From NCBI GenBank assembly GCA_003650255.1, contig QMOP01000001.1, positions 1 to 33,051 of the forward strand: 33,051 nucleotides of DNA. The letters run 5' to 3'. This DNA comes from Caldisericota bacterium (GTDB taxonomy: Bacteria; CG03; B21-G15). The position numbers and the translations under genes were made by a program. The notes beneath the pieces were generated by a model that was not told the DNA's origin, searched no databases, and saw only the letters and a list, made by a program, of their open reading frames with translations. This document shows positions 1-33,051 of this stretch, piece after piece; positions within the stretch are counted from its first letter, which is position 1; each line of letters begins with the position of its first letter.

Positions 1-38
1 AAATAAAATTGTAATGAGATAGAAAAAAGGAGGCAGAA

Positions 39-2489
39 ATGAAACTAAAGAAGTTTGGATATTTCAGTAAAGATGGGACAGAATTTATTATTACAACCCC
101 GCTACCTCCAAAGCCATGGATTAATTATTTAACAAATGAAATTTATTGTGCGATAATTTCTCAGACAGCAGGAGGATATTCGTTTTACAAAGATTGTAGA
201 AGTGATAGAATCTTAAGATGGGCACCCGAGAATAAAAATTTTGACCGTCCAGGAAGATATATTTTTGTTCATGATACAGATACAAAAGAGATATGGTCGT
301 TAAGTTATATTCCTCTAAGACAGAAATATAAAAGGTATCTCTGTAGACATGGGCTTGGATATACAGAAATTGAACAAGAGAGAGGAAGTATTTTAAGCAA
401 AATAGAGTTTTTTGTGCCAGTGAATGAGCCTTGCGAAGTGTGGATAGTAAGTTTAAAAAATAAAGGAAAAAAGACAAAAAGGCTGAAATTATTTCCGTAT
501 GTTGAGTTTTTAATTGGCGATTATCATATGGAGTTAAGATACAGAAATATAATGGTACTCTATAACAGATCTTGGTTTGACAGAGAAAAAGGGGCTATTT
601 TTGCTAAGAAAACTGCTTACTGGGGAGATATGAACATTCAGCCGTTTCCATATGTTGTGTTTTTTTCAAGCAGTTTAAAGGTTAAAAAAGCCTGTACAAG
701 AAAGGAAGCATTTCTTGGCCCTTACAATACAGAGGAGATGCCCGAGTCTGTATTTAAAGGAGAATTGAGAGAGTTTAATTTTTGTTCTGGTGAGGATGCA
801 GTTGGAGCATTTCAGCATGATGTCAAAATTGATCCGGGAAAAGTAGTAAAATTTGCTATTGTTCTTGGAGAAGCAAAGTCAGATACTGCCAGGAGGTTGA
901 TAAAAAAATATAGAAACATTTCAAAAGCGATGGAGGAGCTAGAAAGGACAAAAAAGTGGTGGAGAAAATTAATACTTGATAACATAGAAATTGAGACGCC
1001 AGATAAAGATATAAATATTTTCTTTAATATATGGTGTAAATATCAGTTATACATTTGTAATTACTGGTCAAGATCTCCTTCTTACTACCACGAAGGTTCT
1101 GGTGGAAGGGGATATAGGGATTCATGTCAGGATGCAGAGTCAATAGTTTCACTCAATCCAGAACTTACCAGAAAGAGAATTTTCTCTCTTGCAAAACTTA
1201 TAAGAGAAGATGGTTCTACTGCACCTGGCTGGTCTGAGACCAGAGGACCAGCAACATATAGGCCTAATAAGGATCATCCTGTTTGGCTTGTTTACACAGT
1301 TAGCTCTTACATAAAAGAGACAGGAGATGTTGGGATATTGAATAAGAAACTTCCGTACCTTAAAGATAAATGGAAAGATGGTTGGGAGATAGATCCTTTG
1401 TGGAGTAAAGGTTCAATATTTCTGGGAAAGGGGACATTATACGAGCATCTGTGGAAAAACCTCGAATACACTTATAATGATTTTGGCGAGTATAAACTTC
1501 CAAGAATTGGACATGCTGACTGGAATGATGGAATTGATGCTGCAGGAATAAAACACAGAGGTGGTTCTGTAATGCTTGCTTTCCAGCTCATAAGGTCAAT
1601 GAAGATTCTTGCTGAACTTGCAAATTTAATAGGCAGGAAAAAAGATGCAGAGGAGCTGATGCGTAGAGTTGAGATGGTGAAGAATATCCTGGAGAATAAA
1701 TACTGGGATGGAGTGTGGTATGTAAGAGGTGTAACAGATGATGGTTATGTTTATGGAAGTAAAAGGAATAGGGAAGGTAAGATATTTTTGAACTCCCAGT
1801 CATGGGCTATTCTTTCAGGAGTTGCTCAAGGCGAAAGATTAAAAAAACTTCTTTTTTCTGTTGATAAATATCTTGAAACAAAACATGGTTATGCATTGTT
1901 TTATCCTGCTTACAGCAAATGGGATAAAAGACTTGGAAGAATGAGCATGTTTTCAGAAGGAACAAAGGAGAATGCTGCTATTTTCTGTCATGCAGCAATG
2001 TTTATGATTGCTGCAAACTGTATTGCTGGAAGGGGAGAGAAAGCATATATAAATTTAAGAAAAATTATGCCGAATACACAGGAGGATTACAATCTTTATA
2101 AAGCAGAGCCGTATGTTTTTGCTGAATATCTTGTGGGTAGAGAACATCCATATCTTTTTGGAGAGGGAGAATTTACATGGATTACAGGAACCGCAGGCTG
2201 GGGATTTATGGTTTTAAATCAGTATATCCTTGGAATTAAGCCAGAGATTAATGGATTAAGAGTTTCTCCCTGTATTCCATCTCACTGGAAAAAGGTTTAT
2301 ATCAAAAGGCCATTTCGTGCTGACATTTATGAAATAATAATATATAATGAACATGGAGTAGAAACAGGAGTGGAGAAAATCATAGTTGATGGCAAAGAAA
2401 TAAGAGGGAATTTAATTCCTTATTTTGGCGATAAAAAGAGGCATACTGTTGAAGTAATAATGGGAAAAAGAAAGGGAGGACAGAGATGA
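39..2489 (+). CDS. GH94 disaccharide phosphorylase (cellobiose/chitobiose/laminaribiose phosphorylase family)
   Basis: 816-aa ORF with an AAGGAGG RBS at 27-33. The N-terminus FGYFSKDGTEFIITTPLPPKPWINYL resembles the characteristic GH94 start. It has the catalytic-Asp motif HADWNDG, and its length is typical of cellobiose/chitobiose phosphorylases. Substrate is not assignable by eye. Confidence 0.85.
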   Translation: MKLKKFGYFSKDGTEFIITTPLPPKPWINYLTNEIYCAIISQTAGGYSFYKDCRSDRILRWAPENKNFDRPGRYIFVHDTDTKEIWSLSYIPLRQKYKRYLCRHGLGYTEIEQERGSILSKIEFFVPVNEPCEVWIVSLKNKGKKTKRLKLFPYVEFLIGDYHMELRYRNIMVLYNRSWFDREKGAIFAKKTAYWGDMNIQPFPYVVFFSSSLKVKKACTRKEAFLGPYNTEEMPESVFKGELREFNFCSGEDAVGAFQHDVKIDPGKVVKFAIVLGEAKSDTARRLIKKYRNISKAMEELERTKKWWRKLILDNIEIETPDKDINIFFNIWCKYQLYICNYWSRSPSYYHEGSGGRGYRDSCQDAESIVSLNPELTRKRIFSLAKLIREDGSTAPGWSETRGPATYRPNKDHPVWLVYTVSSYIKETGDVGILNKKLPYLKDKWKDGWEIDPLWSKGSIFLGKGTLYEHLWKNLEYTYNDFGEYKLPRIGHADWNDGIDAAGIKHRGGSVMLAFQLIRSMKILAELANLIGRKKDAEELMRRVEMVKNILENKYWDGVWYVRGVTDDGYVYGSKRNREGKIFLNSQSWAILSGVAQGERLKKLLFSVDKYLETKHGYALFYPAYSKWDKRLGRMSMFSEGTKENAAIFCHAAMFMIAANCIAGRGEKAYINLRKIMPNTQEDYNLYKAEPYVFAEYLVGREHPYLFGEGEFTWITGTAGWGFMVLNQYILGIKPEINGLRVSPCIPSHWKKVYIKRPFRADIYEIIIYNEHGVETGVEKIIVDGKEIRGNLIPYFGDKKRHTVEVIMGKRKGGQR

Positions 2490-3748
2490 TTTATATTTTT
2501 TTAATTTCCTTGTTTTTTATTACTTCTTGCGCGAAAAAAACCGAAGAAAGGGAGATTGTAATTTGGCACTGGATGACAGATAGAGAGGATGCATTTTCAA
2601 GACTTGCTCAGGAGTTTATGGTGGAGAGGGGTATAAAGGTTAAGTTTGAATTATATGCTCCATCTGAGGTTTATTCTCAGAAGGTTAGAGCAGCTGCACA
2701 GACAAATACACTTCCTGACATATTTGGAATACTTGGTTCTCCGAGAGATTTTGCAAGTTTTATAAAAGCAGGGTTTGTTGAGGATCTGACTATGTATATG
2801 GAAGAGAACAATGGTAAGTGGAAAAACTCGTTTTATCCTCAAGCAATAGAGACTGTAAGCTTTAAAGATGGAAATATGTATGGAGTAAAGCCTGGTATAT
2901 ATGGAATTCCGATAGATATGATGAATATTCAAATGATATGTAATACCGAGATTCTGAAAAAGGCAGGAATAGAAAAAATTCCTGAGACATGGGAAGAATA
3001 TGTAGATGCTGGAAGGAAATTAAAAAAGAAGGGAATAAATGTTTTTGTAAGTGGTTGGGGAGAAGTCTGGCTTCTTGAGGCAATGGCAACAAGTTTTGCA
3101 TTCAATATCATGGGTCCTGAAAAAGTTTTTAATACATTTAAAGGTGAAGTTCCATATACTGACCCTGACTGGATAAAAGTTTTTTCACTGTTTGACACAA
3201 TGAGGAAGGAGGGGTTGTTTATAAAAGACAGTATAACAATGGTAAATAAAACAGCAGAACAGATGTTTGCGAATGGGAGATCTGCATTTACTTTTAATGG
3301 TTCATGGTGTATAAATGTTTATAAAGGAATGAATCCAAATCTTAAATATTCTCCCTGTCTTTTGCCCAAGGTAAATAGAGGAAATCCTGTTTATATCTGG
3401 GGTGGTTCTGGTTCTTGGTTTGTTGTGAATTCAAAGTCAAAATATAAAAAAGAGGCAATAGAATTTCTTAAGTGGTTGACCTCCTCACAGCAGCAAAAAT
3501 TCTTAACAGAAGAGACGATGAATTTACCTTCAAATAAAGATGCTGCTGAAAAGTTAAAAGGACTACTTAAGGAGTTTGCTCTTGGAATGAAATATGTAAC
3601 ACATCCAAATTTTTGGCCGGTTCATGAAACACCTGAAGTTATTGAAAAATTTGATAAAGGGATTCAACTTATTCTTATAGGTAAAAAAACTCCTTTTCAG
3701 GTAGCAAAGGAACTGGATAAATATAAAAAGGAACAACTGAAAGAATGA
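2486..3748 (+). CDS. ABC sugar transporter substrate-binding lipoprotein (family 1 SBP, CUT1 type)
   Basis: ATGA overlap with the upstream stop. Signal peptide with lipobox FFITSC. Length of 420 aa and W/F-rich SBP pattern (IVIWHW, GSWFVVN). Sits directly upstream of two permease genes. Confidence 0.85.
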   Translation: MIYIFLISLFFITSCAKKTEEREIVIWHWMTDREDAFSRLAQEFMVERGIKVKFELYAPSEVYSQKVRAAAQTNTLPDIFGILGSPRDFASFIKAGFVEDLTMYMEENNGKWKNSFYPQAIETVSFKDGNMYGVKPGIYGIPIDMMNIQMICNTEILKKAGIEKIPETWEEYVDAGRKLKKKGINVFVSGWGEVWLLEAMATSFAFNIMGPEKVFNTFKGEVPYTDPDWIKVFSLFDTMRKEGLFIKDSITMVNKTAEQMFANGRSAFTFNGSWCINVYKGMNPNLKYSPCLLPKVNRGNPVYIWGGSGSWFVVNSKSKYKKEAIEFLKWLTSSQQQKFLTEETMNLPSNKDAAEKLKGLLKEFALGMKYVTHPNFWPVHETPEVIEKFDKGIQLILIGKKTPFQVAKELDKYKKEQLKE

Positions 3749-4638
3749 GCGAGGAAAAGGTTTCAAAGTTAAAGGATTACCTTACCTCTTATCTCTTCAT
3801 TATTCCTGCAGTTCTTCTTTTTTCTGTTTTTAGTATCTACCCTATTTTTAAAATTCTCCAACTGAGTTTACTCAAATGGGATGGAATATCTCTTTATCCT
3901 AAGTTTGTTGGTTTAAAAAACTTTATTGAGGTTATAAAGGATAAAATATGGTGGAAGTCATTTTTGAATGCTGGAATAATCACTCTTCTTGCTCTTACTG
4001 TCCAGAATGCTCTTGCTCTTGTTCTTGCTATAATTGTTGATAAAGATATAAGAGCAGGTGAGATTTACAGAGTTATTTTTTATATTCCTCCAGTTCTTTC
4101 TGGAATAGTTGTTGGATTGATTTGGAACTGGATATACAATTATGATTATGGTTTTTTGAATCACTTTCTTGAAGTTATAGGTTTGGGAGGGTTAAAGAGA
4201 GCCTGGTTGAGCGATCCAAAGCTTGCTTTGTTTTCTGTTGCTGTTGTTCATATGTGGAAAGGGTTTGGTTGGGGTTTTATTATATTCCTTGCAGGACTTC
4301 AAACAATACCAAGGAATCTTTACGAGGCTGCTCAGATTGATGGTGCAACTCCCTGGAAGACATTTTTACATGTTGTTGTTCCTATGATGAGACCTGTTTT
4401 TTTTCTCGTCTCAATTTTGACAATTTTAGGAACAATGCAGATATACGATATAATAGTTGCAACAACAGGGGGTGGTCCAGGGTATGCAACAGAAGTGCCG
4501 ATAACCAGAATTCTTTCATCAATGTTAGGTTCTTCAAGATTTGGCTATGCGTGTGCTGAGGGTTTAATTTTTGGAGTTGTTCTTCTTGCTGTTTCCCTGA
4601 TACAGTTAAGGATATCGGCTATGATGAGAAATGAGTAA
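3745..4638 (+). CDS. ABC sugar transporter permease (MalF/UgpA-like)
   Basis: Multi-TM 297-aa protein with the EAA loop LYEAAQIDGATPWKTFLHVVVPMMRP. ATGA overlap with the SBP gene. Confidence 0.9.
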   Translation: MSEEKVSKLKDYLTSYLFIIPAVLLFSVFSIYPIFKILQLSLLKWDGISLYPKFVGLKNFIEVIKDKIWWKSFLNAGIITLLALTVQNALALVLAIIVDKDIRAGEIYRVIFYIPPVLSGIVVGLIWNWIYNYDYGFLNHFLEVIGLGGLKRAWLSDPKLALFSVAVVHMWKGFGWGFIIFLAGLQTIPRNLYEAAQIDGATPWKTFLHVVVPMMRPVFFLVSILTILGTMQIYDIIVATTGGGPGYATEVPITRILSSMLGSSRFGYACAEGLIFGVVLLAVSLIQLRISAMMRNE

Positions 4639-5482
4639 GATTTTACTAAAGGCAAGATTTGAAAAGGTTAAAGTTATTCTTGTATCACATTTAATATGTA
4701 TTCTTGTTACCATTGCTTGCATTTTTCCACTTGTATGGATGGTTTCATCGAGTTTAAAAACTCAGGAGACAGTTTTTAAGGATTTCTCTTTAATACCCAA
4801 ATCTCCTCACTTTAAAAATTATCTTATTGCAATAAAAGAAGCAAATTTCGGTATTTATTTTTTAAACAGTGTTTTTTATACTGCAACAGTTGTTCTTGCT
4901 ATAATTTTTCTTTCTTCCATGGCAGCGTATGCATTTTCCAGATTAAGGTTTCCACTGAGAAGTGTATTTTATATTATGCTTATATCAACAATGATGATCC
5001 CTATTCCAGGAATATTTATTGCTCTTTATGTTCTTTTAAATAAGCTCCACCTTATAAATACGAGAATTGGATATATACTCTGCCAGATTAATGCTGGACT
5101 GCCTTTGAGTATATTTCTTTTTAAAACATTTATGGACAAAATTCCGAAAGAGCTTGAGGAGGCAGCAAAAGTTGATGGATGTAATAAATTTCAGATTTAC
5201 TGGAAGATTGTTTTTCCCCTCAGCAGACCCACTCTTGGAGTAATTGCCATTTTTAATACCCTAGCTGTATGGAATGAGTATCTTTTGGCTATGCTTGTAT
5301 TCTCAGATAAGTCATTGATGCCATTACAGAGGGGTCTTATGGTTTTTTATGGTTCACATCTTACTCAATATCCACTTCTTATGGCAGGCCTTACAATTAC
5401 AACAATTCCTGTTCTTATTGTTTACTTCTTTATGCACAGATACATTGTTTCTGGAATAATTGCAGGAGCATTAAAAGGTTAA
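4631..5482 (+). CDS. ABC sugar transporter permease (MalG/UgpE-like)
   Basis: Multi-TM 283-aa protein with the EAA loop LEEAAKVDGCNKFQIYWKIVFPLSRP. 8-nt overlap with the upstream permease. Confidence 0.9.
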   Translation: MSKILLKARFEKVKVILVSHLICILVTIACIFPLVWMVSSSLKTQETVFKDFSLIPKSPHFKNYLIAIKEANFGIYFLNSVFYTATVVLAIIFLSSMAAYAFSRLRFPLRSVFYIMLISTMMIPIPGIFIALYVLLNKLHLINTRIGYILCQINAGLPLSIFLFKTFMDKIPKELEEAAKVDGCNKFQIYWKIVFPLSRPTLGVIAIFNTLAVWNEYLLAMLVFSDKSLMPLQRGLMVFYGSHLTQYPLLMAGLTITTIPVLIVYFFMHRYIVSGIIAGALKG

Positions 5483-5493
5483 AGGAGGATCAA

Positions 5494-7392
5494 ATGTTTA
5501 CAATTTTAATTATTGTGGGTATTTTTTTAAATTTAAGAGGTTTTGATCTGCTTGAATGGGGAGATGAGATTATTGATTATTCAAAATATGGAAAGTTTGT
5601 TGGAACAAATACAAGGAATTACAGATATGTTATTACTGACAGAAAAGGACTTGCAAAAGCTGCTGGAGAGGGTATATTTCCAAACAATTCTGTTCTTTCC
5701 GACCCGGAATATCTTCAGATGAAAAGAAGTGGCGAACTTGATGGTTCACACTGGAAGTTTGTTAATGACAGAAATTATAAAAGAGCATTTTTTAAGTGGG
5801 CTACTGCTCCTGAACCAATAGGGGTTAGACTTTTTTATATAGGTGATATTCTTCAGAGGGCAGCAACTTCAGACAGAAAGATTAATTATAGGTTGCTTTT
5901 GCAGGCAATTAAAGCTTATTATGCAATAGTTATTCACTTTCCAAAGACAGTTGCCTTTACATACTGGCATACTCCGTGGTACCCAGGAGTTGTTGCAATT
6001 GACAGGATATATTATTTAACGATGAAATACCCAGAGTTAGGTGTGCGTCTAAAGGATGCCTATATAAGAATAGAAAATTGTTTTAATGATACAACAAGAG
6101 ATGATGTATACATTGTTAATCCAGGAAAACTTGTTAAAGAAGAAAGATCTGAGAGAATGAATAAAAGAAATTTAGAAAGTATAGGAGTTTTGAGAAGAAT
6201 AGGGGGTGATATAACACAGCTTATTCAATATGAAAGTGGAGACTGGCAGCTCATTTTTCACGATCAGCCAATTTTAATAAAGGCAGTTGCGTACTCTCCT
6301 GCTCCTGTTGGGAAGTCTCCTGATACTGGAACATGGAATACCTATCATGACTGGTTTTTCTTAGATACAGATAGGAATGGGAAACTTGATGTTTACGAAG
6401 TTTGGGTTGACAGAAACAAAAATAACAGAAGAGATAAGGATGAAAAAATAACTTCTGATTTTGAACTGATGAAGGAAATGGGAGTGAATGCTATTCGACT
6501 TTATCATCATGGATATAGTAAGGAACTCTTGAGAGATTTATATGAGAATTATGGTATAGGAGTTTTGATGGGTGATTTTCTCGGAATGTATGCTATTGGC
6601 TCAGGAGCAGGCTGGTATGAGGGTACAGATTATACGAACGAGATTCATAAGAAAAATATGCTGGAGAGTGTAAGGGAGATGGTTGAAAAGTATAAGGATG
6701 AACCGTATGTTATAATGTGGATTCTTGGAAATGAGAACAATTATGGAGTTGTGGGTGATGAGACAACACCAGGACTTGGATGTAGGGCAAAGGAACAACC
6801 CGAGGCGTATTATAAGTTTGTAAATGAGGTTGCAAAATTTATAAAGTCAATTGACCCACATAAAAGACCTGTTGCTATATGTAATGGAGACCTTTTGTAT
6901 CTTGATTATATTGCTAAATACTGTAAGGATATTGATGTAATAGGTGTTAATGCTTATAGAGGACCATATGGTTTTGGTTACAGTTTTTGGAAGAATATTA
7001 AAAGATTAACAGATAAACCTGTTCTTATAACAGAGTATGGCTGTCCTGCTTATGGTAGGGGTTTTTCAGATGAGGAAGCAGAGGAGAAACAGGCAGAATA
7101 TTTAAGAGAAGCATGGCTTGATATATACTATAATTCAGCAGGTTATGGTGTTGGAAATGCTATTGGTGGAGTGCAGTTTGAGTGGGTTGATGAATGGTGG
7201 AAAGGTGGACCTCCACCAAGATTTGATCCAGCAAAGCATGACACAATACCAAATTTCTCCGGTCCTTTTCCTGATGGATGGTTTTATGAAGAATGGCTGG
7301 GTGTTACTTCTCAGGGTGATGGAAGTCATTCACCATTTATGAGACAATTAAGAAGATCATTTTTCATGTATAAGGAATTATGGAGAGATTAG
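5494..7392 (+). CDS. Membrane-anchored or secreted clan GH-A glycoside hydrolase/transglycosylase with GH72-like motifs and an unknown ~330-aa N-terminal region
   Basis: N-terminal hydrophobic segment. C-terminal TIM-barrel motifs are ILIKAVAYSPAPVG, GVNAIRLYHH, WILGNENNYG (acid/base candidate), LITEYGCPAY (nucleophile candidate) and FEWVDEWWKGG. Paralogous to the 14292 gene. Confidence 0.55.
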   Translation: MFTILIIVGIFLNLRGFDLLEWGDEIIDYSKYGKFVGTNTRNYRYVITDRKGLAKAAGEGIFPNNSVLSDPEYLQMKRSGELDGSHWKFVNDRNYKRAFFKWATAPEPIGVRLFYIGDILQRAATSDRKINYRLLLQAIKAYYAIVIHFPKTVAFTYWHTPWYPGVVAIDRIYYLTMKYPELGVRLKDAYIRIENCFNDTTRDDVYIVNPGKLVKEERSERMNKRNLESIGVLRRIGGDITQLIQYESGDWQLIFHDQPILIKAVAYSPAPVGKSPDTGTWNTYHDWFFLDTDRNGKLDVYEVWVDRNKNNRRDKDEKITSDFELMKEMGVNAIRLYHHGYSKELLRDLYENYGIGVLMGDFLGMYAIGSGAGWYEGTDYTNEIHKKNMLESVREMVEKYKDEPYVIMWILGNENNYGVVGDETTPGLGCRAKEQPEAYYKFVNEVAKFIKSIDPHKRPVAICNGDLLYLDYIAKYCKDIDVIGVNAYRGPYGFGYSFWKNIKRLTDKPVLITEYGCPAYGRGFSDEEAEEKQAEYLREAWLDIYYNSAGYGVGNAIGGVQFEWVDEWWKGGPPPRFDPAKHDTIPNFSGPFPDGWFYEEWLGVTSQGDGSHSPFMRQLRRSFFMYKELWRD

Positions 7393-8549
7393 ACTGGAAA
7401 GGTATAAATATTGGAGGTTGGTTAATGTGGGAAGGATATATAATGGGAGGAAGAAACATTCCTGAGAAAGAGTTTCTAAAGGAATTTTCAGAAGTTAATG
7501 GAAAAGAAGAAACACAGAAATTTTCATATTTGTTTAAGAGGAAGTTCATTAGAGAGGATGATTTTAAGAATATAAAAAATATAGGGTTTAATTCAATAAG
7601 AATACCCTTTCATTACAAAATTATTGAAAAGGAAGAATGGAGATGGATTGATACGGCAATTAAGTGGGCGAAAAAGAACGGGTTAGGAGTTATTCTTGAC
7701 ATGCATGCACTACCGGAAAGTCAAAATGGTAATTGGCATTCAGATGGAAAGGAAAAGCCACTTTTTTGGAAAAAGAAGAGAAATATGGAAAGATTTATAG
7801 TTTTATGGAAAAAAATCGCAAAAAGATATAAAGGCGAGAAACAGATAGTTGCCTATGATGTGATAAATGAACCTGCAGTTGAAAATGATAGACTACTTGC
7901 AGATGTATATAACAAGGTTATTGATGAGATAAGAAATATTGGGGATGGACATTACATAATTGTTGAAGGAAATTACTGGGCAACAGATTTTAAATTTTTA
8001 AAGTTTCTGAAAAAGAATAAAAGGATAATCCTTGGAGTTCATTTTTATCAGCCAATGAATTTTGTCTTTAATATTAAAAGAGACCTTAAATTTCCAGGGA
8101 AAATTGATGGAGAGATATGGAATAGGAAAAAGTTAAGAACCATTTTGTCAAATTATCTCAGATTAAGGGATTTACATGGTTATCCAATCCATATTGGAGA
8201 GTTTGGAATAAATGTATGGGGGAACAGGTTTTCAAGAGGAGAGGGTGAGTGGCTTGATGAAATAATTGATTTCTCTGCAAAAGAAGGAATTGGGTGGAGT
8301 TATTGGTGTTATAAGAAAGTGGCAACTCCTGTTTTTCCATCTGCAATTTATGAATACAATGAAAATCCATTTTGGCTTGAAAGGGGAGGTGATGCACCTG
8401 AAGGATATGAAAGATACATTTTTTACTGGAAAAGATTTAAAAGAAGAATAGTTAAGTCCTGGAGTACAAGTGAATTTTCAAAACACAATATACTTTTAGG
8501 GTTTTTTAGAAGCAAATTAAGACAAAAAAATGGCAAAAATAGACATTGA
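7380..8549 (+). CDS. GH5 family glycoside hydrolase (cellulase/beta-glucanase-like), no obvious signal peptide
   Basis: Motifs GINIGGWL, FNSIRIPF, VILDMHALPESQNG, VAYDVINEP (acid/base Glu) and IHIGEFG (nucleophile Glu). 13-nt overlap with the upstream gene. Confidence 0.8.
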   Translation: MERLDWKGINIGGWLMWEGYIMGGRNIPEKEFLKEFSEVNGKEETQKFSYLFKRKFIREDDFKNIKNIGFNSIRIPFHYKIIEKEEWRWIDTAIKWAKKNGLGVILDMHALPESQNGNWHSDGKEKPLFWKKKRNMERFIVLWKKIAKRYKGEKQIVAYDVINEPAVENDRLLADVYNKVIDEIRNIGDGHYIIVEGNYWATDFKFLKFLKKNKRIILGVHFYQPMNFVFNIKRDLKFPGKIDGEIWNRKKLRTILSNYLRLRDLHGYPIHIGEFGINVWGNRFSRGEGEWLDEIIDFSAKEGIGWSYWCYKKVATPVFPSAIYEYNENPFWLERGGDAPEGYERYIFYWKRFKRRIVKSWSTSEFSKHNILLGFFRSKLRQKNGKNRH

Positions 8550-8580
8550 TTTTTTTACTAAAAAGGTTTACTATAAAAGT

Positions 8581-10413
8581 ATGAAAAGGATTGCAGGAAT
8601 TCTTCTCTTGAATCTCTCCTTGCTTTTTGCTGAAAGAAGTTTTGATATTAATTTTTATTTAAACTATGAAACAATTTATCACAAAGTTGATGATAATTTT
8701 AAGGTTGTTGATTCAGGTATAAATAAGAATTATATTTATTCTCCTGGGGAAAAAAACGAATTTTCTTCAAGTTCAGGTTATAATATTAAAACCAATTTAT
8801 CATTTTCCCCTTTTGATAGGTTTTTTGTAAGTTCAAAAATCAGTTTTGTTCCAGAGTATGCTGACAGGTTTTGGCTTCCAGTAAATGACAGTCATCGTCT
8901 TGAATTTGAAGGTAAAGATTACAGAGTTGAAGCAACCGAAATAAAGTATATTACAAATGTGTTGAATCTCAGATACTTTAAAGGAGTTCCTCATGCCTCT
9001 TGGAGATATAAAGGTGACCTTTTCAATTTTTTTCCCGAACAGTATGAGACAGAAAGATATCTGAGAGTTTCAGGAAGGACTCCTCCGGAAGGATACGAAA
9101 TAAGTTATAGGACGAGATACAGTGATTTTCAACTTGTATATGGACCAGAGGTCATCTGGGGATATAGAGATGGAATTTACTGCAGGTACAATCTTGATTT
9201 TGGCACTTTGAATCTGAACCTATTTGCCCGTTCAGATGTTCCTGATTATGTGAAATTCTGGGATTCTGATGAAAGGATGAATTCCTACCAGATGAGTTTC
9301 TCATATAGTTTTTCTTCACAACTTAAAGGTTATTTAGGAATAATGTATAGGCCATTCCGTTTAAATGAGAGATATCAGTATTATGAGAGCGGAGTTTTGG
9401 AAGAGGATGAAATCACTACCAAAGATGCATTTGGAGTAAAGGCAGGATTCATATACAACCCATATTTTATTGTGAATGAAATAAAACTGAACTATTCATA
9501 TCTTGGTTTAGTTGCTGGAAATAAGGAAGCAATAGAGATAAGTGGATATAGACCAATAAGTAAAAGTTTGACTTTAAGTGGGATGGCTATATTTCAGAAA
9601 CCTCTTATTGGGCCACTTCCATTGATTTACGAAGGAACAGAGGATTCACCAGGACCTATTTATTCTAATCCAAGAGGAGCGGATAGTCCTTTCTGGGTTT
9701 CGTGGTACTATGATGATTGGAATAATAGAGAGGCTAATATATTTAAATTGAACCTTCTTTACGACCCAACACCTTCAACCTGGTTTTTCAGATATGAACC
9801 GAATGTTCTTGAAGAATGGAATCTTAATCCTGATGAAGATGCAAAACTTAGTTTTGCACTTGAATATAAACTATTCAAATATATGTCAGGAATGGACAGG
9901 TTTTATTACTGGGATGAAAATGGTGATATAGTGTGGGAGCCTTATGGATTAACTGGACCATGGGAACAAAAGAATTTTTTTCATCAATTTAAAATAATTA
10001 CAAGACTAAGACTTCACAGGTGCAGGATTCTTTCCTTTATTTCCCTTGGAGATTCGCTTGCTCTTGGAAGTTATGCTTATGATAACTATTCTCAGGAGAA
10101 GAATGGGCTTGTTCCTCTCATTAACTATTATGATTTTATTCTTAAAATCATAAGGGGAAGGATTGGGTTTAATATGAGATATGCTATTGACCCATGGGGA
10201 CCGGAGGAGTGGCATATGGTTTTTGGAGAGAAGATAGATAAAATTTATAGTTTTGGTTTAAATTATAGATTAAAGCCCGATTTGAATTTTGGTATTAAGT
10301 ATATTAGAGTGAAAGAGGAGGATTTTGTGGTTCCTCCGGAGATTGGTTCGTATAAAGAGTTTAGATTCTATCTTAATTACAGGTTTGGGTTAAATCTTAA
10401 ATTTGAGGAGTAG
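8581..10413 (+). CDS. Predicted outer-membrane beta-barrel protein (candidate glycan porin), unknown family
   Basis: I prefer the ATG at 8581 (MKRIAGILLLNLSLLFA signal peptide) over the ORF-track start at 8530, which overlaps the GH5 gene. About 610 aa, rich in Y/F/N/G with alternating-hydrophobic strand-like segments (LNYSYLGL, FGIKYIRV, FRFYLNYRFGLNLKF). No family recognised. Confidence 0.45.
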   Translation: MKRIAGILLLNLSLLFAERSFDINFYLNYETIYHKVDDNFKVVDSGINKNYIYSPGEKNEFSSSSGYNIKTNLSFSPFDRFFVSSKISFVPEYADRFWLPVNDSHRLEFEGKDYRVEATEIKYITNVLNLRYFKGVPHASWRYKGDLFNFFPEQYETERYLRVSGRTPPEGYEISYRTRYSDFQLVYGPEVIWGYRDGIYCRYNLDFGTLNLNLFARSDVPDYVKFWDSDERMNSYQMSFSYSFSSQLKGYLGIMYRPFRLNERYQYYESGVLEEDEITTKDAFGVKAGFIYNPYFIVNEIKLNYSYLGLVAGNKEAIEISGYRPISKSLTLSGMAIFQKPLIGPLPLIYEGTEDSPGPIYSNPRGADSPFWVSWYYDDWNNREANIFKLNLLYDPTPSTWFFRYEPNVLEEWNLNPDEDAKLSFALEYKLFKYMSGMDRFYYWDENGDIVWEPYGLTGPWEQKNFFHQFKIITRLRLHRCRILSFISLGDSLALGSYAYDNYSQEKNGLVPLINYYDFILKIIRGRIGFNMRYAIDPWGPEEWHMVFGEKIDKIYSFGLNYRLKPDLNFGIKYIRVKEEDFVVPPEIGSYKEFRFYLNYRFGLNLKFEE

Positions 10414-10415
10414 AA

Positions 10416-11051
10416 ATGAAATATTTGTTTTTTGCTTTATTAATTCTGTCTTCTTGTGGGAAGAATATAGAGGAGAGGTTAAAGGATCCAGCAAATGATC
10501 CACTGTTTTATAAAGGAGACTATAGTGGAGTATTTATGATATATGAGGATGAATTAAAAACAGGTGGCGGAATGATGTTTTATGCTTCTCCTGATAATCA
10601 GGAACTTGATTTCTTTTATTCAGATGATGGAAATAAGGTTATAAGATATTACTGGAATGGTGGAGAAGTGTTTGATTACAATTCAGAAAGTTATCAGCAT
10701 AACTGGTGTGGTTTTGGATTGATAGTTGGCCATAGCTGGGAAGAGGCTGAAGAGGTTTCAATGGATTTTTCTGGTATTGGTTATTCTAAGTTGAAGTTTA
10801 AAGTTAAGGGTTATCTTTCTCAAAATACTGTTTTGAAAATCGAAGGACCTAAGAAAGCCGGATCATCAGAAGTTGCAGATTACATTGAACTGGATTCCAG
10901 CGACATTTCATATTCGTGGAAGGAATTTTCACTTCCTATTTCATCTTCTTCTTTAAAGGATTTCAATATTTATGTGGGGATAATCTTTGAGGCAACAGAA
11001 AAAGGGAGTGGTGGGGAGGTTTTTATTGACTCCCTGAGATTTGAAAGATAG
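10416..11051 (+). CDS. Lipoprotein with CBM-like beta-sandwich domain
   Basis: Lipobox LILSSCGK. The C-terminal pattern (SKLKFKVKG, YSWKEFSLPI, VFIDSLRFE) is shared with four other proteins in the window. Confidence 0.5.
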   Translation: MKYLFFALLILSSCGKNIEERLKDPANDPLFYKGDYSGVFMIYEDELKTGGGMMFYASPDNQELDFFYSDDGNKVIRYYWNGGEVFDYNSESYQHNWCGFGLIVGHSWEEAEEVSMDFSGIGYSKLKFKVKGYLSQNTVLKIEGPKKAGSSEVADYIELDSSDISYSWKEFSLPISSSSLKDFNIYVGIIFEATEKGSGGEVFIDSLRFER

Positions 11052-12379
11052 TGCCAAGGATTTTCATTGTTGATCAGGAAGGAAAAGATTTAGGAGAATT
11101 CCTGAGAAGTAAAGGATATGATACTCTGGTGTTTTACAGAGGAAAAGAGGCTATAGAAGAAATAAAAAAAAGAAAACCTGATGTCATTATTTTGGAACTC
11201 AGATTACCTGATGGAGATGGGTTTACCTTTTTAAATGAACTTGAAAAAATTGGGATTACAATTCCGGTGATTGTCATCACATGGGTTGATAAGAAAATTG
11301 CAGGCTATACACTTTCAAAGATGGGTGCATTTGCTTACTTTAATAAGCCTGTTGATAGGGAATTGGTTTTAAAGAGAGTAGAATATATTTTAAGATTTAA
11401 GGATATATTTGAAAAGGGAAAGGTTAGTAGAGTTCCTCCATTAAAAAGTATAAGTGGTCCGTGGAAAGGGAAAATAGAGGAGATTCTTAAAGAGGTGAAA
11501 AGTATTAAAATAAATGAAATAAAAAAAGCTATTAAAGATGGCAATCCAAGACGAGCTCTTGAAATTTTACATTTTCTAAAAAGTTTTGTTGAAAAAGAAG
11601 AATTAGAGTTTTTCTACAGGTCGGTTATCTGGGAAGAACAAAAAGTTCCTTATGAAGAAGAAAGGAGAGATAATGTAACAGAATTAATTAATGAAGCATG
11701 GAAGTGCTACCTTTCTTCTGATTTTGATTCAGCACTTTCAAAAGTTAAAGAACTTCTTTTAAATGAGGAAGGAGTGGAAAGTATAAGAATAATAAACGGA
11801 ATTCTATCTAGGGAAGGTATAGAAATTGAAAAAGTGGAGGGAATGAAGGTAAAAGAGAAACCCAACTTATTTTCTTATATTTCATATTTTTCTATTTTAA
11901 CTGGGGTTTTCTTTTCAACATTTTTATTTTCTATTTTAGGAGTAATTTTTGGTTTTGTGGGTAGAGTTAAAGGTAATAAAAAGTTCGGAACCTATGGAAT
12001 GGTAATGGGGGGTTTTCTTTTTATTTCCTTTCTTTTTGGATCAAAACCCATTTCATACTATTTTAAAAAAAGGAGGATTTCTGCTGGTTTCAGTTTTTAT
12101 CTTTATCCGGACTCATTCAAATTAGGCAGAGGAAGTATAACCATAAGATATAAATTACCAAAAAAAGCAAAGGTAACAATTCTACTGCTGGATGAGGAGA
12201 AAAAATTTGTGAGGGAGATGGAGGATGGTTATTTTGAGAAAGGAGAGTATACAATTGAGTGGGATGGTTATGATGGAAGGGGTGGTTATGTTTCACCTGG
12301 TATTTACTATTTACAAACAACAATTCTAATGGATAAAGAGGTAAGGGAGAGATTCTGGAGAGTAAATGTTAAAGATTAA
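11051..12379 (+). CDS. Receiver-domain (pseudo-receiver, Glu at phospho-acceptor position) membrane protein with C-terminal FlgD-Ig/T9SS-CTD-like domain
   Basis: GTG start overlaps the upstream TAG by 1 nt. REC fold motifs are IFIVDQE, PDVIILELRLPDGDG (codon GAA at 11195-11197 where Asp is expected), VIVITW and FNKP. A hydrophobic TM block lies around aa 273-330. The C-terminus contains GEYTIEWDGYDGRGGYVSPGIYYLQ. Confidence 0.7.
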   Translation: MPRIFIVDQEGKDLGEFLRSKGYDTLVFYRGKEAIEEIKKRKPDVIILELRLPDGDGFTFLNELEKIGITIPVIVITWVDKKIAGYTLSKMGAFAYFNKPVDRELVLKRVEYILRFKDIFEKGKVSRVPPLKSISGPWKGKIEEILKEVKSIKINEIKKAIKDGNPRRALEILHFLKSFVEKEELEFFYRSVIWEEQKVPYEEERRDNVTELINEAWKCYLSSDFDSALSKVKELLLNEEGVESIRIINGILSREGIEIEKVEGMKVKEKPNLFSYISYFSILTGVFFSTFLFSILGVIFGFVGRVKGNKKFGTYGMVMGGFLFISFLFGSKPISYYFKKRRISAGFSFYLYPDSFKLGRGSITIRYKLPKKAKVTILLLDEEKKFVREMEDGYFEKGEYTIEWDGYDGRGGYVSPGIYYLQTTILMDKEVRERFWRVNVKD

Positions 12380-12917
12380 AGGGTTTACTTTAATAGAACT
12401 TATGCTTGTTGTTGCAATAATTGGAATACTTGCAATGGTGTCTATTCCCCGATATGCTGATTTAATAAGAAAGTCATGGGAAGCAAGAACAAAAGGGAAT
12501 CTTGGAATTTTAAGAAGTGCGGTAACGATTTACTATGGAGATAATGAAGGAAGGTGGCCCCAACCACGAGATCCTGATAACGGAGACAGTATTTATGGAC
12601 ATGTTGATCTTGCGAGTGTTCTTGTGGATAAATATATTGATGCAATTCCTCCTGGAAGACACTGGTGTGAGGAGATTAAAGAAAATGGAGGAACTGGAAG
12701 GTGGGGTGAGAACTGTCTTGTAAGAAGCTATCCTCCTGATCAGGAAACAGGCTGGGGATGCTGGGTTGGTTTTGTTGATGATGCGGGAACTTTAAAGGGA
12801 GAGGTTGGTTGGAGTTATTGTCCTGATACAGGAAAAGTTTATCTTCATTGCAGGGATAACTGGAGTTCAAATCCTGGAGCATATGATTTACAGGGCACAC
12901 CATACTGTGATTGGTAG
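12366..12917 (+). CDS. Type IV pilin / T2SS pseudopilin-like protein (prepilin N-terminal cleavage/methylation domain)
   Basis: MLKIKG|FTLIELMLVVAIIGILA is a class III signal peptide with Gly-1, Phe+1 and Glu+5. The globular C-terminal domain carries 6 Cys. Confidence 0.85.
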   Translation: MLKIKGFTLIELMLVVAIIGILAMVSIPRYADLIRKSWEARTKGNLGILRSAVTIYYGDNEGRWPQPRDPDNGDSIYGHVDLASVLVDKYIDAIPPGRHWCEEIKENGGTGRWGENCLVRSYPPDQETGWGCWVGFVDDAGTLKGEVGWSYCPDTGKVYLHCRDNWSSNPGAYDLQGTPYCDW

Positions 12918-12926
12918 GAGGTTGTC

Positions 12927-13394
12927 ATGAAAAGGTTTTCAATTGTTTTAACTTTTATTTTGACAGGTTCTCTCCTTTTCTCTGGAAATTTATCTCTGAA
13001 ATTAGGTAGGGAAACTCCTGGAGGTTCTGCTCTTAAATCTTTTATTCTTCCTGGATGGGGACAGTTTGCAAATGGTGAAAAAAAGAAGGGATATCTCTTC
13101 GGTGGTATGACAGCAACATTTTTGACTCTTTCATATTATTTTCATCAACAGGCGGATAAGAAGTATGAGGAGTATGAAAAGAGAGGTTTAAAAAATGATC
13201 CACTTTATGATGAATATAAATCCTATTTTAATACAGGAAACTTTTTTTTATACACAGCAATTATTGTATGGGGTTATAATGTTTATGATGCTTACAGAAA
13301 TGCCAAGAAAAAATTTTCTTATTTTTATGAAGAAGAGAGAGATTATTTTATTGTATTTACTCCAGATAGATTGAATTTCTATATCAGATTTTAA
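12927..13394 (+). CDS. Small membrane protein with PGWGQ motif (DUF5683-like?)
   Basis: N-terminal signal or TM segment, the motif ILPGWGQFANGEKKKGYLFGG, and two further hydrophobic segments. The family call comes from motif memory only. Confidence 0.4.
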   Translation: MKRFSIVLTFILTGSLLFSGNLSLKLGRETPGGSALKSFILPGWGQFANGEKKKGYLFGGMTATFLTLSYYFHQQADKKYEEYEKRGLKNDPLYDEYKSYFNTGNFFLYTAIIVWGYNVYDAYRNAKKKFSYFYEEERDYFIVFTPDRLNFYIRF

Positions 13395-13403
13395 GGAGGG
13401 AGT

Positions 13404-14285
13404 ATGAGGTATTTGGTTTATTGTGTTTTGATTTTTTTGGTTTCCTCCTGTAGTAAAAAGAATAAACTTCTTGAGAATACTCTTGAGATAATAATTTCTC
13501 CATCATCAGTTTCCATTTCTACCGGAACAAGTATAGAACTTACAGCAACAGGAAAAAGTGCAAAAAGTGATAATGTTGATATTGATCCTGTGTGGTCTGT
13601 TACAAACAATCTTGGAACCTTTACACCTGATAAGGGAAAAAAGGTCATATTTACTGCTGGAAATTCTGCTGGAAGTGGTGTGATAAGAGCTACTGAAGAG
13701 GATGTTTATTCGGAAATACCGCTTACTGTTAAAGCCGGTACAGGTGGAGGAGGAACTGGAGGAGGTAGTGTTGTTTTTTATAGTGATTCTGGATTAAATT
13801 CTGATTTTGGAACTCCTGACATTTTTACTTGGGCAGAAAATAATGACATATCTGCTCAAGAGATAACAGATGGAAATGGTCCATCAGGGGATTCTTCCAG
13901 TTATCAGAGTTTTTCTTCGAATTCCTCTACTTGGTTTGGGGGTGGTATAGTTCTTAATAAAGTTAGCGGAAATGCTTCAGCTGTTGACTTATCTGCTTAT
14001 TCTTCAGGGAACTCACTTAAATTTTATATAAAACTTACTAGACAGCTTTCTGGTTCTGAACAGATTAAGGTGGAGATAGAGTATGGTTCGGGTTCAAAGT
14101 CAACATTGTATCTTTCCTCTTCCTATGGATTTGACAGCACAAGCACAAACTGGCAGGAAATAACGATACCCCTTACAGATTTTACAGGGGTGGATTTCAG
14201 TTCAATTAAGCTTCCATTTGAGATTACAGCAGAAAATATAACTTCTTCTTTAACTTTTTACTGGGATTATGTAAGATGGGAATAA
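13404..14285 (+). CDS. Lipoprotein: Big_2 (bacterial Ig-like) domain + Gly-rich linker + CBM-like beta-sandwich
   Basis: Lipobox LVSSCSK. Big_2-like pattern IIISPSSVSISTGTSIELTATG...WSVTNNLGTF...GVIRAT. Linker GTGGGGTGGG. The C-terminal domain has WFGGGIV, SLKFYIK, WQEITIPLTDF and FYWDYVRWE. Confidence 0.6.
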   Translation: MRYLVYCVLIFLVSSCSKKNKLLENTLEIIISPSSVSISTGTSIELTATGKSAKSDNVDIDPVWSVTNNLGTFTPDKGKKVIFTAGNSAGSGVIRATEEDVYSEIPLTVKAGTGGGGTGGGSVVFYSDSGLNSDFGTPDIFTWAENNDISAQEITDGNGPSGDSSSYQSFSSNSSTWFGGGIVLNKVSGNASAVDLSAYSSGNSLKFYIKLTRQLSGSEQIKVEIEYGSGSKSTLYLSSSYGFDSTSTNWQEITIPLTDFTGVDFSSIKLPFEITAENITSSLTFYWDYVRWE

Positions 14286-14291
14286 TAAAGA

Positions 14292-15617
14292 GTGTTTGCA
14301 ATTTTGTTTTTATTACTTCTCTCCTCTGAAAGTTTCTTAGTAAAAAATAGAGGAGTGTATCTTGGTGGAAAAACTTTTATTGTAAGAGGGATATGTTATT
14401 CACCAACTCCTGTTGGTGAGGATGTTTCTCTGGGTTATGAATGGTGGAATGACGATTATTATCTTGATGATTTACCCCTTTTAAAATCTCTTGGTTGTAA
14501 TGTGATAAGAACATACGACATGAAGGCAACCTCTTCAGATGAAGAGGTGCGGTTGGAGAAGGTTCTTGATGATTTTTATAACTATGGAATATATATAATT
14601 ATGGGATATTGGGTAAATCCGGGACAGGATTTTTCCTCTCCAACTATAAGGGATAGTTTGAAAAATGATTTCATAAATATGGTAGAAAAATGGAAAAATC
14701 ATCCAGCAGTTTTTGGATGGTGTTTTGGAAATGAAGTCTGGCCTGGCGGAAGTGGAACGGATGAGGAGAAATGGAAAAGTTGGTATTCACTTGTTGAAGA
14801 GGTTTCATCTTTAACTAAATCCATTGACCCTGACCATCCGGTGATGACAGTAAACAGTGATATATGGACGATTGGAAGAACAGAGTTGGGTTCTGATGAT
14901 TCATCCCTTCCTTCACTTGATATATGGGGAGTTAATCTATATCTTGGAGATTCATTCCAGAGTAGATTTTCGTCGTTTACTGTTCTTTCTTCAAAGCCAT
15001 TTTTAATAACTGAGTTTGGCTGTGATGCTTGGAATGGGAAAGTTGGTTCTGAAGATGAGGATTTGCAGGCCAATTATATTCAAGCACAGTGGAAGGAAAT
15101 AGAGGAGAATCTTTTTACAGAGTCTGGAGCAGTTATAGGAGGCTGTCTGTTTGAGTGGGTGGATGAGTGGTGGAAAAGTAATTCAGGAAGCCCGTCATCT
15201 CATGATACATCTAGCGATTGGACTAATGTTTATTATTCTGATCCAAGCATGAATGAGGAGTGGTGGGGAATAAGGAAGATACTCTTACCTCCATACAATT
15301 GTAGTTCTAGAGAAGCATATTTTACTCTTCAAAATTTATGGAGTAAATATGTGTTAAGTTCTGAAAAAGTTTATGTTTTTCCCAACCCTTTTTACCCGGG
15401 AAGAGGACAGAAGTTGAGTTTTGGAAATCTACCAGTTAATTCCGAAAAGATAAGAATCTTTGCTATCAGTGGAGAGTTCATTGATGAGATTTCGGTTATT
15501 AACCAGCAGGCAAACTGGTATGGAGAAAATTATTATGGAAAGCCTGCCGCATCAGGAGTTTACTTTTTTGTTGTTTATCCAGCTGGACAGAAAGGTAAAT
15601 TCGTTCTTATAAAATAA
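14292..15617 (+). CDS. Secreted clan GH-A glycoside hydrolase/transglycosylase with GH72-like motifs and a T9SS-type C-terminal sorting (FlgD-Ig-like) domain
   Basis: GTG start with a signal peptide. Motifs GKTFIVRGICYSPTPVG, LKSLGCNVIRTYD, GIYIIMGY, WCFGNEVW, LITEFGCDAW and FEWVDEWWK. The C-terminal ~80 aa (VYVFPNPFYPG...IRIFAISGEFI...ASGVYFFVV...GKFVLIK) look like TIGR04183-type CTDs. Confidence 0.6.
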   Translation: MFAILFLLLLSSESFLVKNRGVYLGGKTFIVRGICYSPTPVGEDVSLGYEWWNDDYYLDDLPLLKSLGCNVIRTYDMKATSSDEEVRLEKVLDDFYNYGIYIIMGYWVNPGQDFSSPTIRDSLKNDFINMVEKWKNHPAVFGWCFGNEVWPGGSGTDEEKWKSWYSLVEEVSSLTKSIDPDHPVMTVNSDIWTIGRTELGSDDSSLPSLDIWGVNLYLGDSFQSRFSSFTVLSSKPFLITEFGCDAWNGKVGSEDEDLQANYIQAQWKEIEENLFTESGAVIGGCLFEWVDEWWKSNSGSPSSHDTSSDWTNVYYSDPSMNEEWWGIRKILLPPYNCSSREAYFTLQNLWSKYVLSSEKVYVFPNPFYPGRGQKLSFGNLPVNSEKIRIFAISGEFIDEISVINQQANWYGENYYGKPAASGVYFFVVYPAGQKGKFVLIK

Positions 15618-15650
15618 CAATTTTATACATAAACAGAACAAAAATTTACA

Positions 15651-15679
15651 TTGACTTTACAGATTTTGAAAATTAATAT
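15651..15679 (+). promoter_or_regulatory. Candidate sigma70-type promoter (TTGACT - 17 nt - TAATAT)
   Basis: Located in the only sizeable gap of the 5' half (15618-15704). TTGACT at 15651-15656 and TAATAT at 15674-15679. An AGGGAG RBS at 15691-15696 precedes the TTG start at 15705. Confidence 0.45.
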
Positions 15680-15704
15680 AATATTTTAACAGGGAGCGGA
15701 GAAA

Positions 15705-16925
15705 TTGAAAAGGCGAAAAATAACTTTCCTTCTTCCTTCAATTGCCGGCTTTTATACAAAGGATGTAATAGAAGAAGAAATAAAGATTTTTAGAAGAAAA
15801 AAGCCTGATATAAGTGTAGAGGTTCACATACTTTCTTGGACCAAACTGTGGAGTATGTTGGTTGATATAATGAAAAGAAGAAAAACAATCCCCTCTCCAG
15901 ATATAATTGCTATAGGAAATACATGGCTTGGAACAGCTTTGTATTTTGAATTACTTATTGATATTTCCAAATTTACCTCGTTTTTTTCTGAGAAGGTTTT
16001 TTTGCCAAAGCTTGTTAAGAATAAAATAGTGCTTAAATATTCGGTCCCATGGATTTCAGACATAAGGGTTTTATATTATAGAAAAGATATTCTTCAAAAG
16101 ATTAATGTTGATGAGTCTGAAATTAAAACAATAGATGGGTTTGTCAAATCCTGTGAGAAGATAAAAAAAGAGATTAAGGATATTTATCCATTTGCTATTT
16201 CTGGACAGAAAGAGGAGATTTTAATCCACGATTTATTTCCCTGGCTTTATATAGCAGGTAATTTTTATAGAAGGGTGGGGAACAAAATAAGATTTTTCTC
16301 AGAAAAGGTGTATGAGGGAATGAGGTTTTATTTTGCCCTTGTCAGAGACTATTATATTCCCTATCGTTTGAAGCTGAAAGTGGCGCCTCCAGGAAATTTT
16401 TTTACAGGAGATTATGCATTTCAAGTTTCTGGTACCTATCCTAAAAAGAGTATATTCAATAAAAAACACTCTGAATACAGAGAGAATGTTGCTAAAAATT
16501 TTGGAGTTTCTTTTCTCCCTTCAACTAATGGAAAAACACCAGTTACATATATAGGAGGAATAAATCTTGTAGTTCCATATACTGCAAAAGATGTTTCCTC
16601 ATCTCTTGAATTTATAAAATTCCTTATCTCTCCAGAGTCTCAGCTTAGATGTGTTTCTTCTCTTAGCATGCTACCTGCCAGAGTTGATTGTTTTGAGAAG
16701 TTCTTTACTGAAAATGAAGGAGAGATAAAGAAGGTATTTTTGGAATCTTCAAAAAAGGGAAAGACCTTAAGTTGCGTCCCGCTTCTTGGGACAATTGAAA
16801 AGATGGTTTCATATTTTACCACTTCTATTTTTAGGTTAATGCTTGAAAGAAAATATAATGAGGAAATACTCAGAAAGAAGGTAATTCAGCTTATAGAGGA
16901 GATAGATTTTATAGAAAGATGGTAG
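15705..16925 (+). CDS. Family-1 solute-binding-protein-like protein without a recognisable signal peptide or lipobox (candidate cytoplasmic ligand sensor)
   Basis: TTG start. 406 aa with SBP-like layout (KITFLLP as first strand, GNTWLG, ISDIRVLYYRKD, GGINLVVP). By eye it aligns from residue ~6 onto the mature part of the 2486 SBP. 7-nt overlap with the GGDEF gene. Confidence 0.55.
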   Translation: MKRRKITFLLPSIAGFYTKDVIEEEIKIFRRKKPDISVEVHILSWTKLWSMLVDIMKRRKTIPSPDIIAIGNTWLGTALYFELLIDISKFTSFFSEKVFLPKLVKNKIVLKYSVPWISDIRVLYYRKDILQKINVDESEIKTIDGFVKSCEKIKKEIKDIYPFAISGQKEEILIHDLFPWLYIAGNFYRRVGNKIRFFSEKVYEGMRFYFALVRDYYIPYRLKLKVAPPGNFFTGDYAFQVSGTYPKKSIFNKKHSEYRENVAKNFGVSFLPSTNGKTPVTYIGGINLVVPYTAKDVSSSLEFIKFLISPESQLRCVSSLSMLPARVDCFEKFFTENEGEIKKVFLESSKKGKTLSCVPLLGTIEKMVSYFTTSIFRLMLERKYNEEILRKKVIQLIEEIDFIERW

Positions 16926-18358
16926 AAGAAGTAATTTCTAAATTTTTGAAAGAACTTGAGAGAAATTTTTATTCTCTTGAGAGACTTACAGAAGTATCTC
17001 TTGAATTTCTACAGAGAGTATCTGGAAGTAGGACTGTTGGAATTTTTCTTTCATCCCCTGAAGAAAGGAATGTCTGGAGGATGAAGAAAATAATTCATTT
17101 AGGGAAATTTGTCGAAGGAGAAGAGGAGATAGATTTGAGAGAAGGAGTTAACAGGCAGTTATTAAAACTGAAAAGGAGAGAAAAAAAGTATTTTATCAAG
17201 AGTTATAAAGATAGCTTTTATCTTTACTTTCCTCTTGGTGATGGGGAAGTTATAGGCTGTTTAAGATTTGTAGATGACAGGAAGAGGAGGAAGGGTATCT
17301 TTTCAAAATTATCAGAGATAGAAGTGCTTGCATATATTATAGCGAGTTATATGAATAAGCTATTTTTGTGGGAAGAAGCACAGGTAAGAAGTAGAATGCT
17401 TGGTAGTTTTATGAAGCTTTCAACAATTCTTACTAAGGAAAAGTATTTAAGAGGAATTTTAAGAGAGATAATATATGAACTTGAAGAAAGTTTCAGATTT
17501 GATTTCATAAGAGCATATTTCATAGATAAGGAGGAAAGGAGTATTTTCGGTTTTATAGGTATTAACTGGAAGAGGGAGATTCAGGATATTTCCCATTTAA
17601 AAATTTTTCTTGATGAAGAGGAGAACAGGCTTTCAGAGTATGTTAAGTCGGGAAGTGAATTTAAGATTTATGATGAAGGATGTTCATTATACTTATCACT
17701 TAAGAGTAAAGGTGAAATTTTTGGCATATTAGAAGTGAGTAATATATACTCTCAGGAGAGAATAGATGAAGGAACTATTAATTTCCTGAAGTCATTTTTG
17801 AATCACATTAATTTTGCCATTGAAAAAGCCACTCTTTTCGAAGAGATAGAGAGATTATCCTTAAAGGATGGATTAACAGGGCTTTATAACATAAGGTATT
17901 TTAAAGAGAGAGTTAAAGAGGAAATAGAAAGGTCAAGAAGAAACAATCTCTGTTTCAGTATGGTTATGATTGATCTGGATAATTTTAAGAAGATAAATGA
18001 CAGTTTTGGACACAGTACAGGGGATAAAGTTTTAAAGTTTTTTTCAGAAGAGTTGCAGAAAAATATGAGAAAAAGTGATGTCATTTGTAGATATGGCGGA
18101 GATGAGTTTTTAGTGCTTTTACCGAGAGTGAATATTGGAAAAAGCAATTTCATGAAAGAAAGGATAAGAAAGGTTTTATGTAAAGAGATAAGGATAGGTA
18201 ATTTGAAAGTAAGTATTTCAGCCAGTATAGGAGGAGTGGTTTTTCCATTTGATGGGGATACAGTTGAGAAGCTTTTTGAGAGAGCAGACCATGTTTTATA
18301 TAAAGTTAAGAGGAAAGGGAAAATGGATTTTAGGTTATTTAGTGAAGATGCAAGATAA
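16919..18358 (+). CDS. Soluble GAF-domain diguanylate cyclase (GGDEF) with intact I-site
   Basis: The C-terminal GGDEF domain has DGLTGLYNIRYF and IDLDNFKKINDSFGH, with an active site RYGGDEF (GGDEF codons at 18095-18109). RKSD (18068-18079) lies 5 residues upstream, matching the RxxD inhibitory site. The N-terminal ~300 aa are GAF-like, and there is no TM segment. Confidence 0.9.
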   Translation: MVEEVISKFLKELERNFYSLERLTEVSLEFLQRVSGSRTVGIFLSSPEERNVWRMKKIIHLGKFVEGEEEIDLREGVNRQLLKLKRREKKYFIKSYKDSFYLYFPLGDGEVIGCLRFVDDRKRRKGIFSKLSEIEVLAYIIASYMNKLFLWEEAQVRSRMLGSFMKLSTILTKEKYLRGILREIIYELEESFRFDFIRAYFIDKEERSIFGFIGINWKREIQDISHLKIFLDEEENRLSEYVKSGSEFKIYDEGCSLYLSLKSKGEIFGILEVSNIYSQERIDEGTINFLKSFLNHINFAIEKATLFEEIERLSLKDGLTGLYNIRYFKERVKEEIERSRRNNLCFSMVMIDLDNFKKINDSFGHSTGDKVLKFFSEELQKNMRKSDVICRYGGDEFLVLLPRVNIGKSNFMKERIRKVLCKEIRIGNLKVSISASIGGVVFPFDGDTVEKLFERADHVLYKVKRKGKMDFRLFSEDAR

Positions 18359-18384
18359 TACAAAAAATAAGCAATTGAATACAT

Positions 18385-18413
18385 TTACATATCTGAAGAA
18401 AACTTTTTATAAT
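18385..18413 (+). promoter_or_regulatory. Candidate sigma70-type promoter (TTACAT - 17 nt - TATAAT)
   Basis: Located in the 18359-18439 gap. TTACAT at 18385-18390, an exact 17-nt spacer, and TATAAT at 18408-18413. A GAGGAGG RBS lies at 18434-18440. Confidence 0.5.
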
Positions 18414-18448
18414 TTTACTGATAGGAATTTAACGAGGAGGTGATGAAG

Positions 18449-19111
18449 ATGAAGGAGAAAATTCTGACTGCTGTATGTATGGTTTTTCTTGCTGGATGTT
18501 TAGCTAAAAAAGAGGTTGTGAAGGAGGAGTTTGTTCCAGAAGCTCAACAGATGAGTTCAGCCCAGCAGGAGTCAGGATATAAAGGGTATGCTGTTCAGTT
18601 TCCTTTTTATGTTTACAAAGATAGAACATATCGTGGTAACCATTACATTCCAAGCGGTTGGATGGGAGATTATGGAGATATAAAGTTGAATGAGAATTGC
18701 CGGGAGAATCCTTATTCAGGAAAAACATGTATTAAAATTGTCTATACTGCAAAGAAATCCCAAGGAGCAGGATGGGCAGGAATTTACTGGCAGAATCCAG
18801 CAAATAACTGGGGGACTGTTAAAGGAGGATATGATTTGACAGGATCAAAAAAACTTGTTTTTTATGCGAGAGGAGAAAAAGGGGGAGAGGTTGCTGAATT
18901 TAAAATGGGAGGAATACAGGGTGAATACAGTGATACAGATATGGCAACTACAGGTCCGATTGTATTGAGTAAGAAATGGAGAAAGTATGAGATAGACCTT
19001 ACAGGACTTGACCTTTCTTATATTTCAGGTGGTTTCTGCTGGGTGACCTCTTCACAGGATAATCCTGAAGGATGCACGATATATCTTGATGAGATAGTAT
19101 ACATTAAATGA
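18449..19111 (+). CDS. Lipoprotein with CBM-like beta-sandwich domain
   Basis: The ORF opens at GTG 18440, and in-frame ATGs lie at 18443 and 18449. The ATG at 18449 has the best spacing to the RBS. Lipobox FLAGC. Motifs are GWMGDYGDI, GWAGIYWQNPANNWG, LVFYARGEKGGE, WRKYEIDLTGL and CTIYLDEIVY. It is a close paralog of the N-terminal domain of the next gene. Confidence 0.55.
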   Translation: MKEKILTAVCMVFLAGCLAKKEVVKEEFVPEAQQMSSAQQESGYKGYAVQFPFYVYKDRTYRGNHYIPSGWMGDYGDIKLNENCRENPYSGKTCIKIVYTAKKSQGAGWAGIYWQNPANNWGTVKGGYDLTGSKKLVFYARGEKGGEVAEFKMGGIQGEYSDTDMATTGPIVLSKKWRKYEIDLTGLDLSYISGGFCWVTSSQDNPEGCTIYLDEIVYIK

Positions 19112-20397
19112 TATTCATCTTTCTGATATTGTATTTAAAGGCAATTGATTATTTTTACGTATACTCATCATGTAAAGATGAAATAAACAGGTTCTCTCCC
19201 TCAGGCTTTATGGGAGATGTAAATGATTTCTACCTTACACATGATTATAAAATTCGTTCGCCTTTAAAATGTTCAAGAGGCAGTTTGAAAATTAAATATG
19301 AACCAAAGGGTGAAAAAGGATGGGCGGGTATTTATTTCCTTCATCCGCCAAACAATTGGGGAAATATAAGAGAAGGGTATAATCTTACTGGAGCAACAGA
19401 AATAATCTTTTATGCAAAGGGTAAGAAGGGCGGTGAAAAGATTTCTCTTATAAAAATAGGAGGTTTAACAGGAAGGTATCCTGACAGTGATACCATGCAG
19501 ATTGGGCCACTTCGCCTTAGTAAAAAATGGAAGAGATTTACAATTGATATTTCAAAGATGAATTTAAGATATATCGCAGGGGGGTTCTGTGTAATTCTTA
19601 AGAAGGAGGATAATCCAAAGGGATGTACGATTTATCTTGATGGAATTGCATATAGAGGTGGGAGAATATATGCTTTAAAGACCCTTGGTGATGATGTCCC
19701 TCCAAAACTTAGTATCAAACTTTCATCAAATGAGTTAAATCTTGGAAAAAATCTTGATATCTTCTTGGAAGCAAAGGATAATAGAGTTGTTAAAGAGTGG
19801 AGTTTAAAGATTTTAAATCAGGAAAGGAATGAAATTAAAATTTGGCAGGGATCTTCAGATCCCCCAAAAAAGATTATCTGGGATGGAAAGGATGATATAT
19901 ATAAAAAGTATGTTCCATCTGGAGAATATACATTTATTTTTAAAGCAAAAGATGAAGCAGGAAATGTTTCAGAGGTTCAGTCAAAGGTGGTGGTAAAAAA
20001 GAAAGAGAAAAAGGAGTATAAAAAGATAAAGATAGTGGAAAGCGAAAAGGGTTTAAGGGTGAGATTGAAATCAGACATTCTTTTCGGAATAGGAAAATAT
20101 AAGTTAAAGAAGGAAGTTTATCCTATTCTTGATGAACTTGTTGAACTTTTAAAGGAGTATCCAGAGAATAAAATTTTAATAGAAGGACATACTGATAGTG
20201 TGGGTTCAGAAGGTTATAATTTAAAACTTTCAATTAAAAGGGCTAAAGAGGTCAGGAATTATCTTGTAAAAAAGGGAATAAGTAGCGAAAGAATAAAGGT
20301 AGTAGGTTATGGTGAGAAAAAACCAATAGCATCAAATAAGACAAGACATGGAAGAGCACTTAATAGAAGAGTTGAGGTGATAATATTAAAGAAGTAG
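19108..20397 (+). CDS. Envelope protein: CBM-like domain + Ig-like (FlgD-Ig-type) domain + OmpA C-terminal peptidoglycan-binding domain
   Basis: ATGA overlap with the upstream gene. The N-terminal domain has GFMGDVNDF, GWAGIYFLHPPNNWG, IIFYAKGKKGGE, WKRFTIDISKM and CTIYLDGIAY. The middle has IIWDGKDDIYKKYVPSGEYTFIFKAKDEAGN. The OmpA_C motifs are EGHTDSVGSEGYNLKLSIKRAKEV and NRRVEVII. Confidence 0.8.
   Translation: MIFIFLILYLKAIDYFYVYSSCKDEINRFSPSGFMGDVNDFYLTHDYKIRSPLKCSRGSLKIKYEPKGEKGWAGIYFLHPPNNWGNIREGYNLTGATEIIFYAKGKKGGEKISLIKIGGLTGRYPDSDTMQIGPLRLSKKWKRFTIDISKMNLRYIAGGFCVILKKEDNPKGCTIYLDGIAYRGGRIYALKTLGDDVPPKLSIKLSSNELNLGKNLDIFLEAKDNRVVKEWSLKILNQERNEIKIWQGSSDPPKKIIWDGKDDIYKKYVPSGEYTFIFKAKDEAGNVSEVQSKVVVKKKEKKEYKKIKIVESEKGLRVRLKSDILFGIGKYKLKKEVYPILDELVELLKEYPENKILIEGHTDSVGSEGYNLKLSIKRAKEVRNYLVKKGISSERIKVVGYGEKKPIASNKTRHGRALNRRVEVIILKK
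20378..20386 (+). promoter_or_regulatory. Possible extended -10 promoter (TGaTAATAT) inside the 3' end of the OmpA-like gene, positioned to start transcription just before the riboswitch
   Basis: TG at 20378-20379 and TAATAT at 20381-20386. The predicted start near 20393 lies ~6 nt 5' of the aptamer. No good -35 was seen. In an AT-rich genome such matches are frequent. Confidence 0.3.
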
Positions 20398-20398
20398 T

Positions 20399-20480
20399 GG
20401 GAAAAAGGCAAACTCCGGGTGACCGGAGGACGCAAAGCCACGGATCCTGATATTCTGTCAGGATAGCCGGGCTGCCCCGA
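20399..20480 (+). promoter_or_regulatory. c-di-GMP-I (GEMM-I) riboswitch aptamer
   Basis: GC-rich island in an AT-rich gap. It has GGCAAAC; a hairpin CUCCGG(20413-18)-GUGA-CCGGAG(20423-28) with a GNRA loop; GACGCAAAGCC (20429-39); a second hairpin AUCCUGA(20444-50)/UCAGGAU(20458-64) flanked by CGG/CCG with a bulged AG; and GCCGGGCUGCC. The order and core strings match the Vc2-type consensus. The SD AAGGAGG lies at 20485-91 and the ATG at 20497. Confidence 0.85.
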
Positions 20481-20496
20481 GGAAAAGGAGGTGTTT

Positions 20497-21165
20497 ATGA
20501 AGAGGATTCTTCTCGGAGCAATTGTCTGCTTTGCTTCCTTCGGGGTTCTTTTTTCTTTCACATCTCAGGGAATTTCAACAGTTACAGCTACTGCCGAGCT
20601 TACAGGGGAAGGTATTGTTCAGATGAGTATTGAGATTAAGAATGTTTTGACACATTCAACTACAACTCAAATTTACTGGTCAGGAATTACACTTCCAACT
20701 GGATGGGAAGTGGCAGATAGTTACATCCTTCTTCATTCAACAATTACAGCTGCATCAGGTGGAATAAGGATTTACACTGACAACAAGTCAGCAGATGCAA
20801 ATCCGCAGTATACAGGGTCAGATAGTGGAGGAGGACTTGTTGATACCTCGGATACAACAAAAAAATTGCCTATAGGATGGAAAATTACAGAGGATACAAC
20901 AACAGTTAGTGCTGCTGATCCGGATAGTGATAGTAGCTGGTTTTATTTTAAAGACAAAAGTGATTCTGATTTCTGGATCAATGCTGATACTCAAGATTAC
21001 TCTACAGTGAAGAAAGCAGATGGGATTCATTATAATCAGGGTTCTTCAAATTATGGAGGAGGAACCTCTCCAGATGCAATATACATGGAATGTAATTTCA
21101 CGAATGCTGTAACTCCGAGGACATACAAAACTTCCACAATTCGAATAGAGGCATTTATACAGTAA
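20497..21165 (+). CDS. Secreted protein of unknown family (candidate surface fibre/adhesin subunit), first gene downstream of the c-di-GMP riboswitch
   Basis: I prefer the ATG at 20497, 5 nt after GGAGG, over the GTG at 20491. Signal peptide MKRILLGAIVCFASFGVLFSF. T/S/D-rich mature protein. It shares a ~190-aa domain with the 21921 protein (LPTGWxVAD, IYTDNxS, GLVDTSxTTKxL, YFKDKxxSDF, NAVTPRTYKT). Confidence 0.5.
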   Translation: MKRILLGAIVCFASFGVLFSFTSQGISTVTATAELTGEGIVQMSIEIKNVLTHSTTTQIYWSGITLPTGWEVADSYILLHSTITAASGGIRIYTDNKSADANPQYTGSDSGGGLVDTSDTTKKLPIGWKITEDTTTVSAADPDSDSSWFYFKDKSDSDFWINADTQDYSTVKKADGIHYNQGSSNYGGGTSPDAIYMECNFTNAVTPRTYKTSTIRIEAFIQ

Positions 21166-21213
21166 GAAGTTAGTTTATATAAGAAAGAGTTTTAAAAAGG
21201 AAAGGTAGATAAA

Positions 21214-21924
21214 ATGTGGATATTTTCTAGTTTATTCTTATATTCACTTCTTGCAATGTCTGTTACTCCAGCAAAGTATGAGTTACTTCTTTCCACAGGA
21301 GAAAGAAACACCATTTATTTCACCGTCAAAAATGATAAATTAGAAATGATGAAAGTAAGGGTTAATTCTAAATACTGGTTTGTTTTACCGGAGAATAAAG
21401 GAATAGAGATTGATTCATGGTTGAGTTTTAGTCCAAAAGAGTTTTATTTAAAGAAAGGAGAGGGAAAAAGGGTTATATGTGAGGTTATTGTTCCTAAGAA
21501 TGCTAGTGGGTTCTTAAATGGAATGCTTTCATTCAATCAAATTGATTCTCCAACTTCCGTTAATATCACCATAAGTGTTCCTGTTTATATTATAATAAAG
21601 GATAACTATTCCTTTGATTTTGAGGTTAGGGGACTTAAGAGGGAAAATGAATATCTTCTTGTTGAGATTTTTAATAAAGGAAATGTTTATTTTAGACCAA
21701 GAGGAAGGATAAAAATGAATAGAGAGAGAAATTTTTTAATTTTTAAGAAAAAAAGTTTTCTATTTGAAAAAAGATTTAAAGAAGAAAGACATATTTTTCC
21801 TGGTAGTAGCGGATATGTTAAACTGGGAAATTTGGGTTTAAAAGATGGAAAATATGAGGTTATATTGGAACTTGAGTTTTGGGGAGATAAAAAAATAAGG
21901 AAGAAAATAGTGGTTTTGAAATGA
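21214..21924 (+). CDS. Secreted two-domain Ig-fold-like protein (possible PapD-like periplasmic chaperone); function unknown
   Basis: Signal peptide. The mature start VTPAKYELLLSTGERNTIYFTVKNDKLEMMKVRVN has the strand pattern typical of pilus-chaperone or DUF916-type Ig domains. A second beta-rich half follows. This is a weak pattern-based call. Confidence 0.3.
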   Translation: MWIFSSLFLYSLLAMSVTPAKYELLLSTGERNTIYFTVKNDKLEMMKVRVNSKYWFVLPENKGIEIDSWLSFSPKEFYLKKGEGKRVICEVIVPKNASGFLNGMLSFNQIDSPTSVNITISVPVYIIIKDNYSFDFEVRGLKRENEYLLVEIFNKGNVYFRPRGRIKMNRERNFLIFKKKSFLFEKRFKEERHIFPGSSGYVKLGNLGLKDGKYEVILELEFWGDKKIRKKIVVLK

Positions 21925-22997
21925 TTATTCTTTTTCTTTTTTTGTTTTTTCTTTATCCAGAGATTTTAACAATCTACAATGATGAGGGGATATCAGGGGA
22001 TAATATCTACACATGGAATGATGGGGGTGCGGATTATGATGGAAGTTCGCAGGATCTGGAATCTGTTCCAGAAGGGTTTAAATGTTTTAAGACCACAGCG
22101 ACCTCTGGAAGTTATGCTGGATGGGGAGTTTTTTACAATACAGAGCAGGACTTTTCAGAATATCAAAATGGAGATTTGAGATTCTGGATTTACTCTTCAA
22201 CAGGGAATATAAAGGTTGAGATAGAAAGATGGAATGGTGAAACAGTGACAAAATATTTGAGTGATTATGGCTGGAATGATTCTTATGTTAATACTTGGAG
22301 ACTTTTTTCCATTCCATTAGATGATTTTGCAGTAGATATTACAACATCAGTGAAATCTCCATTTAAAATTACAGTCCTTACAACACCAGCAACATTTTAT
22401 ATTGATATGGTGAGATGGGCGGTTAATATTGATACCGGAAGTTTTAATTTAAAAATAAAAAGGATTTCAGATGATGTTGAAGTTTCATCGTTCACTTTTA
22501 CCAGGGTAAATTTAATAGGGCTTCCAACAGGATGGGTTGTTGCTGATCAGTATATAGAAATTGAAGTAGAACCTTCGGATATTTCCTGGGGAATACAGAT
22601 TTACACAGACAATGAGAGTCCCTCAGCAGACCCAAGATATACAGGAACAGAGGATCCAGCAGGTCTTGTTGATACATCGACTACAACAAAGAGATTACAA
22701 ATGGGCTGGACAATAGAATATTTAACCCATTCACTTTCAGAACTTGGAACAGGAGAGCCAGGAACTTGGGTAAATGGGGGCTATCAGTGGAAGTATTTTA
22801 AAGATAAAGCAAGTTCAGATTTTACAAATGGAGGAAGTTATGTAACTCCTTGGAATAATGAGGGTTTATTATGGAATACATGGCAGAGAGATTCAAAAAG
22901 TCCTCCAAATTATATTTATATAAGTGCGGATTTTTCAAATGCAGTTACACCAAGAACATATAAAACTAAAATTTTTGTAGAGTTTTATTATCAATGA
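21921..22997 (+). CDS. Secreted protein: CBM-like beta-sandwich fused to the same unknown domain as the 20497 protein (candidate tip or adhesin subunit)
   Basis: ATGA overlap with the upstream gene and an N-terminal signal. The CBM-like part has YAGWGVFY, DLRFWIYSSTGNIKVEI, WRLFSIPLDDF and FYIDMVRWA. The C-terminal half is paralogous to the 20497 protein, ending NAVTPRTYKTKIFVEFYYQ. Confidence 0.5.
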   Translation: MIILFLFLFFLYPEILTIYNDEGISGDNIYTWNDGGADYDGSSQDLESVPEGFKCFKTTATSGSYAGWGVFYNTEQDFSEYQNGDLRFWIYSSTGNIKVEIERWNGETVTKYLSDYGWNDSYVNTWRLFSIPLDDFAVDITTSVKSPFKITVLTTPATFYIDMVRWAVNIDTGSFNLKIKRISDDVEVSSFTFTRVNLIGLPTGWVVADQYIEIEVEPSDISWGIQIYTDNESPSADPRYTGTEDPAGLVDTSTTTKRLQMGWTIEYLTHSLSELGTGEPGTWVNGGYQWKYFKDKASSDFTNGGSYVTPWNNEGLLWNTWQRDSKSPPNYIYISADFSNAVTPRTYKTKIFVEFYYQ

Positions 22998-24127
22998 GAA
23001 GATTATGTTTTTTATTATTATTTTTTGAGTTGCCTCTACTTTCTTTTCAAACAATATCTTCTTATACAATTACAGCTTTTGTTCAATTTACTGTTGAGGA
23101 TTCAACTCCACCTGTAATAGATCATGAAGAAATAAAAAGGATTTCAGAGATAACGAGAATAGCAAGAGTTATAGCAACTTTTAGAGATGAAATTCAACTT
23201 TCAAAGGTGGGAATTTACTATTCATCATCTCCTTCAGCAGGTTTTTTGAAAAAGGAGTTTTCTCCTCAGACGACTTTTTATAGTATGAATGTATTAATAG
23301 AAAAGGAGATAATAAATCCTCCAACATTTTATTACAGGTTAATGGCTTTCGATGGAATAAACTATTCATATCTTCCCTCTTCCAGTTCCTGGTTTGAGGT
23401 TAAAGTAAATAGGATTGAATATTTCGATATTTCTTCATCTGGAGGAGAGATAATCCTTTATGATGGAAATTCAGAAGATGGAGAGTTAAGGTTGATTTAT
23501 CCTAAGAATGTAGTAGATGAGGATGTAAGATTAAAAATTGAGGAAACATCTCCTTTTGAGTTTAATGTGGAAAATGATGAGTTCCTCTGGAGAAATCCAG
23601 TATCAGTTTATTCTTTTCAACCAGATATTGATTTTAAAAGAGAGATAATATTAGAAGTTCCATATCAAGATGTGAATGATGACGGAAGGGTTGATGATGT
23701 GAATATTGAAGAGAGGAACTGTCAACTTTTCTTTTTTGATGGTTTTGAATGGAGATTTTGTGGTGGAGATTTGGATAGTAAGAAGAATATTATAAGAGTG
23801 AGGACAGACCATCTTTCAATTTATGGAGTTTTTCTTTTGAAAAAAATTTCAAAAAATCTTCTTAAACCAAAACAGAAATTTATTTCTCCTGGAGTAAAAG
23901 ACGGAGTAAATGATGAGATTGTCTTTGATGGACTTGATGATTCTAATACAGAAGTAAAAATCTTTGATTTGAGGGGAAGAATGGTAAAAAGGATAAAGGG
24001 GTATCCATATAAGTGGGATGGAAGGGATAAAAGGGGAAGATTGGTAGAACCAGGAGCATACATATATCAATATTTTCATCCTCTTTTAGATAAGAGAATA
24101 ACAGGTGTTGTAATTGTTGTAAGATGA
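22994..24127 (+). CDS. Secreted protein of unknown function with C-terminal FlgD-Ig/T9SS-CTD-like domain
   Basis: ATGA overlap with the upstream gene. Signal peptide MRRLCFLLLFFELPLLSF. The C-terminus reads EVKIFDLRGRMVKRIKGYPYKWDGRDKRGRLVEPGAYIYQY...GVVIVVR. Confidence 0.5.
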   Translation: MRRLCFLLLFFELPLLSFQTISSYTITAFVQFTVEDSTPPVIDHEEIKRISEITRIARVIATFRDEIQLSKVGIYYSSSPSAGFLKKEFSPQTTFYSMNVLIEKEIINPPTFYYRLMAFDGINYSYLPSSSSWFEVKVNRIEYFDISSSGGEIILYDGNSEDGELRLIYPKNVVDEDVRLKIEETSPFEFNVENDEFLWRNPVSVYSFQPDIDFKREIILEVPYQDVNDDGRVDDVNIEERNCQLFFFDGFEWRFCGGDLDSKKNIIRVRTDHLSIYGVFLLKKISKNLLKPKQKFISPGVKDGVNDEIVFDGLDDSNTEVKIFDLRGRMVKRIKGYPYKWDGRDKRGRLVEPGAYIYQYFHPLLDKRITGVVIVVR

Positions 24128-25005
24128 GATATTTAAAGAAGTTAATGGTTATATTGCTTTTCTCCAAACTTTATTCAGCATTTAATTATTTTCCAATTCC
24201 GTCAAGATTTCTATTTGCTGGAATTCCTGTTGATCTCAGAAATGATGCTGGAAGTATTTTCTCCAATCCAGCTGGACTTGATTCTCTTGTAACAAAACAG
24301 ATTGAAACTACATATTCATTGGCTTATCCAGAGATGGATGAAGATATATCAGGTTATACAGTTTTATCAGGTATGAGTTTAAAATTAGGTTTAGGAGTTG
24401 GAGTAGGTTTTTCCTATCTTGATGTTGATAGAATTTACAAAGAAAGTGAAATACTTATTGGAGCAGGCATAAAGGGGGATAGGATTCATTTACCGGTTTC
24501 AGTAGGTTTTAATTTGAAATTTCTAAAAAATAAATATATAATTGGTAAAAGGGAAGAGGGTGATATTGTGTTTTCAAAAGGAAAATTAATGAAAACGGTT
24601 TCAATAGATTTAGGATTTATTTTCAGAAAAGAAAAATTTTTAGTTTCCCTTTCTTTGAAAGATATAAATAGGCCAGATGTTGGAATTTATGAAAGTGTGA
24701 GGAAGAATTGTTCTATAGATTTTGATATCTCCTACAGAGTTTTTCCAGTGTATGAAGGAGACATTTCTTTTGGTTATCTGTATGAAGAAGGAAATAGTAG
24801 ATTCAGCGGAGGATATTCTCAGTATTTGTATTCAAATCTGGTAAGGGGGTATATCGGAACAAATCTGGATGCTGTTGGTCTGGCGATTTCAGTTGTTTTA
24901 CCATATCCTAAATTCAGTTTCACCTTTGAATATGGTTATTATTTTCCAATTTATTTAAAGGAGACATTAGGTGCCCATTCTATTAGTTTAAAGTGTGAAT
25001 TTTAA
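24124..25005 (+). CDS. Small outer-membrane beta-barrel protein (PorV/PorQ/FadL-like N-terminal NPAGL motif)
   Basis: ATGA overlap with the upstream gene and a signal peptide. Motif DAGSIFSNPAGL near the N-terminus. Alternating-hydrophobic strands throughout, ending SISLKCEF with a terminal aromatic residue. Confidence 0.5.
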   Translation: MRYLKKLMVILLFSKLYSAFNYFPIPSRFLFAGIPVDLRNDAGSIFSNPAGLDSLVTKQIETTYSLAYPEMDEDISGYTVLSGMSLKLGLGVGVGFSYLDVDRIYKESEILIGAGIKGDRIHLPVSVGFNLKFLKNKYIIGKREEGDIVFSKGKLMKTVSIDLGFIFRKEKFLVSLSLKDINRPDVGIYESVRKNCSIDFDISYRVFPVYEGDISFGYLYEEGNSRFSGGYSQYLYSNLVRGYIGTNLDAVGLAISVVLPYPKFSFTFEYGYYFPIYLKETLGAHSISLKCEF

Positions 25006-26101
25006 AGTGGGAAGGGATATAGTTGTAGAAGGATTGACAAAGTCCTTTTCTAAAGGTGTATATGGAGTTAAAAACTTAAATTTTAAAATAAAAGAAGGTG
25101 AGTTTTTTGTCGTTGTTGGACCAAGTGGTTCTGGAAAAACCACTTTTTTAAGATTGATAGCAGGACTTGAAAGACCTACTTCTGGAAAAATTTTGTTTGG
25201 AGATGAGGATATAACTCATAAAAATCCAAGAGAGAGAAAAGTTGCTATTGTTTTTCAGGAGTATGCAATTTATCCTCATCTTTCAGTATATGAAAATATA
25301 GCATTTCCATTAAGGATAAGAAAATATTCAAAGGATTATATTGATAGAAAAGTTAGAGAAGTAGCAAAGATTCTTGAAATAGAGAATCTTCTTTTCCGGA
25401 AACCAGATACACTTTCAGGAGGACAGAGGCAGAGGGTTGCACTTGGAAGAGCAATTGTGAAGGATGCTGAAATATTTTTATTTGATGAACCATTATCAAA
25501 TTTGGATGCAAAATTAAGGATTAGTATGAGGATAGAATTAAAAGAACTTCATAAAAGGATTAAGAAGACATTTATATATGTAACACATGACCAGAGTGAA
25601 GCAATGAGTATGGCTGATACAATATGTGTTTTAAAGGATGGTGAAGTTGTTCAATTTGGAAGACCTGACGAAATTTATAATAGACCAAAAAATCTATTCA
25701 CAGCAAAATTTTTTGGTGTTCCGCAGATGAATATTTTAAAAGGGAAGGTTAAAAATAGAGATGGAGAGATTTATTTTGATGAGGGAAGTGGATCCCTTTT
25801 AATTGATGGAAAGTTCAAGAAATATGAGAATGAGGAGATTTTACTGGGTATAAGGCCAGAGCATATATATGACAGATTGTATACCTCAAGACCTGAAAAA
25901 GGAACAACACTCATTGCCACATTTGAAATGATGGAAATTCTTGGGAAGGATTTTTATCTCTATCTTAACACAGGGTATCATAATATTGTTGTTAGAACAA
26001 CATATAAATCTGAAATTAAACCAGGGCAGGATATTATGATTGTATTTGATATGAAGAAGGCACATTTTTTTAATATTAAAACAGGAGAGAGAATTGATTA
26101 A
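24995..26101 (+). CDS. Sugar ABC transporter ATP-binding protein (MalK/MsmK/UgpC type)
   Basis: GTG start at 24995, with an alternative GTG at 25007. Walker A GPSGSGKTT, signature LSGGQRQRV, Walker B IFLFDEPLSNLD, H-loop YVTHDQ, and a C-terminal MalK-like regulatory/TOBE region. Confidence 0.9.
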   Translation: MNFKVGRDIVVEGLTKSFSKGVYGVKNLNFKIKEGEFFVVVGPSGSGKTTFLRLIAGLERPTSGKILFGDEDITHKNPRERKVAIVFQEYAIYPHLSVYENIAFPLRIRKYSKDYIDRKVREVAKILEIENLLFRKPDTLSGGQRQRVALGRAIVKDAEIFLFDEPLSNLDAKLRISMRIELKELHKRIKKTFIYVTHDQSEAMSMADTICVLKDGEVVQFGRPDEIYNRPKNLFTAKFFGVPQMNILKGKVKNRDGEIYFDEGSGSLLIDGKFKKYENEEILLGIRPEHIYDRLYTSRPEKGTTLIATFEMMEILGKDFYLYLNTGYHNIVVRTTYKSEIKPGQDIMIVFDMKKAHFFNIKTGERID

Positions 26102-27446
26102 TATACTTCTTCTTATCTGCATTTTGGTTATTATTTATTTGATTTATGTAAAGGGTTTATTATGTAAGAGAATTAGAGAGATGGAGATTGAAAAAGAGAA
26201 CCTTACAGAGAGGATCAATCAGAGAGAAGATGAGATGAAAGAGTTAATTAGAGAAAAGAATCTTCTTGAAGGAACTTTAAAAGAATTTAAATTTTTCAGG
26301 AAAATATCCTTTATTTTAGCAAGCAGTATTGAAATGAAAAGAATTTTAAATATGATTATAAATGAAGTAAAGGATAGGTTTGGATATGATGAGGTTGTTA
26401 TATTTTTGAAGGAAGGGGGTCGTGAGAGTTTTTTGCCTTTTCCAGAGAATAAAGTTTTTGAGGAGAGAGTTGTTAAAAAAGTTGAGGAGTCCTATAATAC
26501 AGGAAAAGTGAATATAGATTCAGAACTTGCATTTATTCCGCTTGAATCAGAAACAGAGGTTTTGGGAGTGGTATTTGTGAAAAAAAGAGGAGAGGTTAAA
26601 GAGGAAGAGATAAGAAAACTTATGCTTTATACCTCTCATGCTGTTCTTGCTTTAAAAAATGCAAGGAAATATGAACTTGAAAGGAATTTTAGAAAACTTC
26701 TTGAAGAGGAGGTAAGAATTGCAACAGAAAAATTGAGGCGGGCACAGGAGGAGTTAATAAAAAGTGAAAGACTTGCTGCTGTTGGTGAAATGGCTTCAAT
26801 TGTTGCACACGAGATAAGAAATCCAATGAGTTTTATAAAAATATGTATTGAAAGAGTAGCAAAGTATATGAAAGAACACCCTAGAGATTATAAATATGTT
26901 GATATGCTTTTTGAGGAGATACAGAAGATAGATAGAATTTCCGAAAATATGCTTATATTTGCAAAACCTCCCAAACCTAAAATTGAAGAATTTTTTTCAA
27001 AAGAGGTTATGGAGAAAGCAAAGTTACTTGTAAATAAAACATTGAGAAAAAATAATATTAAATTGAAGATAGAAATTGAAAACGTTAAGGTAAAAGGAGA
27101 TTTAAGTCAATTGCTTCAGGTATTTTTAAATCTTTTTCAGAACTCAATTTATTTTCTTAAAGAGTATAACGAGGAAGAAGATAGAATTATTGAGATTATT
27201 GGGAATAAAGGAGAGAGTTTTTTTGAGTATATTTTTACAGATAATGGTCCAGGGATTCCTGATGAAATTAGAGGTAAAATTTTTGAACCATTTTTTACAA
27301 CAAAGGCCCAGGGAACAGGTCTTGGTCTTAGTATTTCTAAGAGACTTTTAAATGAGATGAAAGGTGATATTTTGCTTAATCAGGGTTCTGGAAAAGGAGC
27401 GACTTTTAAAATTTTATTACCATTGGGAGGGAAAGATGGCTGTTAA
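26094..27446 (+). CDS. Membrane-anchored GAF-domain sensor histidine kinase
   Basis: TTG start, an N-terminal TM segment ([15 protein letters not shown]), a coiled coil and a GAF-like region. H-box [12 protein letters not shown]-box [11 protein letters not shown]1 DNGPGIP and G2 GTGLGLSI. Confidence 0.85.
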
Positions 27447-28179
27447 GGTTTTATTGATTGAGGATAACAAACCTCTTTCAGAGATTCTTAAAAATTCTCT
27501 CGAAGAAGAGGGATATGAGGTTGAAACTGCTTTTACTGCTGAAGAAGGATTGGAGAAGGCAGAAAGTTTTTTGCCTGATGTTGCTGTTGTTGATGTAAAA
27601 CTTCCTCACAGAGATGGTATTTCAATTATGAATGAACTTGTTTACAGAACATTTTATCCTTTACCGATAATTGTAGTATCAGTTATAAAGAGTGAAGCGG
27701 TTGTCCATGACGCTTTTCTTTTTGGTGCATTCTCTTTCCTCAAAAAACCATTTTCTGTTGAAGAACTTATAAAAGAGATTGAAAGGGCAGTGAAAGATGT
27801 AAAGGAGAGGAAGTATAAAAGAATTCTCATTATAGAGGATGATTTGGCTTTAGCAGAGATTCTTAAAGATGAACTTGGTAAAGAAGAAAACTGGAAGGTT
27901 GAAATTGCTGAAAATCTTAAGAAAGGAAAGGATTTAATTTCTCCTGTATTAGATTTGATTATTCTTGATATGAGATTTCCAAAAGGAGAAGGGACAGAAA
28001 TCATAAAGTTTTTACAGAGTAAACCAAGGTGGATACCTGTTATAATTTTTACAGCATATAAAGAGGAGTTCTTTCCAAAGGTGAAAGATGTAGAAGGTGT
28101 TTATTTTATGGAAAAGGATGGAAAAGTTGAGGATTTGAAGGAGAAGATAAAGGAAATATTTGAAGGAGGGCAGAGATGA
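27436..28179 (+). CDS. Tandem double-receiver response regulator without output domain
   Basis: I prefer the ATG at 27436 ([21 protein letters not shown]) over the ORF-track start at 27364, which lies inside the kinase gene. REC1 has VAVVDVKLP and KKP. REC2 has RILIIEDD, LIILDMRFP and IIFTAY. Confidence 0.85.
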   Translation: MAVKVLLIEDNKPLSEILKNSLEEEGYEVETAFTAEEGLEKAESFLPDVAVVDVKLPHRDGISIMNELVYRTFYPLPIIVVSVIKSEAVVHDAFLFGAFSFLKKPFSVEELIKEIERAVKDVKERKYKRILIIEDDLALAEILKDELGKEENWKVEIAENLKKGKDLISPVLDLIILDMRFPKGEGTEIIKFLQSKPRWIPVIIFTAYKEEFFPKVKDVEGVYFMEKDGKVEDLKEKIKEIFEGGQR

Positions 28180-28742
28180 AGAGGTGGCACATAAAATTCA
28201 AAACCACAGGAGAGGAAAGAGAGAATATTACAACAGAGGATTTGGTGTCTCTTCTTATTAGAAGAGAAATTCTTGAGGACGATTATATCTGGGATGAAAG
28301 AAATTCAAAATGGAAAGAAATAGGAGAAATTGAAGATTTTAAACCATTTTTTAGAGAGAGATATCCGGAAGGAAGGAAAAAGATTTTAATAATTGAGGAT
28401 GAGGATAATTTGAGAAGTTTTCTTGTTGAACACTTTCATTCCATTGGATATGCTGTTGTAGAAGCAAGGGATGGTTTAAGTGGATTTGAGAAGGTCAGGA
28501 AGGAGAAGCCGGATTTAGTTATTCTTGATATAAGATTACCAAAAATGAGTGGTTGGGAAGTGTGTAAGAAAGTAAAGATGGATAAGAATTATAAAAACAT
28601 ACCTATTCTTATGCTTACCTCAGAAAATGAACCTGTATCAGAACTACTCGGACTTTCGCTTGGAGCAGTGGAGTATATTACAAAACCATTCAGTCTTGAA
28701 GAGCTGACAAAAAAAATAGATAAACTTGTAAACTCTAAATAA
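28176..28742 (+). CDS. GYF_2-like N-terminal domain + receiver domain response regulator (no DNA-binding output)
   Basis: ATGA overlap with the upstream gene. The N-terminal ~60 aa read WHIKFKTTGEERENITTEDLVSLLIRREILEDDYIWDERNSKWKEIGEI. REC motifs are ILIIEDED, DLVILDIRLP, LMLTS and ITKPF. Confidence 0.75.
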   Translation: MKRWHIKFKTTGEERENITTEDLVSLLIRREILEDDYIWDERNSKWKEIGEIEDFKPFFRERYPEGRKKILIIEDEDNLRSFLVEHFHSIGYAVVEARDGLSGFEKVRKEKPDLVILDIRLPKMSGWEVCKKVKMDKNYKNIPILMLTSENEPVSELLGLSLGAVEYITKPFSLEELTKKIDKLVNSK

Positions 28743-28763
28743 TTTTATTAAAATCCCTAAAAA

Positions 28764-28837
28764 GGGCGGGTAGCCCAGTTGGTGAGAGCGCTGCCCTTAC
28801 AAGGCAGAGGTCGGGAGTTCGAGTCTCCCCCCGCCCA
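28764..28837 (+). tRNA. tRNA-Val (anticodon UAC)
   Basis: 74-nt cloverleaf. Acceptor stem GGGCGGG/CCCGCCC with discriminator A. Anticodon stem CUGCC/GGCAG with loop CUUACAA. T-arm GGGAG-UUCGAGU-CUCCC. 5-nt variable loop. The D-stem GCCC/GAGC has one C-A mismatch. CCA is not encoded. Confidence 0.9.
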
Positions 28838-28847
28838 TTTTTAAGGG

Positions 28848-29396
28848 ATGAGGAGAGGAATTACAGTAATTGCAGGAAGATTTAGGGGAAGGAAACTTAA
28901 TTCTTTAAAAGATCCGATTCTAAGACCTCTTCTTGCAAGATCAAGGAAATCGCTGTTTGATATTCTTGGTAGTTTTGTTGAAGGAAAAAGTTTTTTAGAC
29001 CTTTATGCAGGAGTTGGAACAGTTGGAATAGAGGCGCTTTCTCGTGGAGCAAGTGAGGTTCATTTTGTTGAGTGTAATAAGAAGGTTTTGAGGGTTTTAA
29101 AAAAGAATATTGAAAAGTTGGAGGAGAAGAAAAGGGTGAAAGTTTTTGAGATGAGAGTTGAGGATTTTATAAGATTTTTTAAAAAAAAATATGATATAGT
29201 ATTTCTTGGACCACCATATAAAGATGGAATAAATACTGGAATTGTGGAAAAACTTGAAGAATTTTTAAATAAAAAATCTATTGTAATTTTACAGCATCAT
29301 GTAGGACAGAAACTCCCTTTAAAGATTGGAGAGAGATTGTGTTTGAAAAGAAAAAAAATTTATGGAAAAACTGCTTTGTCTTTTTACTCTTTCTGA
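28848..29396 (+). CDS. rsmD: 16S rRNA (guanine966-N2)-methyltransferase RsmD
   Basis: 182 aa. Motifs VIAGRFRGRKL, RPLLARSRKSLFDIL, the SAM motif LDLYAGVGTVGIEALSRGA, and FLGPPY (DPPY-type). Confidence 0.8.
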   Translation: MRRGITVIAGRFRGRKLNSLKDPILRPLLARSRKSLFDILGSFVEGKSFLDLYAGVGTVGIEALSRGASEVHFVECNKKVLRVLKKNIEKLEEKKRVKVFEMRVEDFIRFFKKKYDIVFLGPPYKDGINTGIVEKLEEFLNKKSIVILQHHVGQKLPLKIGERLCLKRKKIYGKTALSFYSF

Positions 29397-31825
29397 ATTC
29401 AATACTATTTTCTAAACAGTATACCGGAGTTTTAAAAAGAGATACAGTATTTAGTGGAAGGGTTGTTATAAAAGGAGACCTTGTTGTTGATAAAGGGGTT
29501 GAATTAAAAATTCTTCCTGGAACAATATGTTATTTCATAAATGAAGGAAAGGATAGTTTTACAATTAAAAAAAGGGTTAAGGATACGGAAGTTGATTTTG
29601 GCTTTGGAAAAAGAACATCATTAATTGTGAAGGGAAAACTTATTGCAGAAGGAGAAAGTGAAAATACAATTGAGTTCAGAAAAATTCCTGAAAAGGGAGG
29701 AAGATATTACTGGGGAGGAATTATTTTTGTTGAAAATTCAGAAGGAACATTAAGACATGTGGAGATAGAGGATGCTCTTGTAGGCATTGCAGGACTTGAT
29801 TCTTCAAAGATAAATTTTGAACTTTCAAAGATAGAACATTGCGGAATAGGAATGATGTTGCTTGATAATTCAACAGTAAATTTAAATGGTGTTAATGTTA
29901 CAAATTCAAGCACATCTGGAATGGAATTATATGGATATTCAAAGGCAGAGGTTGAAAGCTCTATTTTTGAAGAAAATCTCGGTAAAGCAATTCTTCTTAA
30001 TGACTTTTCTTATGTTCTTTTAAGGAATTCAAGAATTATTAGAAATAAGGTTGGTATTGCTGTTTATGATGTTGCAAAGGTTAATATGAAGGATAATGTT
30101 TTTAAGGAGAATGAAATAACATCAATTGGAATTACAGAAGAAATACCAGAAGGGGATTACACCTGGAGTGGAGTTTTAAATCTTGACCATGATATAGTAA
30201 TTCCTGAGGGTAAAACACTCATAATTGAGCCGGGAACAGTTATTTATGTTTCAACAAGAAGTGTAAGGGATTCAAGGGTTCTTAAACTTTCTGGTGGAGA
30301 AAGGGTGGATGTAAGTTTCAGGGGACTTGTTGATATAGTTATAAAGGGAGATATATGGGCTGTTGGAGAAGAGAAAAAACCAATTGTTTTTACAACAAAA
30401 AGCAAGGAAAAGGGATACTGGGGTGGAATAATTTTTGTAGGAAGAAACTCAAAGAGTAAACTTAAAAATGTTGTTATAAAAGGAGCAAAGGTAGCAATAT
30501 ATACTTGGGATGCATCAGCACCTTTGATAGAAAATACAAAAATTGTTGAAAACTATATGGGAGTTGTTGCCTGTGAAAATTCAGTTCCAATTTTAAAATT
30601 CTGTAAAATCTTTAAAAATGTATATGGAATTGCTTCTTATGATTACGCTTCTCCTTCTTTAAGAATGAGTTTTCTCGGAAGTTCATCAAAGGTGGGATTT
30701 GGAACAAGGGGAAGTTCATCTCCTTATTTATTTAAAAATGAGATAGAGAATAATGAGGTTGGAGTTGGGGTTTTTGAACATTCATCTCCTAAAATTGAAA
30801 AAAATAACATAAAGAAGAATAAATATGGAATAATTGCCCTTGATAAGTCAAAACCGAGTATTTATGAGAATATTTTTGTTAAGAATGAAAGTGGAATAAA
30901 TTTAAATGACTATACAGATGCAGTTCTTCTTAAAAATAAGTTTATATTGAATGAACTTGCTTTAAAATATGAGGTTACTTCAAATATAAAGATGGTGGAT
31001 AATTTCTTTGAAAAGAATTTTAAAGATAAAGAGATCCATGGTGGAGGAGCTTTTACTGTATCGGGTATTCTTAAGGAGAATGAACTCTGGAAAGGAGAAG
31101 TAGAACTTAAAGGAGATGTTCTTGTCCCTTCTGGAGTTACACTTTACATTGAGAATGCAAAACTATACTTTCCAGATATAACTGATTTTGACCTTGATAT
31201 AGCAAGGATAATTTCAGGTAAAAAGGAAATTATAACAAATCCGGGCTTGAGTGAAATCATAGTTGAGGGAAAGATTGTTATAAAAAATTCAAGTTTTCTT
31301 TCTAAGAAGAAATATATAAAGGAAAACCTTATTAGTGGAGGAATCTTTATTTTTGGAGAGGGAGAACTTAGTGAGGTTGAGATTTACAATTCAAAAGTTG
31401 GAATAGGTGTTCTTGGAAAGGGAGTTTCAAATTTAAACAGTATTACAATTTTTGGGGCAGATACAGGACTCCTTATTGGTGAAAATTCAAAGGTAAATGC
31501 TGAAGGAGTGAAGATTATTGACTGTAAGAAGGGAATATTTCTTTCTGATAATGCAACTTTAAAGTTTAAAAGAGGGATTCTTTCAAAAAATGGTGAAGGA
31601 ATTTTATGTTTAGATTCTTCATATCTTGATTTAAGAAACACAATCATTTCAAAAAATAAAAAAGGGATCTTGGTAAAAGATGAAGCAATTGCTATAATTG
31701 ATAAGAATGTATTTGCAAAAAATTATATGGCAGTTGAGATATTTTCTATCAGGATGCCAGAATTTAAGGAAAATAAGTTTGAAGAGAATGTTAAAACTTC
31801 TAATTTTCCTCATCTTTTTAGGTAG
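29339..31825 (+). CDS. Secreted right-handed parallel beta-helix (PbH1) repeat protein built from three ~250-300-aa modules
   Basis: GTG start with a 58-nt overlap with rsmD. Signal peptide CFVFLLFLNSILFS. Many ~22-aa PbH1-like repeats (NxxxxNxxGIxxxxxS). Three module heads each have a KGD-VV/PxGxTLxI segment followed by YWGGIIF or GGIFIF. Confidence 0.7.
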   Translation: MFEKKKNLWKNCFVFLLFLNSILFSKQYTGVLKRDTVFSGRVVIKGDLVVDKGVELKILPGTICYFINEGKDSFTIKKRVKDTEVDFGFGKRTSLIVKGKLIAEGESENTIEFRKIPEKGGRYYWGGIIFVENSEGTLRHVEIEDALVGIAGLDSSKINFELSKIEHCGIGMMLLDNSTVNLNGVNVTNSSTSGMELYGYSKAEVESSIFEENLGKAILLNDFSYVLLRNSRIIRNKVGIAVYDVAKVNMKDNVFKENEITSIGITEEIPEGDYTWSGVLNLDHDIVIPEGKTLIIEPGTVIYVSTRSVRDSRVLKLSGGERVDVSFRGLVDIVIKGDIWAVGEEKKPIVFTTKSKEKGYWGGIIFVGRNSKSKLKNVVIKGAKVAIYTWDASAPLIENTKIVENYMGVVACENSVPILKFCKIFKNVYGIASYDYASPSLRMSFLGSSSKVGFGTRGSSSPYLFKNEIENNEVGVGVFEHSSPKIEKNNIKKNKYGIIALDKSKPSIYENIFVKNESGINLNDYTDAVLLKNKFILNELALKYEVTSNIKMVDNFFEKNFKDKEIHGGGAFTVSGILKENELWKGEVELKGDVLVPSGVTLYIENAKLYFPDITDFDLDIARIISGKKEIITNPGLSEIIVEGKIVIKNSSFLSKKKYIKENLISGGIFIFGEGELSEVEIYNSKVGIGVLGKGVSNLNSITIFGADTGLLIGENSKVNAEGVKIIDCKKGIFLSDNATLKFKRGILSKNGEGILCLDSSYLDLRNTIISKNKKGILVKDEAIAIIDKNVFAKNYMAVEIFSIRMPEFKENKFEENVKTSNFPHLFR

Positions 31826-32984
31826 TTGTTCTAAAAATTATACTTCAAGCGGTAAGATTGAAACTGATGAGATCTGGAAGGGAAAAATTAAACTTAAAGG
31901 GGATGTTATTGTTGAGGAGTTAGCAACACTTAAAATTCTTGAAGGTTCAAGAATTACATATTCAAAAAAGAGTAATTTCAATACTCATTATATAAAGAGT
32001 TCTCCAATTGGGAATGTTGATGTTCTTCAGGATGATAGGATTGAGATTATTGTAAAAGGGGTTTTAAAGGTTATTGGAAAGGATGGAAAGGAGGTTATAT
32101 TTGAAGGGAAAAAACAGGCAGGTGGAATAGTATTTTTATCAGATAAAAAGGGTTCTATTATCAGGTTTGCAAAGTTTTTTAAAACTGGTGTTGCTATAAG
32201 ATGTTATGGAGAATCAAATCCAGTTATTGAGAATGTTTATATCAAAGGATCAGAACTTGGCGGAATTGGATTATGGGATACATCTAAACCTGTTATAAAA
32301 AAAGTAGAAATTGAAGATTCTCTTCATGGAATAGGTGTTTCAGATTTTTCTGAGCCAGAAATATCTTCCTGTGTAATAATGGGAATAAAGAAAGCAGGTA
32401 TATTTACAGAGGGTGACTCAAAGGCAAGGGTTTTCTCCAATAAAGTTACTGGATGTAATGTTGGAATTGCTATAGGGGATATTTCAAAACCAGAGATTTT
32501 CAAAAACAGTATTTCTGGTTGTGGAGCAGGGATTTCAATGTGGGTTAATGCTGAACCGAGAATTTATGAGAATAAGATTTTCAAAAATATTACAGGAATT
32601 GTTATTCAGGAAGAGGCAAAGCCATATATTTTTAAAAATGAGTTTTTTGAAAATGGTGGAGGGATTGGAGCAAATGATGGGGCAGAACCTGTTATAGAAG
32701 AGAATAGATTCTTTTCAAATCCAAAGTCAATAATAGCAAGCGGAGGTTCAATACTTAGAGTTTTTAGAAATATTATATCTAGTTCAAAAGTTGGAATATT
32801 TGTGGATTCCACAGCAAGGGTTTATTTGAAGGATAATAAATTTTATAATGTAATTGAGAAAACAAAGGTTTTGAATAAGGCAAAGATAATTGAAAAATTA
32901 AGTTTTTTGTTTATTATAACAGTAGGATTGAAAAGGCAAAAAAAATTTATGATAAAATTTCTATTGATAAAGCAAAGGATATAA
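31788..32984 (+). CDS. Lipoprotein, right-handed parallel beta-helix (PbH1) repeat protein (fourth module of the same type)
   Basis: I prefer the ATG at 31788 (MLKLLIFLIFLGSCSK, lipobox LGSC) over the ORF-track start at 31698, which lies inside the upstream gene. The module head is EIWKGKIKLKGDVIVEELATLKILEGSRITY followed by AGGIVFL. Repeats with GIG/GIA/GIV cores follow. The last ~30 aa are atypical and overlap the next gene. Confidence 0.65.
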   Translation: MLKLLIFLIFLGSCSKNYTSSGKIETDEIWKGKIKLKGDVIVEELATLKILEGSRITYSKKSNFNTHYIKSSPIGNVDVLQDDRIEIIVKGVLKVIGKDGKEVIFEGKKQAGGIVFLSDKKGSIIRFAKFFKTGVAIRCYGESNPVIENVYIKGSELGGIGLWDTSKPVIKKVEIEDSLHGIGVSDFSEPEISSCVIMGIKKAGIFTEGDSKARVFSNKVTGCNVGIAIGDISKPEIFKNSISGCGAGISMWVNAEPRIYENKIFKNITGIVIQEEAKPYIFKNEFFENGGGIGANDGAEPVIEENRFFSNPKSIIASGGSILRVFRNIISSSKVGIFVDSTARVYLKDNKFYNVIEKTKVLNKAKIIEKLSFLFIITVGLKRQKKFMIKFLLIKQRI

Positions 32985-33051
32985 AAAACTCAGATGCAAT
33001 TCTTATTATAGGTGGAGATGGTTCTGTTTTAAGGTTTACACCCCATATAAT
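32897..33051 (+). CDS. nadK: NAD kinase, 5' fragment running off the window
   Basis: This frame is open from 32894, after a TGA at 32891-93. It reads KIKFFVYYNSRIEKAKKIYDKISIDKAKDIKNSDAILIIGGDGSVLRF, which contains the NAD-kinase GGDG(T/S) motif at the usual distance from the N-terminus. No ATG, GTG or TTG lies in frame. ATT at 32897 is the only near-cognate candidate, so the start is uncertain. Confidence 0.55.
   Translation, partial: MKFFVYYNSRIEKAKKIYDKISIDKAKDIKNSDAILIIGGDGSVLRFTPHI

Follow-up and report, generated by a model that had tools for sequence, protein, structure and literature searches.

Two genes in the stretch of DNA analyzed here (33,051 nucleotides in full, referred to as the window) probably encode exported, retaining clan GH-A glycoside hydrolases that belong to a large family of their own, which would lie outside GH72, GH2, GH157 and GH158, roughly equidistant from all four, with GH158 and GH157 as its nearest neighbors. 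The two enzymes, termed the long form and the short form, are most likely endo-beta-glucanases, and the polymer that they act upon is most likely a beta-glucan with beta-1,4 bonds, i.e. a mixed-linkage beta-1,3-1,4 or an amorphous beta-1,4 glucan, and not a pure beta-1,3-glucan. They are not the discovery of a bacterial GH72.

Both open reading frames are intact, encoding 632 aa from an ATG start with the RBS AAGGAGG (long form) and 441 aa from a GTG start (short form) (Table 1). An earlier note on this DNA had described the two proteins as sharing a TIM barrel with the motif set of the fungal GH72 enzymes, and all of the motifs that it quoted are present: ILIKAVAYSPAPVG (residues 260-273), ILGNENN (410-416), LITEYGCPAY (511-520) and FEWVDEWWK (562-570) in the long form, and TFIVRGICYSPTPVG (28-42), LKSLGCNVIRTYD (64-76), GIY (99-101), CFGNEVW (144-150), LITEFGCDAW (238-247) and FEWVDEWWK (287-295) in the short form. 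The shared barrel holds as well. The proteins are real paralogues, with 29% identity (E 8e-37) in an alignment that spans the whole barrel, and the AlphaFold models of both contain confident barrels (pLDDT 89.6 for the short form; pLDDT 90.1 and pTM 0.91 for the long form). With a (beta/alpha)8 barrel, an Asn-Glu pair at strand 4 and a Glu at strand 7, both have the arrangement of clan GH-A, and Foldseek matched both to many GH-A structures with probability 1.00, in keeping with their predicted role as retaining glycosidases of this clan.

Table 1. Positions of the two enzymes, their parts and the neighboring genes within the window
Feature	Position	Strand	Remarks
GH94 phosphorylase, first operon gene	39..2489	+	Pfam GH94 351 bits; no signal peptide, cytoplasmic
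CUT1-type ABC importer	2486..5482	+	Lipoprotein SBP 2486-3748; permeases 3745-4638 and 4631-5482
Long-form enzyme (P0001)	5494..7392	+	Signal-like N-terminus, conserved N-terminal domain, clan GH-A TIM barrel
Hydrophobic N-terminus, residues 1-19	5494..5550	+	Probable export signal or membrane anchor
Conserved N-terminal domain, residues 20-255	5551..6258	+	Helical TPR-like part, then beta-sandwich (AlphaFold secondary structure)
Catalytic (beta/alpha)8 barrel, residues 256-632	6259..7389	+	Pfam GH2_C 61.8 bits; best PDB match GH158
Asp/Asn-rich insert after strand 1 (DTDRNGKLDVYEV and DRNKNNRRDKDE)	6364..6444	+	Possible Ca2+-binding loops
Predicted acid/base Glu414, in GNE	6733..6735	+	N413-E414 invariant
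Predicted nucleophile Glu514, in TEYG	7033..7035	+	E514 invariant
GH5 enzyme	7380..8549	+	No signal peptide; overlaps the end of the long-form gene; Pfam GH5 127 bits
Lipoprotein with CBM-like C-terminal domain	13404..14285	+	Directly upstream of the short form
Short-form enzyme (P0002)	14292..15617	+	Signal-like N-terminus, TIM barrel, flexible linker, C-terminal beta-sandwich
Predicted acid/base Glu148, in GNE	14733..14735	+	N147 and E148 invariant in 36 family members
Predicted nucleophile Glu241, in TEFG	15012..15014	+	E241 invariant
C-terminal beta-sandwich, residues 360-441	15369..15614	+	T9SS-type sorting-domain look-alike
Small CBM-like beta-sandwich protein	18440..19111	+	In Omnitrophota, two tandem homologues flanked by both enzyme genes

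The long form has homologues that are 50-65% identical over 96-100% of its length, most of them with signal-like N-termini, and a hydrophobic 13-residue window falls inside the first 60 residues in 38 of 44. The N-terminal domain carries many invariant columns, gives weak TPR_6/TPR_14 matches in the homologues, and was found by tblastn in 45 of 79 related loci. Since strand 1 of the barrel coincides with the motif that the earlier note itself had named, at residue 260, this extension is ~255 aa long, rather than the 330 aa given there. The insert after strand 1 (~45 aa) is confined to long forms, with D291, D299, D306 and N310 invariant across the 44 homologues; residues 291-303 fit an EF-hand loop pattern after PROSITE PS00018. 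This pattern is kept in only two of the 44 homologues, and the strict EF-hand reading was therefore downgraded to an Asp/Asn-rich insert, which possibly binds Ca2+. Further along the barrel, the GNE of Glu414 lines up with the GNE of GH158, GH2 and GH157, and E514 matches the nucleophile of the GH158 TEFG motif. The protein ends at the barrel, with no C-terminal beta-sandwich.

In the short form, the GNE of Glu148 aligns with that of GH158, whose conserved asparagine and acid/base are N136/E137 in BuGH158 (PMC7157763), and E241 falls on the TEFG of GH158 and GH157 as well as on the SEYG of GH72. The C-terminal sandwich, set behind a linker with pLDDT <50, had been called a T9SS-like domain. 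It stays under every curated cut-off (TIGR04183 18.2 against 23, CHU_C 18.8 against 27), with sub-threshold matches to Por_Secre_tail, CHU_C and FlgD_ig and 32.5 bits to the C-terminus of PorZ, yet the description is still credible, because its homologues reach PF18962, nine further matches to this domain occur across the genome, and the genome carries a SprA_N-like ORF. T9SS sorting of the short form is drawn from these sub-threshold matches, which is a counterpoint to the explanation that we favor.

The resemblance to GH72 is homology and not chance, since Pfam GH72 (PF03198) matches the short form at E 4e-9, above its cut-off (36.6 bits against 25.9). Among 36 family members, 30 match this model (best E 1.6e-23) and 32 match GH2_C. 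What stands of the earlier proposal is this clan-level homology, and family-level identity does not follow. All four comparisons by sequence, profile or structure rank GH72 low. With phmmer against the PDB, GH158 was best for both copies (48-52 bits); the short copy scored 51.9 against GH158, 29.2 against GH72 and 26.9 against GH157, with GH2 below GH72, and no GH72 chain was among the 60 PDB matches listed for the long copy. The family profile gave 118/84 bits for GH158, 83 for GH2, 77 for GH157 and 69 for GH72, and the hhalign scores were 156 for GH2, 139 for GH158, 138 for GH157 and 110 for GH72. Structures were compared by Foldseek rank, which for the short form placed GH157 (1e-21) before GH158 (3e-19) and then GH2, and for the barrel of the long form placed GH2 and GH158 in the lead at about 1e-13; GH72 was absent from the best 50 matches of either form, and GH157 from the best 50 of the long form. 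A better match to another clan GH-A family, which the earlier note had named as the result that would speak against GH72, was thus found in a weak form, by a margin that is not wide.

If the proteins were nevertheless bacterial GH72 enzymes, they would be beta-1,3-glucanosyltransferases like the fungal Gas/Gel proteins, remodeling beta-1,3-glucan that the cell possibly makes itself. Along with the Pfam matches, this would agree with the Cys of TE(F/Y)GC that is common to the SEYGC of GH72, with the finding that GH157 and GH158 fragments barely match the GH72 model, and with the c-di-GMP parts that surround the cassette (a GGDEF protein and a riboswitch, and PilZ in related loci). We regard it as very unlikely indeed, given that the long form has no Pfam GH72 match at E<=10, that the short form is matched no further than strand 7 (profile positions 24-256 of 314), that Pfam found no X8/CBM43 Cys-box in either protein, and that the enzymes are constantly accompanied by an SBP-dependent importer and a phosphorylase, which favors catabolism. 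Motifs 1, 2, 4 and 5 also occur in alignments of GH2, GH157 and GH158, and the invariant pairs E148/E241 and E414/E514 are common to clan GH-A and hence do not discriminate for GH72. The idea of a self-made glucan was set aside after neither a GT48 glucan synthase nor BcsB was found in the 70%-complete genome, a weak negative given this completeness and a GT48 control that gave no match anywhere. Nor is a bacterial GH72-like protein new in itself, because prokaryotic PF03198 proteins are already plentiful in public data.

Public databases (NCBI, JGI) name family members 'GH2 TIM barrel domain-containing' or 'beta-glucuronidase', and taken at face value these names would make both enzymes ordinary GH2 exo-glycosidases of the beta-galactosidase or beta-glucuronidase type. 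GH2_C is indeed above its cut-off in both copies (30 bits in the short form), and GH2 has the best hhalign score. We find this barely credible, as Pfam detected only PF02836 in the two copies, without the sugar-binding PF02837 or the Ig-like PF00703 domain, the NCBIfam equivalog models for beta-glucuronidase and beta-galactosidase reached 12-46 bits where 544-2000 are required, the signature at beta8 differs from that of GH2, and GH2 fragments separate from the family in the tree.

An alternative that we hold to be unlikely is that the two proteins fall within GH158 or GH157, as highly divergent members or as a subfamily. They would then be strict endo-beta-1,3-glucanases (laminarinases) in a laminarin or curdlan operon. 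Both families are characterized as endo-beta-1,3-glucanases (PMC7157763, PMC10229575, PMC13195107), by sequence both copies and the family profile match GH158 best, and GH157, the leading Foldseek match of the short form, aligns over the full barrel (profile to residues 4-446 of 9FZ9; 295 columns in hhalign) and has in common the D(E/G)WWK...EEW(W/F)G signature. In the PDB, the corresponding beta7-beta8 segment FEWVDEWWK…EEWWG matched only GH157 (E 0.0014). Against this, identity to GH158 or GH157 is just 15-22%, and for GH157 ~17%, with single-sequence scores of 26.9 bits (short form) and 43.5 bits (the basal member P0176); the overall range of 27-118 bits compares with 350-930 within the family, the GH158 match is confined to strands 2-7, and GH2 scores as high. 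The gene neighborhood also disagrees, in that the GH94 is far from laminaribiose phosphorylase and the CBM30/CBM11 partners indicate beta-1,4 or mixed-linkage glucans.

The reading of a separate family is carried further by its internal coherence. The best 150 representatives score 346-928 bits within the family, compared with 118 bits at most to any solved family, and the family comprises at least 1,686 clusters at 50% identity (E<=1e-30), with at least 586 loci among GTDB species genomes. In a tree that took in PDB fragments of GH2, GH72, GH157 and GH158, a branch with SH-aLRT 100 set all six of these fragments apart from the family, and their own branches are 2-3.3 long versus an in-family median of 0.32. 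The base of the tree is a polytomy where long branches meet, from which the sister among known families is not read; these long branches blur the basal relations of the family and the four known families, another counterpoint to the separate-family explanation. The hosts are uncultured bacteria and archaea, mainly Omnitrophota, MAGs labeled Endomicrobia/Elusimicrobia, and Hadarchaeales. In the window's own GTDB phylum the distribution is patchy (3 of 26 genomes), which suggests lateral spread. Literature searches on 9FZ9, on GH72 with Omnitrophota, and on PF03198/Glyco_hydro_72 in bacteria, where only fungal papers appeared, brought up no account of the family. We also consider it conceivable, if very unlikely, that the family is the prokaryotic source lineage of fungal GH72 or its sister, bridging GH72 and GH157/GH158, and that some members are transglycosylases which, under c-di-GMP control, remodel glucan made or captured by the cell, and not simple hydrolases. 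Candidates for such transglycosylases would be the long form, which has the additional N-terminal domain and the Ca-loop insert, and the copies embedded in giant proteins of Omnitrophota.

The long form is encoded in an operon whose neighboring genes for the GH94, SBP, permeases, long form and GH5 overlap each other, and SBP, permease 1, permease 2 and long form follow one another collinearly in 34 of 34 related loci. The GH94 accompanies the cassette in only 8 of 79 loci, a further counterpoint to our reading, and stands directly upstream of the SBP gene in 6 of the 28 with enough upstream sequence; its orthologues (50-58% identity) are directly upstream in eight loci of Omnitrophota, including V. 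archaeovorus LiM, and Hadarchaeales. Among solved enzymes it is closest to the C. thermocellum cellobiose phosphorylase (488 bits), with chitobiose phosphorylase at 399 bits, some cellobiose phosphorylases at 380 bits and laminaribiose phosphorylase at 122 bits. The solved relatives of the SBP are weak and its specificity ambiguous, with binders of chito-, beta-1,2-gluco- and malto-oligosaccharides all within 75-82 bits, of which the chito- and beta-1,2-gluco-oligosaccharide binders are the closest, again a counterpoint to our reading. For the GH5, the PDB matches were mixed (CelC, exo-beta-1,3-glucanases, a putative xylosidase) and gave no single subfamily assignment. It is absent from all 79 related loci, and is therefore not part of the conserved system; it is probably a cytoplasmic oligosaccharide-trimming enzyme peculiar to the operon version of the window's genome. 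Near the short form, the lipoprotein at 13404 matches SGBP_B_XBD and Exop_C just above their cut-offs and CBM30 under it (22.3 against 27), and its syntenic counterpart in a related locus matches CBM_11 and CBM30. Homologues of the small CBM-like protein were found by tblastn in 68 of the 79 related loci; in each locus whose gene order was mapped, they sit between the long-form gene and that of the second enzyme.

The beta-glucan substrate proposed in the earlier note is plausible, but its preference for beta-1,3-glucan over cellulose conflicts with this context, where the GH94 is nearest to cellobiose phosphorylase and CBM30 or CBM11 is fused to family members (4 and 2, respectively, of the eight large ones scanned). 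CBM30 binds lichenan and PASC, and not xylan (PMC4687162), and GH158(Pro) cuts beta-1,4 bonds of mixed-linkage oligosaccharides (PMC13195107), both further hints to the substrate. A laminarin or curdlan substrate is argued for instead by the nearest characterized families, since GH157, GH158 and GH72 all act on beta-1,3-glucan.

Two preprints have interpreted the equivalent Omnitrophota cassette, with its flanking hydrolases and importers, as serving the digestion of prey cell walls (10.1101/2023.11.21.568195, 10.64898/2026.06.07.730766), a published view that stands as a counterpoint to ours. The enzymes would then digest the cell-envelope glycan of a prey or neighbor, e.g. a GlcNAc-containing polymer, and not free beta-glucan. 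We judge this quite improbable for the window. In Omnitrophota, among them V. archaeovorus, which preys on archaea, the cassette does border giant genes and PilZ genes, the best SBP matches are chitin-oligosaccharide binders (NagB1, 82 bits; NgcE), and the GH94 is about equally close to chitobiose phosphorylase and to some cellobiose phosphorylases. Its best match is nonetheless a cellobiose phosphorylase, no giant gene lies next to the cassette in the window's genome, the nearest characterized enzyme families are all glucanases, and the CBM30/CBM11 fusions, together with the GH116 beta-glucosidase and ROK kinase of related loci, indicate glucose polymers.

Under the beta-glucanase reading, the short form would reach the cell surface by way of its T9SS-type C-terminal domain, to stay there or be released, and would make endo-cuts in beta-glucan captured by the neighboring CBM-like lipoproteins. 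The exported long form, whose gene always directly follows those of the permeases, would trim the fragments to oligosaccharides in the periplasm, the SBP-dependent ABC importer would take these up, and the cytoplasmic GH94 phosphorylase, here together with the GH5, would complete their breakdown. Catalysis in both enzymes would proceed by double displacement, with Glu148/Glu241 acting in the short form and Glu414/Glu514 in the long form. The observed part of this picture consists of the homology, the conservation of the catalytic residues, the separation of the family, the synteny and the domain fusions; where the enzymes are located, their endo-action, their substrate and how they divide the work are predictions.

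If the enzymes are active, the family would merit its own CAZy number, and would fill in how beta-glucan may be harvested without SusC/D in Omnitrophota, Endomicrobia-like bacteria and Hadarchaeales. At present public annotation splits it between 'GH2' and the Pfam label 'GH72', which misleads metabolic reconstructions, so that galactosidase/glucuronidase functions or a fungal signal are reported in metagenomes. The presence of the GH94-importer-enzyme cassette in the co-cultured Velamenicoccus archaeovorus offers a way to weigh prey cell-wall digestion against plain glucan scavenging.

Among known systems, GH158 (BuGH158, PDB 6PAL; GH158(Pro), PDB 9ORO/9P25) has the same clan GH-A barrel, NE acid/base and TE(F/W)G nucleophile, and is likewise found in bacterial glucan-harvest loci; the +1-subsite Trp236 of GH158(Pro) has as its counterpart here an aromatic residue that follows the nucleophile by 6-7 positions. 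The WWK...EEWWG signature is missing from GH158, and its Ig-like domain packs on the barrel, in which the C-terminal domain of the short form, on its low-confidence linker, may differ. GH157 (LaGH157, PDB 9FZ9/9G4N/9G5G; BcellWH2_01931) is the sole solved family sharing D(E/G)WWK(G)...EEW(W/F)G after strand 8, but its characterized members belong to Bacteroidota SusC/D-type PULs, while the present enzymes belong to ABC-importer operons. GH72 (Gas2, PDB 2W62; PDB 8PE1/8PE2) shares the clan, the order of barrel motifs from strand 1 to 7 and the Cys after the nucleophile, and differs in its eukaryotic secretory/GPI context and Cys-box/CBM43, which the present enzymes lack in a context that is catabolic. 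GH2 (PDB 1BHG, 6XXW) has a beta-sandwich before the barrel, as does the long form, and Foldseek and hhalign scores comparable to those of GH158; its loop signatures differ, and the CBM30 and CBM11 partners of the present family are, unlike those of GH2, the partners of polysaccharide enzymes. The closest counterpart of the locus as a whole is the Omnitrophota giant-gene cassette of West-Roberts et al. (2023, bioRxiv 10.1101/2023.11.21.568195), who labeled its hydrolases GH2. It is collinear with the first 7.4 kb of the window (GH94, SBP, two permeases, long form) at ~50-60% protein identity, and V. archaeovorus LiM has the cassette as well. Beyond this, the window's version has the GH5, a short form of a different subclade with a CTD, a pilin, DUF5683, CBM-like lipoproteins and a c-di-GMP module.

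The genes of the window form one long co-directional run, mostly overlapping by ORF calls, and two of them encode candidate glycosidases, a long form (P0001) and a short form (P0002), whose coordinates are listed with those of other features in the table. An earlier note had described the pair as TIM-barrel proteins sharing a set of motifs with fungal GH72 enzymes, and the observation itself was sound: all quoted motifs were found when the two proteins were checked by residue, and the proteins align as paralogues along the full length of the barrel (29% identity, E 8e-37). They are the only family copies in their own genome, a 1.41-Mb MAG that is 70% complete. AlphaFold models built with homologue alignments as input were confident, reaching a pLDDT of 89.6 for P0002, and a pLDDT of 90.1 with a pTM of 0.91 for P0001. 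The N-terminal extension of P0001, put at 330 aa in the note, came to ~255 residues, since the note's own first motif lies at residue 260; this conserved N-terminal domain of the long form combines a TPR-like part and a beta-sandwich. After strand 1, P0001 carries a ~45-residue Asp/Asn-rich insert, in which D291, D299, D306 and N310 are invariant across 44 homologues, and whose first loop fits the EF-hand loop pattern, the strict pattern being kept in only 2 of the 44. Most homologues of both forms have a hydrophobic signal-like start.

Coordinates of the enzyme genes and other features in the window
Feature	Position	Description
GH94 phosphorylase gene	39-2489	
P0001, long form	5494-7392	632 aa; strong ribosome-binding site
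P0001 insert	6364-6444	residues 291-317; pair of Asp/Asn-rich loops following barrel strand 1
GH5 gene	7380-8549	leaderless; overlaps stop of long-form gene
P0002, short form	14292-15617	441 aa; GTG start
Small CBM-like protein	18440-19111	CBM-like domain shared with N-terminus of OmpA-family protein
OmpA-family protein	19108-20397	N-terminal CBM-like domain
Right end of window	29339-32984	neighboring pair of large right-handed beta-helix proteins (NosD/Beta_helix)

The assignment to GH72 was not supported. Pfam searches were split: P0001 matched GH2_C (61.8 bits) and had no GH72 match even at E<=10, P0002 matched both GH72 (36.6 bits, cut-off 25.9) and GH2_C (30 bits), and among 36 family members GH2_C was matched by 32 (best E 2e-20) and GH72 by 30 (best E 1.6e-23), the GH72 match spanning only positions 24-256 of the 314 in the profile, i.e. 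strands 1 to 7. Judged by these scores and member counts, the likeness to GH72 is true homology, above the Pfam threshold, yet no stronger than the likeness to GH2. Because GH157 and GH158 gave no Pfam match of their own, we compared the proteins with solved structures, and here GH158, GH157 and GH2 were closer by profile, hhalign and Foldseek. In phmmer searches, P0002 matched GH158 (51.9 and 35.4 bits), GH72 (29.2), the solved GH157 enzyme LaGH157 (26.9) and GH2 (~20); P0001 matched GH158 (48 bits) and next GH2 beta-glucuronidases; and the basal member P0176 matched GH158 (56), GH157 (43.5), GH2 (39) and GH72 (25 bits). A profile of the 36 members scored 118 and 84 against GH158, 83 against human GH2 beta-glucuronidase, 77 against GH157 (full length) and 69 against GH72, and hhalign of the profile with PDB fragments, taken as the sequences printed in the earlier phmmer and profile search outputs, gave 156.5 for GH2, 138.8 for GH158, 137.9 for GH157 (295 columns) and 109.5 for GH72. 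Foldseek matched the P0002 model to LaGH157 (1e-21) and GH158 (3e-19 to 2e-18), with GH2 after these, and the P0001 model to GH2 and GH158 (~1e-13); GH72 chains were absent from the best 50 matches of either model. As for the motifs, GKPFxxxG ahead of strand 1 (the first, by the printed alignments), G-x-N-x-(I/F)-R-T (the second), GNE (the fourth) and TE(F/Y)G (the fifth) also occur in GH2, GH157 and GH158, and the Cys behind the nucleophile motif is the only one of these features shared with GH72 specifically. The sole match in the whole PDB to the FEWVDEWWK...EEWWG stretch was LaGH157 (FYYADGWWKGG...EEWFG, E 0.0014).

Both proteins lack the Cys-box of GH72 as well as the accessory domains of GH2, and NCBIfam GH2 equivalogs scored far under their cut-offs. 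With a threshold of E<=1e-30, the family profile matches 1,686 cluster representatives (50% identity), the best 150 of them scoring 346-928 bits, and no solved family scored above 118 bits. In a maximum-likelihood tree of catalytic domains, the six GH2, GH72, GH157 and GH158 fragments all fell on one side of a single branch (SH-aLRT 100), with terminal branches of 2-3.3 changes per site versus an in-family median of 0.32, the order among these outgroups being left without resolution in this tree. Membership in GH72, GH2, GH157 or GH158 was therefore rejected, given the score gap, the tree separation and the missing accessory domains and Cys-box. The invariant catalytic residues, N147-E148 and E241 in P0002 and N413-E414 and E514 in P0001, align with GH158 residues whose roles were shown by mutagenesis or covalent intermediates (PMC7157763; PMC13195107). 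P0001 and P0002 therefore belong to a separate, uncharacterised family of clan GH-A, and both should be intact retaining enzymes. Within the family, the long forms make up one clade (SH-aLRT 100), sister to ~400-aa Omnitrophota short forms. P0002 falls into a different subclade, in which a sorting-type domain is often found at the C-terminus.

Only 3 of 26 genomes in the small GTDB phylum of the host carry the family, one of them with four members in tandem on a single contig (G001:C48:404-7580), and none was found in the other 23, a patchy distribution that fits lateral transfer. The nearest public homologues bear an Endomicrobia label. Among GTDB species genomes, at least 586 loci hold relatives, the majority in Omnitrophota, one of them in the complete Velamenicoccus archaeovorus LiM genome, and others carrying Elusimicrobia or Endomicrobiia labels or belonging to Hadarchaeales. 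When window proteins were compared by tblastn with 79 of these loci, the substrate-binding lipoprotein (SBP) of an ABC importer, permease 1, permease 2 and the long form were collinear in all 34 loci having all four. Directly upstream of this cassette, 8 of the 79 loci have a GH94 gene 50-58% identical to that of the window (L027, L043, L051, L062, L070, L074, L086, L090); seven are Omnitrophota-type, including V. archaeovorus LiM and two records labelled Planctomycetia, and one is a Hadarchaeales archaeon, so that the linkage crosses domains. Given this conserved order and content, the opening 7.4 kb of the window corresponds to the known Omnitrophota cassette. Homologues of the small CBM-like protein's domain were found in 68 of the 79 loci and, in those whose gene order was mapped, lie in tandem as a pair flanked by the long form and another family member (at ~8.7-9.9 kb in loci L043-L090), adding a third conserved part to the cassette. 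The GH5 gene, missing from all 79 loci by tblastn, appears to have joined the operon in this lineage specifically.

With regard to substrate, GH157, GH158 and GH72 all act on beta-1,3-glucan, and homology accordingly points to this polymer, as the earlier note had proposed in preference to cellulose; this homology holds at clan level only, and the genomic context did not support such a preference. The GH94 protein is closest to cellobiose phosphorylase of Clostridium thermocellum (488 bits) and much more distant from laminaribiose phosphorylase (122 bits), and related loci include a GH116 beta-glucosidase, a ROK kinase and a syntenic lipoprotein that matches CBM11 and CBM30. Some proteins of 1,500-3,500 aa (P0246, P0296, P0325, P0267, P0315, P0253) likewise contain the family barrel, alongside multiple CBM30, CBM11, PKD, Ig-like, dockerin and beta-helix modules; among eight large multidomain members scanned, four carry CBM30, in as many as four copies (168 bits), and two carry CBM11, and three stretches of P0243 (1,263 aa) match the family profile. 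CBM30 binds lichenan well, amorphous cellulose weakly and xylan not at all (PMC4687162), and GH158(Pro) requires the linkage spanning subsites -2 and -1 to be beta-1,3 but cuts beta-1,4 bonds in mixed-linkage oligosaccharides (PMC13195107). The best solved relatives of the SBP, binders of chito-, beta-1,2-gluco- and malto-oligosaccharides (75-82 bits), are ambiguous. Since homology and context point in different directions, the simplest reconciliation would be a glucan that has mixed linkages or contains beta-1,4 bonds in some other arrangement.

The C-terminal domain of P0002, noted earlier as T9SS-like, does resemble T9SS sorting domains, with all scores below curated cut-offs, and homologues of P0002 attain PF18962. 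Nine further places in the genome match this domain (contigs C164, C120, C56, C155, C101, C39, C191, C49 and C45; L003-L010), each lying in an open frame 560-2,144 codons long, and another contig (C82, L017) contains an SprA_N-like ORF of 1,669 aa, which together suggest, at the sequence level, that a lineage not belonging to Bacteroidota has an export route resembling the T9SS. In the proposed mechanism, the short form would be displayed or released via its sorting-type domain and attack the polymer together with CBM-like lipoproteins. Fragments would then be trimmed in the periplasm by the long form, which is always encoded directly behind the permeases and whose Asp/Asn-rich insert probably lies on the catalytic face, before oligosaccharides are taken up by the ABC importer. 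Breakdown would be finished in the cytoplasm by GH94, plus GH5 in this genome, both of which have no hydrophobic signal-like segment.

Giant genes flanked by PilZ genes, binding-protein-dependent transporters and 'GH2' hydrolases are described in two preprints (10.1101/2023.11.21.568195; 10.64898/2026.06.07.730766), which interpret these neighbors as serving prey cell-wall digestion; the enzyme family and its substrate are not treated in either. The new points here are the GH94 link over three lineages, the collinearity with V. archaeovorus, the CBM30/CBM11 fusions of the family and its beta8 signature of GH157 type. The family is a new family-level variant in a well-known enzyme clan, within a cassette already in the literature.

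Follow-up and report, generated by a model that had tools for sequence, protein, structure and literature searches.

Solute-binding proteins (SBPs) are extracytoplasmic by definition, as stated at the opening of a 2021 review of SBP signalling (PMC8050422), and every SBP that this review lists as coupled to c-di-GMP is periplasmic and acts on a transmembrane GGDEF-EAL protein. The DNA analysed here, a stretch of 33,051 nucleotides from a Caldiserica metagenome-assembled genome (MAG), referred to as the window, raises the question whether an SBP can also serve inside the cell as the input module of a soluble diguanylate cyclase. An earlier reading, made from the sequence alone (the sequence-only reading), had pointed to a second family-1 SBP-like gene with a TTG start at 15705, which it described as apparently lacking a signal peptide or lipobox and as overlapping by 7 nt the gene of a cyclase without transmembrane segments. 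This gene, named SBPL below, lies in a sugar-import locus with the following features.

39 to 2489, forward strand: GH94 phosphorylase (cytoplasmic cellobiose/cellodextrin/laminaribiose phosphorylase family)
2486 to 5482, forward strand: sugar ABC importer, consisting of a lipoprotein SBP (2486-3748) and two permeases
15651 to 15679, forward strand: promoter-like element TTGACT-17-TAATAT (9/12 matches), in the 87-nt AT-rich gap that precedes the SBPL-cyclase pair
15705 to 16925, forward strand: SBPL, predicted cytoplasmic Venus-flytrap receptor, TTG start, 406 aa (Pfam SBP_bac_1/8, AF2 model)
16919 to 18358, forward strand: predicted soluble tandem-GAF/GGDEF diguanylate cyclase, ATG start, 479 aa (Pfam and NCBIfam GGDEF)
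24995 to 26101, forward strand: MalK-type ABC ATPase (ABC_tran, OB_MalK, TOBE_2)

The conserved pairing of a leaderless SBP with a cyclase that is described below suggests an undescribed intracellular sensing route.

SBPL is an intact gene

The open reading frame and the Pfam matches bear out the identification of SBPL as a second family-1 SBP-like gene starting with TTG. The protein matched SBP_bac_1 with 72.7 bits (E 7e-20, cut-off 26) and SBP_bac_8 with 66.9 bits (cut-off 27); NCBIfam has no model for it, the best match staying at 17.8 bits where the cut-off is 700. A Shine-Dalgarno sequence (GGGAG/GGAG) is found immediately 5' of the start. SBPL cannot extend further at the N-terminus, because 15705 is the earliest possible start downstream of an in-frame stop, and a longer ORF or an alternative start is thereby ruled out. 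The TTG codon and the origin from a metagenome-assembled contig could be taken to mean that the leader is missing merely through an artefact of annotation or assembly, or that the gene is decaying, but this has effectively been refuted already by the in-frame stop directly upstream, by an identical gene on an independent JGI contig, by a 65%-identical orthologue that agrees in its N-terminus and in the 7-nt overlap, and by 39 residues that are invariant in 13 members sharing 28-65% identity.

The promoter-like element that had been assigned to SBPL is indeed present. However, such matches are no commoner in the window than in shuffled sequence (25 versus 20.9 +/- 5), and for this reason the element is regarded as no more than suggestive. 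The operon boundaries are likewise presumptive, because neither the promoter nor the terminator scan of the window gave counts above those of shuffled sequence.

SBPL has lost its export signal

The N-terminal hydropathy maximum over 10 residues was 1.77 for SBPL, against 2.8-3.25 for genuine leaders in the same window, and a 19-residue segment above 1.5 hydropathy was found neither in SBPL nor in the cyclase, which confirms that the latter is free of transmembrane segments. The short hydrophobic stretch of SBPL had been equated with the first beta-strand of the SBP encoded at 2486. The alignment agrees with this, as strand 1 corresponds to EIVIWHW of the lipoprotein SBP, which begins MIYIFLISLFFITSC and carries a lipobox. 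In the AlphaFold model residues 4-11 (KITFLLPS) form beta-strand 1 of the fold with a pLDDT of about 89. The in-frame stop upstream leaves no room for a leader, and the proposed absence of a signal peptide and lipobox holds. In all cyclase-paired homologues the N-terminus lies 3-12 residues before strand 1. A leader was seen in none of them, and in most paired loci it is excluded by an in-frame stop at most 17 codons upstream. The absence of a leader throughout the clade and the upstream stops support the cytoplasmic location of SBPL.

It might still be argued that SBPL is exported by a short or unconventional signal or by the Tat route, and acts in the periplasm via a membrane partner as NspS does. 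The N-terminus MKRRKI contains an RR pair followed by an uncharged stretch of 11-13 residues, and a possible S-I-A cleavage motif is visible. However, cleavage of this stretch would break the domain because it is strand 1 of the fold. In the closest homologue KRRK is replaced by KKKE, other members begin MSEKIRLNLW or MANPIRLNLW without a hydrophobic region, the exported relatives bear obvious leaders or lipoboxes, and the partner cyclase has no membrane segment. Export is therefore considered very improbable. A Tat or short Sec signal in MKRRKITFLLPSIAGF was rejected, because even the 65% orthologue does not keep the motif and because the segment forms strand 1. In computational terms, SBPL descends from exported SBPs and has lost the export signal; it therefore remains in the cytoplasm.

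The gene next to SBPL encodes a predicted tandem-GAF diguanylate cyclase

The cyclase can be divided into the following parts.

16919 to 17302, forward strand: GAF-like domain A, residues 1-128, with a conserved G-E-E-E-I loop (G67, E68), from the secondary structure of the model
17447 to 17740, forward strand: GAF domain B, residues 177-274, reached via a long helix (131-173), from the AF2 model
17864 to 18325, forward strand: GGDEF catalytic domain, residues 316-469 (Pfam, motif)
18068 to 18079, forward strand: I-site RKSD (motif)
18095 to 18109, forward strand: GGDEF motif, residues 393-397

The junction of the two genes reads ATGGTAG, which is the 7-nt overlap noted before. The cyclase is 100% identical to the NCBI entry 'MAG: hypothetical protein DRI36_00075 [Caldiserica bacterium]', it matched Pfam GGDEF with E 1.8e-45 (155 bits), and its AF2 model has a pLDDT of 87. 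The motif order RKSD-VICRY-GGDEF places RxxD exactly 5 residues upstream of GGDEF, so that the intact GGDEF site and I-site had been recognized correctly. RxxD plus GG(D/E)E(F/L/V/I) or AGDEF is kept in 36/36 complete partner cyclases, and the loop of domain A has G67 in all 36 and E68 in 32 of these. Given its intact catalytic and I-sites, the protein is predicted to be a catalytically competent c-di-GMP synthase. The GAF-GGDEF architecture that had been proposed is only partly reflected in the profile of the protein itself: its GAF match stays below the Pfam threshold (21.7 versus 28.6 bits), with a weak GAF_2 match at 242-302, whereas GAF was matched in 12/14 full-length homologues and the AF2 model contains two GAF-like alpha/beta domains besides GGDEF. 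EAL, HD-GYP or PilZ domains were not found by Pfam in any window ORF of at least 120 aa, as the sequence-only reading had stated.

The best full-length fold match to the cyclase is IsPadC, a phytochrome-activated diguanylate cyclase (PDB 5LLW, 6ET7; PAS-GAF-PHY). IsPadC has tandem GAF-type sensory domains that are linked by long helices to GGDEF, and the like is predicted for the cyclase, which suggests that it signals through its helical linkers. As the domains are arranged differently, the TM-score reaches only about 0.34. In contrast to IsPadC, the cyclase has neither a PAS domain nor a bilin-binding site, and its input would be a partner protein instead of light.

Leaderless SBPs adjoin a cyclase in several phyla

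Co-occurrence of the two genes in related genomes, which the sequence-only reading had put forward as a check, was examined in one genome per species, counting leaderless relatives where the downstream DNA was readable. A full-length cyclase homologue (E 1e-45 to 1e-71) was the next gene in 33/33 species with a leaderless relative. Relatives with a leader or lipobox had a cyclase next to them in 0/6 cases, and at least 4/6 were followed by ABC permease genes (Fisher p about 3e-7 for leaderless versus leader-bearing relatives and cyclase adjacency). In the window, too, the gene after SBPL is the cyclase, and the permeases (3745-5482) have their own lipoprotein SBP. The pair was found in Elusimicrobiota, Omnitrophota, Planctomycetia, Auribacterota and Spirochaetota as well as in this Caldiserica MAG, and the uncultured species that carry it number at least 33. 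It is kept where no other neighbour is common (loci L020, L026, L041, L043 and L044), and a second leaderless subgroup (P0161) likewise has a GAF-GGDEF gene next. The distance between the two genes ranges from -8 to +179 nt with many overlaps of 1-8 nt, often of the stop and start codons, which suggests a fixed SBPL:cyclase stoichiometry. The strict adjacency and the frequent stop/start overlaps support a functional coupling of SBPL to the cyclase. The pairwise identities of SBPL and cyclase also correlate in a mirror-tree comparison (r = 0.96); little weight is given to this value, because co-inherited neighbours would correlate anyway. An SBP-GAF-GGDEF fusion was not present among the 10 over-long proteins from the best 150 representatives, which were tandem SBPs and SBP-dCache-histidine kinase, SBP-kinase and SBP-permease fusions.

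Co-transcription does not necessarily imply contact between the products. SBPL could be a cytoplasmic sugar-binding or buffering protein that serves catabolism, for instance by passing an oligosaccharide to GH94, while the GAF domains of the cyclase sense another signal. GAF domains commonly bind small ligands of their own. Besides, a leaderless SBP-like group C (P0249) was found beside GH1 and a rhamnosidase-like gene and without a cyclase, which indicates that an SBP-like protein in the cytoplasm may have a context that is catabolic only. What makes this explanation improbable is that the adjacency is strict across the species and phyla mentioned, including loci without glycan genes nearby, that start and stop codons overlap so often, and that a cyclase accompanied every member of groups A and B that was seen.

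SBPL resembles beta-glucoside-binding proteins

The AF2 model of SBPL (pLDDT 84.5, pTM 0.86) has the two-lobed alpha/beta Venus-flytrap fold. Foldseek gave a TM of 0.84 to 7C68/7C69, the beta-glycosides-binding protein of Thermus, and CbpB was also close (TM 0.81-0.84). With the family profile these two were the best PDB relatives as well (E 1e-77 to 2e-80, the latter for CbpB). The Thermus protein (7C63 series) and CbpB of Clostridium thermocellum (7X0I-7X0N), the closest relatives in sequence and fold, have in common with the SBPL family the motifs PW..D.R.LYYRKD, H..(A)PW.WG.GG and GGSNL and the stacking Trp at W45. Judged by these likenesses, SBPL is a descendant of the beta-glucoside/cellodextrin-type ABC solute-binding proteins. 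Unlike the Thermus protein and CbpB, which are exported and serve ABC permeases, it is leaderless and adjoins a cyclase instead.

Residues W41, W67 and E117 of the Thermus protein correspond to W45, W74 and D119 of SBPL, all three of which are invariant in the SBPL family, and the stacking residues W90 and W296 of CbpB correspond to W45 and Y245, position 245 being W in most aligned members. The whole paired clade has lost two Trp residues whose conservation in secreted beta-glucoside SBPs is 85-100%, one at position 171 (the counterpart of Thermus W177) and one at position 361, and T18, K57, C150, Y384 and L389 are specific to the paired clades. Group A keeps 57/69 of the columns conserved in secreted relatives and retains W45, W74, W116, D119, R121, H175 and W180. 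The window SBPL is a divergent member that keeps 34/69 and in which the WVMPN loop is lost (ITFLLPSI) and GGINL replaces GGSNL. In subgroup B, W45, R121, H175, W180 and the GGS loop are lost too and the pairing with GAF-GGDEF is kept, which argues that the partnership is independent of the ancestral sugar pocket.

These observations also bear on the nature of the ligand. SBPL might be a cytoplasmic cyclase partner that binds GTP, c-di-GMP or another metabolite that is not a sugar, or a ligand-free, constitutive regulatory or scaffolding subunit. The loss of both ligand-site Trp residues, the state of subgroup B and the few conserved columns in the window protein would all fit such a role, and the clade-specific residues point to a new function. 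Nevertheless, it is rather unlikely, though worth serious consideration, as the columns kept in group A would be difficult to account for if selection did not act on a binding cleft, and as the pair lies within a glycan-utilization cluster in many lineages. We infer that the ligand of SBPL is most likely an oligosaccharide imported by the neighbouring ABC importer (2486-5482), its presumed source. The best PDB relatives of the lipoprotein SBP of this importer bind chitin- and sophoro-oligosaccharides, and importer homologues are found upstream of the SBPL-cyclase pair in loci L010, L034, L036 and L040. The locus of the window also encodes GH5, beside GH94 and the importer, and the presence of GH94 would be consistent with beta-glucan oligosaccharides in the cytoplasm.

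A c-di-GMP-I-type riboswitch precedes genes of predicted surface proteins

About 2 kb from the cyclase a riboswitch and the genes behind it are located.

20398 to 20480, forward strand: c-di-GMP-I-type riboswitch aptamer, 83 nt (Rfam RF03167)
20474 to 20499, forward strand: candidate expression platform, in which GCCCC (20474-20478) can pair with the Shine-Dalgarno sequence AAGGAGG (20485-20491)
20497 to 25005, forward strand: R1-R5, predicted riboswitch-controlled genes (profile searches, synteny)
20497 to 21165 (R1), 21214 to 21924 (R2) and 21921 to 22997 (R3), forward strand: secreted proteins, function unassigned
22994 to 24127, forward strand: R4, CHU_C/T9SS type-B sorting-domain protein
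24124 to 25005, forward strand: R5, PorP/SprF/PorV-like barrel

The riboswitch had been placed at 20399-20480. It is significant in Rfam (E 1.4e-15; 72.7 bits, the gathering threshold being 59; alignment to model positions 1-80 of 80), and its start lies one nucleotide earlier, at 20398. It belongs to clan CL00126 (c-di-GMP-I) with full-length P1/P2/P3, and c-di-GMP is its putative ligand. The best-scoring model is that of the GGC variant. The likely true start of R1 is the ATG at 20497. The GCCCC stretch overlaps the 3' strand of P1, and its pairing with the Shine-Dalgarno sequence appears in the MFE fold as a short, tentative helix. The c-di-GMP that reaches the riboswitch could also come from further cyclases encoded outside this locus.

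The Bc2 c-di-GMP-I riboswitch of Bacillus thuringiensis lies upstream of a collagen adhesion protein gene (PMC4933901), and the two cases share an aptamer of the c-di-GMP-I type in the leader of cell-surface protein genes. In contrast to Bc2, only 4 nt separate the end of the aptamer in the window from the Shine-Dalgarno sequence, so that control at the level of translation is suggested, and the aptamer is close to a cyclase with orthologues that are found in synteny with these output genes. Homologues of R1-R5 are located directly after the cyclase in loci L004, L013, L016, L022, L028, L030, L036, L037, L038 and L039, and this order is seen in many Elusimicrobiota. This provides a second, independent link of R1-R5 to c-di-GMP, and its occurrence in other phyla supports the local connection of the cyclase to the riboswitch-controlled genes that had been suggested for the window. 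Scans of about 370 kb from 29 related loci at the Rfam gathering threshold gave no c-di-GMP riboswitch, which indicates that the RNA link is specific to this lineage.

A possible cytoplasmic sensor and its relation to known systems

We propose, as a scheme with an even chance of being correct, that SBPL and the cyclase constitute a cytoplasmic two-protein sensor by which an oligosaccharide acts through c-di-GMP and the riboswitch on the surface genes R1-R5. SBPL would close around a small molecule, most likely the imported oligosaccharide, and one of its two conformations would bind to the predicted tandem-GAF sensory region of the cyclase, with which it is co-translated. Such binding would move the helical linkers, and the GGDEF dimer would thereby be either activated or inhibited. 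The c-di-GMP would act on the riboswitch at 20398-20480, where a ligand-stabilized P1 would free the Shine-Dalgarno sequence and so turn R1-R5 on. The net effect would be that substrate uptake is linked to remodelling of the cell surface. A bolder generalization, possible but somewhat doubtful, is that the pairs represent a widespread, unrecognized class of cytoplasmic Venus-flytrap receptors, in which former ABC SBPs have become dedicated allosteric subunits of tandem-GAF cyclases that report imported oligosaccharide as c-di-GMP and switch on a conserved surface apparatus (a PorP/SprF-like barrel with CHU_C cargo), in this Caldiserica lineage via a riboswitch.

Sensing of metabolites, including sugars, by a Venus-flytrap fold inside the cell is familiar from the effector domains of LacI/GalR and LysR regulators. 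These domains belong to other PBP families and are fused to DNA-binding domains, whereas SBPL is a stand-alone family-1 SBP that would act on a second-messenger synthase. The solved SiaC-SiaD complex of Pseudomonas aeruginosa (PDB 7E6G) is, by the title of the entry, a case of a cyclase controlled by a separate soluble protein. SiaC, a small partner-switch protein, is controlled by phosphorylation and is not a ligand-binding Venus-flytrap; it is not known to be related to SBPL in sequence or fold.

In NspS-MbaA of Vibrio cholerae and ScrB-ScrC of V. parahaemolyticus, transporter-derived SBPs act as the ligand receptors of c-di-GMP signalling and the transport role is gone (PMC8050422). As in the SBPL-cyclase pair, the SBP homologue is encoded beside a GGDEF protein, and NspS is, like SBPL, an SBP_bac_8-type protein. 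However, NspS and ScrB carry signal peptides, and in the periplasm each addresses the dCache-like domain of a GGDEF-EAL protein that spans the membrane (PMC8050422). SBPL and its cyclase contain no export or membrane segment, so that their contact would have to be cytoplasmic, and the partner is a tandem-GAF, GGDEF-only protein without EAL. A description of a leaderless SBP with a soluble cyclase was not found in full-text searches on cytoplasmic SBPs, on SBPs with GGDEF, and on Elusimicrobia with cyclases. Together with the restriction to periplasmic SBPs in the 2021 review (PMC8050422), this is in line with the earlier characterization of the pair as an unusual input module.

If the proposal is true, SBP-mediated signalling would extend into the cytoplasm, and the c-di-GMP networks of several uncultured phyla (Elusimicrobiota, Omnitrophota, Caldisericota and Auribacterota) would have their first input signal. 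The synteny ties uncharacterized envelope proteins to c-di-GMP control and glycan utilization, and so offers a testable hypothesis on their function. The chain from sensor via second messenger to riboswitch would be compact and possibly engineerable; its parts, two proteins of about 45-55 kDa and an 83-nt RNA, are small and soluble.

The SBPL-cyclase gene pair

The sequence-only reading had described a gene for a family-1 SBP-like protein (SBPL) overlapping a cyclase gene. Each item of that description was reproduced (TTG start, 7-nt overlap, GGDEF and RKSD).

15705-16925, + strand: SBPL; TTG start, 406 amino acids, the longest possible reading of its own frame
16919-18358, + strand: cyclase, 479 amino acids; GGDEF domain (Pfam) at 155 bits

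SBPL matched the Pfam families SBP_bac_1 (72.7 bits) and SBP_bac_8 (66.9 bits), and a ribosome-binding site (GGGAG/GGAG) is present just 5' of its start. The overlap reads ATGGTAG. The cyclase is 100% identical to the NCBI entry 'MAG: hypothetical protein DRI36_00075 [Caldiserica bacterium]'. The hexamers of a promoter-like element claimed for SBPL were found as well, although they were not enriched over shuffled sequence.

SBPL is predicted to lack a leader

Four concordant lines argue that SBPL has no leader, as had been proposed. An in-frame stop is located directly 5' of its start, so that a longer N-terminus is not possible. The 10-residue hydropathy of its sole hydrophobic stretch, ITFLLPSIAGF, is 1.77, compared with 2.8-3.25 for the leaders of four secreted proteins of the window, one of which is the transporter SBP at 2486. 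In the AlphaFold2 model of SBPL (pLDDT 84.5, pTM 0.86) residues 4-11 form strand 1 of the N-lobe sheet (pLDDT ~89). MAFFT aligned these residues with EIVIWHW of the mature lipoprotein SBP at 2486, in agreement with the earlier alignment of the stretch to the first strand of that protein, where the leader MIYIFLISLFFITSC stands ahead of the strand. The most telling line is the comparison with relatives. The cyclase-paired homologues (45 loci) start 3-12 residues before strand 1 (consensus LNLWVMPNAGF), most of them with an in-frame stop at most 17 codons upstream, and all six of the more distant relatives whose neighbour is not a cyclase had a classical leader or lipobox (e.g. MRRYWVLALACLLLASTGC). 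The leaderless N-terminus across the paired homologues points to a cytoplasmic location of SBPL. A Tat motif built on the RR of MKRRKI was rejected, as it is not conserved and a 65%-identical orthologue reads KKKE.

SBPL and the cyclase are co-encoded across phyla

One genome per GTDB species was scanned, which gave 43 loci; four of these were set aside since too little sequence follows the gene. In 33 of the 33 leaderless loci the next gene, on the same strand, encodes a homologue of the window cyclase over its full length (BLASTP E 1e-45 to 1e-71, spanning the N-terminal sensory region and GGDEF). None of the six leader-bearing loci had a cyclase, and in at least four of them ABC permease genes came next. 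The association of the leaderless state with a cyclase neighbour was perfect (Fisher p ~3e-7), which bears out the coupling suspected from the window and supplies the co-occurrence analysis that had been proposed for the pair. The arrangement was likewise found on metagenome contigs. The spacing between the genes varied from -8 to +179 nt; overlaps of 1-8 nt, which are typical of translational coupling, were frequent.

Only 16 close relatives of SBPL were found among 5.8 billion clustered proteins by a word-indexed search; an exhaustive profile search yielded a few dozen 50%-identity clusters of leaderless relatives of ~400-430 amino acids. According to the record titles the hosts of the pair are mostly Elusimicrobiota, the others being Auribacterota, Omnitrophota, Planctomycetia, Spirochaetota, a PVC-group MAG and the Caldiserica MAG of the window. 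Since several loci have nothing else in common with the window, SBPL and the cyclase represent the minimal conserved unit. In a more divergent leaderless subgroup (N-terminus MKTLxFWVLPN...) a GAF-GGDEF gene is also next. The best 150 representatives included 10 over-long hits, none of which was an SBP-GAF-GGDEF fusion. Different phyla share a unit that encodes both a cytoplasmic Venus-flytrap protein and a soluble tandem-GAF cyclase.

Among the representative hits, relatives from the same SBP clade also occur as tandem SBPs, as SBP-dCache-histidine kinase and SBP-kinase fusions and as one SBP-permease fusion (P0142, P0217, P0274, P0261). In one Elusimicrobiota sub-lineage (L001, L002, L009, L013, L016, L022 and the P0004 contig) the genes ahead of the pair are not glycan genes but encode one to four HisKA_7TM histidine kinases plus a receiver-HisKA-HATPase hybrid kinase, which suggests integration with a phosphorelay. 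A third leaderless clade, group C, comprises ORF 1050-2243 of locus L056 (P0249) and ~25 related representative clusters (P0211, P0214, P0227, P0231 and others). Its members have N-termini like MxELELSIM..., are ~396-400 residues long and have kept the Trp at position 361. In the single locus examined the gene is flanked by a GH1 gene on one side and a rhamnosidase-like gene on the other, without a cyclase. Group C may be a separate cytoplasmic SBP-like family.

Domains and motifs of the cyclase

The AlphaFold2 model of the cyclase (pLDDT 87) has the following layout.

Residues 1-128: GAF-like domain
Between the two GAF domains: helix of 43 residues
Residues 177-274: second GAF domain
Between the second GAF and GGDEF domains: helix of 32 residues
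Residues 316-473: GGDEF domain

The GAF assignment of the sequence-only reading scored below threshold in the window protein itself, but it was clear in 12 of 14 homologues and is backed by this predicted structure. The best full-length structural neighbours were entries of the phytochrome-activated cyclase IsPadC (5LLW, 6ET7), in which tandem GAF-type modules are similarly joined via helices to GGDEF. No segment reached transmembrane-level hydropathy and the motif string reads RKSD-VICRY-GGDEF, as expected for the soluble cyclase with intact GGDEF and RxxD sites that had been described. RxxD was accompanied by GG(D/E)E(F/L/V/I) or AGDEF in all 36 complete partner cyclases. From these motifs the enzyme is predicted to be catalytically intact and product-inhibitable. 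The first GAF-like domain (window 16919-17302) contains at residues 60-75 a G-E-E-E-I loop (G67 in 36/36, E68 in 32/36), a signature of SBPL-paired cyclases which, speculatively, could be a docking or ligand site.

Relatives of SBPL and its candidate ligand

The best solved relatives of the SBPL family profile were Clostridium thermocellum CbpB (E 2e-80) and the beta-glycosides-binding protein of Thermus thermophilus (E 1e-77), followed by the sophoro-oligosaccharide binder Lin1841; Foldseek concurred (TM 0.81-0.84). Among the Thermus residues picked out in the depositors' point mutants, W41, W67 and E117 correspond to W45, W74 and D119 of SBPL, all invariant in its family, and W177 has no counterpart. 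CbpB has two stacking tryptophans, W90 and W296 (PMC9601137). These correspond to W45 and to Y245, the latter a Trp in most aligned members.

Columns were compared between 23 group-A and 14 group-B proteins (the two leaderless, cyclase-paired subgroups, B being the more divergent) and 26 leader-bearing relatives. Of the 69 columns in which the exported proteins show conservation of 80% or more, 57 were kept in group A, 38 in group B and only 34 in the window SBPL. Trp at 171, Trp at 361 and Tyr at 355 are gone from both paired groups, which have gained in common T18, K57, C150, Y384 and L389, residues not seen in the exported relatives. We read this as a binding cleft that is still under selection in group A, and a ligand is therefore likely there. 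Based on ancestry and on the genes at the window locus (GH94, GH5, GH2-like genes and a sugar ABC importer), a beta-glucan-type oligosaccharide is the best guess. The pocket has been remodelled, however, and the Caldiserica protein is a divergent member, so that this ligand is only a candidate.

The conserved cluster and the aptamer

When every window protein was compared by BLAST with the related loci, a long cluster emerged, conserved in many Elusimicrobiota MAGs, that is also present on window 2486-25005 (counterparts in L028, L036, L037, L039, L030, L013, L016, L022 and L004).

First block, in order: ABC SBP, two permeases, GH2-like enzyme
Second block: 627-aa protein, lipoprotein and OmpA-fused paralogue, 211-aa protein, DUF5683 protein, CBM-like lipoprotein
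Third block: SBPL, cyclase
Fourth block: PorP/SprF-like barrel (R5), R1, R2, CHU_C sorting-domain protein (R4), R3

Most members lack a Pfam family, and the cluster looks like an uncharacterised glycan-capture or surface apparatus. In the window the lipoprotein and OmpA genes stand between the cyclase and R1-R5 (20497-25005).

The aptamer in front of R1-R5 (20398-20480) was identified as RF03167 (72.7 bits), the top-scoring Rfam model being the 'c-di-GMP-I-GGC' variant. The single visible mismatch to the GGC-variant consensus is ACGCAAAG in the window versus ACGCGAAG, and we take ACGCAAAG to be the canonical c-di-GMP-I sequence. Rfam gave no riboswitch in any of 29 related loci. R1-R5 are tied to the cyclase in two independent ways, through synteny elsewhere and through the c-di-GMP-class aptamer here, which would control them. 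This double tie is the strongest support for the local circuit suggested by the sequence-only reading. As that reading had also noted, no EAL, HD-GYP or PilZ domain was detected in window ORFs of at least 120 amino acids.

The aptamer ends 4 nt before AAGGAGG. The GTG start called by the tool (20491) falls within this Shine-Dalgarno sequence, so that ATG 20497 is the more likely start of R1. In the MFE fold without ligand, the Shine-Dalgarno sequence forms a short helix with GCCCC (20474-20478), a segment that overlaps the 3' strand of P1. Stabilisation of P1 by the ligand could thus release the ribosome-binding site, and the riboswitch is tentatively modelled as a translational ON switch.

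Proposed mechanism and relation to known systems

The proposal that SBPL is cytoplasmic, coupled to the cyclase and part of a local circuit is supported on all three points. SBPL would bind a cytoplasmic ligand, probably an imported oligosaccharide, and would dock in a conformation-dependent manner on the GAF/helix region of the cyclase dimer. Docking could change GGDEF activity, up or down, and c-di-GMP would then turn on the envelope proteins R1-R5.

PBP folds are able to sense metabolites in the cytoplasm, as in the effector domains of LacI and LysR. In SiaC-SiaD, a cyclase is reportedly controlled by a separate soluble protein, as the PDB title of that complex also indicates. Functionally, the closest precedents are NspS-MbaA and ScrB-ScrC; a 2021 review (PMC8050422) lists no other SBP-to-c-di-GMP systems. 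Both consist of an exported SBP and a transmembrane GGDEF-EAL protein, on whose periplasmic domain the SBP acts. The SBPL-cyclase pair lacks this defining feature and thus falls outside their class, although it may work similarly on the opposite side of the membrane. Full-text literature searches turned up no account of a family-1 SBP that lacks a leader and is paired with a cyclase, and NCBIfam had no model for SBPL. The pair forms an uncharacterised putative signalling module, conserved across phyla, that runs against the usual definition of SBPs as extracytoplasmic. It comes from purely computational inference on uncultured organisms, and two soluble proteins and a short RNA suffice for testing it.

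Other genes of the window

The 223-aa lipoprotein (18440-19111) and the N-terminal half of the OmpA-domain protein (19108-20397) are paralogues and match the same ORFs of other loci at 42-57% identity; their genes lie upstream of SBPL in related loci but downstream of the cyclase in the window. In ORF 11051-12379 a response-regulator receiver at the N-terminus is joined to an FlgD Ig-like domain at the C-terminus. The Ig-like domain is otherwise C-terminal in the GH72-like glycosidase 14292-15617 and is an odd partner for a cytoplasmic receiver. After a MalK-type ATPase, 26094-28742 encodes a histidine kinase and two receiver-domain proteins, of which one has two receiver matches and the other a GYF_2-like N-terminus. 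ORF 27364 as listed overlaps the kinase by 83 nt, and its real start is probably further downstream. A tRNA gene (28764-28837, 70.6 bits) is located between these regulator genes and a block encoding a methyltransferase and a beta-helix protein.

Follow-up and report, generated by a model that had tools for sequence, protein, structure and literature searches.

The 33,051-nt stretch of Caldisericota bacterium contig QMOP01000001.1 analysed here (the window) carries a riboswitch aptamer of the GEMM-I class between an OmpA-like gene and a row of five tightly packed genes. Judged by its covariance-model match, the element at 20398–20480 is a full-length GEMM-I aptamer of Rfam clan CL00126. The reading favoured below, to which a probability of about 0.62 is assigned, is that it works as a translational ON switch with c-di-GMP as ligand, placed ahead of a five-gene envelope cassette.

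The aptamer lies in a 99-nt gap that separates the stop codon of the OmpA-like gene (TAG, 20395–20397) from an ATG at 20497. This gap is a GC island, with 0.56 GC over 20400–20499 against about 0.3 on either side. When the whole 33-kb window was searched against Rfam 15 with cmscan at gathering thresholds, positions 20398–20480 of the + strand were matched with 72.7 bits and an E-value of 1.4e-15, covering model positions 1–80 of 80; the gathering score of the model concerned, RF03167, is 59, and the same match on the local stretch only has E = 7.7e-18. Only two Rfam RNAs are found in the window, this aptamer and a tRNA-Val(UAC) at 28764–28837. Folded alone, the 83 nt adopt the family fold of P1, P2 and P3 as their minimum-free-energy (MFE) structure at -38.6 kcal/mol, which corresponds to z = -4.1 relative to dinucleotide shuffles, 1 of 200 shuffles being as stable. 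A covariance model of our own gives the aptamer 100 bits, its training set having included this very sequence. The aptamer is real, and chance is far exceeded. An earlier note, written from the letters by eye, had described a GC-rich gap in an AT-rich locus, named it a GEMM-I element on this strand and at this place, and proposed folding it unconstrained. Its transcription of the gap is identical on re-reading, and the GC values, the cmscan match and the MFE structure bear it out. The parts of the aptamer and its immediate flank are as follows:

20398–20480, + strand: GEMM-I (c-di-GMP-I clan) aptamer, full length, from cmscan, the MFE structure and our own covariance model
20398–20401, + strand: 5' strand of P1, UGGG, with its partner CCCG at 20476–20479 (MFE structure)
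between the P1 5' strand and G20407, + strand: AAAAA junction
20407, + strand: G, equivalent of Vc2 G20 (unpaired column 10 of the Rfam alignment)
20408–20409 with 20432–20433, + strand: short helix of G20408-C20409 with G20432-C20433
20413–20428, + strand: P2, CUCCGG (20413–18) with CCGGAG (20423–28), closed by the GNRA loop GUGA at 20419–20422 (Rfam alignment, MFE)
20431, + strand: C, equivalent of Vc2 C44, with G20466 (G83 equivalent) as interhelical partner (position in the Rfam alignment)
20434, + strand: A, equivalent of Vc2 A47; the column is G in the GGC variant (RF03167 against RF01051 consensus)
20436–20473, + strand: P3, a hairpin in which A20440 is bulged and A20465-G20466 are unpaired (Rfam alignment, MFE)
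20474–20478, + strand: GCCCC, comprising the A91 equivalent, the C92 equivalent (C20475) and P1 3' strand, and a candidate anti-Shine–Dalgarno segment (alignment columns)
20485–20492, + strand: Shine–Dalgarno (SD) sequence AAGGAGGU, 4 nt after the aptamer and 5 nt before the ATG

The element shares with the Vibrio cholerae aptamers Vc2 and Vc1 of RF01051 the P1/P2/P3 architecture, the GNRA tetraloop on P2, the core strings GGCAAAC, GACGCAAAGCC and AGCCGGGCUGCC, the contact nucleotides G20, A47 and C92, the nucleotides of the C44-G83 pair and a position 5' of envelope or adhesion genes. In Vc2, G20, A47 and C92 are the ligand-contacting residues (PMC5888326, PMC4744006), and the C44-G83 interhelical pair is given as conserved in GEMM-I in PMC4744006. 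By the Rfam alignment, the three contact columns are filled by G20407, A20434 and C20475. C20431 (in GAC) and G20466 (in AGCC) stand in the conserved columns of the predicted interhelical pair, and C20475, as the C92 equivalent, would have G-beta of the ligand as its Watson–Crick partner.

Unlike RF01051, the aptamer has a P1 of only 3–4 bp, for which the Rfam structure line shows the pairs 20398/20480, 20400/20477 and 20401/20476, and a short P3 that lacks the 11-nt tetraloop receptor. The receptor, CUAA/UAUG in the RF01051 consensus, is absent from P3 on inspection of both alignment and MFE structure; higher up, P3 runs on as an uninterrupted helix to a UUC loop, and its unpaired nucleotides, A20440 and A20465-G20466, are those conserved close to the junction. 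The second hairpin had previously been described as carrying an internal bulge in which the tetraloop receptor sits, a description that is right about the unpaired nucleotides and wrong about the receptor. The GUGA tetraloop of P2 may possibly dock into a helical receptor in P3. Of the defining GEMM-I features examined at the level of sequence, all are found except the canonical tetraloop receptor.

Behind the aptamer follow the five genes of the cassette that it would regulate:

20497–21165, + strand: ORF1, first cassette gene, a secreted 222-aa beta-sandwich protein (AF2 model, pLDDT 82.7)
21214–21924, + strand: ORF2, with a PapD-like two-Ig-domain (chaperone) fold (AF2 model, pLDDT 91)
21921–22997, + strand: ORF3, paralogous to ORF1 (42% identity in a C-terminal domain of some 160 aa)
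22994–24127, + strand: ORF4, with a CHU_C / T9SS type-B C-terminal domain (Pfam CHU_C, 32.4 bits at a cut-off of 27)
24124–25005, + strand: ORF5, a PorP/SprF- or PorV-like outer-membrane beta-barrel (weak matches, all below curated cut-offs)

The cassette is conserved on the contigs of nine ORF1 homologues, and Rfam finds a GEMM-I aptamer ahead of the ORF1 homologue in three loci, L001, L002 and L012. L001 is the closest relative, its ORF1 being 68–70% identical. Our covariance model, built from the present aptamer together with those of L001 and L012, was searched on 108 further loci that had been gathered with an ORF1 profile from genome and metagenome collections. Many of these loci proved to have an aptamer 5' of their ORF1 homologue, and Rfam confirmed a sample of these aptamers. 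Among the 81 distinct loci whose upstream sequence exceeds 450 nt, at least 15 carry a GEMM-I aptamer that ends no more than 600 nt upstream of the ORF1 homologue, and these 15 come from metagenome-assembled genomes (MAGs) of Endomicrobia, Elusimicrobiota and Clostridia. In five cassette loci without a riboswitch, no degenerate GEMM was found by Rfam at E <= 1. A match of 18.8 bits to our own model in locus L011 was discarded as not credible.

Next to the aptamer, the arrangement points to the ribosome-binding site. The SD begins 4 nt from the aptamer and a terminator scan detects no terminator on the + strand; control is therefore most likely exerted at translation initiation. The earlier note had reasoned in the same way from SD adjacency and the lack of a hairpin plus U-tract, and its placement of the SD at 20485–20491, where the sequence reads AAGGAGG, agrees with ours. 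On the minus strand, a "terminator" at 20428–20413 was rejected, being merely the reverse complement of P2 with an A-run and having no converging gene. L001 and L012 are built alike, with the aptamer adjacent to the SD, and in all three of these SD-adjacent representatives the SD has its complement in the aptamer's 3' tail: GCCCC (20474–78) with GG-GGU (20487–92) in the present locus (-5.7 kcal/mol), UUGCCUC with GAGGUGA in L012 (-7.4 kcal/mol), and CUCC with GGAG in L001 (-3.3 kcal/mol). This recurrence is not true covariation, because all three SDs are of the GGAGG type. The anti-SD hairpin of the present locus is short, with 5 bp and a bulge, and a search by eye for an anti-SD within P2/P3 gave nothing beyond 4-nt matches, which neither L001 nor L012 shares.

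In six more distantly related loci (L019, L068, L020, L080, L026 and L082), this same tail (GCCGGGCUGCC...) serves as 5' arm of an intrinsic terminator with a U-run behind it; for L020, the terminator at 3771–3796 was called independently by the scan and overlaps the aptamer at 3680–3782. Such a tail-in-terminator layout is the standard anti-termination (ON) arrangement. The terminator-type ON switches of Clostridia and Elusimicrobiota MAGs (L019, L020, L080, L026) resemble the present element in aptamer class, in the regulated gene family and in the use of the 3' tail as switching strand, and differ in that they act on transcription, whereas the locus studied here puts the SD opposite the tail. 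Compared with Vc2 and Vc1, it is distinguished by an aptamer that directly follows a stop codon and by a minimal platform, a tail–SD hairpin and not a terminator. The tail can be held in P1 with the ligand or be paired to the SD, never both, so ligand binding should free the SD. The ON direction is thus favoured because the tail is complementary to the SD in close relatives and is built into terminators in distant ones; ON is rated at about 0.6–0.65 and OFF well below it, other levels of control making up the remainder.

According to the proposed mechanism, the tail nucleotides G20474–C20478 would pair with G20487–U20492 of the SD when no ligand is present, and ribosome binding would be blocked. 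With c-di-GMP bound, C20475 would pair with the ligand and CCC(G) with UGGG in P1, so that the tail would be held in the aptamer, the SD released and ORF1 translated, probably together with the tightly packed ORFs behind it. High c-di-GMP would in this manner induce a pilus-like or adhesin-like surface apparatus, and the GGDEF cyclase encoded 2 kb upstream could be a source of the signal.

An OFF switch built from the same aptamer and ligand is an unlikely alternative with some points in its favour. The folded aptamer, very close to the ribosome footprint, could hinder the 30S subunit, or it could stabilise a downstream helix that sequesters the SD, and c-di-GMP would then repress the cassette. 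When the leader with 45 nt of coding sequence was folded with and without the aptamer enforced, the SD paired with pyrimidine-rich signal-peptide codons either way, and with the aptamer enforced the GGAGG core had an unpaired probability of at most 0.1, in a type of SD-accessibility folding whose outcome depends on sequence length. Folding with and without constraints, as had been suggested earlier, reproduced the aptamer and gave no clean switch of the SD once coding sequence was included, which counts against the ON reading. It also counts against ON that the leader–coding hairpins are not consistently better in energy than those formed with shuffled coding sequence (z from -2.3 to +1.2), and a longer hairpin at 20474–20519 does no better than chance (z = -0.9), these z-scores likewise varying with sequence length. 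Repression has been reported for the Vc2/tfoY riboswitch of V. cholerae, which counts for OFF, and Vc1 upstream of gbpA reportedly acts as an activator. Adhesive surface structures are typical c-di-GMP-induced targets, and since c-di-GMP generally induces them and does not repress them, repression of this cassette would run against the common pattern. The opposite direction is also predicted by the tail–SD complementarity, and the terminator-type relatives ahead of the homologous cassette are all built as ON switches. For Vc1 upstream of gbpA, control of expression in response to c-di-GMP is described in PMC4744006, which was likewise counted against OFF.

Of the genes upstream, two matter here:

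16919–18358, + strand: GGDEF diguanylate cyclase with GAF-like and GGDEF domains, 2 kb upstream (Pfam GGDEF 1.8e-45, TIGR00254 1.8e-49)
19108–20397, + strand: OmpA-like gene, its stop codon directly followed by the aptamer (ORF list, Pfam scan)

Since the aptamer abuts the OmpA-like stop codon, the promoter would lie inside that gene, or else the riboswitch is intercistronic. A scan shows a promoter-like site, CTGATA-17-TATAAT, at 20192–20220 within the OmpA-like gene, and a candidate extended -10, TGATAATAT, was seen by eye at 20378–20386; in L012 and the Clostridia-type loci, ordinary promoter-like sequences lie just 5' of the aptamer. From 16919 at the latest, every ORF lies on the + strand, with small gaps in between. 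Elsewhere in the window are GH94, GH5 and GH2 enzymes, sugar ABC transporter components, a CBM-like protein, a DUF5683 protein and a pilin-like N-methyl protein, and downstream of the cassette are a MalK-like ATPase, a histidine kinase and response regulators.

This context lends something to the view, held to be quite improbable, that the aptamer acts mainly at another level, through Rho-dependent termination or mRNA stability in a long polycistronic transcript, with SD occlusion secondary. The abutting stop leaves no intergenic room for a promoter, the genes from 16919 onwards run on one strand with small gaps, and an untranslated ORF1 would expose RNA to Rho. Against it, the OmpA-like gene does contain promoter-like sites, no specific sequence evidence points to such control, and it would be compatible with translational control and downstream of it.

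The identity of the ligand depends on the subclass of the aptamer, and here the Rfam label calls for some care. The best-scoring model is RF03167 (c-di-GMP-I-GGC), not RF01051; two further clan-mate matches, presumably RF01051 and RF03168, overlap with lower scores that are at or above their own gathering scores. The GGC variant was reportedly defined by Weinberg et al. in PNAS in 2017, and its name presumably stands for G20/G47/C92 of Vc2, an assumption that agrees with both Rfam consensus lines. These read GACGC-A-AAgCc for RF01051 and GGGACGC-G-AAgCc for RF03167, the core difference being the first unpaired base after ACGC, which is position 47 by our own count on the Vc2 sequence and column 37 of the RF03167 model. 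The present aptamer has A20434 there, a mismatch to the RF03167 consensus G, and membership in the GGC variant was rejected: the defining G47 is absent, and by nucleotide the pocket is GAC, not GGC. Common ground with RF03167 exists in the short P3, in P1, which that model includes, and in the A-rich 5' junction. Four other aptamers with A47 (L012, L020, L082 and L099) also score best against RF03167, so the preference for this model is independent of the pocket. As RF01051 models the 11-nt tetraloop receptor (CUAA...UAUG) and RF03167 models P1 and a short receptor-less P3, the preference plausibly reflects these two features. Rfam clan competition can thus label aptamers with a canonical pocket as "GGC", and variant calls need a check at the defining column.

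Membership in GEMM-Ib, the 3'3'-cGAMP riboswitches typified by Geobacter Gs1761, was rejected as well. The scaffold is alike, and the sister loci L001 and L002 carry A20, but the present aptamer has G, not A, at this position (G20407). G20 contacts G-alpha of the ligand, and an A in its place gives cGAMP or dual specificity (PMC6140456, PMC5888326). The pocket being canonical G/A/C, the call of c-di-GMP stands and c-di-GMP is the expected ligand, as the earlier note had already considered likelier from the retained G of GGCAAAC, which the alignment does place in the G20 column.

The upstream cyclase is consistent with this expectation. It retains an intact RYGGDEF motif with an RKSD I-site five residues upstream, and its base-reading pair is Asn...Asp at the spacing of GacA Asn339 and position 348. 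Hypr enzymes, which make cGAMP, have Ser at GacA position 348 (PMC6456294). Since Asp and not the Hypr Ser is present, the product of 16919–18358 looks like an ordinary diguanylate cyclase, to judge from these residues.

An altered specificity, in which a GGC-class or other subclass aptamer would sense 3'3'-cGAMP or an unknown dinucleotide, is very unlikely on these grounds. It could appeal to the RF03167 match and to the sister loci L001 and L002, whose A20 is a cGAMP or dual-specificity signature (PMC6140456) and which indicate that the ligand input varies ahead of this cassette. G47 is absent, however, G20 and C92 are canonical, the A47 aptamers named above share the RF03167 preference, and the neighbouring cyclase has Asp in place of the Hypr Ser. 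Wild-type Vc2 with G20 binds c-di-GMP with picomolar Kd, against 10 uM for cGAMP (PMC6140456).

In an alignment of 24 related aptamers, 95.4% of cells at paired positions are paired, against 83.2% in shuffles and 21–47% with slid partners, and 14 of 20 pairs show changes on both sides, values that 0 of 500 shuffles reach, in an alignment that was fitted to the covariance model and so is biased towards structure. Compensatory changes fall in 5 of the 6 P2 pairs and 9 of the 12 P3 pairs. Position 47 is A in 24 of 24 aptamers; position 20 is G in most, and A in L001 and L002. A chance resemblance or a decayed, non-functional relic is effectively refuted by cmscan and covariation: E is 1.4e-15, the conserved core positions are all intact, and the element lies in sense orientation immediately 5' of a gene and is kept ahead of orthologous cassettes with compensatory changes.

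The function of the cassette was approached through the structures of its proteins. ORF1 is 100% identical to DRI36_00090, a hypothetical protein of a "Caldiserica bacterium" MAG, and its family is small and without Pfam domains. Searches of ORF1 gave no Pfam or NCBIfam match, and its model had no significant fold match in the PDB (best E 0.12); chaperone-usher pilins, CanA and TasA appear at noise level in that search. The ORF1 and ORF2 profiles likewise had no match among PDB sequences, and ORF1–3 as a group carry no Pfam or NCBIfam names. For ORF2, modelled from 45 homologues, Foldseek matched CfaA (E 7e-12), the WxL-interacting protein WxLIP of E. faecium (E 6e-10), and CsuC, Caf1M and FimC (E about 1e-8), all with probability 1.0 and TM-scores of about 0.5. 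ORF4 also matches TIGR04131 weakly. Among the homologues, ORF1 has about 230 aa, ORF2 about 255 aa, ORF3 360–410 aa and ORF5 about 310 aa, and ORF4 again carries a CHU_C domain. The cassette is met again in Elusimicrobiota, Clostridia and further MAGs, and its nearest relatives often have a gene for a paralogous lipoprotein and an OmpA-like gene upstream of it. No usher-sized gene is present. From the modelled folds, the cassette plausibly encodes a chaperone-assisted surface structure.

A more specific reading is offered tentatively, namely that the riboswitch marks an undescribed system for assembling surface fibres or adhesins, induced by a cyclic dinucleotide and with leaders that toggle both input and platform. 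In such a system, the two beta-sandwich paralogues, whose C-terminal strand is conserved, would be the subunits, beside a protein of PapD-like chaperone fold, a small PorP/SprF-like barrel and a protein with a T9SS type-B C-terminal domain. Part of this tentative reading is that orthologous leaders have been toggled between G20 and A20 (c-di-GMP against cGAMP or dual) and between transcriptional and translational platforms. The cassette to which this reading refers is found in Caldisericota, Elusimicrobiota, Omnitrophota and Clostridia MAGs.

For riboswitch biology the element holds nothing new, as it is an ordinary, well-conserved GEMM-I aptamer from an uncultured lineage. Its interest lies in the genes behind it, since it links an unannotated five-gene envelope cassette of several poorly studied phyla to c-di-GMP signalling. 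With the aptamer's own 3' tail as switching strand, the leader would represent a compact translational ON design that could be reused as a sensor. Together with the modelled PapD-like fold of ORF2, the riboswitch suggests that an adhesive surface structure is made at high c-di-GMP.

The gene cassette probably controlled by the riboswitch is embedded in a compact same-strand region, whose principal features in the window are as follows.

16919-18358 (+), GGDEF diguanylate cyclase whose N-terminal region is GAF-like, on the same strand as the riboswitch and 2 kb 5' of it
20497-25005 (+), five-gene cassette: a pair of beta-sandwich paralogues, a protein with a PapD-like chaperone fold, a T9SS type-B C-terminal-domain protein and a PorP/SprF-like barrel
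24995-28742, directly after the cassette, a MalK-like ABC ATPase, a histidine kinase, a double-receiver response regulator and a GYF_2 plus receiver protein
28764-28837 (+), tRNA-Val(UAC)

The cyclase retains an intact GGDEF motif and an RxxD I-site, carries Asp, the canonical residue, where Hypr enzymes have Ser, and may supply the riboswitch ligand locally. One ligand-contact position varies among the aptamers of related loci. In L001 (2268-2351) and L002 (5799-5908), where GEMM-I aptamers precede the two closest orthologous cassettes, A replaces the G found at position 20 (Vc2 numbering), while the L026 aptamer has C. An A here is the hallmark of aptamers that sense cGAMP, or both c-di-GMP and cGAMP, and in L001 and L002 it occurs outside Geobacter-type contexts. 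RF03167 (c-di-GMP-I-GGC), a variant family defined by G at position 47, is the top-scoring model for the aptamers of L012 (5883-5960), L020 (3680-3782), L082 (8498-8592) and L099 (6278-6372). All four have A at this position, and therefore Rfam clan competition mislabels aptamers with a short P3 and a canonical pocket.

The five-gene cassette also occurs in L002, L004, L006, L008-L012 and many of L013-L120, in MAGs of Caldiserica, Elusimicrobiota, Endomicrobia, Omnitrophota and Clostridia. Neither Pfam nor NCBIfam supplies a name for its first three ORFs, and the cassette contains no usher-sized gene. On its 5' side, a lipoprotein-like ORF (18440-19111) is paralogous to the N-terminal half of the OmpA-like ORF (19108-20397; 46% identity over 169 aa), the shared domain having no Pfam match; this gene pair also lies 5' of the cassette in L001 and L002. 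On the 3' side, permease genes are not adjacent to the MalK-like ATPase. Elsewhere in the window (11051-12917), a gene for a response regulator/FlgD-Ig-like domain fusion precedes one for a pilin-like protein that bears a methylation motif at its N-terminus, and this pair is surrounded by glycoside hydrolase and sugar-transport genes.

Some relatives carry additional structured elements. In L082 (8498-8592), L094 (5190-5284) and L099 (6278-6372), another GEMM-I, whose terminator is of the ON type, is located about 4.5 kb 3' of the ORF1 homologue and at the limit of the locus sequence examined. In addition, Clostridia-type MAG loci contain copies of a short hairpin, dispersed in the stretch that separates the riboswitch terminator from the gene (L019, ~3830-3960; similar in the leaders of L068, L072, L081, L082 and L099). 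The element, which reads GGAGUGUAAAGC-GAAA-GCUUUAC, at times with ...GUCAAACUUUCGUUUGACACUCC, may represent a miniature repeat or another structured RNA.

Base composition sets the structured RNAs of the window apart, with tRNA-Val at 68% GC against ~33% in the surrounding region, and the riboswitch at 59%. This enrichment suggests that stable RNA structure is selected for, perhaps owing to a warm habitat.

What the first reader, a model, noticed from the sequence alone, without database searches (positions are those of the whole stretch)
20497..25005. Riboswitch-gated five-gene envelope module built around an unrecognised ~190-aa domain: candidate undescribed adhesin or fibre assembly system
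Five tightly coupled genes follow the aptamer, with three consecutive ATGA overlaps. (1) A 222-aa secreted T/S/D-rich protein. (2) A secreted two-domain beta-rich protein whose mature N-terminus has a PapD/DUF916-like strand pattern. (3) A protein fusing a CBM-like beta-sandwich to a paralog of protein 1. (4) A secreted protein ending in an FlgD-Ig/T9SS-CTD-like domain. (5) A 293-aa outer-membrane barrel with a PorV/FadL-like NPAGL motif. Proteins 1 and 3 share long identical strings (LPTGWxVAD, IxIYTDNxS, GLVDTSxTTKxL, YFKDKxxSDF, NAVTPRTYKT), and I cannot place these in any family I know. The layout of a major-subunit-like protein, a chaperone-like protein, a carbohydrate-binding tip-like fusion and a small barrel resembles chaperone-assisted fibre systems, but it lacks a classical usher, sortase or T4P machinery. 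c-di-GMP riboswitches are known to control adhesins, pili and a chitin-binding protein in Clostridioides and Vibrio. A c-di-GMP-induced glycan-adhesion organelle is therefore a coherent hypothesis.
Basis: inference. Interest (0 to 1): 0.85.

Follow-up and report, generated by a model that had tools for sequence, protein, structure and literature searches.

The report
c-di-GMP-switched, chaperone-assisted glucan-binding surface module
A riboswitch of the c-di-GMP class sits in front of five conserved envelope genes, including a pilus-chaperone look-alike, two proteins with an uncatalogued domain (one carrying a cellulose-binding-type head) and an outer-membrane anchor pair. Together they look like an undescribed sugar-fibre attachment device of uncultured bacteria.

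Summary
A c-di-GMP-I-GGC aptamer (20398-20480, 72.7 bits) lies 16 nt before five signal-peptide genes joined by three ATGA overlaps.

- **p1 and p3:** they share a ~160-aa C-terminal domain (42% identity, E 1e-34). It has no Pfam, NCBIfam or PDB match and a confident but unmatched beta-sandwich model. The family holds 689 clusters at 50% identity.
- **p2:** it models (pLDDT 92) as a two-domain PapD-like chaperone. Foldseek gives CfaA 4e-12, also CsuC, Caf1M, FimC and the Gram-positive WxLIP.
- **p3 N-terminus:** it resembles CBM30.
- **p4 and p5:** p4 ends in a type-B T9SS CTD (CHU_C). p5 is a PorP/PorV/FadL-type barrel.

All five genes recur together in Elusimicrobiota, Caldiserica and MAGs labelled Clostridia. 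Subunit plus p2 is the invariant core, also in Omnitrophota and other phyla. A c-di-GMP aptamer directly precedes the p1-type gene in 9 of 38 loci. Seven of the ten platforms examined are terminators that compete with the aptamer 3' strand, which implies an ON switch. The window is a beta-glucan utilisation locus with an adjacent SBP-GGDEF pair.

p1 and p4 share a conserved N-terminal strand-like motif that p3 lacks. My best model is an usher-less donor-strand fibre: CBM tip p3, shaft p1, base p4 held by p5, chaperone p2. Fibre formation and export across the outer membrane are inferred, not shown.

The parts
20398..20480 (+). c-di-GMP-I-GGC riboswitch aptamer. It begins 1 nt after the stop codon of the upstream OmpA-domain gene.
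   Evidence: Rfam cmscan 72.7 bits, gathering score 59, E 1.4e-15, full-length model match.
20474..20519 (+). Putative expression platform. A hairpin uses the aptamer 3' strand (GCCCCGAGG) and p1 codons 4-8, and encloses the SD (GGAGG) and the AUG. The predicted logic is ligand-ON translational control.
   Evidence: MFE folds. No terminator between aptamer and AUG. The logic is inferred.
20497..21165 (+). p1: small subunit of 222 aa. It has a signal peptide, a conserved N-terminal strand-like extension (F21..S27-T28-x-T30-A31) and a ~160-aa uncatalogued beta-sandwich domain that ends at the C-terminus.
   Evidence: (pLDDT 84; residues 15-28 below 50).
21214..21924 (+). p2: secreted two-domain PapD-like chaperone (WxLIP/DUF916-related), with no TM anchor.
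   Evidence: AF2 pLDDT 92.4. Foldseek CfaA 3.8e-12, CsuC, Caf1M, FimC, WxLIP 6e-10. Family of 45 proteins, some named PapD by JGI. A1-strand Arg conserved. No C-terminal TM.
21921..22997 (+). p3: large subunit or tip-like adhesin. It has a signal peptide, a CBM30-like N-terminal domain (aa ~20-165) and a C-terminal p1-like domain (aa ~175-358). It lacks the N-terminal extension motif.
   Evidence: (PDB 2c24 and 1wmx CBM30, E 2-3e-4).
22994..24127 (+). p4: putative base or anchor protein. It has a signal peptide, the same N-terminal motif as p1, Ig-like and ZU5-like middle domains, and a C-terminal type-B T9SS CTD (CHU_C, aa ~296-377).
   Evidence: (CHU_C in 18 of 18 orthologs).
24124..25005 (+). 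p5: outer-membrane beta-barrel of the PorP/SprF-PorV-FadL-TraF_2 superfamily (NPAGL motif). Putative receptor and anchor for the p4 CTD.
   Evidence: PorP_SprF best 1.9e-9 among orthologs; PorV 6h3i E 1.4e-3.
19108..20397 (+). p7: context gene. p6-type domain plus Ig-like domain plus OmpA_C peptidoglycan-binding domain (PorE-like role?). It lies immediately upstream of the aptamer and is conserved next to the module in several loci.
18440..19111 (+). p6: context gene. Lipoprotein-type protein with an uncatalogued, highly conserved domain shared with p7. In some relatives this domain is fused C-terminally to a p1-like domain.
15705..18358 (+). Context: a solute-binding-protein-like gene (15705-16925) overlapping a GAF-GGDEF diguanylate cyclase gene (16919-18358, RYGGDEF intact). 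It is the probable source of the c-di-GMP signal.
   Evidence: The same pair lies directly upstream of the module in L011, L034 and L038.

Best explanation
The region is a riboswitch-controlled operon for a chaperone-assisted envelope assembly. The assembly presents a beta-glucan- or cellulose-binding head on the cell surface of a diderm bacterium (a Caldiserica MAG).

Proposed mechanism:
1. A sugar-responsive SBP-like/GAF-GGDEF pair encoded 2 kb upstream raises c-di-GMP.
2. Ligand binding to the aptamer holds its 3' strand. This opens the helix that otherwise masks the SD and AUG of p1. In relatives it prevents a terminator from forming. The switch is therefore ON with ligand.
3. All five proteins are exported by Sec.
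4. The PapD-like protein p2 binds and stabilises the uncatalogued beta-sandwich domain of p1 and p3 in the periplasm, by strand complementation.
5. The subunits are then joined head-to-tail through the conserved N-terminal extension. p3 has a CBM30-like head and no extension, so it is distal. p1 has extension plus domain and forms the shaft. p4 has the extension but no acceptor domain, so it terminates the chain at the base.
6. The type-B CTD of p4 is held by the PorP/PorV-like barrel p5. The neighbouring OmpA-domain protein p7 may tie the complex to peptidoglycan.

What is shown: the aptamer, the gene order, the paralogy, the folds and families of p2, p3-N, p4-C and p5, the shared N-terminal motif, conservation of the module, and recurrence of the riboswitch.

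What is inferred: the ON logic in this window, p2-subunit binding, polymerisation, polarity, surface exposure and the sugar ligand. The route across the outer membrane is unknown.
For: **Regulation**
- Aptamer call.
- Seven of the ten expression platforms examined (five loci) are intrinsic terminators whose 5' arm is the aptamer 3' strand.
- In the window a helix masks the SD and AUG.
- A c-di-GMP-I or -GGC aptamer lies directly upstream of the p1-type gene in 9 of 38 distinct loci, spanning Caldiserica, Elusimicrobiota, Omnitrophota and MAGs labelled Clostridia.
- The GGDEF motif is intact, and the SBP-GGDEF pair recurs next to the module.

**p2**
- AF2 pLDDT 92.4. Foldseek hits chaperone-usher chaperones and WxLIP at E 4e-12 to 1e-8.
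- An Arg at the position of PapD R8 is present in 31 of 37 members, with Lys in 2 more.
- Secreted, with no TM helix.
- p2 co-occurs with a p1-type gene in essentially every locus with enough flank.

**Subunits**
- p1/p3 paralogy.
- In the best 150 family matches the domain lies at the extreme C-terminus of the protein, in small and large architectures alike. Four Planctomycetia-labelled loci are exceptions.
- The mature N-terminus of p1 is highly conserved yet has low pLDDT.
- HMMs of that motif find only p1-type and p4-type N-termini, in both directions, in a database of 1366 ORFs. The motif always lies just after the signal peptide.
- Large p3-type proteins lack it.
- The weak top Foldseek hits of p1 are enriched in donor-strand fibre subunits such as CanA, CfaE, FimI, HdaB, TasA and FimA. 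None is significant.

**Anchor**
- CHU_C in 18 of 18 p4 orthologs.
- p5 is PorP/PorV-like.

**Ligand**
- CBM30-like head.
- The window encodes GH94, GH5, GH2-like enzymes, CBMs and a sugar ABC transporter.
- GH94 lies next to the module in seven other loci.
Against: - No usher, secretin or other obvious translocon for folded subunits is in the module. The p5-type barrel is too small by analogy with PorV/FadL.
- The p1 monomer model is a complete-looking sandwich. I could not inspect coordinates for an open groove, and no multimer prediction was possible.
- The p1 domain has no significant structural or sequence similarity to any pilin, to the WxL domain or to TasA.
- Omnitrophota and 'Planctomycetia'-labelled loci have subunit plus p2 but no p4 or p5. 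Anchoring by p4/p5 is therefore not universal, and a static p2-subunit complex is possible.
- In this window the platform directly masks only the start of p1.
- The ligand of the GGC variant aptamer was not verified in the papers I could search.
- T9SS components could be encoded elsewhere in the genome, since the contig is only 33 kb.
Confidence: 0.5

Rival explanations
1. A static WxL-like surface complex rather than a polymer. p2 remains bound to the p1-like domain of p1 and p3, as WxLIP does with small and large WxL proteins. This forms a non-filamentous platform that displays the CBM head. p4/p5 would be a separate or auxiliary outer-membrane anchor.
For: - The architecture mirrors WxL clusters: a small protein that is only the domain, a large protein with the domain at its C-terminus and binding domains in front, a two-Ig-domain partner, and an anchored protein (PMC9772566 and PMC10599100).
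- WxLIP structures are among the top Foldseek hits for p2.
- Weak PF06030 hits occur in 4 of 9 p2 orthologs, and distant family members carry PF06030.
- Omnitrophota loci contain only one large subunit plus p2.
- WxL proteins bind cellulose and xylan (PMC9026416).
Against: - p2 has no TM helix, unlike WxLIP.
- The p1 domain lacks the WxL Pfam match and the dual WxL signature.
- The conserved N-terminal extension shared by p1 and p4, and absent from p3, is not explained by a static complex.
- p1 and p1-p2 units are duplicated in some loci.
Confidence: 0.25
2. An ordinary T9SS cargo locus. p4 is a type-B CTD cargo and p5 its PorP-like partner, exported by a T9SS encoded elsewhere. p1-p3 are merely co-regulated periplasmic or secreted glycan-binding proteins.
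For: CHU_C above the Pfam cutoff and PorP/SprF-like hits. An adjacent OmpA-domain gene, as for PorP-PorE pairs. A response-regulator-FlgD_ig protein and a DUF5683 protein lie in the window.
Against: - The module occurs in Caldiserica, Elusimicrobiota, Goldiibacteriota and similar phyla, and in no Bacteroidota among 35 GTDB-representative loci.
- The T9SS reviews that I retrieved describe the T9SS as confined to Bacteroidota/FCB. No paper listed by the search linked the T9SS to these phyla.
- No T9SS core gene lies in the 33-kb contig.
- p4 carries the p1-type N-terminal motif and is syntenic and translationally coupled with p1-p3.
Confidence: 0.12
3. A periplasmic or inner-leaflet glycan-capture device. 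On this reading the proteins never reach the surface. The CBM protein and its partners would bind imported cello-oligosaccharides between an outer-membrane channel and the ABC transporter.
For: The module is embedded between sugar ABC-transporter genes. A MalK-type ATPase gene overlaps the end of p5. No translocon was identified.
Against: PapD-like chaperones and type-B CTD/PorP pairs are known only from surface assemblies. Some family members are 1000-2400-aa adhesin-like proteins. c-di-GMP riboswitches typically control surface adhesins (my own knowledge).
Confidence: 0.08

Closest known systems
WxL / Csc cell-surface clusters of Lactobacillales and Bacillales (small WxL, large WxL, WxLIP = DUF916-DUF3324, LPxTG protein)
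   Same: - The gene logic is the same: a small protein that is only the domain, a large protein with that domain at the extreme C-terminus behind binding domains, a two-Ig-domain partner predicted to donate a strand, and an anchored component.
- Both are linked to plant-polysaccharide binding.
- The p2 model matches the WxLIP structures 9i25 and 9i1y.
- Literature.
   Different: - The hosts here are diderm.
- p2 has no TM helix.
- The shared domain has no WxL Pfam hit and no dual WxL motif.
- Anchoring is by a type-B CTD plus an outer-membrane barrel, not by peptidoglycan binding or sortase.
- There is an extra N-terminal extension motif, and control is by a c-di-GMP riboswitch.
Chaperone-usher pili, especially the alternate (CFA/I, CfaA) and archaic (Csu, CsuC) classes
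   Same: - A PapD-fold periplasmic chaperone. These chaperones are the best structural hits of p2.
- A two-domain tip adhesin without an N-terminal extension, a major subunit with one, and a terminating subunit.
- The subunit domain ends at a free C-terminus.
   Different: - There is no usher gene.
- No PapD_N, PapD_C or Fimbrial Pfam match.
- The subunit fold is not recognisably an Ig-like pilin fold.
- The base is a CTD protein bound to a PorP-like barrel.
T9SS type-B CTD cargo with a PorP/SprF-like anchor and a PorE-like OmpA protein (SprB-SprF, PG1035-PorP)
   Same: A CHU_C-type CTD protein is immediately followed by a PorP/SprF-like barrel gene, with an OmpA_C-domain protein nearby.
   Different: - The module is found outside Bacteroidota/FCB, and no T9SS core gene is in view.
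- The CTD protein carries the subunit-type N-terminal motif.
- It is embedded in a chaperone/subunit operon.
Chaperone-free donor-strand fibres (Bacillus TasA, Pyrodictium CanA cannulae, archaeal threads)
   Same: - Jelly-roll or beta-sandwich subunits joined by an N-terminal donor strand that starts right after the signal-peptide cleavage site.
- The p1 motif A-A-F-x-S... recalls the mature N-terminus of TasA. This is from my own memory and was not tested.
- These proteins are the top, non-significant, Foldseek hits of p1.
   Different: No significant similarity: E >= 0.06 and TM <= 0.33. Here a dedicated PapD-like partner is always present.
c-di-GMP riboswitch-controlled adhesins and pili (Vibrio gbpA; Clostridioides difficile adhesins and type IV pili)
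   Same: A GEMM-I class aptamer upstream of surface-attachment genes, with ON logic. The comparison cases come from my own knowledge.
   Different: The regulated machinery is different and uncharacterised. The aptamer here is the GGC variant and sits between cistrons, directly after a stop codon.

Membership tests
c-di-GMP-I (GEMM-I) riboswitch, GGC variant (RF03167, clan CL00126) | Covariance-model score at or above the curated gathering score over the full model | tested here: met
   72.7 bits against 59, model positions 1-80 of 80, E 1.4e-15.
c-di-GMP-I (GEMM-I) riboswitch, GGC variant (RF03167, clan CL00126) | An expression platform that couples aptamer folding to gene expression | tested here: inconclusive
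   In the window a helix uses the aptamer 3' strand and masks the SD and AUG, but the inner SD-masking stem does not depend on the aptamer. L015, L016, L022, L025 and L037 have clear terminators that compete with the aptamer 3' strand.
c-di-GMP-I (GEMM-I) riboswitch, GGC variant (RF03167, clan CL00126) | Binds c-di-GMP | not testable with these tools
   Indirect evidence only. Canonical c-di-GMP-I and GGC aptamers occupy orthologous positions in different loci, and a GGDEF gene is adjacent.
PapD-like periplasmic pilus chaperone | Two Ig-like domains in the PapD/FimC arrangement | tested here: met
   AF2 pLDDT 92.4, pTM 0.83. Foldseek CfaA 3.8e-12 (TM 0.54-0.60), CsuC, Caf1M, DraB, FimC, all with probability 1.00.
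PapD-like periplasmic pilus chaperone | Sequence match to Pfam PapD_N or PapD_C | tested here: not met
   No such hit at E <= 1 in 9 orthologs or in the window protein.
PapD-like periplasmic pilus chaperone | Conserved basic residue in strand A1 that anchors the subunit C-terminus (PapD Arg8), plus a secreted soluble protein | tested here: inconclusive
   The motif P-x-R-x-E has Arg in 31 and Lys in 2 of 37 members, at the start of domain 1. Signal peptide present and no TM. Equivalence to Arg8 is by position in the pattern only. No counterpart of Lys112 was identified.
Chaperone-usher pathway | An outer-membrane usher (PF00577) encoded with the chaperone | tested here: not met
   No usher family in any window ORF of at least 100 aa, nor among the Pfam marks of the called genes in six related loci.
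Chaperone-usher pathway | Subunits with an incomplete Ig fold completed by an N-terminal extension of the next subunit | tested here: inconclusive
   A conserved, low-pLDDT N-terminal motif is present on p1 and p4 and absent from p3. The fold does not match pilins significantly, and no multimer model was possible.
WxL cluster (Csc) | WxL domain (PF13731) with two Trp-x-Leu motifs in the small and large proteins | tested here: not met
   No WxL hit at E <= 10 in 30 family members. The p1 profile finds no WxL chain among the PDB chain sequences (I assume, but did not check, that this sequence copy includes 9i25). No WxL chain is among the 50 Foldseek matches shown (E up to 1.8). The DxRGTxAGWxL signature described is absent.
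WxL cluster (Csc) | WxLIP partner: DUF916 (PF06030), DUF3324 and a C-terminal TM helix | tested here: inconclusive
   Fold match to WxLIP 9i25 and 9i1y, E 6e-10. Sub-threshold PF06030 hits in 4 of 9 orthologs, and remote family members carry PF06030. There is no TM helix.
WxL cluster (Csc) | Cluster of one small protein, one large protein with the domain C-terminal, and one partner protein | tested here: met
T9SS type-B CTD cargo with PorP-like anchor | C-terminal CHU_C / TIGR04131 domain | tested here: met
   PF13585 at 32.4 bits against a cutoff of 27. 18 of 18 orthologs match, best 1.2e-11. TIGR04131 scores 25.4 bits, below its cutoff of 35.
T9SS type-B CTD cargo with PorP-like anchor | An adjacent PorP/SprF family outer-membrane protein | tested here: inconclusive
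   Window p5 scores 19.5 bits on PF11751, below the cutoff of 22.3, and is also sub-threshold on PorV_fam and T9SS_PorP_fam. 6 of 16 orthologs hit PorP_SprF (best 1.9e-9), while others hit TraF_2, UPF0164 or FadL better. The profile hits PorV 6h3i at E 1.4e-3.
T9SS type-B CTD cargo with PorP-like anchor | A T9SS core (SprA/Sov, PorK/L/M/N, PorU/V) in the same genome; FCB-group host | not testable with these tools
   The contig is 33 kb and shows none. The host phyla are not FCB. Whole genomes could not be scanned.
CBM30/CBM11-type carbohydrate-binding module (p3 N-terminus) | Sequence or profile similarity to characterised CBM30 modules | tested here: inconclusive
   A profile of 8 orthologs hits the C. 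thermocellum CBM30 structures 2c24 and 1wmx at E 2.3e-4 and 2.8e-4. Only sub-threshold Pfam hits were found, to Exop_C, CBM30, CBM_4_9 and CBM_11.

The most novel reading that the evidence does not exclude
This is an undescribed, usher-independent pilus or fibre pathway of deep-branching uncultured diderm phyla. A PapD-fold chaperone primes subunits of a new fold for donor-strand polymerisation. The fibre carries a CBM tip and is rooted in the outer membrane by a type-B CTD protein plugged into a PorP-like barrel. It would then link three systems so far treated as separate: chaperone-usher pili, Gram-positive WxL clusters and T9SS attachment complexes. It would also be a c-di-GMP-induced cellulose grappling hook. 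A corollary is that the CTD-B/PorP anchoring pair predates or exists independently of the T9SS.
Probability: 0.35. Interest if true: 0.85.

Novelty: new variant of a known kind. Interest (0 to 1): 0.72.

Why it matters
- **An uncatalogued family gets a testable role.** About 700 protein clusters (at 50% identity) share a domain with no Pfam, NCBIfam or PDB counterpart. This work gives them a concrete role: subunit or anchoring module of a chaperone-assisted surface assembly.
- **Known parts appear in a new setting.** PapD-fold chaperones and type-B CTD/PorP pairs both occur here outside their canonical machines, the usher and the T9SS. This bears on how these systems evolved and on what the minimal requirements for assembly are.
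- **A full sensory circuit is proposed.** The circuit runs from a sugar-binding-protein-like sensor to a GGDEF cyclase, to c-di-GMP, to the riboswitch, to the adhesin. It would couple polysaccharide availability to attachment in Elusimicrobiota, Caldiserica and Omnitrophota, phyla with almost no experimental cell biology.
- **It informs the GGC variant aptamer.** The variant and canonical c-di-GMP-I aptamers are interchangeable at orthologous positions, which is indirect evidence about the variant's physiological signal.

Tried and rejected
- **p1 against catalogued families:** Pfam and NCBIfam on the single sequence and on 30 family members at E <= 10 gave nothing meaningful.
- **p1 against PDB sequences:** a single-sequence search and a profile search gave nothing.
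- **p1 model by Foldseek:** no hit below E 0.01 against PDB or BFVD. The domain cannot be filed under pilins, WxL, TasA or CBMs.
- **First p2 search:** the single-sequence search found only 2 proteins. It had to be repeated with an alignment built from locus translations.
- **Attempt to obtain true WxL sequences:** I followed remote p2 relatives that carry PF06030 and ran tblastn against plasmids. This gave non-classical loci and one Deinococcus hit, so no direct p1-versus-WxL profile comparison could be made beyond the PDB-based tests.
- **u627 and the p6 domain:** profile searches against PDB and Pfam were uninformative. The only finding was OmpA/Ig fusions in some u627 orthologs.
- **Literature searches:** queries for a description of this module, for the T9SS in these phyla, and for the ligand of the GGC variant found nothing relevant.
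- **Rejected idea, p1 as a lipoprotein or type V pilin:** there is no conserved lipobox.
- **Rejected idea, the antisense 84-aa ORF across the aptamer (20307-20561, minus strand) as a gene:** it overlaps the aptamer and the p7 stop and has no support.

Full report

Yes. Rfam places a full-length c-di-GMP-I-GGC aptamer (RF03167) at 20398-20480 (+). It scores 72.7 bits against a gathering score of 59, E 1.4e-15. The aptamer begins one base after the stop codon of the upstream OmpA-domain gene. It ends 16 nt before an ATG at 20497 that follows AGGAGG.

Five ORFs follow:

| Protein | Coordinates | Length |
|---|---|---|
| p1 | 20497-21165 | 222 aa |
| p2 | 21214-21924 | 236 aa |
| p3 | 21921-22997 | 358 aa |
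| p4 | 22994-24127 | 377 aa |
| p5 | 24124-25005 | 293 aa |

The p2/p3, p3/p4 and p4/p5 junctions are ATGA overlaps. All five proteins start with a hydrophobic signal sequence. The best database match to p1 is a 100% identical protein named 'MAG: Caldiserica bacterium, DRI36_00090', on a contig of 33,099 bp. The window is therefore essentially the whole contig.

**2. What the five proteins are**

*p1.* It has no Pfam or NCBIfam hit, even when 30 family members are scanned at E <= 10. It has no PDB sequence hit, either alone or as a profile.
- With a 30-sequence alignment, AlphaFold2 gives a confident all-beta model (pLDDT 84, pTM 0.79).
- Foldseek finds nothing below E 0.01 in the PDB (best 0.06) or BFVD (best 0.018).
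- The weak top PDB hits are nevertheless mostly subunits of donor-strand fibres: CanA cannulae, the CfaE tip adhesin, FimI, HdaB, TasA and FimA.
- An exhaustive profile search finds 689 clusters at 50% identity (E <= 1e-3; 499 at <= 1e-10). They come in two architectures: small proteins of 230-290 aa, and large proteins of 360-1478 aa with the domain last. In the 150 best matches shown, the domain ends at or within two residues of the protein's C-terminus.

*p2.* A first single-sequence search found only two relatives. A profile built from locus translations found 45. Some are named 'P pilus assembly chaperone PapD' by JGI, and the most remote carry PF06030 (WxLIP_PGBD, formerly DUF916).
- The AF2 model is very confident (pLDDT 92.4).
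- It matches chaperone-usher chaperones: CfaA at 3.8e-12 with TM 0.54-0.60, then CsuC, Caf1M, DraB and FimC. It also matches the recently solved Enterococcus faecium WxLIP (9i25, 9i1y; 6e-10).
- The family keeps a P-x-R-x-E motif in the first strand, with Arg in 31 of 37 members and Lys in 2 more. It also keeps a G-x-L-V-G-M-[VI]-S-F strand with alternating hydrophobic residues.
- Every ortholog has a signal peptide, and none has a C-terminal TM helix.
- No member reaches Pfam PapD_N or PapD_C.

*p3.* A profile of its N-terminal ~170 aa hits the two solved CBM30 modules of Clostridium thermocellum (2c24, 1wmx; E 2-3e-4). It also gives sub-threshold hits to galactose-binding-like, CBM30, CBM_4_9 and CBM_11 families. 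The C-terminal half is the p1 paralog.

*p4.* Its last ~80 aa match CHU_C, the T9SS type-B CTD, above the Pfam cutoff. This holds in 18 of 18 orthologs (best 1.2e-11). A middle domain is ZU5-like in four orthologs.

*p5.* It is an outer-membrane barrel of the FadL/PorV/PorP/TraF_2 group. PorP_SprF is hit by 6 of 16 orthologs (best 1.9e-9). The profile hits the PorV structure 6h3i at 1.4e-3. The window protein itself is below the curated cutoffs.

**3.

The mature N-terminus of the p1 family follows the pattern A-A-F-x-S-x-S-x-S-T-x-T-A-x-A-x-V-T-G. F21, S27, T28, T30 and A31 are invariant or nearly so. It is one of the best-conserved parts of the protein, yet it is the low-confidence part of the monomer model: pLDDT is 39 for residues 21-30 and 70 for residues 31-40.

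- An HMM of this 20-residue stretch was searched against all 1366 ORFs of the window and 45 loci. After the p1 proteins it retrieves only p4 orthologs, and always at the same place, just behind the signal peptide (E 9e-4 to 3e-3 for the best).
- The reciprocal HMM, built from p4 N-termini, retrieves p1 proteins (3e-5 to 5e-3). It also retrieves a few otherwise unlabelled proteins that occupy the p4 position in loci where BLAST found no p4: L026 (258 aa, just before p5), L021 and L035.
- Large p3-type proteins lack the motif. They match the family profile only from position ~44-50 onward.

The pattern is therefore: extension plus domain in p1, extension without domain in p4, and domain without extension in p3. 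This is the pattern of shaft subunit, terminator and two-domain tip adhesin in chaperone-usher pili.

**4. Conservation**

- All five proteins have orthologs in the same or nearly the same order in metagenomic and MAG/SAG contigs.
- A scan of one genome per GTDB species returned 35 loci. Most are Elusimicrobiota/Endomicrobia. Others are Omnitrophota, Goldiibacteriota, Firestonebacteria and MAGs labelled Clostridia or Planctomycetia. None is Bacteroidota. The scan used a single peptide pattern, so this is a sample and not a census.
- ORF-level BLAST shows that a p1-type gene plus p2 is the invariant core.
- p4 and p5 accompany the core in the Caldiserica, Elusimicrobiota and 'Clostridia'-type loci, and p5 is sometimes moved upstream. 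They are absent from the Omnitrophota and 'Planctomycetia'-type loci.
- The large subunit varies from ~360 aa to 2419 aa. In some loci the extra domain follows rather than precedes the p1-like domain.

**5. Context and regulation**

The window is a single-strand polysaccharide-utilisation locus. In order it encodes:
- a GH94 phosphorylase, a sugar ABC importer, a GH2-like enzyme and a GH5 cellulase;
- two unknown envelope proteins, here called u627 (beta-rich, outer-membrane-like) and u211 (lipoprotein);
- a response-regulator-FlgD_ig protein, a prepilin-type protein, a DUF5683 protein and a CBM/SGBP-like protein;
- another GH, then an SBP-like protein whose gene overlaps a GAF-GGDEF cyclase gene (RYGGDEF intact);
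- p6 and p7 (OmpA_C), the aptamer, p1-p5, a MalK-type ATPase, a histidine kinase and response regulators.

Much of this recurs around the module elsewhere. The order u627 - p6 - u211 - DUF5683 - CBM - (GH) - (p6-p7) - p1...p5 is seen in at least nine loci. The SBP-GGDEF pair sits directly upstream of the module in L011, L034 and L038. GH94 is adjacent in seven loci.

Aptamers of the c-di-GMP-I clan lie directly upstream of the p1-type gene in 9 of 38 distinct loci: the window, L009, L015, L016, L022, L025, L036, L037 and L043. They also lie upstream of u627 in L015 and L025. Canonical c-di-GMP-I and the GGC variant occupy orthologous positions, which argues that they report the same signal.

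In L015, L016, L022, L025 and L037 the aptamer's 3' strand is the 5' arm of a stem followed by a U-run. Ligand binding should therefore prevent termination, making the switch ON. In the window there is no terminator. Instead the 3' strand helps close a hairpin that buries the SD and AUG of p1. This is consistent with ON, but more weakly, because the inner SD-masking stem does not depend on the aptamer. It also directly affects only p1.

**6. Best explanation**

The module is a c-di-GMP-induced, chaperone-assisted envelope assembly that displays a beta-glucan-binding head.

| Component | Proposed role |
|---|---|
| p2 | Periplasmic chaperone of the p1-like domain |
| p3 | Distal adhesin |
| p1 | Repeating subunit |
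| p4 | Base that donates the last strand; its CTD is held by p5 |
| p5 | Outer-membrane barrel that holds the p4 CTD |
| p7 | May tie the assembly to peptidoglycan |

Folds, families, motif distribution, synteny and riboswitch recurrence are shown. Strand exchange, polymerisation, polarity, surface exposure and ligand are inferred. The unsolved step is translocation across the outer membrane: no usher or secretin is present, and p5 is small. I put 0.5 on the full model. I put about 0.75 on the weaker statement that this is a c-di-GMP-regulated, PapD-like-chaperone-dependent glycan-binding envelope module.

**7. Comparison with known systems**

- **WxL/Csc clusters.** These Gram-positive clusters are the closest in architecture. 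They have a small WxL protein that is only the domain, a large WxL protein with the domain at its C-terminus behind binding domains, WxLIP (two Ig-like domains, predicted to insert a strand into WxL) and an LPxTG protein (PMC9772566, PMC10599100). WxL proteins bind cellulose and xylan (PMC9026416). Membership fails, however: there is no WxL domain signature, no TM helix on p2, and the hosts are diderm.
- **Chaperone-usher pili.** These are the closest in the fold of p2 and in the extension logic. The usher is absent, and there is no sequence-level family match.
- **T9SS attachment complexes.** These are the closest for p4, p5 and p7. The phyla are outside the known range of the T9SS, and no core gene is in view.

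The module is thus a new combination of known parts around a subunit domain of unknown fold family. I rate it a new variant of a known kind.

**8. Rivals**

- **Static WxL-like complex without polymerisation (0.25).** It fits the Omnitrophota minimal loci. It does not explain the shared extension.
- **Ordinary T9SS cargo locus (0.12).** It needs a T9SS elsewhere in genomes of phyla not known to have one.
- **Periplasmic glycan-capture device (0.08).**

**9. Limits**

Both structure-prediction jobs went to p1 and p2. As a result p3, p4, p5 and u627 were characterised by sequence profiles only, and no complex could be modelled. Whole genomes could not be scanned for T9SS or other translocons. 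The ligand specificity of the GGC variant could not be confirmed from the searchable literature.

Noticed in passing
window 8530-14285; L009, L012, L013, L015, L016, L017, L025, L036: The five genes are the 3' part of a larger conserved supercluster: u627 (627-aa beta-rich outer-membrane-like protein with no family; some orthologs are fused to Ig and OmpA domains), u211 (lipoprotein with a CBM-like pattern), DUF5683, a CBM/SGBP-like protein, a GH, and p6/p7. u627 is a candidate for the missing outer-membrane channel or translocon, but nothing identifies it.
   Followed up: partly
L015 1290-1426 and 13913-13969; L025 2492-2591: Extra aptamers of the c-di-GMP-I clan lie in the same clusters: upstream of u627 (GGC variant) and after p5. 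The aptamer before p1 in those loci scores as canonical c-di-GMP-I. So two aptamer types occur within one gene cluster, possibly tuned to different thresholds.
   Followed up: partly
window 15705-18358; L011, L034, L038: An SBP_bac_1-type protein with no convincing signal peptide overlaps a cytoplasmic GAF-GGDEF cyclase gene. The pair is conserved next to the module. It is a candidate intracellular oligosaccharide sensor that drives c-di-GMP synthesis.
   Followed up: partly
window 22994-24127 (p4 aa ~150-290); orthologs in alignment A5: The middle domain of p4 gives ZU5-domain hits in 4 of 18 orthologs (best 3e-4). The family consensus ends in H-F-x-x-F-A-V-F (DHLSIYGVF in the window), which recalls the HFS autoproteolysis site of ZU5-UPA proteins. 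p4 may self-cleave.
   Followed up: no
L037 3365-10621, L043 3203-10462, L011, L018, L020, L034, L039; L003 12346-, L013: The p1-like domain also ends very large proteins (1051-2419 aa), which in Omnitrophota lie directly behind the riboswitch. Separate giant genes (8336 and 11075 aa) lie just downstream of the module in two loci. The domain may be a general C-terminal assembly or anchoring module for giant adhesins.
   Followed up: partly
L021, L023, L027, L035 (MAGs labelled Planctomycetia): Here the large subunit has the p1-like domain first and a p6-type domain (...GC-x-IYLDD-[IV]-x-F) at the C-terminus. This links the uncatalogued p6/p7 domain functionally to the module. It is also an exception to the rule that the domain lies at the extreme C-terminus.
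   Followed up: no
window 11051-12917: A response regulator is fused to a FlgD_ig-type domain (442 aa). Its gene overlaps that of a 183-aa protein with a prepilin N-methylation motif. The pairing is odd for a glycan-utilisation locus and may hint at a type II or type IV pilus-like export route.
   Followed up: no
window 24995-28742: A MalK-type ABC ATPase gene overlaps the end of p5 by 11 nt. It is followed by a histidine kinase and two or three response-regulator genes. The transcription unit probably continues beyond the five genes.
   Followed up: no
window 20307-20561 (-): An 84-aa antisense ORF spans the aptamer and the p7 stop. It is almost certainly an artefact of the G+C-rich aptamer.
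   Followed up: no
window 28764-28837 and 29339-32984: A tRNA gene lies at 28764-28837 (70.6 bits; anticodon not determined). It is followed by two large right-handed beta-helix/NosD-like secreted proteins, which may be polysaccharide lyase- or hydrolase-like.
   Followed up: no
L044 5153-9789: A remote p2 relative with a faint PF06030 hit sits between a 244-aa protein and a 661-aa protein with a faint dockerin hit. This looks like another, more divergent version of the small/partner/large arrangement.
   Followed up: no
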